Source of the DNA: Selaginella moellendorffii
Taxonomy: Eukaryota; Plantae; Lycopodiophyta
Direction of reading: 5' to 3'
NCBI RefSeq assembly: GCF_000143415.4
Contig: NW_003314262.1
Span: 80,183 to 144,182, forward strand
DNA: 64,000 bases
Shown here: positions 1 to 64,000 of the stretch, piece after piece
Layout of the letters: every line of letters begins with the position of its first letter
Position numbering within the stretch: the stretch's first letter is position 1
Translations under genes and position numbers: made by a program
The notes under the pieces: model-generated
Databases searched by the model: none
The model's input: the letters and a program-made list of their open reading frames with translations, nothing else
Told to the model about the DNA's origin: nothing

Positions 1-2387
1 ATTTTGTTAATAGTTCTTGATGAATGTTTATTTGGCTTGCACATATGAAATAGATAAGAATAAAATTTTAAAAAAATATTTCATATAATTAATATTTTAT
101 TGTGTGTTGCATGTAGCAACATTTGGTTTTTTAAATAGCATTAGCATTATTGAATATCCAATTGATCAATTACAAGTATATTTATAATTTATAAATCAAG
201 ATTAATCTTATTAAATAAAGTTTATTCTCTTTATTACATATAACATTTTTCAAAGATATAACTTATCTTCACATATCAAGGGCTACATTTGAATTTTAAT
301 ATACACATGTTACAATATACCAAAATCTATAAAAAAAAAAAGTATAGAAAAGAAGAATGACTTATAATTATTGTGTCAAAAAGATTTTTGCAACTTTTTG
401 CAATTAAAAAAATATGATGGAAATCCCTTTAAATAATTGTGGTAAACAAGAAGATGTAAAGTGGAATTTAAAATTTTAATTAAGGTAAAATATAATTTTT
501 AAGACTAAAAACTTAATTAAATGTTATTTAGGCAATTGTACACTATAGTGGTATAAAAACGTGGTAAAAATTGATTAAAATATTTACTATTTAATTAAAA
601 AAATTAACTAATTTTCAGGAAAACAAATTTTGCAACTAGTTTTATTCTGAAAATAAATATAATCATATAACTAGTCCAAATAATCAAATATAAAATATTT
701 AATAAATAAATAATAATAAATAAATAAATATTTTTAATAGATAGTCATTTTGGTTACTTTTTAATCTTGTAATTTGCATTCGCTCAATTATAAAGAACTT
801 TATGTACTTGAATTAGCATTGTTTTGAGATCCAATTTAAGCTAAAATATCAAATTCATTATATGTTGGTTAAATGATTATATATGATATGTTTCATCTAG
901 AAGACTACCACAATAATACCCCTATCCTCCAAACCAACAAGTTCTACTTGATACATTAAATATGTTTAATAGGGTAACAATTGGGCCGAAAGGGGGAAGG
1001 GGCAATAAGGGGTGGGGGATGAAAGGGGTTTATAGGAATGGCTTCCCCTTGGGTAGTGTTTAGTATGTAAATGGAGAAAATGTTGATGTGCATGTGTAAA
1101 TCCATCATCTGTACATCTATTGTAGCCTTTGAAGGTTCAATGAGAACATTAAATTAATTACTATAGTATTTGCATTTGGTCTTTTAAAGCAATAGGGGTT
1201 ATTGTTATTAGAGTTGGCAATGTGGGGGGATGTTTTATTGAACATGCCTGGAGTGGCCAAATTTATATAAGCAATAGAAGGGTGGGCTATATTTCTCTCT
1301 AGATCACTTTGTCTTAATATAGTTGGTAGAAGCATCAAAACCTAGGACCCTACCCCTACCCTCAATAGGAACCATTCTTGCCCCACTTTGTGGTGGGTTG
1401 CACTTATGATCTAAAATGCTCTTGATTGATAGATAATGGTCATCTAACAATAATGTGTTAGTTAGTGATCACTCCATACCCAACCTATGGGGTACTAGGC
1501 TTTGGATCATTTATTACGTGGCTACAATTAGGGCAAGATATATAATGGGTGTGGATAACATTGTAAGCTCATGAATTGAAACTTCCTGAGAAGTCACCTA
1601 GCCCAATATTATTTAAACCCAAAGGACGTAACCCCAAATATCCTAAAACCCTTAATCGATTAGAAAAAAGTGCATTTTTATTCATGGGCTTTTTCCCTTT
1701 ATATTTAAACTTATACAAATCATTTCTTAAGTAATTCCCTTTAGTTGCTTATAAACACTTAGGCAAATAGTGAATGCTTTACTGTCCCACTTCTTCACCC
1801 AATTGTTTGACATTGTAAGGATTGTTGAGATTAACTTGGCTTGGTTGATGATATACTTCTCTCAAAGGGTAATCACCCCACTCTAATGCCAACCTTAATA
1901 CTGATCAACCCACCCACACCACTCTAATAAATCATGTTTAGCTCAACATTGTTAAATGGTTAGTGAGACCATCTACTCTACCAAGTGGCCTGCCTCATAA
2001 ATGGTGCAAGATAGAGGCTATTATGGCCAAGGAAAGGGTTTATGGGGATAAGGCAAGGCATACAAACACAAGAAATAACCATCAAGTGTGACAAAGCATA
2101 AGCTCTTGAATTTATATTTCCTAAAAAGTCATTTAATAGTATTTAAACTCAAGAACACTTAATCCTAAATATCCCAAAACTTAACCAATTGGAAAAGGAA
2201 GTACACTCTTATTCAAACCCTTTTTCTTTATATTTATTCTTTTTGGTTACATACAACACATTTTCTTAGGAGGTATGTTTATTTGGGGGAGAGATGAGTG
2301 AGAAGATTGACATTCTAAATGCTTAATTTTGCTTATACAGAAGTTGTGACCTAAGTTGATATGTTACCACTCCACCTACAATAAAGG

Positions 2388-2752
2388 TCCAGTAAATGCC
2401 CAATTTTGCCATCCATACCATCCATTAGTTGAAAATATCCATATCCATTAAAAGTAACTCCTATAAAATATCTATTATGCAATGTAAAACTACATTTGTC
2501 GTAAAAACCTTGACTATATCTTTTACTTTTAAAAACATTACCATAACGCCATACAATTGCATTTCCATATTTATTACATCTTTCAACTTCACCTATCATT
2601 TGAGGAGCCCAATCATAATCATTAATATAATCTGTTTGATTTGTACTAATTGAGTTATTCATTTCTTTATATGTATTTAAAGAATGCTCTACAGGAAAAT
2701 AGCAATTTACATGTGATAAAACTAGAAACAGAGAAATATAAAATAGTGCCAT
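2388..2752 (-). pseudogene. Frameshifted, 3'-truncated copy of the small secreted protein gene at 10618-11025
   Basis: Colinear up to ...GYGYFQ, then a 1-nt loss (ttttcaactaatg vs ttttcaaactgatg) shifts the frame. Homology stops at 2388, so the GWQNWAFTGTWKR C-terminus is lost. Confidence 0.8.
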
Positions 2753-2941
2753 ATTGAATAGCTGGATAAATATTGTTCTCTTTATATTACATTTTTATTA
2801 TTGTTTAATATTAAGCTTCATTATTATTTGTTGACTATAAACATAATTTGGTAGGACAAGGAATATTTTGTTTGAATTTGATTAAATCTAGGTGTATTGG
2901 GTTTAAGGCCTTAGTTTCTTTTAAGAAAGAGAATAATGCTG

Positions 2942-3700
2942 CTACTTTGCTTTTTTGTCATCATATTCTGGACCTGTGTTCACAAGATGCTGGTGCACTG
3001 CTGCATAGGGATCTTGTTGAAACTGTGGATGTGATAAAACAGCTGCCAGCTGCTTCGTTTCTCTGATTCTGTATGGTAACGTATCTGATCAGATATTGAG
3101 AAAAAAAGGAAAAGTGCAGAGAAATGACTGCTTACATGAGCTGTTGTCGATGCTTTTGTCTGTTAGATTTCTTGGTGCAAACTCGCTGCTGGTTTGGAAT
3201 GTCAGGTAGAAACTCTCCCAGCGAAGGTAAATCCTGCAGAGTTGTTCTTGTGTTTCTTCGTTTTGGCTTTGATTTCTTCTGGAAGTCAGGACTGTTAAAA
3301 CTTCACACAAGAATATTTCAGCTCGCTACCTTTGCCTTGGCCAACGCAGTCTGTGTCTCTCGCAATTCTGAAAGAAAAGAGAAGTAAAACAAGCATTTGC
3401 AGAAAGAAGTACACTCACTTGCTAGAAACCGCTCTTGTTTCGCCAGTTTCTTCCTGACACTCGGCTTGATTTCTCTTTCAGCTTCCACATTCCTAAAACA
3501 AGAAAAGAAGTAAAGAGTTACAAGATAAACCAGATCACATCCATGCAGTGTCTACTTTGTCTCGTTCTCTTCTTGGGTTTTCTTTTCCTGGAACGAAAAA
3601 TCAAAATCGAAACCGCAAACCCAAAAACACAAAGAAAAACGGACCTGGACTTTTGCGGATTTCTCACGCACTTTCTGCCGAATCGTCTTCAGCGCTTTAC
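2942..3700 (-). pseudogene. SLX9-like pseudogene (duplicate of 9619-10421 lacking the ATG exon and most of intron 1)
   Basis: Exons 2-7 are present in inverted copy. The ATG context and intron-1 acceptor are deleted (ctttggtaaagcgctgaagacgatt vs gaaATGgtaaagcgt...gtgcag|gttaagaagaagacgatt). Confidence 0.8.
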
Positions 3701-3745
3701 CAAAGCTAAAACCCCTGCCCTAGCTCCAAAATACCGGGATATTCT

Positions 3746-4168
3746 CCACCACTTTTTGTTCGTTTGGACGTACAAGTTGGACAGCAACAAGTAAGACATC
3801 TTCTCTCCGGGCAGCGCGAACTCTGCTGCTCGCTCCCCTCGCTCGCCATCACCCTGCTCCTTGCAGGAATTGAGGAAAATCTTCGACAACGCCAGGACTT
3901 CCATGTCCGGTGGGAGCTTTTGGATGAGCTCCTCGGCCTCCAATCGTCCCAGCAAATCGATCATGCACCCAAGATGCATAGCTGATCGCCGGAGACAGTG
4001 ATCCGTGGCCATGGACACGAACAGCCCGATTGCCTCGTCCAGGAACCCTGCATGGCTTCCTGACGAGAAAGGAGATTCCATCGGGCTTGACACCCTCTTG
4101 CTGCATTCTCCAGAGAAGCTGGAGTGTTTGTTCTCCGTGTCCGTGCTGGGCAAACGAGGGGATCACCG
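3746..4168 (-). pseudogene. 3' fragment of the PPR gene (last motifs and E domain) with deletions and frameshifts
   Basis: FAQHGHGEQTLQLL...KPDGISFLV / SHAGFLDEAI...YLLLSNLYVQTNKKW matches 9112-9566. TMAAC and SSRLS are deleted and the frame is broken. Confidence 0.9.
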
Positions 4169-5083
4169 GCAATCACCGAACTTTATGCAAACGCGGCGAT
4201 CTAGACTTGTGAATGCGAGCTCCAAGTGGGTCATTTTTGGTAGTGGTCACAAAAATAACTTCAAGTAAACATAATTTGCTACACTATCTATATATTTATT
4301 ATTAATAATTATGTGATATTAATTGAAAATAATAAAGTGTATTTGAATAACATTAATTATTTTATTTTGTTTCAACTTATTACCTTTGCGATGCTCTTTC
4401 TACATTTTCATATTGCCATGGCAGACTTGAGAGAGGTTCAGAGATGGCAGGCTGAGCTACGATGCTATGCCGCATGGCGCCCATCTTGGGGTTCCACCGC
4501 AGCTGGACGCCATCGCAGTTCTTTGCTAGCCAACAAAGGATAGAGTATGTCATTTTTTTCGAGACTGTTAAGTTTTTTCAAACTCGAAGTTGGAAATTTA
4601 AGGGAGACTCAACAACAACTCGGCAGTTGGCAGGAGTTGTTCCATCATCGATGCAGTGACAATTTTAAAAGTGCTGCTAAAAGAGACCATCATGGCCATG
4701 TTTGCATTGAGGAGAAACCACTAGCTTCGGAGGAAACTATCACAGTTAGAGCACTAACTTTGATTCTAGAGTTTCACAGGGAAACACTTCTACGGGGATA
4801 ACCACCAGGATTTTTACAGCGATTTTGAAGAGTTACAGCAATACTTATAGAGAAGAGACTTCATAGCTTGATTCTCCAAAATCGGATGAAGTGGACCAAG
4901 ACAAGGCTTGTGTGCCGCATAGCCCCCGTCTTTTGACAGCATAAGTGCTCAATCCGGCTCAATCAAAGTTCCACATGTTCTTCCCTCATGCAATGTAGAA
5001 CATAAAAAAAAAAAAAAACAGTCTTCCAGGAAGAAAAAAATGAAAGTACCATTTCCACGTGCATAGCTCCAAAGAGGTGGCAG

Positions 5084-5380
5084 AGAATATAAGCTTCGAT
5101 AACCTTGGTGCATAAGCTGGCTGGTGCTCTTCTCGCCATGGCTCACGTCCATGCTCGGCCCTGAAAGAAGAAAATGCTTACGAATCAAAGAAAAGCAGTA
5201 GAGAATAAGCTTCGACCTTGGCTATAAGCTGGCTGAGTGCTCCGCCCTGAAAGAATAAAAGCTTAGCAATCTTAAAAATGCAGCAAAGAATAGCTTCGAC
5301 CTGGGCTCTTTGGTGCTGGTGTGGCCTAGTTCGCCATTGGTCATGTGCATACTCCGCCCTGAAAAGCAATAGCTTATACC
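5084..5380. repeat. Three degenerate tandem units (agaat..agcttcga..ccttgg...ctccgccctgaaag..aa..gctta)
   Basis: Units at about 5084-5181, 5202-5267 and 5287-5380 share both ends and differ in the middle. On the minus strand each has a tttcag|ggc acceptor-like site. Confidence 0.6.
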
Positions 5381-5384
5381 TTGA

Positions 5385-6620
5385 ACCTGCAACCAGACAA
5401 ATTACAGAGTTCGAAAGCCATCGAAAACAAGTTTACCTCATGTCATTTTCTTGCTTTGTGCCAAAGACGGCTCTTTCGTGTTCTTCTCGTTTATAAACTT
5501 CATTCCACAATGAAACGTAGTATGGATATCTTTCCCAGTCACCACCCACCACGGTCCGGTTCCGATCTGCAAATCCCTCGCTCTGTGCCCGTACCTACGT
5601 GCATCGCGATCAGAAGCTGACAAAAAACACCTCGGGGAAAAGCAGCTACTTGTCACTGAAACCTGGAGTATCAGCGAGCATAGCCCCTCTAAATGGCAAA
5701 TGCAAGAGAGAAACGTGCCGATCCAGTCCGATACCACACCTCATTTATGTGAATGACTTCATCGTCGACGTCGTCTAGCGCCTGTACACGCGACAATCGA
5801 AGTTAGTTCTAGACGAACTTCGAAGGTATACAGACCTGGATGTCATCGGGTGGAAGGCAAGACTTCCGTGTAGAAAGTTTACCAAGCTCGAACTCTGACA
5901 ACACTTGGTCCAAAAACGACTGATGTTTTATCTTCGAGGAGAGCAGCCATGTCATGAACCCCCATACCAAACTCTTCACTGCATATGTATGGTTTACATC
6001 CCGACTCCATCAGCCACTATCTTTCATCTGAAAACTAAAAATGATCCTTCTATCAGCTTTGCAAAAGCGAAAAGAAAGAAATAAAACGGGTACCTCCTGA
6101 GTAACAAGATCCGCCTTGTTGAGCACCACTGCTAGAGGTACTCCAGGACTATTATTCAGTATCACAGGATCCAAGCGCGGCCTATCGAGTGAGAACAACA
6201 CCAGTAACAAATCAGCATTGGCCACTGCTGGATCTGAAGTCTCCGATCGTCTCTGTAGTAGAACATCTTCAATCATCCCACGTTTGTCTGTCCAATCCTG
6301 ATCTTCTTGAGAAGCGCTCTCACCACGCAAAGAAGCTTCATCCCTGCTCTAAAGCCCTTCTCTTGCAAGCCATCGTCGAGCGCTCCAGCTCGTTCCACCA
6401 CGGCAGTCATGACATTCGCCTGCGCCGAGGTTACCTGACCGACTCCTCAGCTAAAAGATTGTCGAATCGCTTCACATCGGGCAATGTCGTTACATCACGC
6501 ACCTGTTGATTCCACTGGCGAGAGACTTGCTTGGAATTGCCCCGCCACTGCCGATCCCACTGCTTGTGGAGCTGCTTCCTGGCCGGGCCGTGCGCATTCT
6601 TCCTCTCGCATCGCACCACC
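5385..6620 (-). pseudogene. rsgA: Pseudogene of organellar small-subunit biogenesis GTPase RsgA/EngC
   Basis: Ordered motifs across frames: KLLCVVRALLKKI, DWTDKRGMIEDV, DPAVANADLLLVLFSLDRP, VVLNKADL (G4), KTSVVFGPS (broken G1), RHVSLL..MLADTPGF (G3), GDWERYPYY...FGTKQENDMR. This is the circularly permuted G4-G1-G3 order. The P-loop GKS and the Cys/His zinc motif are deleted; stops and frameshifts are present. Confidence 0.85.
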
Positions 6621-6920
6621 GGCAGCCGCTGCTCAAGAGCCCTAAACGTTCTTTTTTCGCGCCAAAGGGTTTTTGGGCCGAATTTTCATCATGTAGTGTT
6701 TGCTAAGAGCAAATGCCCATAGATGGAATGCACTGTAGAGGAGGAGGGAAATCCAAGCTTTAACTTATCTTGCAATCCACCATAATATGGATATGCCGAA
6801 AACATTACAGCACTTGCTACAACCATAGTGGTTCCAACAACGCTTAGACAGGCAAGGTCAAAAGGCATGCATGGCTGCATCGAAAGAAGCATGTAGCTAA
6901 GATCTGACTTTGCATGGCTC

Positions 6921-9566
6921 ATGCTTCAAGGGAGATGGATCGATGTAGTAGTAGCACCAAAAAAGGCTTCTCGATCGATCTCTACAATTCTTGTGACAAG
7001 ACCAAAGGAATCAGGCTCAAGAAATCAGTGCAAAGAAGACGAACTGGTCGACGGCATTGGGTGTGCAAATCTCACAGCCTCGACATTGGCCGACCTCCTC
7101 CGGCACTGCGCTGCGCACAAGGCGCTCGATCGAGGCAAAGCAATCCATGAGTTCCTGGAGAAATTCGGATGGATCCGCGACAGGCTGCTGGCAAATCTCC
7201 TCATCGTCTTCTATGGCAAGTGCGGGGAGTTGCAAGAAGCGCTCAGGGTCTTCCAAAATATTGCAAGTCCGAACACTATCTCTTGGACAGTGCTTATTAC
7301 AGCAAATGCCCATAATGGGCATTGCGAGGAGGCATTACATTTCTTTCGCTCTATGGATCTGGAAGGCATCACGGCCGACACAATCACCATCTCGGCCGCC
7401 CTCGAGGCATGCACGAATCAAAAGTCGCTGCGGGAGGGCCGCGCTCTCCACAGCGCCATCGCCAGCCATGAATTCCTGGTCGATTCCATGGTGAAAAACA
7501 ATCTGGTAAACATGTATGGAAAGTGTGGAAGCATCGATGATGCACAGTCTGTGTTTGATTCCATCTGGGATAAGAACTTGATCTCCTGGAATGTGATGAT
7601 CTCCGCGCTCGTCCACAACGAGCGTGGCGAGGCCATCGTTGTCCTCTGGAAGACGATGCTGCTCGAGGGATTCAAACCGGACAAGGTAAGCTTCGTGACC
7701 TTCATCGATGCTTGTGCCAACTTAGCCGCTCTTGACGAAGGAATTCTTGCTCACAGGCAAGTTTCCAGCCAGGGATTGGAATCCAATCGAGTCGTCGGCA
7801 ACACTCTTGTCAACATGTATGGAAAGTGTGGAAAAGTCGAGCTTGCGAGGGATTTCTTCGAGGGAATGCCGGACAGAGATGCAGTGTCCTGGAACACCAT
7901 GATCGCTGGTTACGTCCTCCACAACCACAACGTCGAGGCTCTGGAGCTCTTTAAGTTGATGGATCTAGAGGGCGTTGGAGCGACGAAGGTGACCTTTGTG
8001 ACGACGCTAGATGCTTGCTGGAAGCTGGATCAGACGAGAGTGATCCACGAAGCCGTGAGAGATAGTGGCCTGGAGATCGACGAGGTCTTGGGGAGAGCTC
8101 TCATGAACGCTTACAGGGCCTGTGGAAGCCTGGACGAAGTGAGACAAGTTTTCGATCAAGTCTCTTTCTCTTCCGGTGGCTACAGTGCGCTTCTCTGGAA
8201 TGGGCTGCTGTCTTCTTTCTCTTGCTGCGACGACGATCGCTCGGCTGCCAGAGTATTCATTCAGATGCAACTCGAGGGAGTGAAATCGGACAAGCTGACA
8301 CTCATCTCGATCTTGGATTCTTGCGTAACTCTCTCGAATCTCAAGCTCGGGGAGATCGTCCACGCCTGCATTGTGGAGCTCGGCCTCGAGCACGAGTTGT
8401 TCCTCAGGACAGCGCTGATCAACATGTACGGTAAGTGTGGCCAGCTCCAGCAAGCTCGGAACCTCTTTGATTCGATGAAAGCCAAAGACTCGGTGGCCTG
8501 GAACGCGATGCTCTCGTCCTACGCTCACAATGGACGGGCTCTGGACGCGATCCATCTCTTTCTTTGCATGGACTTGGAAGGAGAGAAAGTCGACGGCCTC
8601 ACCATTGCTCGGGTTTTGGATGCCTGTGGAGAAACCTCCCAAACTATAGCTCTCGCAGAGGAGCTCGGCGAGGGATTTCCCTACGGGGACTTTGATATCC
8701 AGATTGGAAACTCTCTCCTCAACGTCTACGCAAAGTCACGCGACCTGGACGCCGCAAAGTGCCTGTTCGAGAGAATGAAGAACAAAGACGTGGTTTCTTT
8801 CAACACCTTGATGGGAATCTACGCCCAGTTGGGTCTTGACAGTGATTGCGTGAAAACATTCCATGGGATGCAGCTCCAAGGCGTGAGGCCGAACAACATC
8901 TCCTACGCAAATGTTCTCGACGCTTGCTCGAACCTCTCAGCTCTCACTTCCGGCAAAGCAATCCACGAGAGCATGAAAGCGAGTGGAATCACGCCCGATC
9001 TCGTCACCGAGACGGCGCTCGTCAACATGTATGGCAAATGCGGCGGCTTGGAGCTCGCCTGGAAGATCTTCCAGTCGATGAGAAACCGGCGAGACTTTGT
9101 CTCGTGGAACGCGGTGATCGCCGCGTTTGCCCAGCACGGACATGGAGAACAAACGCTCCAGCTTCTCCGGAGGATGCAGCAAGAGGGTGTCAAGCCCGAT
9201 GGAATCTCCTTTCTCGTCACCATGGCGGCTTGCAGCCATGCAGGGTTCCTGGACGAGGCGATCGAGCTGTTCGTGTCCATGGCCACGGATCACTGTCTCC
9301 GGCGAGCAGCCACGCATCTTGGGTGCATGATCGATTTGCTGGGACGATCGAGCAGGCTGAGTGAGGCCGAGGAGCTCATCCGGAAGCTCCCACCGGACAT
9401 GGAAGTCCCGGCGTCGTGGAAGATTTTCCTCAATTCCTGCAAGGAGCAAGGTGATGGCGAGCGAGGGGAGCGAGCAGCAGAGCTCGCGGTGAATTCGCTG
9501 CCCGGAGACAAGATGCCATACTTGTTGCTGTCCAACTTGTACGTCCAAACGAACAAAAAGTGGTAG
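6921..9566 (+). CDS. Intronless PLS-class pentatricopeptide repeat protein with C-terminal E domain and no DYW domain (881 aa), likely organellar RNA-editing factor
   Basis: Repeated LVNMYGKCG...A..VF...D.VSWN.MI motifs, then ACSHAG, GCMIDLLGR, SWKIFLNSC and YLLLSNLY. The start codon is not certain. Confidence 0.93.
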   Translation: MLQGRWIDVVVAPKKASRSISTILVTRPKESGSRNQCKEDELVDGIGCANLTASTLADLLRHCAAHKALDRGKAIHEFLEKFGWIRDRLLANLLIVFYGKCGELQEALRVFQNIASPNTISWTVLITANAHNGHCEEALHFFRSMDLEGITADTITISAALEACTNQKSLREGRALHSAIASHEFLVDSMVKNNLVNMYGKCGSIDDAQSVFDSIWDKNLISWNVMISALVHNERGEAIVVLWKTMLLEGFKPDKVSFVTFIDACANLAALDEGILAHRQVSSQGLESNRVVGNTLVNMYGKCGKVELARDFFEGMPDRDAVSWNTMIAGYVLHNHNVEALELFKLMDLEGVGATKVTFVTTLDACWKLDQTRVIHEAVRDSGLEIDEVLGRALMNAYRACGSLDEVRQVFDQVSFSSGGYSALLWNGLLSSFSCCDDDRSAARVFIQMQLEGVKSDKLTLISILDSCVTLSNLKLGEIVHACIVELGLEHELFLRTALINMYGKCGQLQQARNLFDSMKAKDSVAWNAMLSSYAHNGRALDAIHLFLCMDLEGEKVDGLTIARVLDACGETSQTIALAEELGEGFPYGDFDIQIGNSLLNVYAKSRDLDAAKCLFERMKNKDVVSFNTLMGIYAQLGLDSDCVKTFHGMQLQGVRPNNISYANVLDACSNLSALTSGKAIHESMKASGITPDLVTETALVNMYGKCGGLELAWKIFQSMRNRRDFVSWNAVIAAFAQHGHGEQTLQLLRRMQQEGVKPDGISFLVTMAACSHAGFLDEAIELFVSMATDHCLRRAATHLGCMIDLLGRSSRLSEAEELIRKLPPDMEVPASWKIFLNSCKEQGDGERGERAAELAVNSLPGDKMPYLLLSNLYVQTNKKW

Positions 9567-10983
9567 AGAATATCCGGGTATTTGGAGGTAGGGCAGGGGT
9601 TTTAGCTTTGGGGAAGAAATGGTAAAGCGTTCTGCGTGTGTGTGCATTCAGCGATCATTCCCTTGTGCAGGTTAAGAAGAAGACGATTCGGCAGAAAGTG
9701 CGTGAGAAATCCGCAAAAGTCCAGGTCCGTTTTTCTTTGTGTTTTTGGGTTTGCGGTTTCGATTTTGATTTTTCGTTCCAGGAAAAGAAAACCCAAGAAG
9801 AGAACGAGACAAAGTAGACACTGCATGGATGTGATCTGGTTTATCTTGTAACTCTTTACTTCTTTTCTTGTTTTAGGAATGTGGAAGCTGAAAGAGAAAT
9901 CAAGCTGAGTGTCAGGAGGAAACTGGCGAAACAAGAGCGGTTTCTAGCAAGTGAGTGTACTTCTTTCTGCAAATGCTTGTTTTACTTCTCTTTTCTTTCA
10001 GAATTGCGAGAGACACAGACTGCGTTGGCCAAGGCAAAGGTAGCGAGCTGAAATATTCTTGTGTGAAGTTTTAACAGTCCAGACTTCCAGAAGAAATCAA
10101 AGCCAAAACGAAGAAACACAAGAACAACTCTGCAGGATTTATCTTCACTGGGAGAGTTTCTCCCTGACGTTCCAAACCAGCAGCGAGTTTGCACCAAGAA
10201 ATCTAACATGAGACAAAAGCATCGACAACAGCTCATGTAAGCAGTCATTTCTCTGCACTTTTCTCAATTTCTGATCAGATACGTTACCACACAGAATCAG
10301 AGAAACGAAGCAGCTGGCAGCTGTTTTATCACATCCACAGTTTCAACAAGATCCCTATGCAGCAGTGCACCAGCATCTTGTGAACACAGTTCCAGAATAT
10401 GATCACAAAAAAGCAAAGTAGCAGCATCATTGTCTTTCTTAAAAGAACCTAAAGCCCTAAACCCAATACACGTAGATTTAATCAAATTCAAACAAACATT
10501 CCTTGTCTTTTTTCATACCAAATTATGTTTATAGTCAACAAATAATAATGAAGCTTAATATTAAACAATAATAAAAATACAATATAAAGAGAACAATATT
10601 TATCCAGTTATTCAAATATGGCTGCATTTTATATTTCTATGTTTCTAGTTTTACCACATGTAAATTGCTATTTTCATGTAGAGCAATCTTTAAATACATA
10701 TAAAGAAATGAATAACTCAATTACTACAAATCAAACAGACTACATTAATGATTATGATTGGGCTCCTCAAATGATAAGTGAAGTTGAAAGATGTAATAAA
10801 TATGGAAATGCAATTGTATGGCGTTATGGTAATGTTTTTAAAAGTAAAGGATATAGTCATATTTTCTATGATGAATGTAGTTTTACATTGCATAATCAAT
10901 ATTTTATAGGAGTTACTTTTAATGGATATGGATATTTTCAAACTGATGGATGGTATGGATGGCAAAATTGGGCATTTACTGGA
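9112..10983 (+). repeat. Right (intact, source) arm of the inverted duplication
   Basis: See 2388-4168. This arm keeps intact reading frames. Confidence 0.95.
9619..10421 (+). CDS. SLX9: SLX9/FAM207-family ribosome biogenesis protein, 7 exons, 157 aa
   Basis: Manual splice model with GT-AG introns of 49-63 nt: exons 9619-9621, 9671-9724, 9782-9813, 9877-9950, 10002-10039, 10091-10236, 10295-10421 (474 nt, open). Gives MVKKKTIRQK...RRKLAKQERFLAKLRET...DLSSLGEFLP...RETKQLAAVLSHPQFQQDPYAAVHQHLVNT. The DLSSL.EFLP and VL.HP.FQ.DP.AA.HQHL motifs are those of plant SLX9-like proteins. Confidence 0.85.
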
Positions 10984-11025
10984 ACTTGGAAACGTATAAA
11001 CAATCAAATTGTTGAATTTTCTTAA
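10618..11025 (+). CDS. Small putatively secreted protein (135 aa), unknown function
   Basis: Intronless ORF in AT-rich DNA with a hydrophobic N-terminus (MAAFYISMFLVLPHVNC) and an aromatic/Gly-rich C-terminus FNGYGYFQTDGWYGWQNWAFTGTWKR. A paralog lies in the inverted arm. Confidence 0.65.
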   Translation: MAAFYISMFLVLPHVNCYFHVEQSLNTYKEMNNSITTNQTDYINDYDWAPQMISEVERCNKYGNAIVWRYGNVFKSKGYSHIFYDECSFTLHNQYFIGVTFNGYGYFQTDGWYGWQNWAFTGTWKRINNQIVEFS

Positions 11026-11899
11026 AACTTGTTAAAGTTCATTATACAATAAAGTTTTACAAGTCTATTCTATAAAGTTACAATAAAAGTTAAATATTTG
11101 AAAATTTAACAGAAATTATATGTATCATTTAAAAAGAGATATTAAAATTATTAAAATCTTTTTAATAAAACATTGGATAAATGGCTTTTTAGTAATAAAA
11201 TATTGAATTTTAATTTTTAAAATATATTTATATTAACTTGTACAAAATGTGAGTTCTAGTTAGCTAAAGCTTTATCTCAAAATTGTTTAAATTTAACTTT
11301 ATTTTATAAACATATTCATATATAAAATAATGAAAATTCGAAAATTATTGGTTTGTTTAAACATAACTTGAAAGGAGAGGGTGGTAGAATATTCTTTGAT
11401 ATTCTGGAATATTTACTATTTAATGGTTGTTATTCTTTAATCTTGTATTTATAATTTATAAACATGTTTATAATTTATAAGCTTTTATAAATGCTTCCTA
11501 GTATATTCAAGTTTATTCTAACATATTATGGTCGATATGGAATATGATTAGTTTTGTGTTTAAAATTATAAACATGTTATAATTATGAAGTTCCAATTGA
11601 TCAATTGGATTAATAAATAATACAAAAATTAAGCAAACAAAGCATTCATACATGCAACACACATGAAATTATTCATAGACTAATACTTGCCCAACATATG
11701 CTATCTTGTTAGCAAATACTGTTTTGAATGTTATAGTTATAATACAAACCTTTCAAGACCATTTTTTGAAATCAGAATTGGAGTATTCTAGATAGGCCTT
11801 TGTTTGTTCATAAGACTTATATCAAGAATTTCTTTCAATGCTACAAACAATGTATGGAGCAAGAATCAAATTAAAGAGGAAATTGGTGGAGGTGAAAAT

Positions 11900-12437
11900 A
11901 CTTAATATAAAACTTCTTTATATACTGTATTGATAGTGAAAGTAAAAAGGATTTATTATCCTTGGAGTGATGTGTTTTATACTTTAATACCTAGTCTTGC
12001 TAGTGATGTGCATCTTGATAAAGCTAGCCATAGATGAAAACTGGATGTGGTCAGTGTATTCTGACTTGATCAAATGTTTAGCCCTTACACTTAGAGATTG
12101 TAAGGAAATAATTGGAAATTTTCTTCTAAACATTTTAAATGGAATTTCTGTCTGAACATGTGAGTGTGATTTGAGGGATGAAAGCTCACATACCTTTGAA
12201 TTGGCTTAATACAATTTCATAGTCTAGAACTATTAGTAAGGATGTTTAAGGATGAGGTGTGTACCATTACATAGTCTAAATGATGGACATATATTCTTTT
12301 ATAGAATAAAGATAACACCTTCTTTAAGCAAAAGTTTATATGGTGGAAGAATAAGAGTAATGGAATTTAGAAATTCAATTAGAATTTTTTTTAGATGTTT
12401 AGTATTAAAAAAGTTAACACTTTCATGAATGTGTAAA
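11900..12437 (-). mobile_element. Decayed Helitron RepHel, C-terminal PIF1 helicase part
   Basis: Minus-strand remnants IEFLNS, LPPYKLLLKEG..L.KNI...LCNGTHL, PFKMFRRKFPI and G*TFDQVRIH*PHPVF.YG*LY match PIF1 C-terminal motifs. The left boundary is approximate. Confidence 0.8.
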
Positions 12438-14029
12438 TATAGCACATGTGATTTTCACCCTTTATTTTATAGTGATTTACCATAGGATAACTATGAAGTG
12501 GAACATAAACCCTCTATGTGCCACATCATATGCCACGTGCCATATGCCACATGTCTAAGGACAGTGGTGTGGAACCCGAGTTTCAAAGCTTTGGGTCATT
12601 AAACAAAGGTATGAAGCCAAACTCCTAAGTATAGAGCCAAGGAGCAATGGAATCCGACCATGGAGCAACTCCCAAGCATATAGCCCAAGGAACGAAGGGA
12701 CAAGAGCACAAAATGACTTGGAACAGTTCTAGAACATCTAGCATCCCAATGCTAGGACCAACATGCAAAACGAAGCCAAACAAAGTTTAGTGCTATTTTA
12801 GCATACCGATAGCCTAACGTGAGAATATGAGTACTCCACCAACTAACATGGTATGGAACTTGAGCTTAGACCCAAGCTAAACACAGAACAAAGACAGGCA
12901 CGCAAGCAAAAGCTAAATTATGCCTCAGGTTGGTCAACTATGCCCAACCTACCCACTATCCTTACTATATAATTGGAACCCTTCATAGTGCGCCCCCCAA
13001 CCCCTGCCCCCCTTCTTTGAGGAACATACGCTTTGGGCTTTCACCCTAAGCCTCCCTTAGTACTAGGAGTTGGGATAAACTTAAAACTTACTAAATATAG
13101 AATGTCTTTAAATTGCCAATTTGGATAAGGGATGAATACCATTGTGTTTAAGATAATCTCTACATTCTGTAGATATGCCAAATGAGCAAATCTAGACACT
13201 TTCCATAAATAGCATTTGGGATTGGATTGAGACTAACAAAAAGGGCATAATAGCGAGGGTGTTTGGTAAATACGGTAAGTTATCATCTAGCGATATTAAG
13301 AAACTAGTCTCAATACACGAGGGTTTTTATCACTAGCTAGTGTAAGACATAACGAGATGGGAGCTCTTTACTGGGCTAAGTATACTTAGCTAATAGCACG
13401 TAGGAATTTTGTCCTTATGCTCATTTGGTCTAAATACACTCAAAATGCCCAATTAACTCCACTAGCACAAAAGGGACTGATAAAGGGTTTAGCAATACTG
13501 ACATCCTGCTATCATGGCAGTAAAGAAAAATATCCAAAAGGACAACTGACAAGTAATTTTCGATACCTGAAGTCACGTTTGTGACACTCTTCCCCCCTTA
13601 GGGAAGATTGATGTCCTCATTGATATATATTCTAATCTAGAATATTGTTAAGGAAATAACTTCACAAAAAGTTCACGGTATTCACTTTGTGAGAAATGCA
13701 CCAATTTAAATGAGTTAGGCTAACCTCTTTGTCTAATGCAAATGCGCTACCAACTCAGACACATTTCGGCCATCACCGACAAAAAAATGACTAGTGGAGT
13801 GTGAGACACAAAATCCCTAGGCCCCAAAGTGGAGCTGGAAGGGTGCCACGTGGTAGTGGCCGAAGTGAAAGCCAAACGAGCATAACACGTTTGGACCGAA
13901 AGCTCCGACTTGAAAAGTTGAGAGCGGGAGTGGAACTCCCAACAAAGGGCTCGAGGAATGAGCACGAAGCTAGCAATAAGCAAGGCTCCAAAAAAAGGAC
14001 CCAAAAGGACCAACACATGACACGTGGAA

Positions 14030-14525
14030 GAGTCTGAGATGGACCCGAGATGGATCCGAGTTGGAGTCTGAGATGGATCTGAGAAGGACCCGAGATGGAG
14101 TCCGAGATGGACTCAAGATGGATCCGAGTTGGAGTCTGAGGTGGAGTCCGAGATGGACCCGAGAAGGACCCGAGATGGATCCAAGTTGGAGTCTGAGGTG
14201 GAGTCCAAGATGGACCCGAGATGGAGTCCGAGATGGAGTCTGAGATGGACCCAAGATGGAGTCCGAGATGGACCCGAGATGGAGTCCGAGATGGAGTCCG
14301 AGATGGACCGAGACGGAGTTCGAGATGGAGTCCGAGATGGAATCCGAGATGGAGTCCGAGAAGGACCCGAGATGGAATCCGAGGTCGAGACCGAGACTGG
14401 GACTGAGACTGAGACCGGGACCGAGACCGGGACCGAGATCGGGACCGAGATCGGGACCGAGACCAAGGCTGAGGCCAAGACCGAGCCCGAGTTTGAGTCC
14501 GAGTCCGAGTCCGAGTTCGAGTCTG
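14030..14525 (+). repeat. GAGATGGAGTCC/GAGATGGACCC and GAGACC/GAGTCC tandem arrays inside family-A LTRs (also ~28100-28505, 33765-34150, 44925-45492; related arrays in family-C LTRs)
   Basis: Directly visible 11-12-mer and 6-mer tandem units whose copy number differs between LTR copies. Confidence 0.95.
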
Positions 14526-15130
14526 AAAGGGTGAAAGCCCAAAGCATTCATCTCCTAGACCCTGGGGGGTTTGGTGAGCTCCAAAAGTATAGTAAGGGGG
14601 AGGACTACAGTGGAGCCAGTTTGGCTAGGAAAGGCCAGTTTGGCCTAGGAAGGCTGTACCCAATGTTGGGTGATGAGCTGCCCACTGGGAAGTCTAAGAC
14701 TAAAGTGAACATGGACCGACAAGCGGGGTAGCTTGGTGAAGTGTTCAAGAGCCAGCTCTAGTTCCCCTGGGAGATCGACTAGTCGATGCTCCCAGTCCAA
14801 GTGTGGGTGGCACTACCTACTTGGATACCTAGCGTGGCTCAACAGAACCTCGCTCTAAGCCCATGGCTAGAGCACCTAAAGGCGGAAGGTGGGGAAAGTA
14901 CCTACGGGGCTCGCGTAAGGCCGCGGTGTTCCGAAATGTTGCCCTAAAGTCCCAAACTAGGGAAAGGAGGAGGAGCAGTCCTCTAGTGTAGTGACTAAGG
15001 ATACAGTCACATGGTGAGGAAGACCTAGAGGACAATGGGACTGAGTGGCCGGGCCTACGGGCCTTGATCTAGTGGCAGTGTTGGCGAACATGGCCATGGA
15101 CAGAAAAGGGACTTGGTAGGAACTGATAAA

Positions 15131-15154
15131 AAGCTCTATTTCGTTAAAGTGGGA
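15131..15154 (+). repeat. Left terminal inverted repeat
   Basis: aagctctatttcgttaaagtggga. Confidence 0.92.
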
Positions 15155-15849
15155 TTTATTCAGTAAAATGGGACTAGGTACAAATTTTCAAGTATTTGAA
15201 AATGATGTGAAATTATATGTTTTTTGTCCAGGGGCTAGACATATCTGGGGCATGGTGACTAGCGCGGTGACTTTGTGTCCAGACTGAGTCCATCTGGTTG
15301 TATAATAAATCTCATTGTCAAAGTGAACAAGCCGAATCTGAAGTTAAAGAAGAGCGATGGCATGCGCGCACACACTATTTGTTTGTTCATTGAGCGTGTG
15401 GTGAGCTTTCCAAGATGAACGTCATTCCTATTAGCCAGACATATAACCTAATGGTGAGAACATTTAGATATTATTCAATGTTATCTTTTTCTAACGAATC
15501 TAATTGTGAAGGTGTAGCAAGAGGCATTGCTAGTCTGGAGAAGTCATTTAACTCATTTGACCCTTAGTGTATTTTCATGAAACTAAATAACATTCATATT
15601 ATTAAGGAATTTCTCTAGTACCTTTTTTTTACGACATAGAGGCTTGCATTTCTTTCAAAGGTGATTTAGTAAAAGGCCTAAGGGCACATGCCATTCTATT
15701 TCTCAGACCAGTATTAAGATATACTAGTGCAAAGGGAAAAAGGTATTTGGTGATCAAGTAAATGGCATGAGGGCACATGCCATTATAAGCCTAAGCACTA
15801 GTGGACACCTCCTTTTTGGTGTCACGCCTCACGCCATCATGCCATGCCA

Positions 15850-18800
15850 TCACACCTCCTCTGATTCAGATTCGGATTGTTCACCTTGAAATAAAATACA
15901 TTAGAAACTTAGTAAAGGAATATTAATGAATCTCACCTTGAACCCGGGTTATGAATGCTCTTGCTGCATCTCTTGCATGGTCTGGCAAGGTGATGGTGGC
16001 ACTCTACTTCCGCATCCAACCATGCACAACATTATCCACCGATATGCTCATGCTGGGATCCCTTGGATTCAGCACCCATCTCTTTTCTAGGCAATCCTTC
16101 GTATATCCGGAACTTGGCTTGAACCACTCCACAGTTACATTGAAGGAGTTAGTTTCCGCGTCCTCCTCTGCATCAGTGATGCAGCGCCCCACCCATATCA
16201 TTTGTTTTTTATTACTGGGTCTAACAAGCACGACCATTCCTTTGTAGACCTGTACTGGATTGAATGCTGAATCCGGCTTCTTGTTCCTCGGCCCACAATA
16301 GTGATCCTCAACATCGTTATCTGTCACTGCATTTCCAGAGGACATTGTTCCGCTACTATCTGGTGCTCTAGGTTCTGGCCAAAAGGACTCTTCCAATTCT
16401 TCATATACAACCGGCCCATTTTGGATAGCAGATATAATCTTCTCCCAGTATTCAAGTAAAGGCTTGCACCTCTTAAAATAGGATTCTCCACCAAACACCA
16501 ACCCCCTCTTCCAGAAGGCAATATGTTGTCTAATCCTGGCCACTATACTTTCCTGGTCTTTGAGTCCATCCGGGTGCATCGGCCGTGGGGAACCCTGAGG
16601 AATCATAGGTTCCCCAGTTATGGGATCTCTCTTGAAGAGTTCAATGCCATCCATTGGCAGCCACACTGTGTCCCATTCTCTCATCTTGTACCTTATCACT
16701 GGAGCACCGTCACGCATGCTGAAATGAAACTGAAGAGGCTTGGAGTGGCCAATCAGCGTTTCAGATCCGTCCCTGATGTAGCCTCTTACAAACCCCTTAA
16801 AGTCTGGAACCTCTGTCACAAGTGCAGCTTCAACAGTGCCTTTGATGCAATTTTGGAATTCATCGTAGAGTTGTGGGAGGGTGAGGACATTGGATCGCCG
16901 GAGGGACTCTGCCAGGTGACTGAACATGGCATCGACGTCTTCATGAGTGTGCCCAACCATGAGAAAGCCAAGTGTAACCGTTTCAAATATGCCTTTGGCA
17001 ACAAGCATCGCCAAGTACGCGAAGACGTACATGTTTTTGTTCTCACTGCTAGCATTGTCTGTTTGGAGCAGAAGATGGGGTGGAAGGCCACATCGGCCGC
17101 AAGAACTTCCTTGAGATTCTGCTTCGTTTGGATGAGGCTGTGCATTCACCGGGCGACCAGCCTCGTCGGAATGGCATGAGGCCTCACGTGATAACCCTAC
17201 AATCTGACGGCCAACATATTCACTGGGATGGCATGGGGCCCCACGCGATACTGCAAGCCTTTGCTCCTCCTCCAGCTGAACCCTATATGGGGTTCGATCG
17301 ACAAGGGCCTTATGCAAGGGTTGGCCGTTCAGCTCAGTCTGCGCACTTTGCAGAGACCTTAAGTGTTTTGCTAGGGACGCAATCATCATGTTTGCATCCC
17401 CACCACCCCATAGAGGTACAAAGAAGTTCCCATAGTTCTGGGCACCATGCCCATGAGCGATTATGCCAAACAGAGACACAGGCAGCTGCATGGATGAAGA
17501 GATTGCCTTGGGGGCAAGATTGAGTCGAGGTAAGCACGTCTTTTTCTGGTCCATTTTGTCGTGGATGATGCAGAGGTAAGAGTCAGGTCTCTCCATGGAG
17601 AGAATCCTGTTATGATAATATACAGTCCTGCAGCTTCTCTGCTCGATGTTGTGGTCGAGCCGCCTTCTAACCAACGTCTCTCGCTCTTGAGCGCTGCAAG
17701 AATTCTTCGACAAAGCCATTTTGATAGCAGTGCACTCGTCACACTTTGAAAAGCTGGAGTACTTTCCTATACTCACATCCCTGAACCTGTTGCTCCACAA
17801 TCTACTAAATCTAGATTGGCTCAGCTTCCTGTAGCCATTACTCTGGAGTTCCCGATTCACATCTTCCAATATGGCCCCCTTGGTATACATGGAAGGGAGA
17901 ACTCGTTGGGTGTCTCGTGTTCCATCTTCCAAGAGGTGGGTTTTATGTGGTTGCTGCTCGCTACATGTCTCGACAAACCTTTTGAAGATTGCCTCTCCAT
18001 ATACAACATGACCCCTGGTTTTGTGCGTACCGTCGTTCCCATGGACTACCTGTTGAACCCTTTGTTCCTCGAACTCAGTTTTGATTTTGTAAAATGTGCT
18101 TCGAGGGACTCCATAAATGATTCTCCATGCCTTCATGTAGACCAAACCCCTCTGGAAGACCATGCCCCCCACCTGATGTTCTGAAGCATCAACAGATGAC
18201 CGTAATGCCTCATACACAAAATTGCGAGCTGCCTTCCAGGACAATGTCTTGTATCTTGCTCTCTCCTCTTCAATAGCATCCCAATCAGCATGTTGACAGC
18301 ACCTCCTCTTGCAACAAGCAACTGTCGAGACCATTCGAACCTCCATCGCCATTTTCTGCCTTTTCGGTTCGTTGCTCAGATCCCTTTGGCTGCGCTTTAG
18401 GAAGGTGTACTTTCTTTTCCCATGAAGAGATGTTCTGTCATCAGTTGTAGTGGTGTTTGATTGTGAATCCTTCACATTCTCAAACACTAAATGCCTCAAT
18501 TTCCACCGCACAATGCTTCCAATAGTCAGGTTGTTTTCTTCTGTGTCAACAACCTCTAAAATCGCAACTCCAATATCATCCCAGCCCAATTCTTGATTAG
18601 CAACCGCATCTCTTGGATCGACAACTGTGGCTAAGCCCTCAGCTACCACCTCCCCCTCGGGGTTGTTTATAAACACCTTTGCCTGAATCCATGTAGCACG
18701 GTTCTTAAGATCCACGGAGGGAACATGCGTCGCACTTGCGCTGTCCCCAACATCTGCTTTCTTCTGCAGATTTTTCAAGGCAACAACAACATTTACCCCG

Positions 18801-18993
18801 ACGACCATCTCTCCTCGTTCAATAGCGACCACATTCCCATCGAAGACAGTCTCTACTGATACAGCAGCATTGCCTTCCCCAAGCCTTTGACAGTGTATAA
18901 CAAAGTTCCGATCCATAGACACAAGGGTCCCTTTTGCAACTCTCTTTCCACCATTCAAAATGTAAACCTTTTCCCCAACCCTGAAGGCTATTC
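15850..18993 (-). CDS. Sola-like DDD transposase (984-aa ORF 16004-18958) with N-terminal Tnp1/EnSpm-like repeats and a C-terminal BAH/SH3-like barrel; probable premature stop near the end
   Basis: SKCDEC, IIHDKMDQ, LQTDNASSENKN and GFLMVGHTHEDVDAMFS give CxxC plus three catalytic Asp. An acceptor near 18993 implies upstream exons. The frame continues past TAG 16004-16006 into a 52-nt intron (15885-15936) and a last exon ending at TGA 15850. Confidence 0.85.
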
Positions 18994-19554
18994 TGAAAGT
19001 GTAGAAAAGAAGTTAAGACCATACAAAAAATGATTGGAGAATGGCCTAAATCATAACATACCAAATAGCATGAGGCCACATGCCATTATTCAAACATGCT
19101 ATTGACACCCACGTGAAATTTCGCATTCACAAAATTGGCATAAGCCCTCATGCCATTAGTGGTACCACTAATGGCATGAAGCCTCACGCTATCTTTGGCC
19201 CCTGCTAGCCTATTGCTATATTCCTTTTGCCTTGCTGCAACTGGTATATAATTTTTGTGTGCGTGACTAGTCACCCATACAAAAATATATACAGTTGCAG
19301 CAAGGCAAAAGGAATATGGCAATAGGCTAGTAGGGGCCAAATATGGCATGAGGCCTCATGCCATCTTGATATACACACAGCTGTAGGCAAGTAAAAACAT
19401 ACATGACAATACGCTAGCCATGAAATTGCAAGGGCCCAAGATGGCATGTGGCCTCATGCCATTTCTAAATATGGTCCTAAACCATTCCATGGTGAACATA
19501 CCAGGAAGCACAAGTGCCGAATATCAAGAGGAAGCGGTAGCCACACCAAAGACA

Positions 19555-19770
19555 GTGCCGCTCGCAACACTGCAACTACTCGTAGCACCGCTCGCAACAC
19601 CGCAATTGCTCGTAGCGCCGCTCGCACAAACTGCCACTCGCATAAACTGCCGCTCGCAATGGCGCTCGCAATGCCGCAACCGCTTGTAGACGCATAAACC
19701 ACAGCTCACAACGCCGCTTACACAAGCAGCGCTCACTGCGCTCAGCGGAACCAAGAACACGGCGCACAAA
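19555..19770. repeat. Degenerate tandem repeat with CGCTCGCA core (~30-bp then ~15-bp units) upstream of the transposase
   Basis: gtgccgctcgcaacactgcaactactc / gtagcaccgctcgcaacaccgcaattgctc / gtagcgccgctcgcacaaact... Confidence 0.8.
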
Positions 19771-20485
19771 AATGATAGACCTAGGAATGAGTTCGAGAAT
19801 TCAAAAATAACACACGCTTGAACGTCACATCAAATCCTCTGACAAACCAGATCTTATGATTCCTCTGACAAATTTCAAACTGAGTAGCTTCTAGACTTTG
19901 CTGTCGGAGGTTGAACTTTGTCACATCATGTCCTTGCCTCAATCCAGCTGTGCCATGTCAGTGATTCGAACTTTGTCATGCCATGTCAACGATCCGCGCC
20001 AAGATTATTCGCCGTGTAAAGGAATAATTATGCTGTGTGTGTACGTCCATTTATGGCAATATAAGGCCACACACCATTCAAAGAATAATGCTAGTCAAGC
20101 ATTTTTTGGTGCATTTTTGGGTTCAAAATTGCATGAGCCCACACGCTATAAAGTTTACCTGTACCAAAAATAGAAACAGCTTTATTTACTTGGGAATTTA
20201 AGTGGTTGAGGCATTTTTAAACTTACAAACACATGCCCTACTTACATTCCTTTGGTTGCTTAAAATTCAAAAATATTATAAACCTTTCTTTTTGCATTTT
20301 CAATGTTTTCAATTATGGTTTTTGATTTTCGCAGGATCAGCCTAGTAATCTATTTGCATCCCGTCATGTTTATAGCTAGCTTTCATTTGTCCCCTTCGCT
20401 AGCCTGAGATACATCTGCTTGGCATCTGCCTCTTACAGCATTTGCCCAGAAAGGGCATCTTTCTTCACGCAGCATTTGCCACATG

Positions 20486-20511
20486 TTTAGGGTTTAGGGT
20501 TTAGGGTTTAG
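20486..20511 (+). promoter_or_regulatory. (TTTAGGG)3.7 telobox / interstitial telomeric motif between the two divergent genes
   Basis: tttagggtttagggtttagggtttag; a regulatory role is inferred only. Confidence 0.6.
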
Positions 20512-21399
20512 CAATTCAATAGCTTGATAAACATGCAAATACAGAACTTGATGCAAAATCCTTTGATATGTCACAATGCCCCTAGGACCATAAACACATT
20601 TCAATAGAGAGGGTCCTTTCATTTTATAACTCCTTACGTAGATCTTGGTGAAACTAGAGTTAGTGAAGTTGGTTTCTTGTGATCCCACATCTGATTGTGA
20701 TGTCCCTTTGCAGTGTCGATGGAAAGGTCAATGCACACCAAACTGTAAAATCTTGGAGCAAAATAACAGTCGGATCTATGGCAAATGCCCCTGAAACATT
20801 GTAAGGCTCGTGTGGTCTCATGTGGTGTCCGATCGAGATGCTTCTTTGCAGGGTCATCAAGAAGGACATTGTATACCGTTCTGTAAAATCTAGTTGCGAT
20901 CTAACGGTTGGATCTCCAGAAAACTCAAAACAATCTCGCGCGTGTCAGAATATTCTAGGAATATACTCCTATGTGCCCCTGAAAATGGCATGCGGCCCCA
21001 CGCCATTCAAGAGATAACGCCAGATAATGCCGAGCATTTTTTGGTGCATTTTTTGGGATCAAAATTGCATGAGCCCACACACTTGAACGTCACATCAAAT
21101 CCTCTGAAAATTTATTTAGCTGAACATCTGGCATTTTTGGAAATACAAGATGCCTTGGAATATCCAATCATGCATGGTATAAATATAGCGAGGGTATTAA
21201 ATGATATCCCAATCATGATCTTTCTTTTGGATTTCACGTGCATGCAGTTCGAGGAATGATGATGTTGCGGATTTCTTTTGGATTTCACGCACGATCCAGA
21301 AATTAATGGTGGCGCCCAAGTCCGAGGAATGATGACGTGGTGGGATTACCAATCGTCGTGACATTTCGCGCGTGTGAGGTTAGGTTTTGCATTTTGCTT

Positions 21400-21610
21400 C
21401 GTACTCGCGCTCGCACACTCGCGCTTGCATCGCGCTCCCACTCGCGCTCCCACTTCTCTACAGGTTTCTCGTGTGCATCGGCGTCCACTCGCGCTGGCAT
21501 CACACTCGCGCTCGTGTGCATCGGCGTCCACTTCAAGACACACCCAGTTTGTAACTTCGCCGCCAACTCCGCCGCCCACTCCACGCAGCCCACTTGGCGT
21601 CCCGGGAGAT
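21400..21610 (+). promoter_or_regulatory. CpG-rich CTCGCGCT repeat tract, probable promoter/5' UTR of the cargo gene
   Basis: actcgcgctcgcacactcgcgcttgcatcgcgctcccactcgcgctcccac..., directly upstream of ATG|gtaagt at 21725. Confidence 0.45.
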
Positions 21611-21724
21611 TTTAGCGCCACTCTCCAACTGTAAGTGGCAGAGTAGCCTTGCTGTTACGATCCGCTACACACACAGTGCACATTCGCCAGCGAGTCCGGT
21701 TGTCACGCCTCCATTCGGCTTCAA

Positions 21725-24700
21725 ATGGTAAGTCTTTTAGGCCAAGTAGAAAATGGCATGAGGCCACATGCCATTCAGTAGCAACATTGGCATGCACCGA
21801 TTGGGCTCTCGAGTGTAGTCCGGTTACAGATGGCATGTAGTCTCACACCATCTTAGGATGCAGCCTCAAGACATTTGATGCAGTGGTGAATGGCGTGTGG
21901 CCTCACGTTATTTCCAGCTGCTAGCTTTTCATCTGTCAGCTCTAATTGTTGTGCATTTCTGAACAGGCGAGGAATTGCGTTCTTCTTCCAGCCACTGTCA
22001 ATGTGGATGCAGAGAAGGGGGAGGAGCTCACCAGTTGGACTTTCGGGATGGAAGGCGAGGATCTGAGGTTGTACAACACAGATGGTGGGAGAAAAGAATG
22101 CATGGGGATCCTCATCCAAGTGACAGACACTCCATGCAGTTCCATGCAAGAATATGGACTGGCACTTGTGGTAGAGACAGCGTCTGCCTTCAAGATCCAC
22201 CTTGCACATCCTAGCGGCTTCCCGGAGGGGGGCAGCGGGTATGAGGAATTCCTAGAGGGAGCTAGGGAGAGGTTGTCCAGGAGGCCCATAATTTCAAAGA
22301 CGCTACGGCGACGTTCAAAAACTATATTCCAACATTGAGCCGTTGAGAGTGCCTCCAGTTCGCGAAGCGAAGGGGAAGGGGGTCGACCTGGAAACTACCC
22401 CGAAGCAGAAAAGGGTGGTCAAGCTCAAGCCGACGTCCGACTCTCCTCCAAAAAAGAAGCTACTCGGTGATGCCATTGCCTTGGGTTCGAACACTACACC
22501 CACCAAAAAGAAGAGCCGCAAAGAGCAGAAAGAGCAAGAAGAGGCAGCAAAAATCGTCGCAGATAATAGTACTTGTTACTATTCCAACAAAGTATATACA
22601 ATCGACGTGAGCCGTATCGACATCCAAAGCAAATACAACCACAGGCTAGTATCTGATGAGTGGGTGGAGAAACTGAAGCAGAAGATGTTGGCAAGTCTAG
22701 TAACACCCGACATCGCAGACGTGATCCCCTACTACCGAACAATGAAGGGCGAGACGAGGTTTCCAAACTTGATCAATAGGAAGGTGTTGGACGATCAGAA
22801 CATCCAGTTCTATGCCGTCTCCGGGCAGCATTCTAGCTTGGCGATGCAAGAGATAGTTGTGGATATTATGGTTCTCCTACGCGCAGAATGTCAAGCAAGA
22901 AACGTGCTACAAATTGGGTCTGCACGAGACATTGGCACGAACACGGAAGCTTTGGGTTCAACTGAAGAAGCCACAAAAACCAGGACAAGGACGTGCACTA
23001 GCAACTAGCGCCTGGTAGGTAAGCCTCGTTGCATGTGGCATAGCATGTGGCCTCATGCCATTTCCATTGCAGAAATTCTCGAGTCTTCTCTCGAAAACAC
23101 TGGGGGTCAATGACACACTTAGCATCCATAACATTCTACTCGCGACAAAAGTTGTTTTTGAAAAATAGGTAGATGTGCTAAGGAGGTACCATGACGGGGA
23201 GTTGCTAAACTCAATGGGTGTGGAGGACGGCCAGAAGCCCAATGATTTGAAGCTCAACGCCTTGCGTTTCTCGCGGTCTCTAGACGACGACGACCTTCTG
23301 ACAGTGGCTAATGCTCTTCTACGTGGTGAGGTAGTCTTCAACAAGACCAAAATGACTCCCGGCCATATTGTGACATACGAGGACTTGTGCACGACTCTGA
23401 GAGCTCGTGCGCTATTGAAGGATTGGATCTTCGAGCAAGTGGCCGTGGAGAGGGTGAGCATCGACACCACGCAAGAGATGATGGAAGAGCTGGAGTTGTC
23501 AAATGAAGACATCGACGAGTACATGAAGGGGGCCCCCAAGTTCATCGATCTGCTGCGGGATGCCACGAAAAGTAAAGCTGAGAAGTTGGATCAGTATCCA
23601 AATTTCATTAAGAGGGATGTCGACCGCCGGCTTCAGAAACAGCTCGACCCCGCAGCAGAGGCCTATCAAGAACCTTATCGGGTATACGTGAATTCGGATG
23701 AGGATCAAAGGTGGAGGAGCATCATTTCCCGCGGAGATGAGCAGGTCAAGAACATCTTTTGTGTGATGGACTTCACAAACGAGGAGATCACTCATGCAGA
23801 CGAAGTCAGCTCCATCATTGACTTAATGGTGGGACTTGCGGAGGTGGAATCTTCAGTCCACTATATGATCTACGACTCCGAATCCTATCACAAGTTCTGG
23901 AAGGCCTTGAACGAGGTGAAGGCTCGGTTGAAAGGCAAGGAGATGCGGGAAATCTATGGGATAATGGCTAAGAAGAAGATACCGACGAATGTCCGTATCT
24001 TCACACTCGCCCTTGTTATTGGTCCTGCAGCAGAGTGGGACTGGAGTGACTTCCCAGCTTCGTTCGACAAGGCTGATCGAATTGATCTAAGGGAGGTCAA
24101 TTTACCCGTGCCTGAGGAACTGAAGACGGCTATGGAGCTTTCGAATCCAGAGAAAGCTCCAGGTGCAGCATGGGAAATGCTCAGCTGGGTCTTCAACGCA
24201 ATAGCGGGTGGGTCACCTGCTTCCGACTCCAAGGGCAAATGCATTGTCGAGTATAACTGCGGCAGACTATTCTTTCGAGCCGCACTACTCAAGGGTGTCC
24301 CGTGTGTTGCGGTGACAAACTCCATTGAAGAGGTGACTTCAATGGAGCATATAATTACAGTTGCCAAAGAAAAACAGTATCTTCTCTGCGAACCTGGTGA
24401 GTACGCACTTTAAGTTTAAATGTTATCTCACAAGCTCTGTATGCAGGAGCGTGGCCACCCCCAGATGCTGAAACGGCGTTAACAGCTACTGTTGAAGATA
24501 CCCATGTTGGGCCGAGCTCACAACCTGCACAAGGTAAGGTCACGTGAGGCCTCACGCCATTTTGATTATAGATCGTTGTGAATATTCAGACACGAGGACT
24601 GAAAAGCGTACTGGTGGCGCGTCGAAGAAGGACAAACAGACAAGCAATAGGAAAAAAGGAGGTACAAATTATATTTGCAATGGCGTGTGGTCTCATGCCA

Positions 24701-27220
24701 TTCCTTGCAGAAGACACTTCTTCAAAGGCAAAACAGGCAAGCACCAGCCAAGCTCAAACTGACAGTGGTTATAAAAAGCGAAAGCACGTTGGACAGTCGT
24801 CGGGATCAGAGGCGTTTGATTCGAAAAGGAAGAAGGGCAACGAAAAGATGATAGGTAATGCCTCGCGGTTATGGCGTGTGTGCTCATGCCATTCATTGCA
24901 GATCAAGGGCTGAGTGAAAGCAGGCAGTCACCACCTCCTGACTCAGATTCCTATGGCGGACTCCCCTTCCCCAATCTCAATGGAGAGGTACAATGGATGA
25001 GGGATGCTTTTCAAGTCAGGGCCACGTTTTTCTCATCTCGTCGTCTTCGAAGGGTGCAAGAACGTGTAGAAACCATGTTAAGACAGTCGGGTGAGGATAC
25101 GGTCCTAGGTCACGCACTAAAACAAGCTATGGATGTCTTGTATTTTGAGATGGAGACTCGGCTAGATGATTTTCCCAAGATGGTCCTAGAAGAACAAGCC
25201 ATCCAGCCTGAGCAGCCTATGGAAGAAATGCAGGAGGGGGATGAGGAGCCAGAGAAAGATAATGAGCAGGAAGAGCAGAAGGACGAAAAGGAGGACAAAG
25301 AAGAGGAGGACGAAGAAGAGGAGGATGAAGAGGACTTGGATGGTCCTCACAATGGTGACGATCACAATAACGACGACGACGATGATGACGACGATGGCCA
25401 GCCTGAGGTGGCCAAAGAGCAACGGAGGAAGGTCATACAAGACAAACCATCAGGTAAATAATAGTACATCCATTCCTAACCTTTTACCATTTCTAACATT
25501 GTCCATGTAGGTCGCAGAGAAAATGGTAAGTAGAGATTATTCAGTTGAATTTACAAACTCTAGCCTTTAGTGTCGAGGAAGGATAGTGCCAAGCAAGGGT
25601 CGAAACGTATGTCCAATCCTTCAGAATCAGTAGTGCGCCCAAGTGATATCGGTCCTAGTTCCTCAATAGCAGTTGATGGTAAATACAGTATAGTCGATTC
25701 AATGTGCTAATGAGTTTGTTTTTAGTAGCACGGGAGGATACCATCTCAATCGAAGGGAGATATTTGGACATGCATATGGATCCGCCAGTGGACTTTACTT
25801 GCCTGCAAGAGTCATCAGAGCTGGTGGAGGCTACTACCCATATCAACGCCAAGCAAGCTGACCACGCTCCACTTGATGCTGCCCATACCACTGAGTCAAT
25901 CTTGTCCACGTATCCAACTGACGGTGACCAGGCGCCATTGGACCCGCATGAGGCCGCCCCAGCCGCCAAGCCGGTTGTATCCTCATTTCCAACGGACTCA
26001 ACGTGTGCCCAATCGTCTGACTACGCGCCGTTGGAACCTCCCTACACCGCCTCTGCTGCCTGTTCGGTCATGTCCACTTTGCCAACGGAGGCACCAGCTG
26101 AAATGGCGTGTGATCACACGCCATCGGAACCACTCCATGCCACTGTTGAGCCAGTTGTACCAGAGTCTACAGCTGAAATGGCATGTGCCCACACGCCATC
26201 GGATGCGATTGACCCCACATTGCAGAGGAGAGTATTTCCGCCCTTCACGTTTCCTCGACCAAAACCCTCTCAACGACCATCGGGAGCACCATTCGCTAAT
26301 ATTGTAGATGGTAAAATTGACTTGTACCATTTTTTATGCTGACGCATTTCATTTCAGAGTCACGGCGAAGGTACTGTATCATTTTTGATCTGAACGGTGT
26401 CCTTTTCTCCCATGAGCGTGGCTCGTCCTCGAATGTCATTGCACCCTCCAAAGCCTGCGGTCGCAAGTTGGTCAAAAGAGACAAATTCACATTAATCACA
26501 TGGGAGAAATTGCGGGATCTAATAATGACCATGCGACACTTAAAATAGAGGGCCAGGTTCAATTTGCAATTGGGAGTTTGGACATCCATGATGCGCCACA
26601 ATGCATTAACGTTGCTACAGATGATGCACGATCAGACGCAAGTAATATTACCATTTGACTTTCTCCTAACGCAGGAGGATTGCTTGACTATGGTCCATGT
26701 GAGGGGTAGCAAGCCCATCTTCGTCAAGCCAGAGGCTGTAGTGATGAACCGGACTGCTAGGTCAAGTGAAATCCTCATCATCGATGACTCACCGATTAAA
26801 ACTGCAGCGAACACGCACACATATGCAGTGCACCCCATCTCTTGCAGTATGGAAAATAGGGAGAAGAAACCGTATGTTCTGGGGGACCTTGCAAAATGGC
26901 TTGGAGCGATGGTGATAGAGAACCGGCCAGTCCAGGAGGTGGCTGCAGAAATCAACCAAATGGCAGATGGAACAGTATATCAGAAGCCATTTGATCGGAC
27001 ATACACCAGTCATCATTTATGGCATGTATATTGTCTAGCCAAGCACTATCCGCATCTCCATAATCTACTCAACCAGATGGGTTCTTCGACCACTGAACAT
27101 GAGCATGGACATATTAGAGAAGAGATGGCATTACTATTGGGTTTAAATCCTGATAGTGTGGAGAGTGATGAAATTCCAAGATTATTGTATAGGCATTGGA
27201 GGCAAAAAATAACAGTCTGA
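21725..27220 (+). pseudogene. Transposon-borne multi-exon gene: ParB/DGQHR-like domain, N6/N4-DNA-MTase-like fold, acidic and Pro-rich linkers, FCP1/NIF-type HAD phosphatase; disrupted in this copy
   Basis: ORF pieces join through GT-AG introns 23019-23072, 24397-24446, 24534-24589, 24662-24710, 24855-24901 and 26311-26357 with consistent phase. Motifs: IDVSRI..R.VSDEWVEKLK..FYAVSGQHS; NPEKA..GKCIVEYNCG..AALLKGVPCVAV; IIFDLNGVL, GVWTSM, KPIFVK, ILIIDDSPIK. Lesions: frameshifts near 22300 and 22865, and in-frame TAGs near 23016, 23166 and 26546. The 5' exons and the exons at 25454-25728 are unresolved. Confidence 0.7.
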
Positions 27221-27638
27221 GATGGCATGTATTTATTTAAAAATGTAACTTATTATGGCATGGGGTTCCATGCCATTGTATTAATATTAAAAGACAATTC
27301 TTTGAGAGGATTTGCATTATACTAGAAGTGTTACAGCATGTTATTGGAAGTCTACGAAGTTGTTTTATTAATAAGGGGAAAGTAAAGATTGAATGGGGAC
27401 TTGGGCTCCACCTAGACTCGGAGCAACTGAGCCAATATTAAAAGGATGGAAAGAAATTGGACGACGATGACAAGGAGAAGAGAGAGGTGAAGCAGTGGCA
27501 GGGGGAGGAGAAGTGATTGAGTAGACATTTCCTTGTTTAAAATAAAATGGCATGTGCCTCAATGCAGTTGAATTTTGTTATATTTATATACTATATAAAG
27601 GTTTGGAAACTTTATTTTACAAGTGGGATAATGACAAT

Positions 27639-27662
27639 TCCCACTTTAATGAAATAGAGCTT
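27639..27662 (-). repeat. Right terminal inverted repeat
   Basis: tcccactttaatgaaatagagctt. Confidence 0.92.
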
Positions 27663-27895
27663 TAAAGGGATATTGGGAAAGGCTATTCCCCATGTCTATG
27701 GGCATCCTAAGGATGCTAAGGAGTGGATCTGGGAAGACCACTCGTGGACGGATGGCCCAATCCTTGAGAGACGGGACTGTGATGCAAGTGGTATTGGACC
27801 ACCAATGCAGCAAAGGTGAATGGGCATGGCCTTAGTGTAACAGGCCTTGTGACACCCAAATGTGGTACCTTTGGGTGTCGGTCATGGGACCAGAC

Positions 27896-30800
27896 TGTGA
27901 GACACAAAATCCCTAGGCCCCAAAGTGGAGCCGGAAGGGCGCCACATGGTGGTGGCCGAAGCGAGAGCCAAACGAGCGTAACACGTTTGGATCAAAAGCT
28001 CCGACTTGAAAAGTCAAGAGCGGGAGTGGAACTCCCAACGAAGTGCTCGAGGAACGAGCACGAAGCGAGCAAAAGGCGAGGCTCCAAAAAGGGACCCAAA
28101 AGGAGTCCGAGATGGAGTCCGAGATGGACCCGAGATGGAGTCCGAGATGGAGTCCGAGATGGAGTCCGAGGTGGACCCGAGATGGACCCGAAATGGAGTC
28201 CGAGATGGAGTCCGAGATGGACCCGAGATGGAGTCCGAGATGGAGTCCGAGATGGACCCGAGATGGACCCGAGATGGAGTCCGAGATGGAGTCTGAGATG
28301 GAGTCCGAGATGGAGTCCGAGATGGAGTCCGAAGTCAAGACCGAGACCGGAACCGAGACCGGGACCGAGACCGAGACCGAGACCGAGATCGGGACCGAGA
28401 CCGAGACCGAGGCCGAGGCCAAGACCGAGCCCGAGCCCGAGTCCGAGTCCGAATCCGAGTCCGAGTCCGAGTCCGAGTCCGAGTCCGAGTCCGAGTCCGA
28501 GTCTGGAGCCTGAGAGGGTGAAAGCCCAAAGCGTTCGTCTCCCAGACCCTGGGGGGTTTGGTGAGCTCCAAAAGTATAGTAGGGGGAGGACTGCAGTGGA
28601 GCCAGTTTGGCCAGGAAAGGCCAGTTTGGCCCAGGAAGGCCAGACCCAGTGTTGGGTGATGAACTGACCACTGGGAAGTCCAAGACTAGAGTGAATACGG
28701 ACCGACAAGCGGGGTAGCTTGGTGAAGTGTTCAAGAGCCGGCTCTAGTTCCCCCGGGAGATCGACTGGCCGATGCTCCCAGTCCAAGTGTGGGTGGCACT
28801 ACCTACTTGGATACCAGGCGTGGCTCAACGGAACCTCGCTCTAAGCCCATGGCTAGAGCACCTAAAGGCGATAGGTGGGGAGAGTACCCAGGTGGCTCGC
28901 ATAAGGCCACGGTGTTCCGAAATGTTGTCCCAAAGGCCCAGACTGTGGAAAGGAAGAGGAGCAGTCCTCTGGGGTAGTGACCAAGGACACAGTCATGTGG
29001 TGAGGAAGTCCCAGAGGACCGTGGGACTTAGGGGTCGGGTCTGTGGGCCTCGATCCAGTGGCAGTGTTGGCAAACACGGCCAGGGGCAGAAAGGGACTTG
29101 GTAGGAACTGACAAAGGGACTTTGGGGAAGGCAATTCCCCAGGTCTGTGGGCATCCTAAGGATGCTAAGGAGTGGATCTAGGATGACCCCTCGTGGACAC
29201 ATGGCCCAGTCTTGGAGAGACGAGGTGGTGATGCAAGTGGTGTTGAACCACTAGTGCAGCAAAGGTGAATGGGCATGGCCTTAGCGTAACGGGCCGAGAT
29301 GTCAGTGGTACCTTTGGGTGTCGGTCTCAGGACCGGACACGTGGAGCACTTGGACCAGGTGCAAGTGTGGAGTGGCATGGATGCCATTCTTGGGGCTAGC
29401 AAGTCCCAAGTCCTGAATTGGATTGATGGAGGTTGTGAATGAGACTCCTCCAAGTGGTCGGAGGTGTGGTTAAGTGACTAAAGTAGAATGGAAAATTTAG
29501 TTGCTTACAATTTGGTATCGGAGCTGTTCCTTAGTCCGACTTTTATTGGTGCTCAAGTATATCACCACTAGTGTTGGCATCGGAAGGTCCGAGGAGTGGG
29601 CTTATCCTTGAGGAGTAGCAAGTCGGGAAGACATGGCTCTCCATTACAGTTCATGTGTGAACTTGTAGACGAGGTGGTGGATAGAAAAGGGTCAATAATG
29701 GAACGACTTTGGGATCTTGGGAACAGTATATGGTTTTCCTCAAAGAGTTGAGGATGTGATCCAGATGAGCGTTTGACTTAGCAAACTAGCTAATGTAGTT
29801 GTGGTAAACAATTACAATTGGGATCACGGGAAAGATAAAGACTCCAAAGCAATAAAGGAGTCACAAGATTTTCCTCATATAGTTGAGGTTGGTGCTCATG
29901 AATGTGAGACCAGAAGTAATGACCGTGGGAGGTCAAATATGGAAGAGGACTCAAGTCCTTGAAAAGGTAGCCGAGGCTACCTCTAATAAATGCTGGAACA
30001 ACCCCAGGAGTTGGGGGTGTATTAAGTGGATGAGTTGGTGTTCTCATCACATGGACAAGTAGTCCTAAGGGGCAAAGGTTGCCCCCAGAGAACAAAATCA
30101 AGTGTCGGAGTAACACTTGTGAAAATAGTCCTTTTGAGTAGGACAGGAATGCAAGAAGTGTATTCCAGTGAGCTAGTGCCTCACAAGTAGGACCTTATGG
30201 GTCTGTGGATTAACCAAGTCCAAAACTGCTGGATGACTCAAGTAGAGTCAACGGATGGTCCTAAAAGGACTGATGGAAGCATTTGGACTGAGGTGTGTTG
30301 TACCCCACAAAGGATGGGGGGGGATCATAGGATCCAAGGATGAGAACGGAGGGTATCTCATCGATGGCAAAATATGCCATGCTAAAGTTATGGGAAAGGT
30401 GTTCCCAGAAGAAAACAACTTTGACACAAAGTTGTGTATGACCTCTATGGTGTAGTGCTAACGGATGGTTGGCATGAGAAAGAGCGGTGTTGGTCTTGGC
30501 AAAGACTTAAACACGAAGGGGAAGTGTCATAGAGGTAGGCTCGTGGAGCTGATGGTGTGGAGATACCAAATGTGCCAAGGTGTGATACCTTGAGGCTATG
30601 TTGGTGGGTTCATGAGAACCCCTTGCCAAAGGAATCCCAATTGGAATGGGAATGGCATAGCCTAAGCGGCAGAGCATGCAGTTGGAGTGCGGTGACCCAG
30701 ATAATGATGGAGGTGTGCAAGCACCAAGCAATGAGTTGTAGGACTTGACAACCATGAGGCAACTAAGCAAGAGGTGCAAAATAATTGGTTAAACGGGTAG

Positions 30801-33800
30801 AAGGTAGCTACCCAAGACTTCTAGTATAGGGAAGTCGGATATACCCTTACGGGGGATAAGTTGCTTATGTTGTGATATAGTAAGTCAATGTCATAAAAGG
30901 AAATACTCATTGTCAAGAAAGCCATCATTGGGACACCCAAACACTCTAGAACACCAGAAGGTGGTGTTTGATGTCGCGAGGGCAATGGATAAAGCCCAAG
31001 GGACTAAGTCCCTAGCGAATGATGGATAGAAGGTGCTATCCAAATGTCCAAGGTTGGGGAGATAGGAGAGGACTGTCTACCCGAGTTGGACAAAGCCAAA
31101 AATGGAATTTTGGCAAGGTTAGTGATGGGCATGTAAAGGCCCATAAGCAACAATGTAATCCCAGTGTGTTGGATTATAAGGTGAGCATACCCGGATTGAG
31201 GAACCACTCCCTAGGCTATTGGGTAGGTTCATCCCTAAGAATACTTGCTAAGGCATGATAGAAAGTGCAAAGCTATCCTCCTGGTCTGGAGGAGAATGAC
31301 CAAAGGAAAGGTGTGAAGCCAAAAAGCAAGAAGTAAGGGGATAGAACCGAACCATAGGAATCAAAGGGCATAACCAAGGTTGGTTATGCCAGCTGGGAGT
31401 GGAGAATCAAGAGGGTGCTCGAGGATGTTGTTGCTAGCAACCGTGATGCCATAGAGAGTCTAAAATATGGAATTGTCCATGTTAGACTATATGGCAACTA
31501 TAAAGCTTGCGAAAGGGGAGGCCTTAGCAAGTTGAGGGACAGAGTTCCTTCAAGGTTCCCAAAGACGATTCTAGGTAGCGTAGTACCTAGAAAGGCCAAG
31601 TGTAAATGGTTCATGGAACGCGCGAAATCAGAGTGGCGTAGCAGAAGCGTGGTCTTGAAGCTTGCCATGAGGCAAGGTTATCAAGGTTAGGGAAGTAATT
31701 CCCGAGTGTTCAAAGAGAGGGCTTTGAACGAAAGTCGATGGTCAAGGACTTTCACGCTTATGCAGGAACCATGTTACAATGGTCGGAGAACTTGCCAAGT
31801 GAGATTGGCACGTCGGGGGAACAAAGACCTTAGTTGAAGGTGATAACTTCAAAAAGGGTGGGCCATGGGGCCGAGCATGGAGGAGTCCATGCATGATCAC
31901 AGACATGTCAAGTGAGAGGACTTGGCAGTGTGGAGGAACTAGGTTCCTAAGCTGTGATCTGTAGCGCGCTTTAAAAATAAGTTGGTGCACCGGCGTGGGG
32001 AGTCACGCCAGGCATCTAGTGTGATGCCGTCCGTAGATGCATATACGGAGGTTGGGTTCGAGTCCCGACCCTCTAGTGCTTGGGTTCAAGTCCCAAATCA
32101 CTAGGGCGTGGTGATGGTTTGGAATATGAGGACACTCATATTTCGGTGGTCATGGACTCTCAGTGGGGAGACTGGTTTGGGCACACCGCCAAGCGAGGGA
32201 TGCCTCGGAGTCGTGATGCACGGTTAGATTTCTTAGTGTGAAAGCTCAGCATATCTAACTTGAACACTTTGGTGCAAGTGGCACCAAGGTCGTGGTGAGT
32301 GAGATGGGGACACCTAATCTCAGTTGCTATGAACCCTTGGCCGTAAGGGCTAGCTTGGGTGCACCGCCAAGTGTGGGGGATGCCCCCGGGGTTATAGTCA
32401 ACAACTTGGAGGTCTAGAAAACCAAGTACCTTTTGGCAACTTTGTTAAGGTGCCAAGGTGAGATCACTAGGTGATCTTATGGCCAGATAAGGACAAGGTC
32501 CTTGGTTGGCTAAGGAATGAAGTTCCTGGTTCAAAAGGTTGAAATTGAACTGTTTAAGGTGGTGTGGCTTGGTCGTGATAACCAAGTGGGAAGAGCACCT
32601 AAGGGAAATAAACTATGTCCGTGCGATGGCATAGTGAGTTCGAGGAAAGTAGTCTCTATAAAAGACCCATGGGAGGGTCATGAAGTTGGGCCGTGGATAG
32701 AGCCCATAGCAGAAGATGCTAAAGAGACGTACTAGGGGTGAACATCCTCCGGACTTGGCAAAGAAGAGTCTTTGCTATGGAACCGAAACAATACCTCAAG
32801 GAGGGAGGTAGAGATTCAATGTTGCTTGGTGCAACAATCAACGGATAGGAGCAAAAGATGAGTGGCCAAGATAGGGCCGTGGAATCCCTTGGAAGGAATC
32901 CAAGTGACAAAGTTAGGCGAGGAACACTAATGTGTTGGACGCTAACAAGTTGCGGGAAAGGAAGTGTGTTTCCAAGGAGGGATTCCGAAATGCTCCGAGT
33001 TGGCGAAAGTGGAAGCTCCAAGGGAGGGAGTGGTAAGGTAGCCAAATGATAGGGCCATGAACAACCCTAGCACAAAGTATGATAACTGGGACTTTGGCAC
33101 GAAATAGAAGAGAGGATGATGGTGCCCTCGAGTAGAGAACTTCCTAGGATGGGAAGTGGAGTTGCACAAAAGGTGCAAGGCAAGGTGTCGGAGACACCTA
33201 GGAAATTGACTCCAAGAAGTCAAAATTCAAAGTTCCAAAGTGCAAAGGTTATATCGATGGAAATTGAGACTACTCGAGAAGGAGTAGTGGGATTGACTTA
33301 GAGAAGGGTCTCTAAGAGGTTTAGCGAGAACTAAACCAATAAAAGGAGAGAACCATTACATGTTGTCCAATCAGTCTCTAAGTTGGAGAGACTACGCTCC
33401 TTAAAGGATGGACAAGGCATGGTGAGCCTTTGATGTCAAACCATAGACAAAGATTGGCTAGGTGCCAAGGATGGAAATGGTAACACGTGTGGGTGTTACT
33501 TTATGAAAGGGTTTACCGTTCGATGAGGACATCGAACTTCGTCTATGGGTGGTGGAGTTGTGAGACACAAAATCCTTAGGCCCCAAAGTGGAGCCGGAAG
33601 GGCGCCACATGGTGGTGGCCGAAGCGAGAGCCAAACGAGCGTAACACGTTTGGACCAAAAGCTCCGACTTGAAAAGTCAAGAGCGGGAGTGGAACTCCCA
33701 ACGAAGTGCTCGAGGAACGAGCACGAAGCGAGCAAAAGGCAAGGCTCTAAAAAGGGACCCAAAAGGAGTCCGAGATGGAGTCCGAGATGGACCCGAGATG

Positions 33801-35154
33801 GAGTCCGAGATGGAGTCCGAGATGGAGTCCGAGGTGGACCCGAGATGGACCCGAAATGGAGTCCGAGATGGAGTCCGAGATGGACCCAAGATGGAGTCCG
33901 AGATGGAGTCCGAGATGGACCCGAGATGGACCCGAGATGGAGTCCGAGATGGAGTCCGAGATGGAGTCCGAAGTCGAGACCGAGACCGGAACCGAGACCG
34001 GGACCGAGACCGAGACCGAGACCGAGATCAGGACCGAGACCGAGACCGAGGCCGAGGCCAAGACCGAGCCCGAGCCCGAGTCCGAGTCCGAATCCGAGTC
34101 CGAGTCCGAGTCCGAGTCCGAGTCCGAGTCCGAGTCCGAGTCCGAGTCTGGAGCCTGAGAGGGTGAAAGCCCAAAGCGTTCGTCTCCCAGACCCTGGGGG
34201 GTTTGGTGAGCTCCAAAAGTATAGTAGGGGGAGGACTGCAGTGGAGCCAGTTTGGCCAGGAAAGGCCAGTTTGGCCCAGGAAGGCCAGACCCAGTGTTGG
34301 GTGATGAACTGACCACTGGGAAGTCCAAGACTAGAGTGAATACGGACCGACAAGCGGGGTAGCTTGGTGAAGTGTTCAAGAGCCGGCTCTAGTTCCCCCG
34401 GGAGATCGACTGGCCAATGCTCCCAGTCCAAGTGTGGGTGGCACTACCTACTTGGATACCAGGCGTGGCTCAATGGAACCTCGCTCTAAGCCCATGGCTA
34501 GAGCACCTAAAGGCGATAGGTGGGGAGAGTACCCAGGTGGCTCGCGTAAGGCCACGGTGTTCCGAAATGTTGTCCCAAAGGCCCAGACTGTGGAAAGGAA
34601 GAGGAGCAGTCCTCTGGGGTAGTGACCAAGGACACAGTCATGTGGTGAGGAAGTCCCAGAGGACCGTGGGACTTAGGGGTCGGGCCTGTAGGCCTCGATC
34701 CAGTGGCAGTGTTGGCAAACACGGCCAGGGGCAGAAAGGGACTTGGTAGGAACTGACAAAGGGACTTTGGGGAAGGCAATTCCCCAGGTCTGTGGGCATC
34801 CTAAGGATGCTAAGGAGTGGATCTAGGATGACCCCTTGTGGACACATGGCCCAGTCTTGGAGAGACGAGGTGGTGATGCAAGTGTTGTTGAACCACTAGT
34901 GCAGCAAAGGTGAATGGGCATGGCCTTAGCGTAACGGGCCGAGATGTCAGTGGTACCTTTGGGTGTCGGTCTCAGGACCGGACACGTGGAGCACTTGGAC
35001 CAGGTGCAAGTGTGGAGTGGCATGGATGCCATTCTTGGGGCTAGCAAGTCCCAAGTCCTGAATTGGATTGATGGAGGTTGTGAATGAGACTCCTCCAAGT
35101 GGTCGGAGGTGTGGTTAAGTGACTAAAGTAGAATGGAAAATTTAGTCGCTTACA
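27896..35154 (+). mobile_element. LTR retrotransposon A2, structurally complete non-autonomous (LARD-like) element
   Basis: TSD CAGAC (27891-27895, 35155-35159). Near-identical LTRs 27896-29509 and 33559-35154. PBS TGGTATCGGAGC at 29513 (tRNA-iMet type), PPT 33545-33558. The 4-kb interior has no long ORF. Confidence 0.95.
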
Positions 35155-36820
35155 CAGACACATAGAGCACTTGGACCAAGTGCAATGGTTGAGTGGCACG
35201 GATGCCATTCTTGGGGCTAGCAAGTCCCCAAGTCTGGAATAGGATTTATGGAGGCTGTGAGTGAGGCTCCTCCAAGTGGTCGGAAGTGTGGTTAAGTGAC
35301 TAAAGTAGAATGGAAAATTTAGTCACTTACAACTTGGTATCGGAGCTGTTCTTTAGTCCGACTTTTATTAGTGCACAACTATATCACCACTAGTGTTGGC
35401 ATCGGAAGGTCCGAGGAGTGGGCCTATCCTTGAGGAGTAGCAAGTTGGGAAGACATGACTCTCCACTATAGTTCATGTGTGAACTTGTACGTGAGGTGGT
35501 GGATAGAAAAGGGCCAATAAGGGAACGACTTTGGGATCTTGGGAACAGCATAAGGTTTCCCTTCGAGAGTTGAAAATGTGATCTGGATGAGTGGTTGACT
35601 CAGCAAACTGACTAAGGTAATTGTGGTAAACAACTATAGTTGGGATCAAGGGAAAGATAGAGACTCCAAAACAATAAAGGAGTCACAAGATTATCCTCAT
35701 ATAGCTGAGGTTGGTGCTCATGAATGTGAGACCAGAAGTAATGACCGCGGGAGGTCAAATATGGAAAAGGACACAAGTCCTTGAAATGGTAGCCGGAGTT
35801 ACTTCTTATAAATGCTGGAACAACCCAAGGAGTTGGGGGTGTACTCAGAGGATGAGTTAGTATTCTCATCACATGGACAAGTGGTCTCAAGGGGCAAAAG
35901 GTTGCCCCAAGAGAACAAATCAAGTGTTGGAATAACACTTATAATGGTGATTTTGGTGAGTAGGACATGAATACAAGAAGTTGTATTCCAATGAGCTAAC
36001 ACCCCAAAAGTAAGACCTTATAGGTCGGGGGATTAGGAAAAGTAGGAAAAGGTGAATGACTTAAGTGGAGTCAAGGAATAATCCTAAAGGACTGATGGAA
36101 GCATTTGGACTAAGGTGTGTTATGCTCCATGGAGGATGGGGAGGATTATAAGATCCAAGTATGAGAATAGTGGGTATCTCATGGGTGGCCGAATGTGCCA
36201 TACTAAAGTCATGGAAAGGTGTTCCCAGAAAAAGCAACTTTGGTGTAGAGTTGTGTGCGAACACTATAGTGTAGTGTTAACAGATAGTTAGCATGAGAAA
36301 TGACTGGGTTAGTCTTGGCAAAGACCTAAACCCAAGTAAGAAGTGTCATAAAGGTAGGTTCGTCGAGCTGATGGTGTGGAGACATCAAATGTGCCAAAGT
36401 GTGATACTTTGAGGGTATGTTGGTGGGTTTATGAGAGCCCCTTACCAAGGGAATCCAAATGGAAATGGGAATGGCATAGCCTCAGCTGGAAGGCATGCGG
36501 TTGGAGTGTGGTGACCCAGTTAATGATGGAGGTGTGGAAGCACCAAGCAATGAGTTGTAGGACTTGATAATTATGAGGCAACTAAGCAAAAGGTGCAAAA
36601 TAATTGGTTAAACTGGTAGAAGGTAACTACGTAAAACTTCTAGGATAAGGAAGTTAGATATACCCTTATGGGGGAGAAGCTGCTTATGTTGCGATATAGT
36701 AAGTCAATATTGTAAAGGGAATGCTCATTGCCAAAGAAGACCATCATTGGAACACCCAAACACTCTAAAACACCAAGAAGTGGTGTTTGGTGTCGTAAGG
36801 GCATTAGATAAGGCCCAAGG

Positions 36821-39800
36821 TGTAGCGCACGTGGTTTTGACTCTTTATCTTATGGTGATTTACCATAGGATAACACTATGAAGTAGAACCTAAACCCTCT
36901 TTATGCCACGTGACTCATGCCATGTGTCATATACCACGTGTGCAAAGGACAGTGGTGTGGAGCCCAAGGTTCACGGCCTTGGGCCACTGAACGAAGGAAC
37001 GGTGCCAAACTCCCAAGCATGAAGCCAAGGAGTGACGGAACCAAACCACGGAGCAACTCCCGAGCAAACAGCCCAAGGAGCAAAGGACAGGAGCTTGGAG
37101 CGACTTGGAACAGTCCTGGAGCAACCAACATCCCAATGCCAGAACCAGCACGCAAAACGGAGCCAAACGGTGTCTGGTGCTATTTCAGCATACCGGTGGC
37201 CTAACGTGAGGATATGGGTACTCCACCAGCTATCATGGAATGGAACTTGGGCATAGACCCAAGCTAGATGCAGAACAAGGACAGGCATGCAAGTGGGGGC
37301 TAGACTATGCCTCAGATTGGTCAGCCATGCCCGACCTACCCACTATCCCTACTATACATTTGGAACCCCCCATAGCCCCCCCCGGAACACACGCTTTGGG
37401 CTTTCACCCCAAGCCTCTCTTAGTATCAGGAGTTAGTCTCTGGGACAAGCTCGAAACTTACTAAATATGGAATGTTCCTAGATTGTGAATTTGGATACGG
37501 GACGAACACCATTGTGTTCAAAACAATCTCTACATTCCATAAATATGCCAAATGAGCAAATCTAGACACTTTCCATAAATAGCATTTGGGATCGAAATGA
37601 GATTAACACAAAGGGCATGATAGTGAGGGTGTTTGGCAGACACGGTAAGCTATCATCTAGCGATGTTGAGGGACCAATCTCAATATCGCAGGGGTTCTTG
37701 ATACTAGTAAGTGCAAGCCAATGACTCAAGTTTCTCAAACCAGGCTAAGTATGCTCAGCAAGAAACACATAGGGTTCCTACCTTATGTTTATCCAATCTA
37801 AATGCATGGTCATTGACCAGTTTCTCAACTAGCTCAAGTGGGAACTGATAATGGGTCCAGCAATACCGACCTCCTGCCGTCATGGCAGTAAGGAAAGAAT
37901 ATCCGAAAGGACTGGTCGACAGGTAACTTTTGATACCCGAAGTCACATTCACGACACTCTCCCCCCCTTAGGGAAGATCGACATCCTCGTCGATGCATAC
38001 TCCAGTCTAGAATACCGCCAAGGAAACAACTCCAGAAAAAGTTCACGGTATTCACACTATGTGAGAAATGCACCAACTTAAATGAGTTAGGAGGCAACCT
38101 CTTTGTTTAATGCGGATGCGCTACCAACTCAGACATTTTCCGGCCGTTGCCGACAAGGAAATGACCAATGGAGTCAGCCACCCTTGCTGCTCTAGGAGTC
38201 ACCCAGTTTACAAAAGTGTGATATGCCCCTGCCTGCAAGACATAGAGAGAGAAAAGCCAGAGGCCCCAACCCTCCTGAGCAAAGAAACCAAACCCGTCGG
38301 TAAGGTTTAGATAGACTACTGTAAATAAGCAGTTAGAGTTGTTTACACGGTCACGCCCTTTGAACGGAATAAGGAACATCGACAGAGAGGCGGGTTATGT
38401 GACCAGTTGACAATAGCTACCCCATGACAAGAGATTTCACCATGCACACGAAGTGCCGAAGCCAGTCTGCTTATACTGGCCCAAACTCAAAGATCAATAT
38501 ATGGACTATATCAAAGTTATAGACAATGATATCTTAGAGATTTAATTATCAGTGAATAAAACTTAGATTAGAACATAAAAGTATTCCAAGTAAGTTATCA
38601 TCCGATAAACTAGTATTATAGTATAGGAACCACCAAGATCACTATAGGATTCACCATCTAACAAAAGGCAATAGCAAGTATATCATCAAGGAAACTAAAT
38701 GATGAAACTTCACTATCGAAGCTGTCAGATAGCATGCCAAACAACTCACAAAACACAACTCAAGGAACACAAAGTATCATTGACTAACAAGCACAGAGCT
38801 CGCGAATGTATCACTTGAAGGAGATAACATTATAATCTATCAAAACTAACTTAAGAAACAATCAATAAAACATAATGAATGTGGTAAAACAAACAAACAC
38901 TTAGTCATGCCAACCATTGCACCAGCCAAACTGAATAGATCCCGGTTAACAATACCAAGGAACTCAAGTTGCCTAAGCAAGTGTCAGCCACTAATGTCTG
39001 AAAACCAAGAGACCAATCTAGAGCAAACCACAAAGGACATGTGGTATTGCGAATAGCCATAAGCCATCAAAGAAACAACTAACCATCACAAAAGAACATC
39101 AATCATCCCATCAAAAGAGATATGCAGAATCATCGTCAAAATAGGAATCCACCATCCCGAAGAACAGCGAATCATTTTATATCAACAACAATCAAGCAAA
39201 ACCTTTTGAGAAGGATAATCAACTATCCTAGATAATAGTCAATCATCACCAATGATTACTAGATGCAAAAGCTAACTTCAACATCAGAGCAATTGAGCCA
39301 AAATGCCTTCCCCAACAACTTCTAACAAATAGAAGAATGAGTATAAAAACTCAAGGAACCAAAAGCTCGAAGAAATCTATAGTTAAGTCATGCCTAATAA
39401 TGATCACAAGTCTCATAGAAACTAACTTCAATGCTAAAGAAGAAATCATGGTGCAACCCACAATATCTTTCTCAACACATCTATAAGCTAAACTTCATAA
39501 TGCTAAAGCTAATGAAGAGCATATCTACATCAATCCAAAAGCCAAGCACCATGAAACAATGCTCAACAAGTGATCACTAAATGATCCTCCATGAATCCAT
39601 CTACAGCAAGACGTAACTCACTTCATAACAAGCACAAAAATAACAATTCATCAATGATCAATATATTCCAACTCAAATCCAATAAGGACTCAACATTATC
39701 AATATCGATCACTAACTCTTTTTCTTGTATGGCTGGTATAGTCCACGACTAAATCATTTTTCAAGGAAAAGCTAAAGCTCATCCCCTACTAAATAATCTC

Positions 39801-42800
39801 ATCAAGAACACAACTAACTCAACTTACCACTCAGTTCATTTGAATGTCAACATAATTGCTAACTAGCAAATGTATGAATGCCAACAACACAAAGATGCCA
39901 AATCATCAACACTATCTTCATCAAGACTAATGAAGCTTAATATCAATCCTTCGGAAAGACATCTCATTTCACTCGAATCTCAATATCAATATTGTCAACA
40001 ACAAGGCATCACTTCAGTGCCATCAACACCAGAACAAAGTTAGAAGAAAGCACCACTCAAAGTGCTCTAGCAACCTAACTAACCAAGGTCGAAGATACCT
40101 AATCAGTATCCAAAACCAACCCTTCAGCAAAACTCAGTTATAAATAACACTTCATCAAGGAGTGATTCACCACGTCTAAGACTCAATGAAATCCAACACT
40201 ACGAACTAGATGTAACCAAATGATATCAACAGAGGTAGAGTCGACATGTCAACATGAAAAACTCATGTAAGTCTAATGACACAATCCTCCGCAACACCAT
40301 CCGGTAAAGCAAGCCCATCACTGCGAAATCATCATCGAGCAAAGCAAGTGTCAATAGTCCTCGACTAAGTCTACAAGTAATCACTAGTCGCCAAGCAACT
40401 AACAATCACCCCTCAACTTGCCTTCACAAGACCCAAACACCAACTTTTGTCATCAAGTTATATACTTGTCCAACATGAACGTGATACCCCAGATATGAGA
40501 TAAAGGTTCATAGACAAGCACAAACTAAATGACCATTCAAATCCAACTCATCCACAATAAGCTCACCAACTTGTTTAGCCAGTAGCTCTGAGCATGCCTT
40601 GAAGAAGTTAGCTATGCATGATCAACACTTAGTCGAAACTAAAGTGAAGACCATGAGATGGACTCATATCGGTACACAACCTCCTCATAGACAAAGCTAT
40701 AGTACGGGTACCAATATCTCAAATCTCAACCAACTAAGTTGGACATCACCATCCTCAGCCAAGGCACAAGGCCACCAAGACCAAGTCAAGATCAGTGAGA
40801 GCTCACTACTCTCATAGAGTCTAACGTAATGCAAGGTGTAACCTGCCACCAAGCACAACGCTATAAAAAAAAAGTACAAGGGTCACCTTTCTTAGAAAAG
40901 CGCAATGGCCACTTTTTATACCAACTCTAAACTCTATCCAACTTAATTGCTTTAGCTTAGACCTTGGTAGGTAGTTTGTATGATGCAACCCGAAAGGGAT
41001 GCTAACTTTTGAGGCTAACCGAAGTCAACTCCAACCCGTTCACTAGTTTGTACTGGCTTATGAAAACAGAATGGTTTTCAAGCAAAATGACCAACAGATC
41101 AGCCATTGGAAAAGTCTAAGAAAAATTTATGGAAAACTTTCCATCCTAGAGAAAGAATGACTTTTAGTTTAGGAACGCAAACTTTCAAGACTCAACCAAT
41201 TTCCTTCTACCTACAACTTCACATAAGTTCACTTCAAAACCAATTCTCATGACCCATAGTATGCTTAAGCCTCGAACATCTTTGCCCATTTTTCCAATAT
41301 CCAACATTAACATCTGCAAAGTGCAAAATGAACATCTAAGGCTTGATTACGAAAACCACATCTTCAGATATCCACATTGCACTAACACTCTTCTTCAACC
41401 ACCTTCAAGATCCAATATGAAGCCAAAACATTAACAAGAAAAATAACATAGAAAATCAAGCTCTAAGGAAGATCCTCATCACTTGAAATAACAACACCAC
41501 TAACTTTTGTTCATAACATGGACAAGCTCATGCCACTCTCTTTCTGACCAAACTCAACACTAATCCAACACCAAGCTACTCAAGGAGCAATAGCAAAGTC
41601 CCCCGGAAAAGAATTGAGCACCGCAACCCAAGTTTTCCAATAGCAAGCCTAGACAAAATGGTATAGCGCTTCATTGCTATCCATCCCACAATTCACCATT
41701 TGTAAGGCCATCATCTCTAATATGCGTCAAGGTAGGGACTCTTGATTGCATATTGTGAACACGAGCAATGAGTCACACCTCGTTGCAAATCATCTCTCCA
41801 AGAAGAGAAGATGATTTATGTGTTTGATCCTTCATCCCCGACGACTCTCTTTTCAGTCTCATCTTTGACTAAACCCTAAGTTTGCTTTTACACTGCTTTC
41901 AGTCCAATCCAAGAAAAGTTCTCATAATCATTCTTGGGAAGGATCCACTAGTGCCGTGCTAAATAGCTACAGACCAGCTTATTTGCCACTCATAGCAAAC
42001 CCAGGGAAAGTTTACTTTCACCCATGGTACATAGAACAACTCAGAGAACCACTGGAACAACTCATAGAACCACCGATAGGCTAACATTAATCTTGCCAAC
42101 TCAAAGTGTAACCTTGAATTGCTAATATGCCTCACTCACGAGCCCAAGCCCAAACTCATGTAAACAGAACAACTCAATCCACCCTATGAGCCCAAGAGCA
42201 AGCTCACATAATATGGAACAAAAAAGGTAACCAAATCCATACCCAAGGAACCATTGTGAAGTCTTAGCACCCAAACATGTACCCACTTGGATCATCGTTT
42301 TCATCTCTGCGTATGCAACGAGACTAGTTGCCCAATCTCATTGGATAGTACTTGCTGAGACTTATTCTCTGATATCAAATGTAGCGCACGTGGTTTTGAC
42401 CCTTTATCCTATGGTGATTTCCATGAAGCAAAACCTAAACCCTCTTTATGCCACGTGACTCATGCCACGTGTCATATACCACGTGTGCAAAGGATAGTGG
42501 TGCGGAACCCGAGGTTTAGGGCCTTGGGCCACTGAACGAAGGAACGGTGCCAAACTCCCAAGCATGAAGCCAAGGAGTGACGGAACCAAACCACAGAGCA
42601 ACTCCCGAGCAAACAGCCCAAGGAGCAAAGGGACAGGAGCCTGGAGCGACTTGGAACAATCTTAAAGCAACCAACATCCCAATGCCAGGACCAGCACACA
42701 AAACGAAGCCAAACGGTATCTGGTGCTATTTCAGCATACTAGTGGCCTAACGTGAGGATATGGGTACTCCACCAGCTATCATGGAATGGAACTTGGGCTT

Positions 42801-42947
42801 AGACCCAAGCCGGATGCAGAACAAAGACAGGCATGCAAGTGGGAGCTAGATTATGCCTCAGGTTGGTCGGCCATGCCCAACTTACCCACTATCCCTACTA
42901 TACATTTGGAACCCCCTTTAGGCCCCCCCCCCCCCCCCCCCCCCCCC
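36821..42947 (-). mobile_element. LTR retrotransposon B2 (decayed Gypsy-like interior), 5' LTR truncated at a poly-C tract
   Basis: 3' LTR 36821-37956 plus PPT complement ctctccccccctta. PBS-like TGATATCAGAG (minus strand) next to the LTR starting at 42380. A gag-like remnant EALYHFV is present. No right-hand TSD. Confidence 0.88.
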
Positions 42948-45900
42948 GCCAAGTGTAAATGGTTTCTAGAGCACATGAAATCAAAGTGGCGCAGCAGAAG
43001 CGTGGTCTTGAAGCTGGTCATGAGGCGAGGCTATCAAGGTTGGGGAAGTAGTTCCCAAATGTTCAAAAAGAGGGCTTTGAACGAAAGTCGATGATTAAGG
43101 ACTTTCATGCTTATGCATGAACCATGTTATGATGGCCGGATGACTTGCTAAGTGAGATTGGCAAGTTGGGAGGTTGGGTTCAAGTCTCGACCCTCTAATG
43201 CTTGGGTTCGAGTCCCAAATCACTAGGGTGTGGTGATGGTTTGGAATATGAGGACACTCATATTTCGGTGGTCATGGACTCTTAGTGAGGAGACTGGTTT
43301 GGGCACACCGCCAAACGAGGGATGCCTTGAAGTCGTGATGCATGGTTAGATTGCTTAGTGTGGCTTGGCATATCTAACTTGAACACTTTTGTGCAAGTGG
43401 CACTAAAGACATGATGAATGAGATGGGGACACCCAGTCTCGGTTGCTATGGACCCTTAGCCAAAAGGGTTGGCTTGGGTGCACTGCCAAGTGTGGAGGAT
43501 GCCCCCGGGGTCATGGTGAACAATTTAAAAGTCTAAAGGACTTAGTATCTATTGGCAAACCTGTTAAGGTGCCAAAGTTAGATCACTATGTGATCTTATG
43601 GCTACAATAAGGACAAGGTCCTTGTAAGGTTAATGGATAAGGTTCCTAGTTCAAAGTGTTAAATTGAACTATTGATGATGGTGTGGCTTGGTCAAAGTGA
43701 CCAAGTGGGAAGAACATCTAATGGAAATGATTTGTGGCAATGCGATGGCATAGTGAGTCTAAAGAAAGTAATCTCTATAAAAAACCCATGGGAGGGTCAC
43801 AAAGTTGGGCTAGGGATAGAGCCCATAGCAGAAAATGCTAAAGAGACTTACTAGGGGTGAACACCCTCTGGACTTAGCAAAGCAAAGTCTTTGCTATGGA
43901 ACTGAAAGGATACCTCAAGAATGGAGGTAGCAATCTAATGTTGCTAGGTGCAACAATCAAGGATAGGAGCAAAAGACTAATGGCTAAGAAAAGAGCCATG
44001 GGAATCATGGGAAAGAATCCAAAAGGCAAAGTTAGGCCAAGAACACTAATGTGTTGGGTGCTAACGAATTGTGGGAAATGCGATGTGTTTCCAAAGATGG
44101 ATTCCCAATTGTTCCGATTTGGCGAAAGTGGAAGCTCCAAGGGAGGGAATGGTAAGGTAGCCAAATAATAGGGCCATGGACAGCCTTAGCACAAAGTATG
44201 ATAACTGGAACTTAGTGCCCAAGGTGGCACGAAATATAAAAGAGGATGATGGTGCCTTCAAGTAGAGAACATCCTAGGATGGGGAAGTGGAGTTGCACAA
44301 TATGTGCAATGCAGGGCGTCAGAGACACCTAGGAAATTGACTTTGAGAAGTCAAAAGTAAAAGTTCCAAAGTGCAAAGGTTATATCAGTGGAAACTGAGA
44401 CTACTCAAGAAAGAGTAGTGGGGTTGAGATAGAGATGGTGCCTCTAACAGGTTTAGCGAGAACTAAACTAATAAAAGGAGAGGACCACCACAAGTGGTCC
44501 AATTAATCTCTAAGTTGGAGAGATTATGCTCCTTGGAGGAAGGGCAAGGCATGGTGAGCCTTCAGTATATAACCATTGACAAATATTGGTGAGGTGCCAA
44601 GAATGGAAAGGGTAATACATGTTGGTATTAATTTATAAAATAGTTTATCGTTTGATGAGAACATCGAACTTCGTCTATGGGTGGTGGAGTTGTGAGACAC
44701 AAAATCCCTAGGCCCCAAAGTGGAGTCGGAAGGGTGCCACGTGGTAGTGGCCAAAGCAAAAGCCAAACGAGCGTAACACGTTTGGATCGAAAGCTCTAAC
44801 TTGAAAAGTTGAGAGCGGGAGTGGAACTTCCAACAAAGGGCTCGAGGAATGAGCACGAAGCCAGCAATAAGCAAGGCTCCAAAAAAAGGACCCAAAAGGA
44901 CCAACACATGACATGTGGAAGAGTCAGAGATGGACCCGAGATGGATCCGAGTTGGAGCCTGAGGTGGAGTTCGAGATGGACCCGAGAAGGACCCAAGATG
45001 GAGTCCGAGATGGACCCGAGATGGATCCGAGTTGGAGTCCGAGGTGGAGTCCGAGATGGACCCGAGAAGGACCCGAGATGGAGTCCGAGATGGACCCGAG
45101 ATGGATCCGAGTTGGAGTCCGAGGTGGAGTCCGAGATGGACCTGAGATGGAGTCCGAGATGGAGTCCGAGATGGACCCGAGATGGAGTCCAAGATGGAGT
45201 CCGAGATGGACCCGAGATGGAGCCCGAGATGGAGTCCGAGATGGACCGAGACGGAGTCCGAGATGGAGTCCGAGATGGAATTCGAGATGGAGTCCGAGAA
45301 GGACCCGAGATGGAGTCCGAGGTTGAGACCGAGACTGGGACCGAGACTGAGACCGGGACCGAGACCGAGACTGGGACCGAGACCGGGACCGGGACCAAGA
45401 CCGAGACTGAGATCGGGACCAAGACCGAGACCGAGGCTGAGGCCGAGACCGAGCCCAAGTCCGAGTCCGAGTCCGAGTCTGAGTTCAAGTCTGAGAGGGT
45501 GAAAGCCCAAAGCATTCATCTCCCAGACCCTGGGGGGTTTGGTGAGCTCCAAAAGTATAGTAAGGGGGAGGACTGTAGTGGAGCCAGTTTGGCCCAGGAA
45601 GGCTGTACCCAATGTTGGGTGATGAGCTGCCCACTGGGAAGTCCAAGGCTAGAGTGAACACGGACCGACAAGTGGGGTAGCTTGGTGAAGTGTTCAAGAG
45701 CCGGCTCTAGTTCCCCCGGGAGATCGACTGGTCGATGCTCCCAGTCCAAGTGTGGGTGGCACTACCTACTTGGATACCTAGCGTGGCTCAACAGAACCTT
45801 GCTCTAAGCCCATGGCTAGAGCACCTAAAGGCGGAAGGTGGGGAGAGTACCCACGGGGCTCGTGTAAGGCCGCAATGTTCCGAAATGTTGCCCCAAAGTC

Positions 45901-48900
45901 CCAAACTGAGGAAAGGAGGAGGAGCAGTCCTCTAGTGCAGTGACTAAGGATACAGTCACATGGTGAGGAAGTCCCAGAGGACAATGGGACTTAGTGGCCG
46001 GGCCTACGGGCCTTGATCTAGTGGTAGTGTTGGCGAACATGGCCATGGACAGAAAAGGGACTTGGTAGGAACTGACAAAGGGATATTGGGAAAAGCTATT
46101 CCCCATGTCTGTGGGCATCTTAAGGATGCTAAGGAGTGGATTTGGGAAGACCACTCGTGGACGGATGGCCCAATCTTGGAGAGACGGAACTGTGATGCAA
46201 GTGGTATTGGACCACCAGTGTAGCAAAGGTGAATGGGCATGGCCTTAGCGTAACAGGCCAAACTGTCAGTGGTACCTTTGGGTGTTGGTCATGGGACCAG
46301 ACACGTGGAGCACTTGGACCAAGTGCAATGGTTGAGTGGCACGGATGCCATTCTTGGGGCTAGCAAGTCCCAAAGTCTGGAATAAGAGTTATGGAGGTTG
46401 TGAGTGAGGCTCTTCCAAGTGGTCGGAGGTGTGGTTAAGTGACTAAAGTAGAATAGAAAATTTAGTCGCTTACATGGAGTTAGCCACCCTTACTACTCTA
46501 GGTGTCACTTAGTTTACAAAAGTGTGATATGCCATGCCCTCAAGGACATAGAGAGAGAAGCATAAGGCCCCAACCCTCCTGAGTAAAGAAACCAAACCCA
46601 TTGGTAAGGTTTAGATAGACTACTATAAATAGGCAGTTAGAGTTGTTTACACGGTCACACTCTTTAACGGAATAAGGAATATCGACAGAGAGGTGAGTTA
46701 TGTGACCAGTCGACAATAGGTACCCCATAATTAGAGATTTCACCATACACACGAAGTGCTGAAGATACTAGCCCAAACTCAAAGATCAATAGATGGATAA
46801 TATCAAAGTCATAGACAATGATATCTAAGAGATTTAATTATTAGTGATTAAATCTTAGATTAAAACAAAAAAGTATTCCAAAGTTATCATTTGATAAACT
46901 AATATTAGTGTACAGGAACCACTAAGATCACTATAGTTGGAAAACATAGGATTTACTATCTAACAAAATTCAATAGCCAATGTATCATCAATAAAACTCA
47001 ATAATAAAACTTAACTACTAAAGATTGTAGATAGCATGCCAAACAATTTACAGAAGACAACTTAAAAAACACAAAGTATCATTAATTGACAAGCAAGAGA
47101 CTCGCAAATGTATCACCTAAATGTAATAATATTCAATCTATCAAAACTAACTATAACAATCATCAACAGAACAGAGTGAATGTTGCAAAACTAACAAACA
47201 CTTGTTTATGCCAACTATCACACTAACCAAGCTTAATAAATCCCAGTTAACAATACGAAGGAACTCAAGTTTCTTAAGTAAGTGTTAGCAATATCCTACA
47301 TATATTTCAAACCAAAGAGACCAATCCAAGGCAAACCACAAAGAACATATGGTAATGCGAAAAACCATAAGCCATCAAAGGGAACAACTAACCATCATAA
47401 AAGAACATCAATCATCCCATCAATGAAGAGATGCATAATCATCGTCAAAGAAAGAATCTACCACTCCGAAGAACAGCAAATCATTCTAGATAATAATAAT
47501 TAAGCAAAACCTTTGACAAGGATAATTAACTATCCTAGATGATAATCAATCATCACCAATGATTGCTAGATGCAAAAGCTAATTTCAATATCAAAACTAA
47601 TGAGCTAAAATGCCTTCCTTAATAATTCCTAACAAATAGAACAATAAGCATGAAAACCCAAAGAACTAAAAATTTGAAAAACCCTATAGCCAAGTCTTGT
47701 TTAATAATGATCACATATTTTGTATGAACTAACTTCAATGCCAAAGAAGAAATCATGGTACAACCCATATCCATAAGCTAAACTTCATAATGCAAAGCTA
47801 ATGAAGAGCATATCTACATCAATTCAAAAGCCAAGCACAACAAAGTTATGCTCAATAAGTGATCACTAAACGATCTTCTATGAATCCATTTATAGCAAGA
47901 CGTAACTCACTTCATAACAAGTACAAAAAGAATCAACAATGATCAATATATCATAATTCAAATTCAATAAGGATTCAAATATTCCAATATCAATCACTAA
48001 CTCTTCCTCTCGTAGAGTTAGCATTGTACGACTAAATCACTTTTCAAGGAAAAGCTAAAGCTTAACCTTTACTAAACAATCTCGTCTAGAATACAATTAA
48101 CTGAATTTGCTACTCAGCTCATTTAAATGCTAAATCAGTTATTAACTAGTAAATGTACTAATGCTAACAACATAAAGCTATAGCCAGATCATTAACACTA
48201 TCTCCATCAAGACTAATGAAACTCAATATTAATCATAAGGAGAGATATCTTATTTCACTTGAATCTTAACACTAATAATATCAATGATAAAGCATCACTT
48301 CAATGTCATCAACACTAGAATAAAGCTAAAAGAAAGTAAAAGTGAATCACCACTTAAAACTCTTTAGCAACTAAGCTAACCAAAGTCAAAGATATCTTAG
48401 TCAGTATCTAAGACCAATCCTATAACAATATTCAATTTTAGATAACACATCATCAAGGAATGATTCACCACATCTAAAATTTAATGAAATCCAACACCAC
48501 GGACTAAACGTAACTAAATGATATTGACAAAGGTAGAGTCAACATGTCAACATGGAAAACCCATGTAAGTTTGAACGACATAATCCTCCGCAACACCATT
48601 TGGTAAAGTAAGCCTATCATTGAAAAATCTTTATCGAGCGAAACAAGTGTTAATAGTTTTTGTTGAAGTCTACGACCAATCACTAATTGTAAAGCAACCA
48701 ACAATCACTTTTCAACTTCCCTTCATAAGACCCAAACACTAAACTTATGTCATCAAATCATATACTTGTCCAATAAGAACATAATACCCCAGCTACGAGA
48801 TAAAAGTTCATGAACAAGCATAAACTAAATGACCACTCAAATCTAACTCAACTGCAATAAGCTCACTAATGCATTTAGCCAATAACTCTAAGTATGCTTT

Positions 48901-50007
48901 GAAGAAGCTAGCTATGCATGATCAACACTCAGTCGAAAATAAAGTGAAGACTATGAGATGGACTCATATTAATACACAACCTCCTCATAGACAAAGCTAT
49001 AGTGCAAGTACCAACATCTCAACCTCAAATAACTAAGCTAAACACCACCATACTCAGCCAAGGCACATACTACCAAGACTAAATTAGGATCAGTGAGAGC
49101 TCACTACTCTCATAGAGTTTTAACGAAATGCAAGATGCAATCTACCACCAAGCACAATGCTACAGAAAAAAGCACAAGGGTCATCTTTCTAAAAAAGTGC
49201 AATAGCCACTTTTCTATACCAACTCCAATCCTATCCAACTCAATTGCCTTAGCCCCAAAAGTTAGCATCTTTTTTGAGCTACATCATACAAATTATCTAC
49301 TAAGGTTTAAGCTAACCAAAGTCAACTCCAATCCCCTTCACTAGTTTATATTGACTTATAAAAACAGAATGGTTTTCGAGCAAAGTGACCGACAGATCAA
49401 CCATTGAAAAAGTCTAAGAAAATTTGTGGAAAATTTTCCATCCTAGAGAAAAAATGACTCTCAATCCAGCAATGCAAACTTTCAAGAAACAACTTCACAT
49501 AGGTTCACCTCAACACAAATTCTCATGACATATAGTATGCTTAAGCCTCGAACATCATGCCCATATTTCCAACATCTAACACCGATATTCACAAAATGCA
49601 AAATGAACATCTAAGACTTGATCACGAAGACTATATCTTTGGATATCCACATTGCACTAACACTCTTCTTCAATCATTTACAAGATCCAATATGAAGCAA
49701 AAACACTAACAAGAAAAATGACATGGAAAATCAAGCTTTAAAGAAAGTTCCTCATCATTTAACATAACTATGTCATCTCCACTAGCATAGGTGCTAGCAA
49801 AATTAATGCTTTAACTACACATCTTTTCCATCCAATAATTTACTCCAAGTGTTAACGAGTAAACCAACAAGCCATAGCAAGTGAACATTATAACCCTTTC
49901 CAACACCTTATAGGCAAACCCTCAAGGAAACAATGTACCAACTCAAACTTAGTATAATGGACCACCATCAAGAATCCAATTAAAGCTACAATAATGCTAC
50001 TATATGT

Positions 50008-51088
50008 TGTAAGCCACAATTTTTTTCCTTCCAATTTGCTAGCTTACCTCGTATATCCAACCACCACAGCCTTAGCCTTAGTTAAATTCCTTCACCAAGA
50101 TTCCTACCTATTGTACCAACTCCTACTTCCTACTTGGTTTTAGTTACTCACTGCACAAGTAACGAAGCATTATTCATGCATTCACGGATTTCCAAATTTC
50201 TCCCAATCCCCCTCCCCGGGTTAAACTAGACTTAAGGTTCGGTTACACTCCTCGCAGGCACAAGCAGCCAAACACACCAAGCCATCAAATTCCTAACATC
50301 CCTTGGTACAACAAAACTTGATTATGGGACCTTCTAAATCCCAAGCCTTGGATGCAACATTTGCTTCAGGACACTGGGGGGAAATACCGTGGCCTAACGG
50401 CCCGATATAAGTACTCCTACTCCCCCACTTTTATCCCAAAGGGAAGGCCCAAGCCCCTAGGAAGGGCGAGGACCAATGAGCCGCAAGGTACTCAAGTGGG
50501 ACACCACTCCATATGAGCTAGGAGCACCGCAGTCAGTTTCCTTTCCAAGAATGGGAGTTGCTTTTAGGCATTTCCTTGGGTGGCCCCTCTAGCACCACCC
50601 GAGTCCATGCTCACTCCCACCTAAGGCCCTTTAGCCTCAATCTCAACCTCAAGTCAGTTTGAAAGCACCACTAGAGAGTTCCTTCAATATTGATTCTTAG
50701 ACCTCATTATCCCTACTATACTTTTTGGAACCCCCTATAACCCCTCCCCCCCCCGGGAGACACATGCTTTGGGCTTTCACCCCTTGACCTATATTATTAT
50801 TCGGACTCGGACCTAATCTTAGACTCTATCTCAGACTTGATCTCGGACTCGGTCTTGGACCCGATCTCGGATTTTAGACTCGGTCTCAAACTTAGTCTCG
50901 GACTTGGTCTTGAACTTGGTCTCAGAGTTGGCCTCGAACTCGATCCCAAACTCTGTCTCGAACTCGGTCTTAGAGTCGGTCTTGGACTCGATCTTAAACT
51001 CGGTCCCATCCGATGAACTCTTCATCATTTGGATTGTGCCTTTAGGGATCCTTTAGCCTACGACATCTCGGGGAGTTAGTTCGTTACA
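50008..51088 (-). mobile_element. Solo LTR of family C
   Basis: tgtaagccac...gttaca, homologous to 57935-59113, with no PBS or PPT. Flanks TATGT and CATAT fit a decayed CATGT TSD. Confidence 0.88.
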
Positions 51089-53149
51089 CATATAAAAATA
51101 CTAGTTTCACCATCAACCACTTTGGGGTTGATCATCATTTAACCAAGAAACTTCGTAAACACATTGCTCATTATCACATGGATATGATATAAGTATCATC
51201 ATGACTTGATCATTAATTGAGCAACACCATGAGCAATACCTATATCACTACTACAAAGGTTTATATAAATATTAACTGCCAACTCGATTCGATAAAATGC
51301 AACATAAATGCCACATCCCACTGATAGAGATTTATAACACTTAACACCATTAACTTTTGTTCATAACATGGACAAACTCATGCCACTCTCTTTCCGACTA
51401 AACTCAAAATTAATCCAACACCAAGTTACTCAAGGAGCAATAGCAAGATTCCCGGGAAAAGAATTAAGCATTATAACTCAAGTCTTCCAATACCAAGCCT
51501 AGACAAAACGGTTTAGTACTTCACTGCTATCCATCCCATGACTCACCACTTGTAAGACCATCATTTCCAACATGCGTCAAGATAAAGATTCTTGATTGGA
51601 TAAAGTGAATACAAGCAATGAGTTAACACATTGTTGCAAATTATTTCTCTAAGAGGAGAAAATGATTTACGTGTTTGATCTTTCATCTTCGATGACTCTC
51701 TTTTCGGTCTCATCTTTTATCAAACCTCAAGCTTGCGTTCGCATTGCCTTTAGTTCAATCCAAGAAAAGCTTATAAGAGAGCATGACAATGATTACTTGA
51801 ACCAATAAACTAATCCCTATAGTTTTGATTAATCCACTTATAATCATGCTTAGGAAAGATCCACTAGTGCCATGCTAAAATAGCTATGAACCAGCCTATT
51901 TACCACTCATAGCAAACCCAGGGAAGGTGAACTTTTACCCATGGTACAAGGAACAACTTATGGTAACTATTGATAGGCTAACATTAATCCTGCCAACTCA
52001 AAGTGTAACCTTGAGTTGCTAATGTGCCTTAGTCACGAGTTGAAGTGAAACTTGTGCAAAATAGTATACCTCAAATCCATCTTACCAACTCAGAGTATAA
52101 CCTTGAGTTGCTAATGTGCCTCACTCAAAAGTCCAAGCACAAACTCATGCAAACAAAACAGCTCATTCCATTCTATGAGCCCAATAGCAAGCTCACATAA
52201 TACAATACAAAAAAGTAACCAAAATCCATACCCAATCAATGAATGTGAAGCCTTTGCACCCAAACGTGTACCCACTTGGATCATCGCTTTCATCTCTGTG
52301 TATGCAATAAGACTAGTTGCCCAATCTAATTGAATAGTACTCGCTAAGACCCCCCCCCCCCCCCTGGGAGACGCACGCTTTGGGCTTTCACCCCTTGACC
52401 CGTATTAGTATTTGGACTTAGTCTAGAATTCGATCTCGGACTCGATCTTGGACCCGACTTTAGACTCGGTCTCGGACTCGATCTCAGACCTGATCTCGGA
52501 CTCGACTTCGGACTCGACCTCGGACTCAGTCTCAGACCCGATTTGAATCTTGGACTCTGTCTCGAACTCGGTCTCCGATTCGGCCTCAGACTTGATCCCG
52601 GACTCTATCTCGAACTCGGTCTCAGAGTCGGTCCCATCCGATGAACTCTTTGTCATTTCGGTCATGCTTTCGGGGATCCTTTAGCCTACGACACCTCGGG
52701 GAGTCGATTCCTTACAACCCCACCACCCATAGAAGAAGTTCGATGCCCACATCGAACGTCTCTTTTTATCCTACAACTTGTTAACCATGTCTCCGAGGGC
52801 ATCCCCCCACTTAGCGGTGTGCCTAAGTTAGCCTCCCCGGCCAAGAGCCCATGACAACGGAATATAGGTGTCTCTATACCCCTCACCTCACCACGCCCTA
52901 GTATGGGGTCGGGACTTGAACCCAGCCTTGCTTTACTAGGGGGTTGGGACTCGAACCCAACCTCCGTAGAATACATCTACAAATTCGACATCCCCGTGGG
53001 GAGTCGGGTGTAGTGCCCTACGCCTGGTCGACCTAGCCAACCCATGCTAATTAGCTTACCTTCAGCGCGCCATTGGGTCCTAACATATGCCTTTGCTCAA
53101 CTTCACAAATTGATATTTTAATTGAACTTTGCATAAGTACATAGAGTTC

Positions 53150-56100
53150 TGCCTTATAGAAATTCCTCCACTAGATCTTGCACGTTCGCTAGGTTCTCTT
53201 CCGGTTCCCATGTTGCTTCGCAGTGTGGAAATCCTTTCCACTTTACATAGAACTCTCTCACCTCGCGTCTTTGTCACTTGCTCTTGCGCTCATTGAGGAT
53301 GGCCTCGACTTCGTATTCCTCTTCCCCTTGGATAACCTCAGGTAAAGGTCTTACTTGGTCCTTGCGAAGCAAATCCTCAAAGTACTGCTTGAGTAAGTTC
53401 ACGTGGAACACGGGGTGCATCTTCCCCATCTCTCGAGGAAGTCGAAGACGGTAAACCACTTTACTGATTCGTGCTTCAATCTCGTAAAGCCCCGCAAACC
53501 TGCTTAAGGAACTCAAGATCAATTCATTTACAGGAATACATGCATTTTTACCTTTGGGTCAACTTCCGGCTGATCCCACTTGGTAGCTTGAGGTTCTTGG
53601 TGTTCAGCCACAACTTCTCCCCAGCTTGGAACTCTACATCCCGGCGCTTCTGGTTCGCATACTTGGTTTGCCTTTGTTGAGCCCATTTCAAGGAATCCCT
53701 CACTAGATTCCAAATGCTGAGTCTCTTCGCTGTGAATGCCTCCACTACGGGTAACTCTCTGTGATACTCGGCCACGCCGAGTTCCACAGGACCTTCAATA
53801 GTTCGCCCATTGATGACTTCCCATGGACTCACCCCGATACTCGAATGTGGTGAGTTGTTATAACACATTTCCACAAGTCCCAAATGATTTACCCAATCAG
53901 TCTGGTCTCCCGAGACATAGCATCGCAAATAATCCTCTAGCTGCCTATTCACTCTTTTCGTTTGTCCGTCTGTCAAGAAGTGTTAGTGCCATCAAACTTG
54001 ACTTAATACCCAATACCTGTCTGTGGGTGATAGGCTGTGCTAAATTTCAACTTGGTGCGATACTGTTCCAAGAGAGTCCTTCAGAACCTACTAGTGAAGA
54101 TCTTATCTCGATCTGAGATAATCTCTTCCAGCCTTCCCCAACTCAAACCACTTGTTCGAAAAATAGCTTTGCCACACCTTCCGCATCCACTCTCGTTGTG
54201 GTGGGTATGAAATGTGTCATTTTCAAAAATCGGTCCACCACCACGAATATCGCATCAAACCCTTCGCTTGGGGGGAGTCCCATGATGAAGTCCATCATAA
54301 GACATTTCCACGGACGATCTGGAATTGGGATGCTTTGCAACAAGCCCCCACTAGCCTTAGTCATGGCTTTGACCTGCTAGCATGTTGGACATGTCCTTAC
54401 ATAGTCTTGGACATCCTTAACCATATCTGGCCAATGGTACTTCCTCTTGAGTAAGCCCAGGCACTCTGCCGTGTCTTGCAAGAGGTCCATCATGACACTC
54501 TTCTAAGGCTACCTTCCTTAGTTCCCCTTCTGGAACATACACCCTCGTTTGCTTGTAATAGATGAGTCCATTGTGTTTTGCATAGCCCGTTTTCTCTTCC
54601 GTTGGCACCTCACCTCTCTAGTGAGCTTCCCGTGCTTCTAGATTCCTTAGCAACACTTCTTGGGCTAGACCATTATTCTCATATGCTGTCCACACATCAT
54701 CCCAAAAGGTTGTTGTCGCGCTGGATATTGCCAACCTCAAGCTCGCTTTTTGACTTAGCGCATCCACCACGATGTTGCTCTTCCTAGGCTTGTATAGAAT
54801 CTCGCAATCAAACTCAGCCAAGGCATTGGCCCACTGACCTTGTTTCCCTCTCAGGTCGGGCTATGACAAGAAGTGTTTCGTTGCCACATTGTCCATGTAA
54901 ACCTTGAAGTGTCTCTCAAGGTAGTGTCGCCACTCCTTGAGTGCCTTGACCACCACAAAAAATTCCTTCTCGTGGGCAAGCCACTTCCGTTGAGCCTTGT
55001 CCAACTTCTTCGAGAAGAACGCTACTGGATGGTTGTCTTGCTTCAAAACTGCGCCCAACGCAAAGTCCAAAGCATCCGTTTCTACCTCAAAGTCCTTACC
55101 AAAGTCTAGTAATGCCAACACGGGAGCCTTCCTCAACTTCCCTTTGAGGTGGACAAATGCCACCTCGCATTCCGCTGTCCATACCATCTTCCCTTTTCCT
55201 GTTTAGTCCGTTAAGGGCAGGGCTACTCTCGAATAGTGTCTGATAAACTTTTTGTAGTAGTTGCATAGCCCCAAGAACGCCCTCAACTCATGTACATTCG
55301 ATGGTCGCTCCCATTCCTGGATCGCTTGGACCTTCTCCGGGTCCACCTTGAGCCCGTCCTAGCCCACCACATGCCCGAGAAACTTTACCTCTTGTTGAGC
55401 AAAGTCACATTTGCTCTCTTTAGCATACAGTTTGTGTTCCCTTGGTTTCTCAAACACCTTCGCCAAGTGTTCGGCATGCTCCTCTAGCATCTCGCTATAG
55501 ATCAAGATGTCGTCAATATAGACGACCACAAAGTGATCCAGATATGGTTCACATGGTTCATCAACGCCGAAAACGTTGCTAGCGCATTGCACAGCCTAAA
55601 GGGCATCACCAAAAACTCAAAGCTCCCATACCTGGTTCGACAGGTTGTCTTCTCGACATCTTCCTCTACTACCCTTATCTGGTAGTATCCTGACCTCAGG
55701 TCAATCCTCGAGAAGTATTTTGCATTTCCCAACCTATCGAACAGGTCCTCAATCCTTGGCAAAGGGTACTTGTTCTTCTTTATATACTTGTTGAGCAACC
55801 GGTAATCTATGCACATACGCATAGATCCATCTTTCTTTTTCACAAATAACACCGGCACCCCATACGGCAACTTGCTCAACCTAACATACCCTTTGTCCAC
55901 CAATTCTTTTAGTTGGCACTTGAGCTCCTCGAGTTCTTTTTCGTTCAAACGATAAAGGGGACAAACCACCGCCTCAGCACCCTCGACCAGCTCAATCTTA
56001 TGTTCTATCGGTCGTGTGGGGGGCAACCCCGCCGGTAGCTCCTCCGGCATGGTATCCTGGAATTGGTCCAACACCCGCTAGATCACTAAAGGTACTTCTT

Positions 56101-57900
56101 CCGTTCCTGTCTTTTTGTCACTCTTCACTAAGAGTAAGCACAAAAATGTTGCCTTAGTTCCTTTAGTGAGTTGTCCTCTCGTGGACACCAGGTTTAAGTA
56201 GGAATCTTTGGCCTTGCTTTGCCCTACCTTTAGATCCTAGGCCTCCACCCTAGATCTTCTTCCTTGGGCATTCGCCAGTACCACAAGGTTTCTACCTTGT
56301 CCATGCAGGGCTACCACGAACCGATTGAACCAATCCATTGCAAAGATCACGTCAAATCCCGCCATGTCCAACACAGTGAAATCCATGTCCACTTTCCATA
56401 TCCCTACTTCGACTTTCGCTTGACGAAGTACCTCATCAGTGCTTTGGCTACCTTGAACAAACTCTATAGTCCTTGGTTCCCCTAGCCGCTGCACCGTTAA
56501 TCCGGTTTGCCAGACTATGTCTGCAGCCACAAAATTATCTGAAGCACCCGTGTCAATAAGGATCTTAACAAAGCTACCTCCGAGCTTCCCTCAGAGGGCT
56601 AAGTAGATGTTGCGAACGACTCTCTACCAAAGTTGCTCGTGTAATGAGTAACTTTGACTTAGGGACTGGATCACATACCTCAGTTTGGATTTCACCCAAC
56701 TTGATGGCCATATTGGCTCTAGCCTTCTTCGGGTAGGGACATTCCCTCGAAAAGTGTCCCGCCTCACCGTAGTTGTAGCATACATTGTTTCCTACGCTGC
56801 TATATGACTTGACCTTCTTATCCGTGGGTTTGTCTCTTTTTGCTTGACTCCCCCACGTACTCACTCGCTGGCAACTGGATTTGCCTTTCCGGAACCCCGA
56901 GGACTCATTCTTAGAGAAACTCTTCTTGAATTTCCCTCTGCTATATGTTCCCCGTGGTTTGGCCCCTTTGCTAAACGTGGACCCCGACCCCGTCATGTTC
57001 CCCTTTCGCAGGTTGTTGAAATGCACCTTGATGGCCGCATCTAACGCTTCCTTGTAGTTGGTTGGGTTCCAACGCATCACCTCACCGCGAGCCCAGGTTT
57101 GCATACCTGATATGAAGGCATGGAACACATCCATATCCCCCATATCCGTGACAAGTATCCTCTTTGCCATAAACCCATTCACATATTCTTGAATGGTTCT
57201 GGTCTGCTTCAGCCTACTCAGCTCGTCCCTTAGATGCAGAATAGCATTCGGAGGAACATAAGTCGCGTGGATCCTCGCCTTCATCATTTCCCAAGTGGCC
57301 ACTGGTCCTTCATTGGCCTCTATCGTTCTCCACCAAGACTTGGCATTATCTGCCAAGTATGGTTTTGCACATGGGACCTTCTCCGAGCTTGGTAACCACA
57401 ACGCTCGGAAGTAGTCCTCCATATCGTAAAACCAATCCTCCACCACTTTATAATCGTTCACTCCCTTAAAGATCGGTGGGGGCTTTGGTTTGTACTTGGG
57501 AACTGCCTGAGGGACTGATTCCACTTCGGTCTGTTCAACCTTGTCTGGTTTTGCCTCAGTCTCTGCTGAAGGGTCCGCACCTTCTGCACTACCAACATCC
57601 GCAGTCTTTCTCTTTTTCTTCCGCTTCTCGTCACGCTTTAGCTTGCGCACGAGAGTCTCCAATAGGTCATTGGTCTGCGCCAATTGACCTTCTAGAACGT
57701 CTAATCGAGCCTTGGACAACCGAACCTCGCCACCAGACTCCTGTTTGGAAGTTTACTCACTGGAGTTCTCCTCATGCAAGGATTCCTCATCCATAGCCTC
57801 TTGTTCGACCGGAGGCTCCAGCTCTGGCGGAGGTTCCGTCTCCGCCTGGGTTCGCTTACGCCCTGCCTTCGCCATCTCCCAGCAATCCACCTCTATCCTT
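53150..57900 (-). pseudogene. gag-pol polyprotein with chromodomain; multiple frameshifts and stops
   Basis: Gag with damaged zinc knuckle CYNYGEAGHFSRECP; protease LIDTGAS; [11 protein letters not shown] and YIDDIL; RNase H ETDALDFALGAVL; integrase MDFIMGLP and TDGQTKRVN; chromodomain YEVEAIL...FYVKWKGFPHCEATWEP. Confidence 0.93.
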
Positions 57901-58564
57901 CGCTAGAACTGAGGAAGAGACTCCGATACTAAATTGTAAGCCACAAATTTTTTCTTTCCAATTTGCCAGCTTACCTCGTCTATCCGACCAACACTGCCTT
58001 GACTTGTGCTAAGTTCCCTCGCCAAGGTTCCCGCCTATTGTACCAGCTCCTACTTGGTCCTACTTGGTTTCAGCTACTCACTGCACGAGCAACGGAGCAT
58101 TAGCCATCCATCCACGGATTCCCAAATCTCTCCTAATCCCCCTCCCCGGGTTAGACTAGACTTAAAGTTCGGCTACACTCCCCGCAGGCACAAGCAGCCA
58201 AGCACACCAAGCCTCCATGTTCCTAACACCCCTTGGTACAACAAGACTTGATCATGGGACCCTCTAAATCCCAAGCCTTGGGTGCAACACTTGCTTCGGG
58301 ACATCGGGGCGAAACACTGTGGCCTAACGGCCCGGTATGGGTACCTCTACCCCCCCCATTTCCATCCCGAAGGAAAGGCCCAAGCCCCTAGGAAGGGCGA
58401 GGACCAATGAGCCACAAGGTACTCAAGTGGGGCACCACTCCACATGAGTCGGGAGCACCGCAGTTGGTTTCCCTTTCGGGATTGGGAGCTGCTCTTGAGC
58501 ACTTCCCTGTGTGGCCCCTCCGACACCACCCAAGCCCATGCTCACTCCCACCCAAGGCCCTTTG

Positions 58565-58668
58565 NNNNNNNNNNNNNNNNNNNNNNNNNNNNNNNNNNNN
58601 NNNNNNNNNNNNNNNNNNNNNNNNNNNNNNNNNNNNNNNNNNNNNNNNNNNNNNNNNNNNNNNNNNNN
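58565..58668. other. Assembly gap (104 N) abutting a poly-C tract within the LTR
   Basis: Run of N; its size matches the equivalent stretch of the solo LTR. Confidence 0.98.
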
Positions 58669-59750
58669 AGCACCCCCCCCCCCCCCCCCCCCGGGAGACG
58701 CACGCTTTGGGCTTTCACCCCTTGACCCGTATTAGTATTTGGACTTAGTCTAGAATTCGATCTCGGACCCGACCTCAGACTTGATCAGACTTGATCTCAG
58801 ACCCGACCTCGGACTCGATCTCGGACTCGATTTCGGACTCGATCTCGGACCCAATCTCGGACTCGACTTCGGACTCGACCTCGGACTCGGTCTCGGACCC
58901 GATTTGGATCTCGGACTCTGCCTCGAACTCGGTCTCGAACTCGGTCTCCGATTCGGCCTCAGACTCGATCCTGGACTGTGTCTCGAACTCGGTCTTAGAG
59001 TCGGTCTTGGACTCGATCTTCGACTCGGTCCCATCCAATGAACTCTTTGTCATTTCGGTTATGCTTTCGGGGATCCTTTAGCCTACAACACCTCGGGGAG
59101 TCGGTTCCTTACAGTTGGTCAGTTATGCCTAACCTATCCACTATCCATATTATACATTTGAAACCCCCTATATCCCCCCCTTTTTGAGGAACACATGCTT
59201 TAGGCTTTCACCCCAAGCCTCCCTTACTATCAGGAGTTAGTCTCTAGGACAAACTTGAAACTTACTAAATATGGAATGTCCTTATATTACAAATTTGGAC
59301 ACGGGATGAACACCATTGTGTTCAGAACAATCTTTACATTTCATAGATATGTTAAATGAGTAAATCTAGACACTTTCCATAAATAGCATTTGAGACCATA
59401 TTGAGACTAACACAAAAGGCATGATAGCGAGTGTGTTTAATAAACACAGTAAGCTATCATCTAGGGATATTAAGGGACTAGTCTCAATACATGAGGGTTT
59501 TTGTCACTAGCCAGTGCAAAATATAACGAGATGGGAACTCCTTACCGGGCTAAATATGCTTAGCTAATAGCATGTAGGAATTCCGTCCTTATCTAAGTAC
59601 ACTCAAAATGCCTAATTAACTCCACTAGCATAAGAGGGACTGATAAAGGGTCTAACAATACCGACCTCCTACCATCATGGCAATAAAGAAAGAATATCCG
59701 AAAGGACAACTAACAGGTAACTTTCGATACCCGAAGTCACATTCACAACA

Positions 59751-62700
59751 ATATGTCACCAAATATAGCATTATTAATGGGAAAAAATCATTATTGAGGG
59801 GGGTAAGTATAATTATTAGATGCAATGTGGGGGTCTGAAATATCCTATAGAGATGGGAAAATAAAATCAACAATAGAGGACATTATTATTTGTGTGTAAA
59901 GTAATATAATAGATTGGTAAATTTATAGGTAATATTGGTAAATTCATATAATTATCACTATTTCCAATTTAAAGAAGCCAATCAGCCCATGAAGAGTTAT
60001 TTTAAATTAGTCTCATATTCTTTTTTAGTGGAAGTGTTTTAAAAAATTTCCATAATCTATTCATTTTTACTGAATATGAAACAATTTATACTCAATGACC
60101 ATATGGAATAACTAGTAGTGTTTATCTAAAGTCACCACTTGTAATAATAACAATTCCTCTGAAAGGTAATTCATTTTTTATATCTTTCAATTCTGAATTA
60201 ATGGCAAAAAATGCATATGTGTTAACCATGCTAATTTCATCCCATATTAACACACGTGCATTCTTAATTTTATGGCCTACTTCACTATTAGCAGTAATAA
60301 TAGAAGTAGAAGTTTCATTTATTGGAATAGAAAGTTTAAATCACAATTATGTAGTAAAGTGCTTGTAATGCCTATCTAGGCCATACTAACTACATTTTTT
60401 TTTAAAGCTGAAATATATATATAAAAGTGTGAGGAGAAAACTTTTACTAATACCACAAGAACCATTGATGAAAATATATTAATTTTTCTCGGTTGGGTTG
60501 TTAATTGTGTTGAGGATATCATAAAATATAACTTGTTGTTCATCATTAAATCAAAGTAAATTATTTTCTACAGAATTATTTAATTGTGTCAAATTAATAA
60601 GACTATTTGTATCAAAATTTGTATAAGATAAAGGCAATTTATAATCTTGATTATATTTTCCATATAGATTGAATTTGCAATTTATATCATGTAAACGCAT
60701 TCATAACAAAGTAATGGATCTATTAGCACAAAATCTTCTAAATTTTTTTTTGAATTTTTTCTATAAGGAATAAGGATTTTTTAGACTGCAAAAGACACAT
60801 AAAAACACAAATAATTGTCTTAATTGTGATAACATTTTGAAAGAGAAAGCATCTTTTAAACATTTTTTTCATTCTGTATCATGTACTAAAAGTCCCATAG
60901 TAAACACAATAAATTTAAATGTTTCAAAATAAGTATTATAAACTATTTTAAGATAATTAAAAGAAATAACCCCTCTTTTGTGAAGTAATATAAGGCATAA
61001 ATGATAAACTTCAGTATTAGATAGGGAAAACAGAATATATTTGTGAGATAATATTTCATTGATATATAATCTGCCAATGGTCAGTGCATTTATTATATGT
61101 ATAATGTAAAGGAACTTTAGGATAAATATATTGTCTTGCATTTGGGTCATACATATTTAATTCAAACCATTTTATCAATATAATACCATTTTAAGAAGTA
61201 GCTCTTTGAAGTGCAATTTGATTATTACCTAACATTCTGAAAATTTTCAAGATGAATTATAAGTGTTAAATGGCCATGCATTTTAAATTGAAAAAGTCTT
61301 CATATAGCTTTAGGAGCAGAAACATAATGGGTGTTTACAAAACTTAAAATTTCATCTTAGTTTAAGGTATTATCATATTGAGTTGCTGAATGGATTTCAA
61401 TAGTGGCATAGTTATAGCTTTTGTAAACATTTGAATATTTTTTACAAAGGTACTTGTTATAAGGCACAACCCAATGGTTATCTATATGACAACTATTTTT
61501 ACAAAACTATACATCCATTATCTAGTCTATGATAATCTTAAAATCCATTAATAGAAAATGTGGTTTCATAATTAAATTTATTGGAAAATCTTTCGAGCAA
61601 GAACAATTTTCCATACAAGGATTATTAGGATAAAAAAGGTCCACATGGTTTATGCATCATATGCAATATAACTATTTCCAAAGAGTTTAGGCTCATCACA
61701 AGGATCTGATAATCCAGCCATGATATATTAATTAATTTCATTATGATCTTTAATTTTATTTTCATGAGCTAAAATTCCTAGAAAATAACAATGTGGGAGA
61801 CCTCATTTTTGGAATTCAATTACATACATATATATGCTATACATTTTCCGAATACATGTCTTTTTGTTATGTCTTTCAAAAATTCTTTAAGTTAATATGG
61901 AAAACTCTAGAAACCAAATCAGAACAGTGTTCTAGACTTTCATTTGGATGTAATTTTTCTATAATTTCTAACTACTTAGGGTTGCAAGTGATCTAATTTG
62001 AGTAATGAGCAAAAATTGCCATTGCATGTTGATAATTTTGTTACATTACTCTAGGTCCACCACTATAACTTGAAGGTAGTATAACAATTTTACCAGATTC
62101 ATATTTTCATTTAAAGCACAATTTACAACATAATCAATAAGACCAATATACATTTGTAGTCGTAATTATTTTTAGTGGATATGATAATATTGTAAGTTAT
62201 TACTCTCAATAGGCATCAACAATATATTGTTGAGTAAGCTTGCCAACATGTAAGATTTGGTCAAAACCTAATTGTAGTGTGTCTCTTTTAGATAAACAAT
62301 ATATATAATATAGAAGTAATATGGTTCAACATCATTGTGTATTCAAAATATTTGCATGCTATCCTTTATCACCAAAAGGAAATATCAAGGGATAAACCAT
62401 AGGATCACAATTAGCATCAAGTGTTGAAATATTTATGGAAATATTTGCCATAGAATATATACAAATTTCATGTCTATGTGGGGGTTTTCCAGTTTCAGTA
62501 ACAAACAAAAACAATAGCAACATTATTTGTTTATGGTATACTATAGCATCAATGATTAGTTCTTTCATTCCTTAGTAACATATAAACACCATGTAAAAGA
62601 TGGTCTATAACTGCTACTTCACAAAGTTCTTTTTGTTCCATTTTATACATCATTTTATAAGCATGTGTATATGGATTAATTTGATGGAGGAGTGTATCAA

Positions 62701-62930
62701 GATGTAATAATAAATCTCGCTCACAACTTGTATTAAATAAGTTTTGATGCCTTATATTTGTGGCTTCTTGTATATCTAGCATATAAAGTTGCCCATAAGA
62801 TGGATTTTGATCTCTAGAAGAGTGTGACAGCATGCCATTATAGTAAATCTATCTATGAATTCTAAAGCAGTAAGGACCATTACCCCTTAAAGTGTCAATA
62901 TTAACAGCCATTGATGCAAATGCATGCATT
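59751..62930 (-). mobile_element. Decayed Helitron RepHel (Rep and N-terminal helicase part)
   Basis: PYCFRIH, PSYGQLYMLD..INPY, DPMVYPLIFPFG, EFQK*GLPH, MMHKPCG and IILTPLNND in order on the minus strand, with many stops. Termini were not identified. Confidence 0.88.
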
Positions 62931-63519
62931 ACAAAAAAAACACAAATAGATGATAAAAAATCAATTTCAAAATTTGAAATTTGTGAATCTTTGTAAATAG
63001 TGTGACTTGCTAGTGAGGTGGAGATGGTATAGTGGACATTTCTTGATGTGTATATATTTTATTTTTAATCTGAAGTAATTTGAAGCAGCTCAGGGTGCTT
63101 ATCAAAATTATTAGTATTGAAATTCTTATCAAAATGTGGTATTTTTTATAATTCTAAGAAGATGATGAAAGTAAGGTATAATTTGAAAATTTCAAGTACA
63201 AAGCTAGAAAACTATAACTTATACAAGTTTATATTTATGAACAAACTTGAATTTATAATAGAAATCTGAAACAGTGTTAGTATGTGATGGAGGCTAAGGA
63301 TATAAACAAACACGAACCTGCTGTGTACTTGGTTCTGTGTGCTTGTCTAGGGTTTTCCAATTGCTTGCTAGAGAAGGGTGTACCATAAACTAAGAAGAAA
63401 AACTAACCTTTTACTGCAAGCTGTTCTGATTCTTGGCAGTGCCCTCAAGCCGAAACTCTAATCGTGAGATTTAGGCTTATGTGAAGTAAGAGCTAAAAAA
63501 TTGTGATGTGCTGAATACA

Positions 63520-63975
63520 GATTTTGGGGATCGGGATTTCCACAGCATCGCGAGCCATCAAGGTTTCTCACTGCCTTAGCCACAGCAGTGTCGGATCAGT
63601 CGCTATAGCTTAAGAATCTCCAGCGCCAGCATAGAGCAATGGTAAGAAATCATGAAATTGGTTGGTCCACTCAGGAAATTGCTTGAGACCCTGGGCAAGG
63701 AGATGAGGTAGTTGCAGGAGCTCATCGCACACTACAGCTCCAAGCTCATCCCACTTTCATGCTTGCCATTGGCACTAGGCTCAGATATCACCTGTAAAGC
63801 ACTCAATTCAAGGCAACTCTTGTCGGGGAGGATGATACAGAATGGAGTGAGGACACATTGTCTCGACAGTCCAATGAACTTCTGCTACAAATCACTTATG
63901 CAGTCAAGGTTCTAGTGAATCTAGTGGCTCTTCGTCAAGAGCTCTTGTAGTATAAGGAGAAGGAGGAGATGTAAG
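63520..63975 (+). pseudogene. Unidentified degenerate gene fragment
   Basis: GC-richer exon-like blocks ending in gtaag donors (63642, 63971) with in-frame stops; no family recognised. Confidence 0.25.
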
Positions 63976-64000
63976 TTTTAAATAGCACAAAGTGTCACTG

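Follow-up and report, generated by a model that had tools for sequence, protein, structure and literature searches.

In the maize En/Spm (CACTA) system, TnpA reads 12-bp subterminal motifs, aids the joining of the ends, and regulates or de-silences the promoter; these motifs are limited to the subterminal 200–300 bp. The Sola superfamily of eukaryotic DNA transposons (Sola1–3) was reportedly described by Bao et al. in 2009 (cited in PMC4455052), and a literature search combining Sola with subterminal or palindromic sites turned up no relevant work. En/Spm TnpA evolved from a transposase DNA-binding domain, and both transposases and TnpA regulate cognate copies in a sequence-specific manner (bioRxiv 10.64898/2026.08.24.746577). 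The motifs bound by VANC21 form arrays in the non-coding regions of VANDAL21 and evolve by tandem-repeat formation (PMC5735166). In the hAT element Hermes, the transposase binds subterminal repeats (PMC10368747).

The element described here lies in a window of 64,000 nucleotides (the whole stretch of Selaginella moellendorffii DNA that was analysed). As in En/Spm, many element-specific motif copies are present in both orientations, some of them as dyad-like tail-to-tail pairs, at its non-coding ends. The motif here is nevertheless a full 22–24-nt palindrome distributed over all 12.5 kb, including introns and in-frame linkers; the transposase is of the DUF7869 and not the CACTA-type Transposase_21/24 family, the target-site duplication (TSD) measures 4 bp, and CACTA termini are lacking. 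The motif resembles that of VANDAL21 and VANC21 in being short, family-specific, dense in non-coding DNA, rare elsewhere and divergent between families, and the expansion of VANDAL motifs by tandem repeats is matched by tandem arrays in three relatives of the element (PMC5735166, PMC10398659). The VANC motif, however, is 9 nt, asymmetric, in one orientation and read by a dedicated accessory protein of a Mutator-like element, whereas the palindrome belongs to a different superfamily in which the transposase is the sole protein conserved with the motif. The multimeric Hermes transposase binds several short repeats inside the ends besides the terminal inverted repeat (TIR) and builds a transpososome, much as is proposed below (PMC10368747), but the Hermes repeats are short, end-confined and read by BED zinc fingers, in contrast to 24 long palindromes placed element-wide alongside a transposase of another fold family. 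Sola elements are likewise TIR-bounded and cut-and-paste, with a 4-bp TSD and a DDD/E-type transposase of ~1000 aa; Pfam, by contrast, places the window transposase in DUF7869 alone and its relatives in DUF8039, and Foldseek returned no solved transposase core. The 4-bp TSD, which we take to be the Sola TSD length, is the sole feature of the window element that agrees with a "Sola" label.

Limits of the element and its transposase

A DNA transposon of the cut-and-paste type spans positions 15131–27662 of the window (12.5 kb), with inverted ends of 27 nt and a target duplication of TAAA; the TIR arms as reported (15130–15157 and 27636–27663) are 93% complementary over 28 nt. The TIR/TSD boundaries given by an earlier, sequence-only reading of this DNA were confirmed, because three paralogous, uninterrupted copies of the host repeat cross the insertion point with one (C/T)AAA and represent empty sites, and because an independent deleted copy from another sample (L001, 97% identical) stops at exactly 15131 and continues into different flanking DNA. 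A composite of nested elements was considered and rejected, the 12.5 kb being free of internal TIR copies. The TIR sequence bears no relation to that of the palindromes. The boundaries and the transposase gene are as follows, the duplications being unstranded.

15127–15130: left target-site duplication TAAA (paralogous empty sites have a single (C/T)AAA here)
15131–15157, plus strand: left TIR, beginning AAGCTCTATTTCGTTAAAGTGGGA (inverted-repeat search; L001 copy end at exactly 15131)
16004–19012, minus strand: transposase ORF, 1002 codons without a stop, terminator TAG (ORF and Pfam DUF7869)
27636–27662, minus strand: right TIR (inverted-repeat search)
27663–27666: right target-site duplication TAAA (sequence and empty-site comparison)

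Two divergent genes were found, as the earlier reading had it: the transposase ORF, running from 19012 to 16007 on the minus strand, and a second gene running from 22292 to 27220 on the plus strand. The transposase matched Pfam DUF7869 (E = 7.7e-43), the only Pfam family that places it, and the precomputed Pfam annotation of its relatives is DUF8039; a literature search for "DUF7869" found no paper. Three acidic motifs (IIHDKMDQ, LLQxDN and GHTHEDxD) are invariant. Among PDB structures, a Foldseek search with the transposase model gave only KOW/Tudor/Agenet/BAH reader-domain-like matches. No ATG is present where the homologues begin, and a splice-acceptor-like sequence at ~18994 suggests a 5′ exon upstream of the ORF. 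Pairwise identity is 31–37% in the N-terminal regions as against 48–56% in the catalytic core. The AlphaFold model contains helical, helix-turn-helix (HTH)-like elements at residues 244–315, and an N-terminal match to Transposase_23 (TNP1/EN/SPM) was weak and below cut-off (E = 0.034 for the window protein and 6.6e-4 for P0002). The element appears to be a young, autonomous, cut-and-paste member of a DUF7869-transposase family that landed in a host repeat, with its transposase ORF still open and its second gene already broken by two nonsense codons.

Palindromes in the element and in related loci

The palindrome ATGGCRTG-N6-CAYGCCAT occurs in the window 10 times exactly and 20 times at ≤2 mismatches, all within 15357–27276, against a shuffle expectation of 0.00–0.03. 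At ≤3 mismatches and a spacing of 6, 24 sites were found within the element, and the remaining 51 kb of the window gave two weak, chance-like matches (5949 and 31990) and no clear copy; the half-site ATGGCRTG was found 19 times within the element and 0 times outside it. The count of ~24 element-specific palindromes in the earlier reading was thereby borne out, and confinement of the exact motif held equally among the 84 related loci that were fetched (927 kb), all of which lack it. The conserved core is 22–24 nt, with the consensus AATGGCATG-nGGCCn-CATGCCATT and no conservation beyond it; many of the motifs contain a CpG, and it is on this CpG that the degeneracy of the motif falls. The sites, listed without strand, are distributed as follows.

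15357–15837: left subterminal palindromes, four sites (15357, 15673, 15762, 15816; motif scan)
17171–17249: two palindromes (17171, 17228), in frame in the transposase linker, at about residues 588–614 (motif scan, alignment, pLDDT)
19065–19462: cluster of five palindromes immediately 5′ of the transposase ORF (19065, 19135, 19171, 19343, 19441; motif scan)
20128–21006: two lone intergenic palindromes (20128–20149, 20985–21006; motif scan)
21753–21911: cluster of three palindromes 5′ of the second gene (21753, 21830, 21890; motif scan)
23040–23061: palindrome occupying the mini-intron 23019–23072 (motif scan and gene model)
24539–24892: three palindromes (24539, 24680, 24871), each in its own mini-intron: 24534–24571, 24662–24710 and 24855–24901 (gene model)
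26103–26199: two palindromes (26103, 26178), in frame, within a 75-nt exonic duplication (motif scan, gene model)
27255–27568: right subterminal palindromes, 27255–27276 and a degenerate copy at 27547–27568 (motif scan)

Non-coding DNA holds 20 of the 24 sites, with enrichment at both subterminal regions and in the divergent promoter region, and the other four lie in unconstrained coding linkers. Coding-sequence palindromes are confined to a disordered linker and a low-complexity repeat: the transposase linker is a hypervariable insert in the alignment (AlphaFold pLDDT <50 over residues 594–639), and the exon around 26103–26199 is Pro/Thr-rich and of low complexity, with the peptides AEMACDHTPS and AEMACAHTPS. 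Within the cluster upstream of the transposase ORF, a 73-nt inverted repeat is formed by 19171–19243 and 19292–19364.

Palindrome arrays adjoin the transposase gene in at least 12 related loci too, but the motifs, of 18–28 nt, are different ones peculiar to these relatives (shuffle expectation 0.00–0.01). The three with site counts are listed here.

L002: CCTATGGC-N6-GCCATAGG, 20 sites
L019: TACGGACG-N2-CGTCCGTA, 11 sites
L013: CACGGGTG-N2-CACCCGTG, 10 sites, flanking the transposase ORF on both sides

Own motifs were likewise seen in L003/L006–L009, L004, L005, L011, L012, L034, L038 and L044, and half-sites are almost absent from transposase coding sequence. L002, L013 and L019 have regular tandem arrays; the repeat periods seen among the relatives are 47 bp, about 53 bp and about 153 bp. 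In L002 the non-palindromic spacer TATGTG is also conserved. Related motifs are shared between sister transposases (L013 with L034; L019 with L044; L002 with L011 and also L005; L003 with L006, L007, L008 and L009), and deeper branches differ. The palindromes follow the transposase tree, which shows shared descent of motif and transposase and is not itself an identification of the binder. Across the lineages the geometry is that of a dyad with half-sites of 8–12 nt, which is typical of dimeric DNA-binding proteins.

The palindrome-bearing DNA upstream of the transposase extends over 4.6 kb in L002 and 5.5 kb in L019 and contains no substantial second ORF. Palindrome-bearing relatives lie on contigs of 1.7–9.4 kb, none with both ends, and no TIR-bounded complete relative was present among these short contigs, so an unrelated accessory gene may lie outside the sampled DNA. 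No recurrent palindrome was seen in most distant relatives on long metagenome contigs; possible reasons are decay of these copies and restriction of the trait to a single clade.

The second gene and the ParB/parS comparison

The model of the second (cargo) gene was built junction by junction; an unconstrained spliced-ORF search over-splices and was discarded.

22292–27220, plus strand: second gene, 11 exons, 1,475 codons, terminator TGA, start provisional (junction-by-junction gene model)
22808–22834, plus strand: peptide FYAVSGQHS, the "ParB/DGQHR-like" motif of the earlier reading (translation)
23006–23008, plus strand: first in-frame premature TAG, four codons ahead of the donor at 23019 (gene model)
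26384–26818, plus strand: NIF/FCP1-like HAD phosphatase-like region (Pfam NIF, sub-threshold)

The cargo gene is real coding DNA, its 1,475 codons being kept open across ten canonical GT-AG introns of 38–67 nt, all in phase 1; four of these ten (38–54 nt) are filled by palindromes. A second premature TAG, at 26546–26548, splits the NIF-like region. Stop-codon reassignment was considered for the two in-frame TAGs and rejected: TAG closes the transposase, PPR and gag ORFs alike and is thus a true stop in this genome. No homologue was found for any piece of the gene, which is an orphan, and tblastn with all eight ORF pieces detected none in the 84 related loci (927 kb) at E ≤ 0.01. The 414-residue exon gave no homologues and no PDB match, and neither Pfam (E ≤ 10) nor NCBIfam (E ≤ 1) returned a methyltransferase family for it; the MTase-like domain proposed earlier is accordingly not upheld. 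The proposed phosphatase domain is reduced to a sub-threshold match to Pfam NIF (PF03031; E = 0.0037, 17.4 bits against a cut-off of 21.8, profile positions 55–126 only), the pieces having been searched apart because the in-frame TAG splits the domain. The phosphatase catalytic motif I, DxDx(T/V), is replaced by FDLNGV, with the second Asp changed to Asn (single copy), and the NIF-like exon gave no PDB match and no homologue.

The peptide FYAVSGQHS is present as described, in the context ...IQFYAVSGQHS... and behind a K-rich, NLS-like stretch, but the ParB fold that it was held to mark was not recovered. An exhaustive phmmer search of its exon against 1.84 billion proteins gave 0 matches; Pfam gave nothing at E ≤ 10 (no ParBc, DndB or DUF262), PADLOC nothing and NCBIfam nothing relevant; phmmer against PDB sequences gave no ParB or Srx; and a tblastn search of 72,556 plasmids, which are rich in parB genes, gave one match (E = 4) that is not ParB. 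In SGQHS, Ser replaces both the Asp and the Arg of DGQHR, leaving the GxxR/DGQHR arginine absent, and a chance "DGQH" can be read at 17206, in a frame of this element that is non-coding. A single-sequence AlphaFold2 model of the exon, which has no homologues to align, had a mean pLDDT of 39.7 and a pTM of 0.28.

These results bear on the mechanism put forward in the sequence-only reading, in which the cargo protein, by an N-terminal ParB/Srx/DndB-like fold, recognizes the palindromes as if they were parS sites and coats or modifies the element that encodes it. The likeness is that ParB/parS systems have palindromic sites of ~16–22 bp grouped close to the presumed binder's gene, and that loading at sites followed by spreading conceptually fits many dispersed sites. 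The coding status of the cargo gene, its NLS-like stretch, its location in the sole lineage with the window's particular palindrome and the difference between TIR and palindrome all favor such a reader, as does the established knowledge that in En/Spm-type two-protein systems the accessory protein, and not the catalytic transposase, binds the repeats (bioRxiv 10.64898/2026.08.24.746577). Against this, and unlike ParB/parS, no protein of the element has sequence or structure evidence of a ParB N-terminal domain: the exon lacks any homologue, HMM, PDB or plasmid parB match, the defining Arg is missing while a closer "DGQH" arises by chance, the AlphaFold model is uninformative, and the window copy of the gene has two premature TAGs. 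Furthermore, as far as the contigs reach, at least 12 relatives keep palindrome arrays with no detectable cargo homologue, which argues against the cargo protein as the palindrome reader and is an outcome that the sequence-only reading had itself named as refuting. What stands of the proposal is an element-specific, self-recognition-like palindrome; neither a ParB fold nor the cargo protein as binder of the sites is supported. A lineage-specific cargo protein as reader of the sites is unlikely, and the complete ParB-like model very unlikely indeed.

Candidate readers of the palindromes

Two further explanations dispense with an element-encoded reader. The palindromes might act through nucleic-acid structure or host machinery, either as DNA or RNA cruciforms or hairpins (in transcription, mini-intron splicing or small RNA) or as host transcription-factor sites. 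Consistent with this are the perfect dyads of 22–24 nt, four of which fill introns of 38–54 nt, the 73-nt inverted repeat made of palindromes upstream of the transposase, and the degeneracy on CpG, which suggests interplay with DNA methylation. However, the motif differs with each transposase lineage, which fits a co-evolving element-encoded reader better than a conserved host factor; the sequence itself is conserved beyond pairing, as in the retained spacer of L002; and six of ten mini-introns splice-model as well without a palindrome. We regard this explanation as improbable. Alternatively, the palindromes could lack a binding function and be by-products of local tandem duplication or introner-like units, kept where harmless. 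The regular periods of the relatives' arrays, the origin of both exonic sites at 26103–26199 in the 75-nt duplication, the likeness of introns 23019–23072 and 24855–24901 beyond the palindrome and the common phase 1 of all ten introns point in that direction. Yet the 24 window sites share their core alone and have unrelated flanks, a pattern that plain segmental duplication does not yield; many lineages have gained or retained the trait, always as a dyad with 8–12-nt half-sites; and there is enrichment of sites in the two subterminal regions and in the divergent promoter region. By-products are therefore also an unlikely account.

The reading that we favor, at somewhat better than even chances, is that the palindromes are the family's own docking sites and that their likely reader, for end assembly and/or self-regulation, is the transposase or one of its isoforms. 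As in the VANC and TnpA systems, a dense, family-specific motif that is rare elsewhere diverges along with an element-encoded protein, whose binding is putative here. Each transposase lineage would maintain many copies of a different 18–28-nt dyad in the non-coding DNA around its transposase gene. The putative reader would be a transposase dimer, acting through its variable N-terminal part (a CCx3CC motif and the helix-turn-helix region), or else a DNA-binding isoform derived from the transposase. Sites dense in subterminal regions, the divergent promoter region, introns and disordered linkers would concentrate this protein on copies of its own family, where binding would assist assembly or pairing of the ends and/or switch on the element's two promoters or shield them from silencing. 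Because the TIR is unrelated to the palindrome, the transposase would need a second specificity or would find the ends mainly via subterminal sites. Against reading by the transposase, the HTH-like motif GIxKxxFYRYK is fairly conserved across lineages with different palindromes.

An extended version combines a fast-evolving palindrome code, by which DUF7869 ("Sola-like") elements would license their own copies, with a 1,475-codon orphan that in the window's lineage would have been recruited as a site-loaded modifier of chromatin or DNA, a ParB-like loader joined to an FCP1-like module. In this version each lineage would place its own 18–28-nt dyad throughout its element, tiny phase-1 introns and in-frame disordered linkers among the locations. 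Licensing would proceed by end assembly plus promoter activation or anti-silencing, via a co-evolving element protein. The loader part is that of the sequence-only reading and owes its survival to an uninformative model of the N-terminal fold; we consider the combination highly improbable.

If the transposase does read the palindromes, the family would provide a natural series of matched protein–DNA pairs, a single transposase tree bearing eight or more distinct palindromes. From it one could learn how transposons shift self-recognition to avoid cross-mobilization or escape silencing, and how genes accommodate binding sites via mini-introns and disordered linkers. The orphan second gene, broken in the window copy, is a candidate for a new accessory function. 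If true, the favored reading would extend the logic of VANDAL/VANC and En/Spm/TnpA, a family motif array together with an element protein, to a poorly studied superfamily.

Limits and gene content of the transposon

Terminal inverted repeats (TIRs) bound the element, and TAAA flanks both ends; the element lies in one copy of a ~5.6-kb host repeat. In a comparison of paralogous copies, three others were uninterrupted at the insertion point and carried a single (C/T)AAA. L001, a Logan contig from another sample with an internally deleted copy of the same family, is 97% identical and stops at exactly 15131, where unrelated DNA begins; the same end with an unrelated flank shows that the family has moved. 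TIRs, TAAA duplication, empty host-repeat copies and the L001 end together bear out the sequence-only reading of a TIR- and TSD-bounded transposon. The Sola TSD is 4 bp long, and this length is the one point that agrees with a putative Sola membership. The two divergent genes of that reading were also recovered, with the transposase on the minus and the cargo gene on the plus strand. The host has a plant-like look, chiefly from the intronless PPR gene and also from the Ty3 gag listed below.

Features of the window (positions, strand, description)
6921-9566, plus: pentatricopeptide-repeat (PPR) gene, 881 residues, intronless (PPR_2, E=1.2e-84)
13800-15130 with 27663-29400, 33500-35030 and 44700-46350: ~5.6-kb repeat family with internal 11/12/23-nt tandem repeats; long ORFs without a Pfam match
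15131-15157 and 27636-27662: TIRs, with TAAA flanking both ends
15318-15889: inverted repeat around palindromes, left subterminal; 47-nt arms (79%), 478 nt enclosed
19012-16007, minus: transposase ORF, 1002 codons, stop-free (Pfam DUF7869, E=7.7e-43)
19171-19364: inverted repeat around palindromes, upstream of the transposase ORF; 73-nt arms, 92% complementary, 48 nt apart
22292-27220, plus: cargo gene, 1,475 codons, terminal TGA at 27218
56574-57719, minus: Ty3/gypsy-type gag ORF with zinc knuckle (Retrotrans_gag, E=3.8e-13), in a retrotransposon region with repeats at ~50-59 kb

Palindromes in the element and in related loci

The motif ATGGCRTG-N6-CAYGCCAT occurs 10 times exactly and 20 times at <=2 mismatches, all within 15357-27276, against 0.00-0.03 in shuffles. 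When the 64-kb window was scanned at <=3 mismatches with a spacing of 6, 24 sites were found inside 15131-27662 and two weak ones outside, as had been claimed for an element-specific palindrome in ~24 copies; the half-site ATGGCRTG is present 19 times inside the element and nowhere else in the window. Alignment of the 24 sites gave a core of 22-24 nt, AATGGCATG-nGGCCn-CATGCCATT, beyond which the information content is zero, so the palindrome is a discrete repeated unit and not a piece of longer repeats.

Placement of the palindromes (region, number)
Left subterminal region (first 700 bp): 4
Right subterminal region (last 410 bp): 2
3.3-kb stretch separating the divergent genes: 10
Cargo-gene mini-introns, mostly filled by the palindrome: 4
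Hypervariable linker of the transposase, in frame (alignment insert; pLDDT <50, residues 594-639): 2
Low-complexity cargo exon, duplicated 75-nt unit, in frame: 2

There are palindromes wherever the element's sequence tolerates change, and coding sequence under constraint is avoided. Selection on the number of sites would be expected to give this pattern. Across the 24 palindromes (15357-27568), the ambiguous R/Y position coincides with a CpG (ATGGCGTG/CACGCCAT versus ATGGCATG/CATGCCAT). Of the differences that separate the L001 copy from that of the window, 39 are transitions and 8 transversions, consistent with methylation-driven decay. Many relatives have CpG-rich palindromes as well which, taken with the CpG position, suggests that binding could be methylation-sensitive.

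Contigs with transposase homologues were collected from assemblies (L002-L004) and from metagenomes, the latter giving 422 relatives, with 80 loci kept. In many of these related loci a repeated palindrome of their own adjoins the transposase gene.

Palindromes of related transposase loci (contig, motif, sites)
L002 and L011: CCTATGGC-N6-GCCATAGG; 20 sites in L002 against 0.01 expected
L005: TTGGCCAT|ATGGCCAA
L003 and L006-L009: GCTCAAAC-N4-GTTTGAGC
L004: TTATCCTCGA-S-TCGAGGATAA
L013: CACGGGTG-N2-CACCCGTG; 10 sites, on both sides of the ORF
L034: CACGGGCG...CGCCCGTG
L019: TACGGACG-N2-CGTCCGTA; 11 sites
L044: TACGAACG-N2-CGTTCGTA
L012, L038: each with its own palindrome
Tandem palindrome arrays: L013 51-351; L019 4839-5118; L002 3087-3957

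In a maximum-likelihood transposase tree, fully supported sisters share related motifs (L013 with L034; L019 with L044; L002 and L011 with L005; the GCTCAAAC clade). The transposase coding sequence of the relatives is nearly free of half-sites. Tandem arrays are frequent and repeat every 47, about 53 or about 153 bp. No exact match to the window's motif was found across the 84 related loci; near-matches with 1-2 mismatches are present in L001. On long metagenome contigs, the relatives at greater distance mostly lack recurrent palindromes and may be decayed copies.

Two further palindromes were observed among the relatives. An 18-nt palindrome, TGGTGTTTATAAACACCA, is identical at L005 5169-5186 and L014 4028-4045, just 3' of the transposase stop; the two contigs lie on different branches, and it is unlike their array motifs. 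At L019 6977-6994, a degenerate copy of the L019 palindrome lies inside the transposase region near the ORF end (7035) and is possibly another palindrome-bearing intron.

Proteins encoded by the element

For the transposase, 26 homologues were found, full-length or partial, with identities of 27-43%, as well as one 96%-identical fragment. Three motifs invariant in the alignment, IIHDKMDQ, LLQxDN and GHTHEDxD, resemble a DDD/E triad. The window ORF lacks an ATG at the homologues' start position and is preceded by acceptor-like sequence, so an upstream 5' exon is likely. An AlphaFold2 model from the 26-sequence alignment (mean pLDDT 72) was compared with PDB using Foldseek: N-terminal tandem small beta-barrels (residues 15-177) resemble KOW/Tudor/Agenet/Spindlin domains, and a C-terminal barrel (residues 926-1000) resembles BAH histone-reader domains (EBS, SHL, AIPP3, DNMT1 BAH1; prob 1.0, E about 1e-2). 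The top matches included no solved transposase core. On the basis of this model, the transposase may carry chromatin-reader-like modules. Its N-terminal regions, which include a CCx3CC motif and HTH-like helices (residues 244-315 of the model), show more variation than the core (pairwise identity 31-37% versus 48-56%).

The cargo gene is split into 11 exons by 10 short introns (38-67 nt; span 23019-26357), every one canonical GT-AG and phase 1. TAG is a true stop in this genome, since it ends the ORFs for transposase, PPR and gag alike; with TAG in frame at both 23006 and 26546, the cargo gene is broken in the window copy. Introns 23019-23072 and 24855-24901 are alike beyond the palindrome, with exon edges ..TAG|GTAA..CCTCG and ..CATGCCATT(C)CATTGCAG|A, which hints that cargo introns were gained when a unit carrying a palindrome was duplicated or inserted.

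The FYAVSGQHS peptide is present in the cargo gene, and nothing supports the ParB fold that had been read from it. Its 104-residue exon was run exhaustively with phmmer against 1.84 billion representatives and gave no match; it gave nothing relevant in Pfam (E<=10), PADLOC or NCBIfam, and noise only against PDB sequences; tblastn against 72,556 plasmids rich in parB returned one match (E=4), to a hypothetical protein. The peptide is missing the DGQHR/GxxR arginine; a closer 'DGQH' arises by chance at 17206, in a non-coding frame. Single-sequence AlphaFold of the exon gave an uninformative model (pLDDT 39.7). For the 414-residue exon no homologue, PDB relative or methyltransferase signal was found, leaving the proposed MTase-like domain without backing; its sole profile signal, a weak PADLOC match to HamA/DUF1837 at 23775-24008 (residues 203-280; E=0.0016, 15.8 bits), is probably noise. 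For the suggested phosphatase domain, the C terminus has a sub-threshold match to Pfam NIF (E=0.0037); the score of 17.4 bits is below the cut-off of 21.8, and FDLNGV, upstream in the same frame, is DxDx(T/V) with Asn for the second Asp. No homologues of the NIF-like exon were found. The cargo gene is thus an orphan with a possible FCP1-like module.

Candidate readers of the palindromes

The palindrome observation is real and robust. With confidence a little better than even, we take the palindromes to be cognate sites of an element-encoded, co-diversifying protein, with the transposase as candidate reader and a role at ends or promoters; the transposase is favoured because it is the sole protein conserved across palindrome-bearing lineages. 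Dyad symmetry and half-sites of 8-12 nt would fit a dimer. En/Spm TnpA, VANDAL VANC, the AtMu1 transposase and Hermes offer analogies (PMC5735166; PMC10398659; bioRxiv 10.64898/2026.08.24.746577; PMC10368747): binding would concentrate the protein on copies of its own family, where it could help to build or pair ends, switch on and protect the two divergent promoters, or do both. Against the transposase as reader we count a TIR sequence unrelated to the palindrome, an HTH-like stretch rather conserved across lineages, and the absence of any complete relative among the recovered loci.

That the cargo protein reads the palindromes as parS-like sites, as first proposed, is highly improbable. Cargo gene and palindromes do share the window's element; besides the lack of ParB evidence, eight cargo ORF pieces searched against the 84 related loci (927 kb) gave nothing at E<=0.01, and the palindrome-bearing upstream DNA of L002 (4.6 kb) and L019 (5.5 kb) holds no substantial second ORF. 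We also give little credence to palindromes that are functionless and spread by duplication or introner-like insertion. A structural role, or one exerted via a host factor, seems similarly doubtful.

In function, the sites bound by En/Spm TnpA and the motif arrays of VANDAL/VANC come nearest. The window element differs in that its motif is a long palindrome, its sites span the whole element, including introns and in-frame linkers, and it belongs to a different superfamily; the tandem arrays of L013, L019 and L002 recall the tandem-repeat evolution of VANC targets. In the part of the literature covered, no account was found of Sola or DUF7869 elements that carry arrays of palindromes. If the transposase reads them, the palindrome arrays would extend the known self-recognition logic of transposons, in which a motif array is paired with an element-encoded protein.
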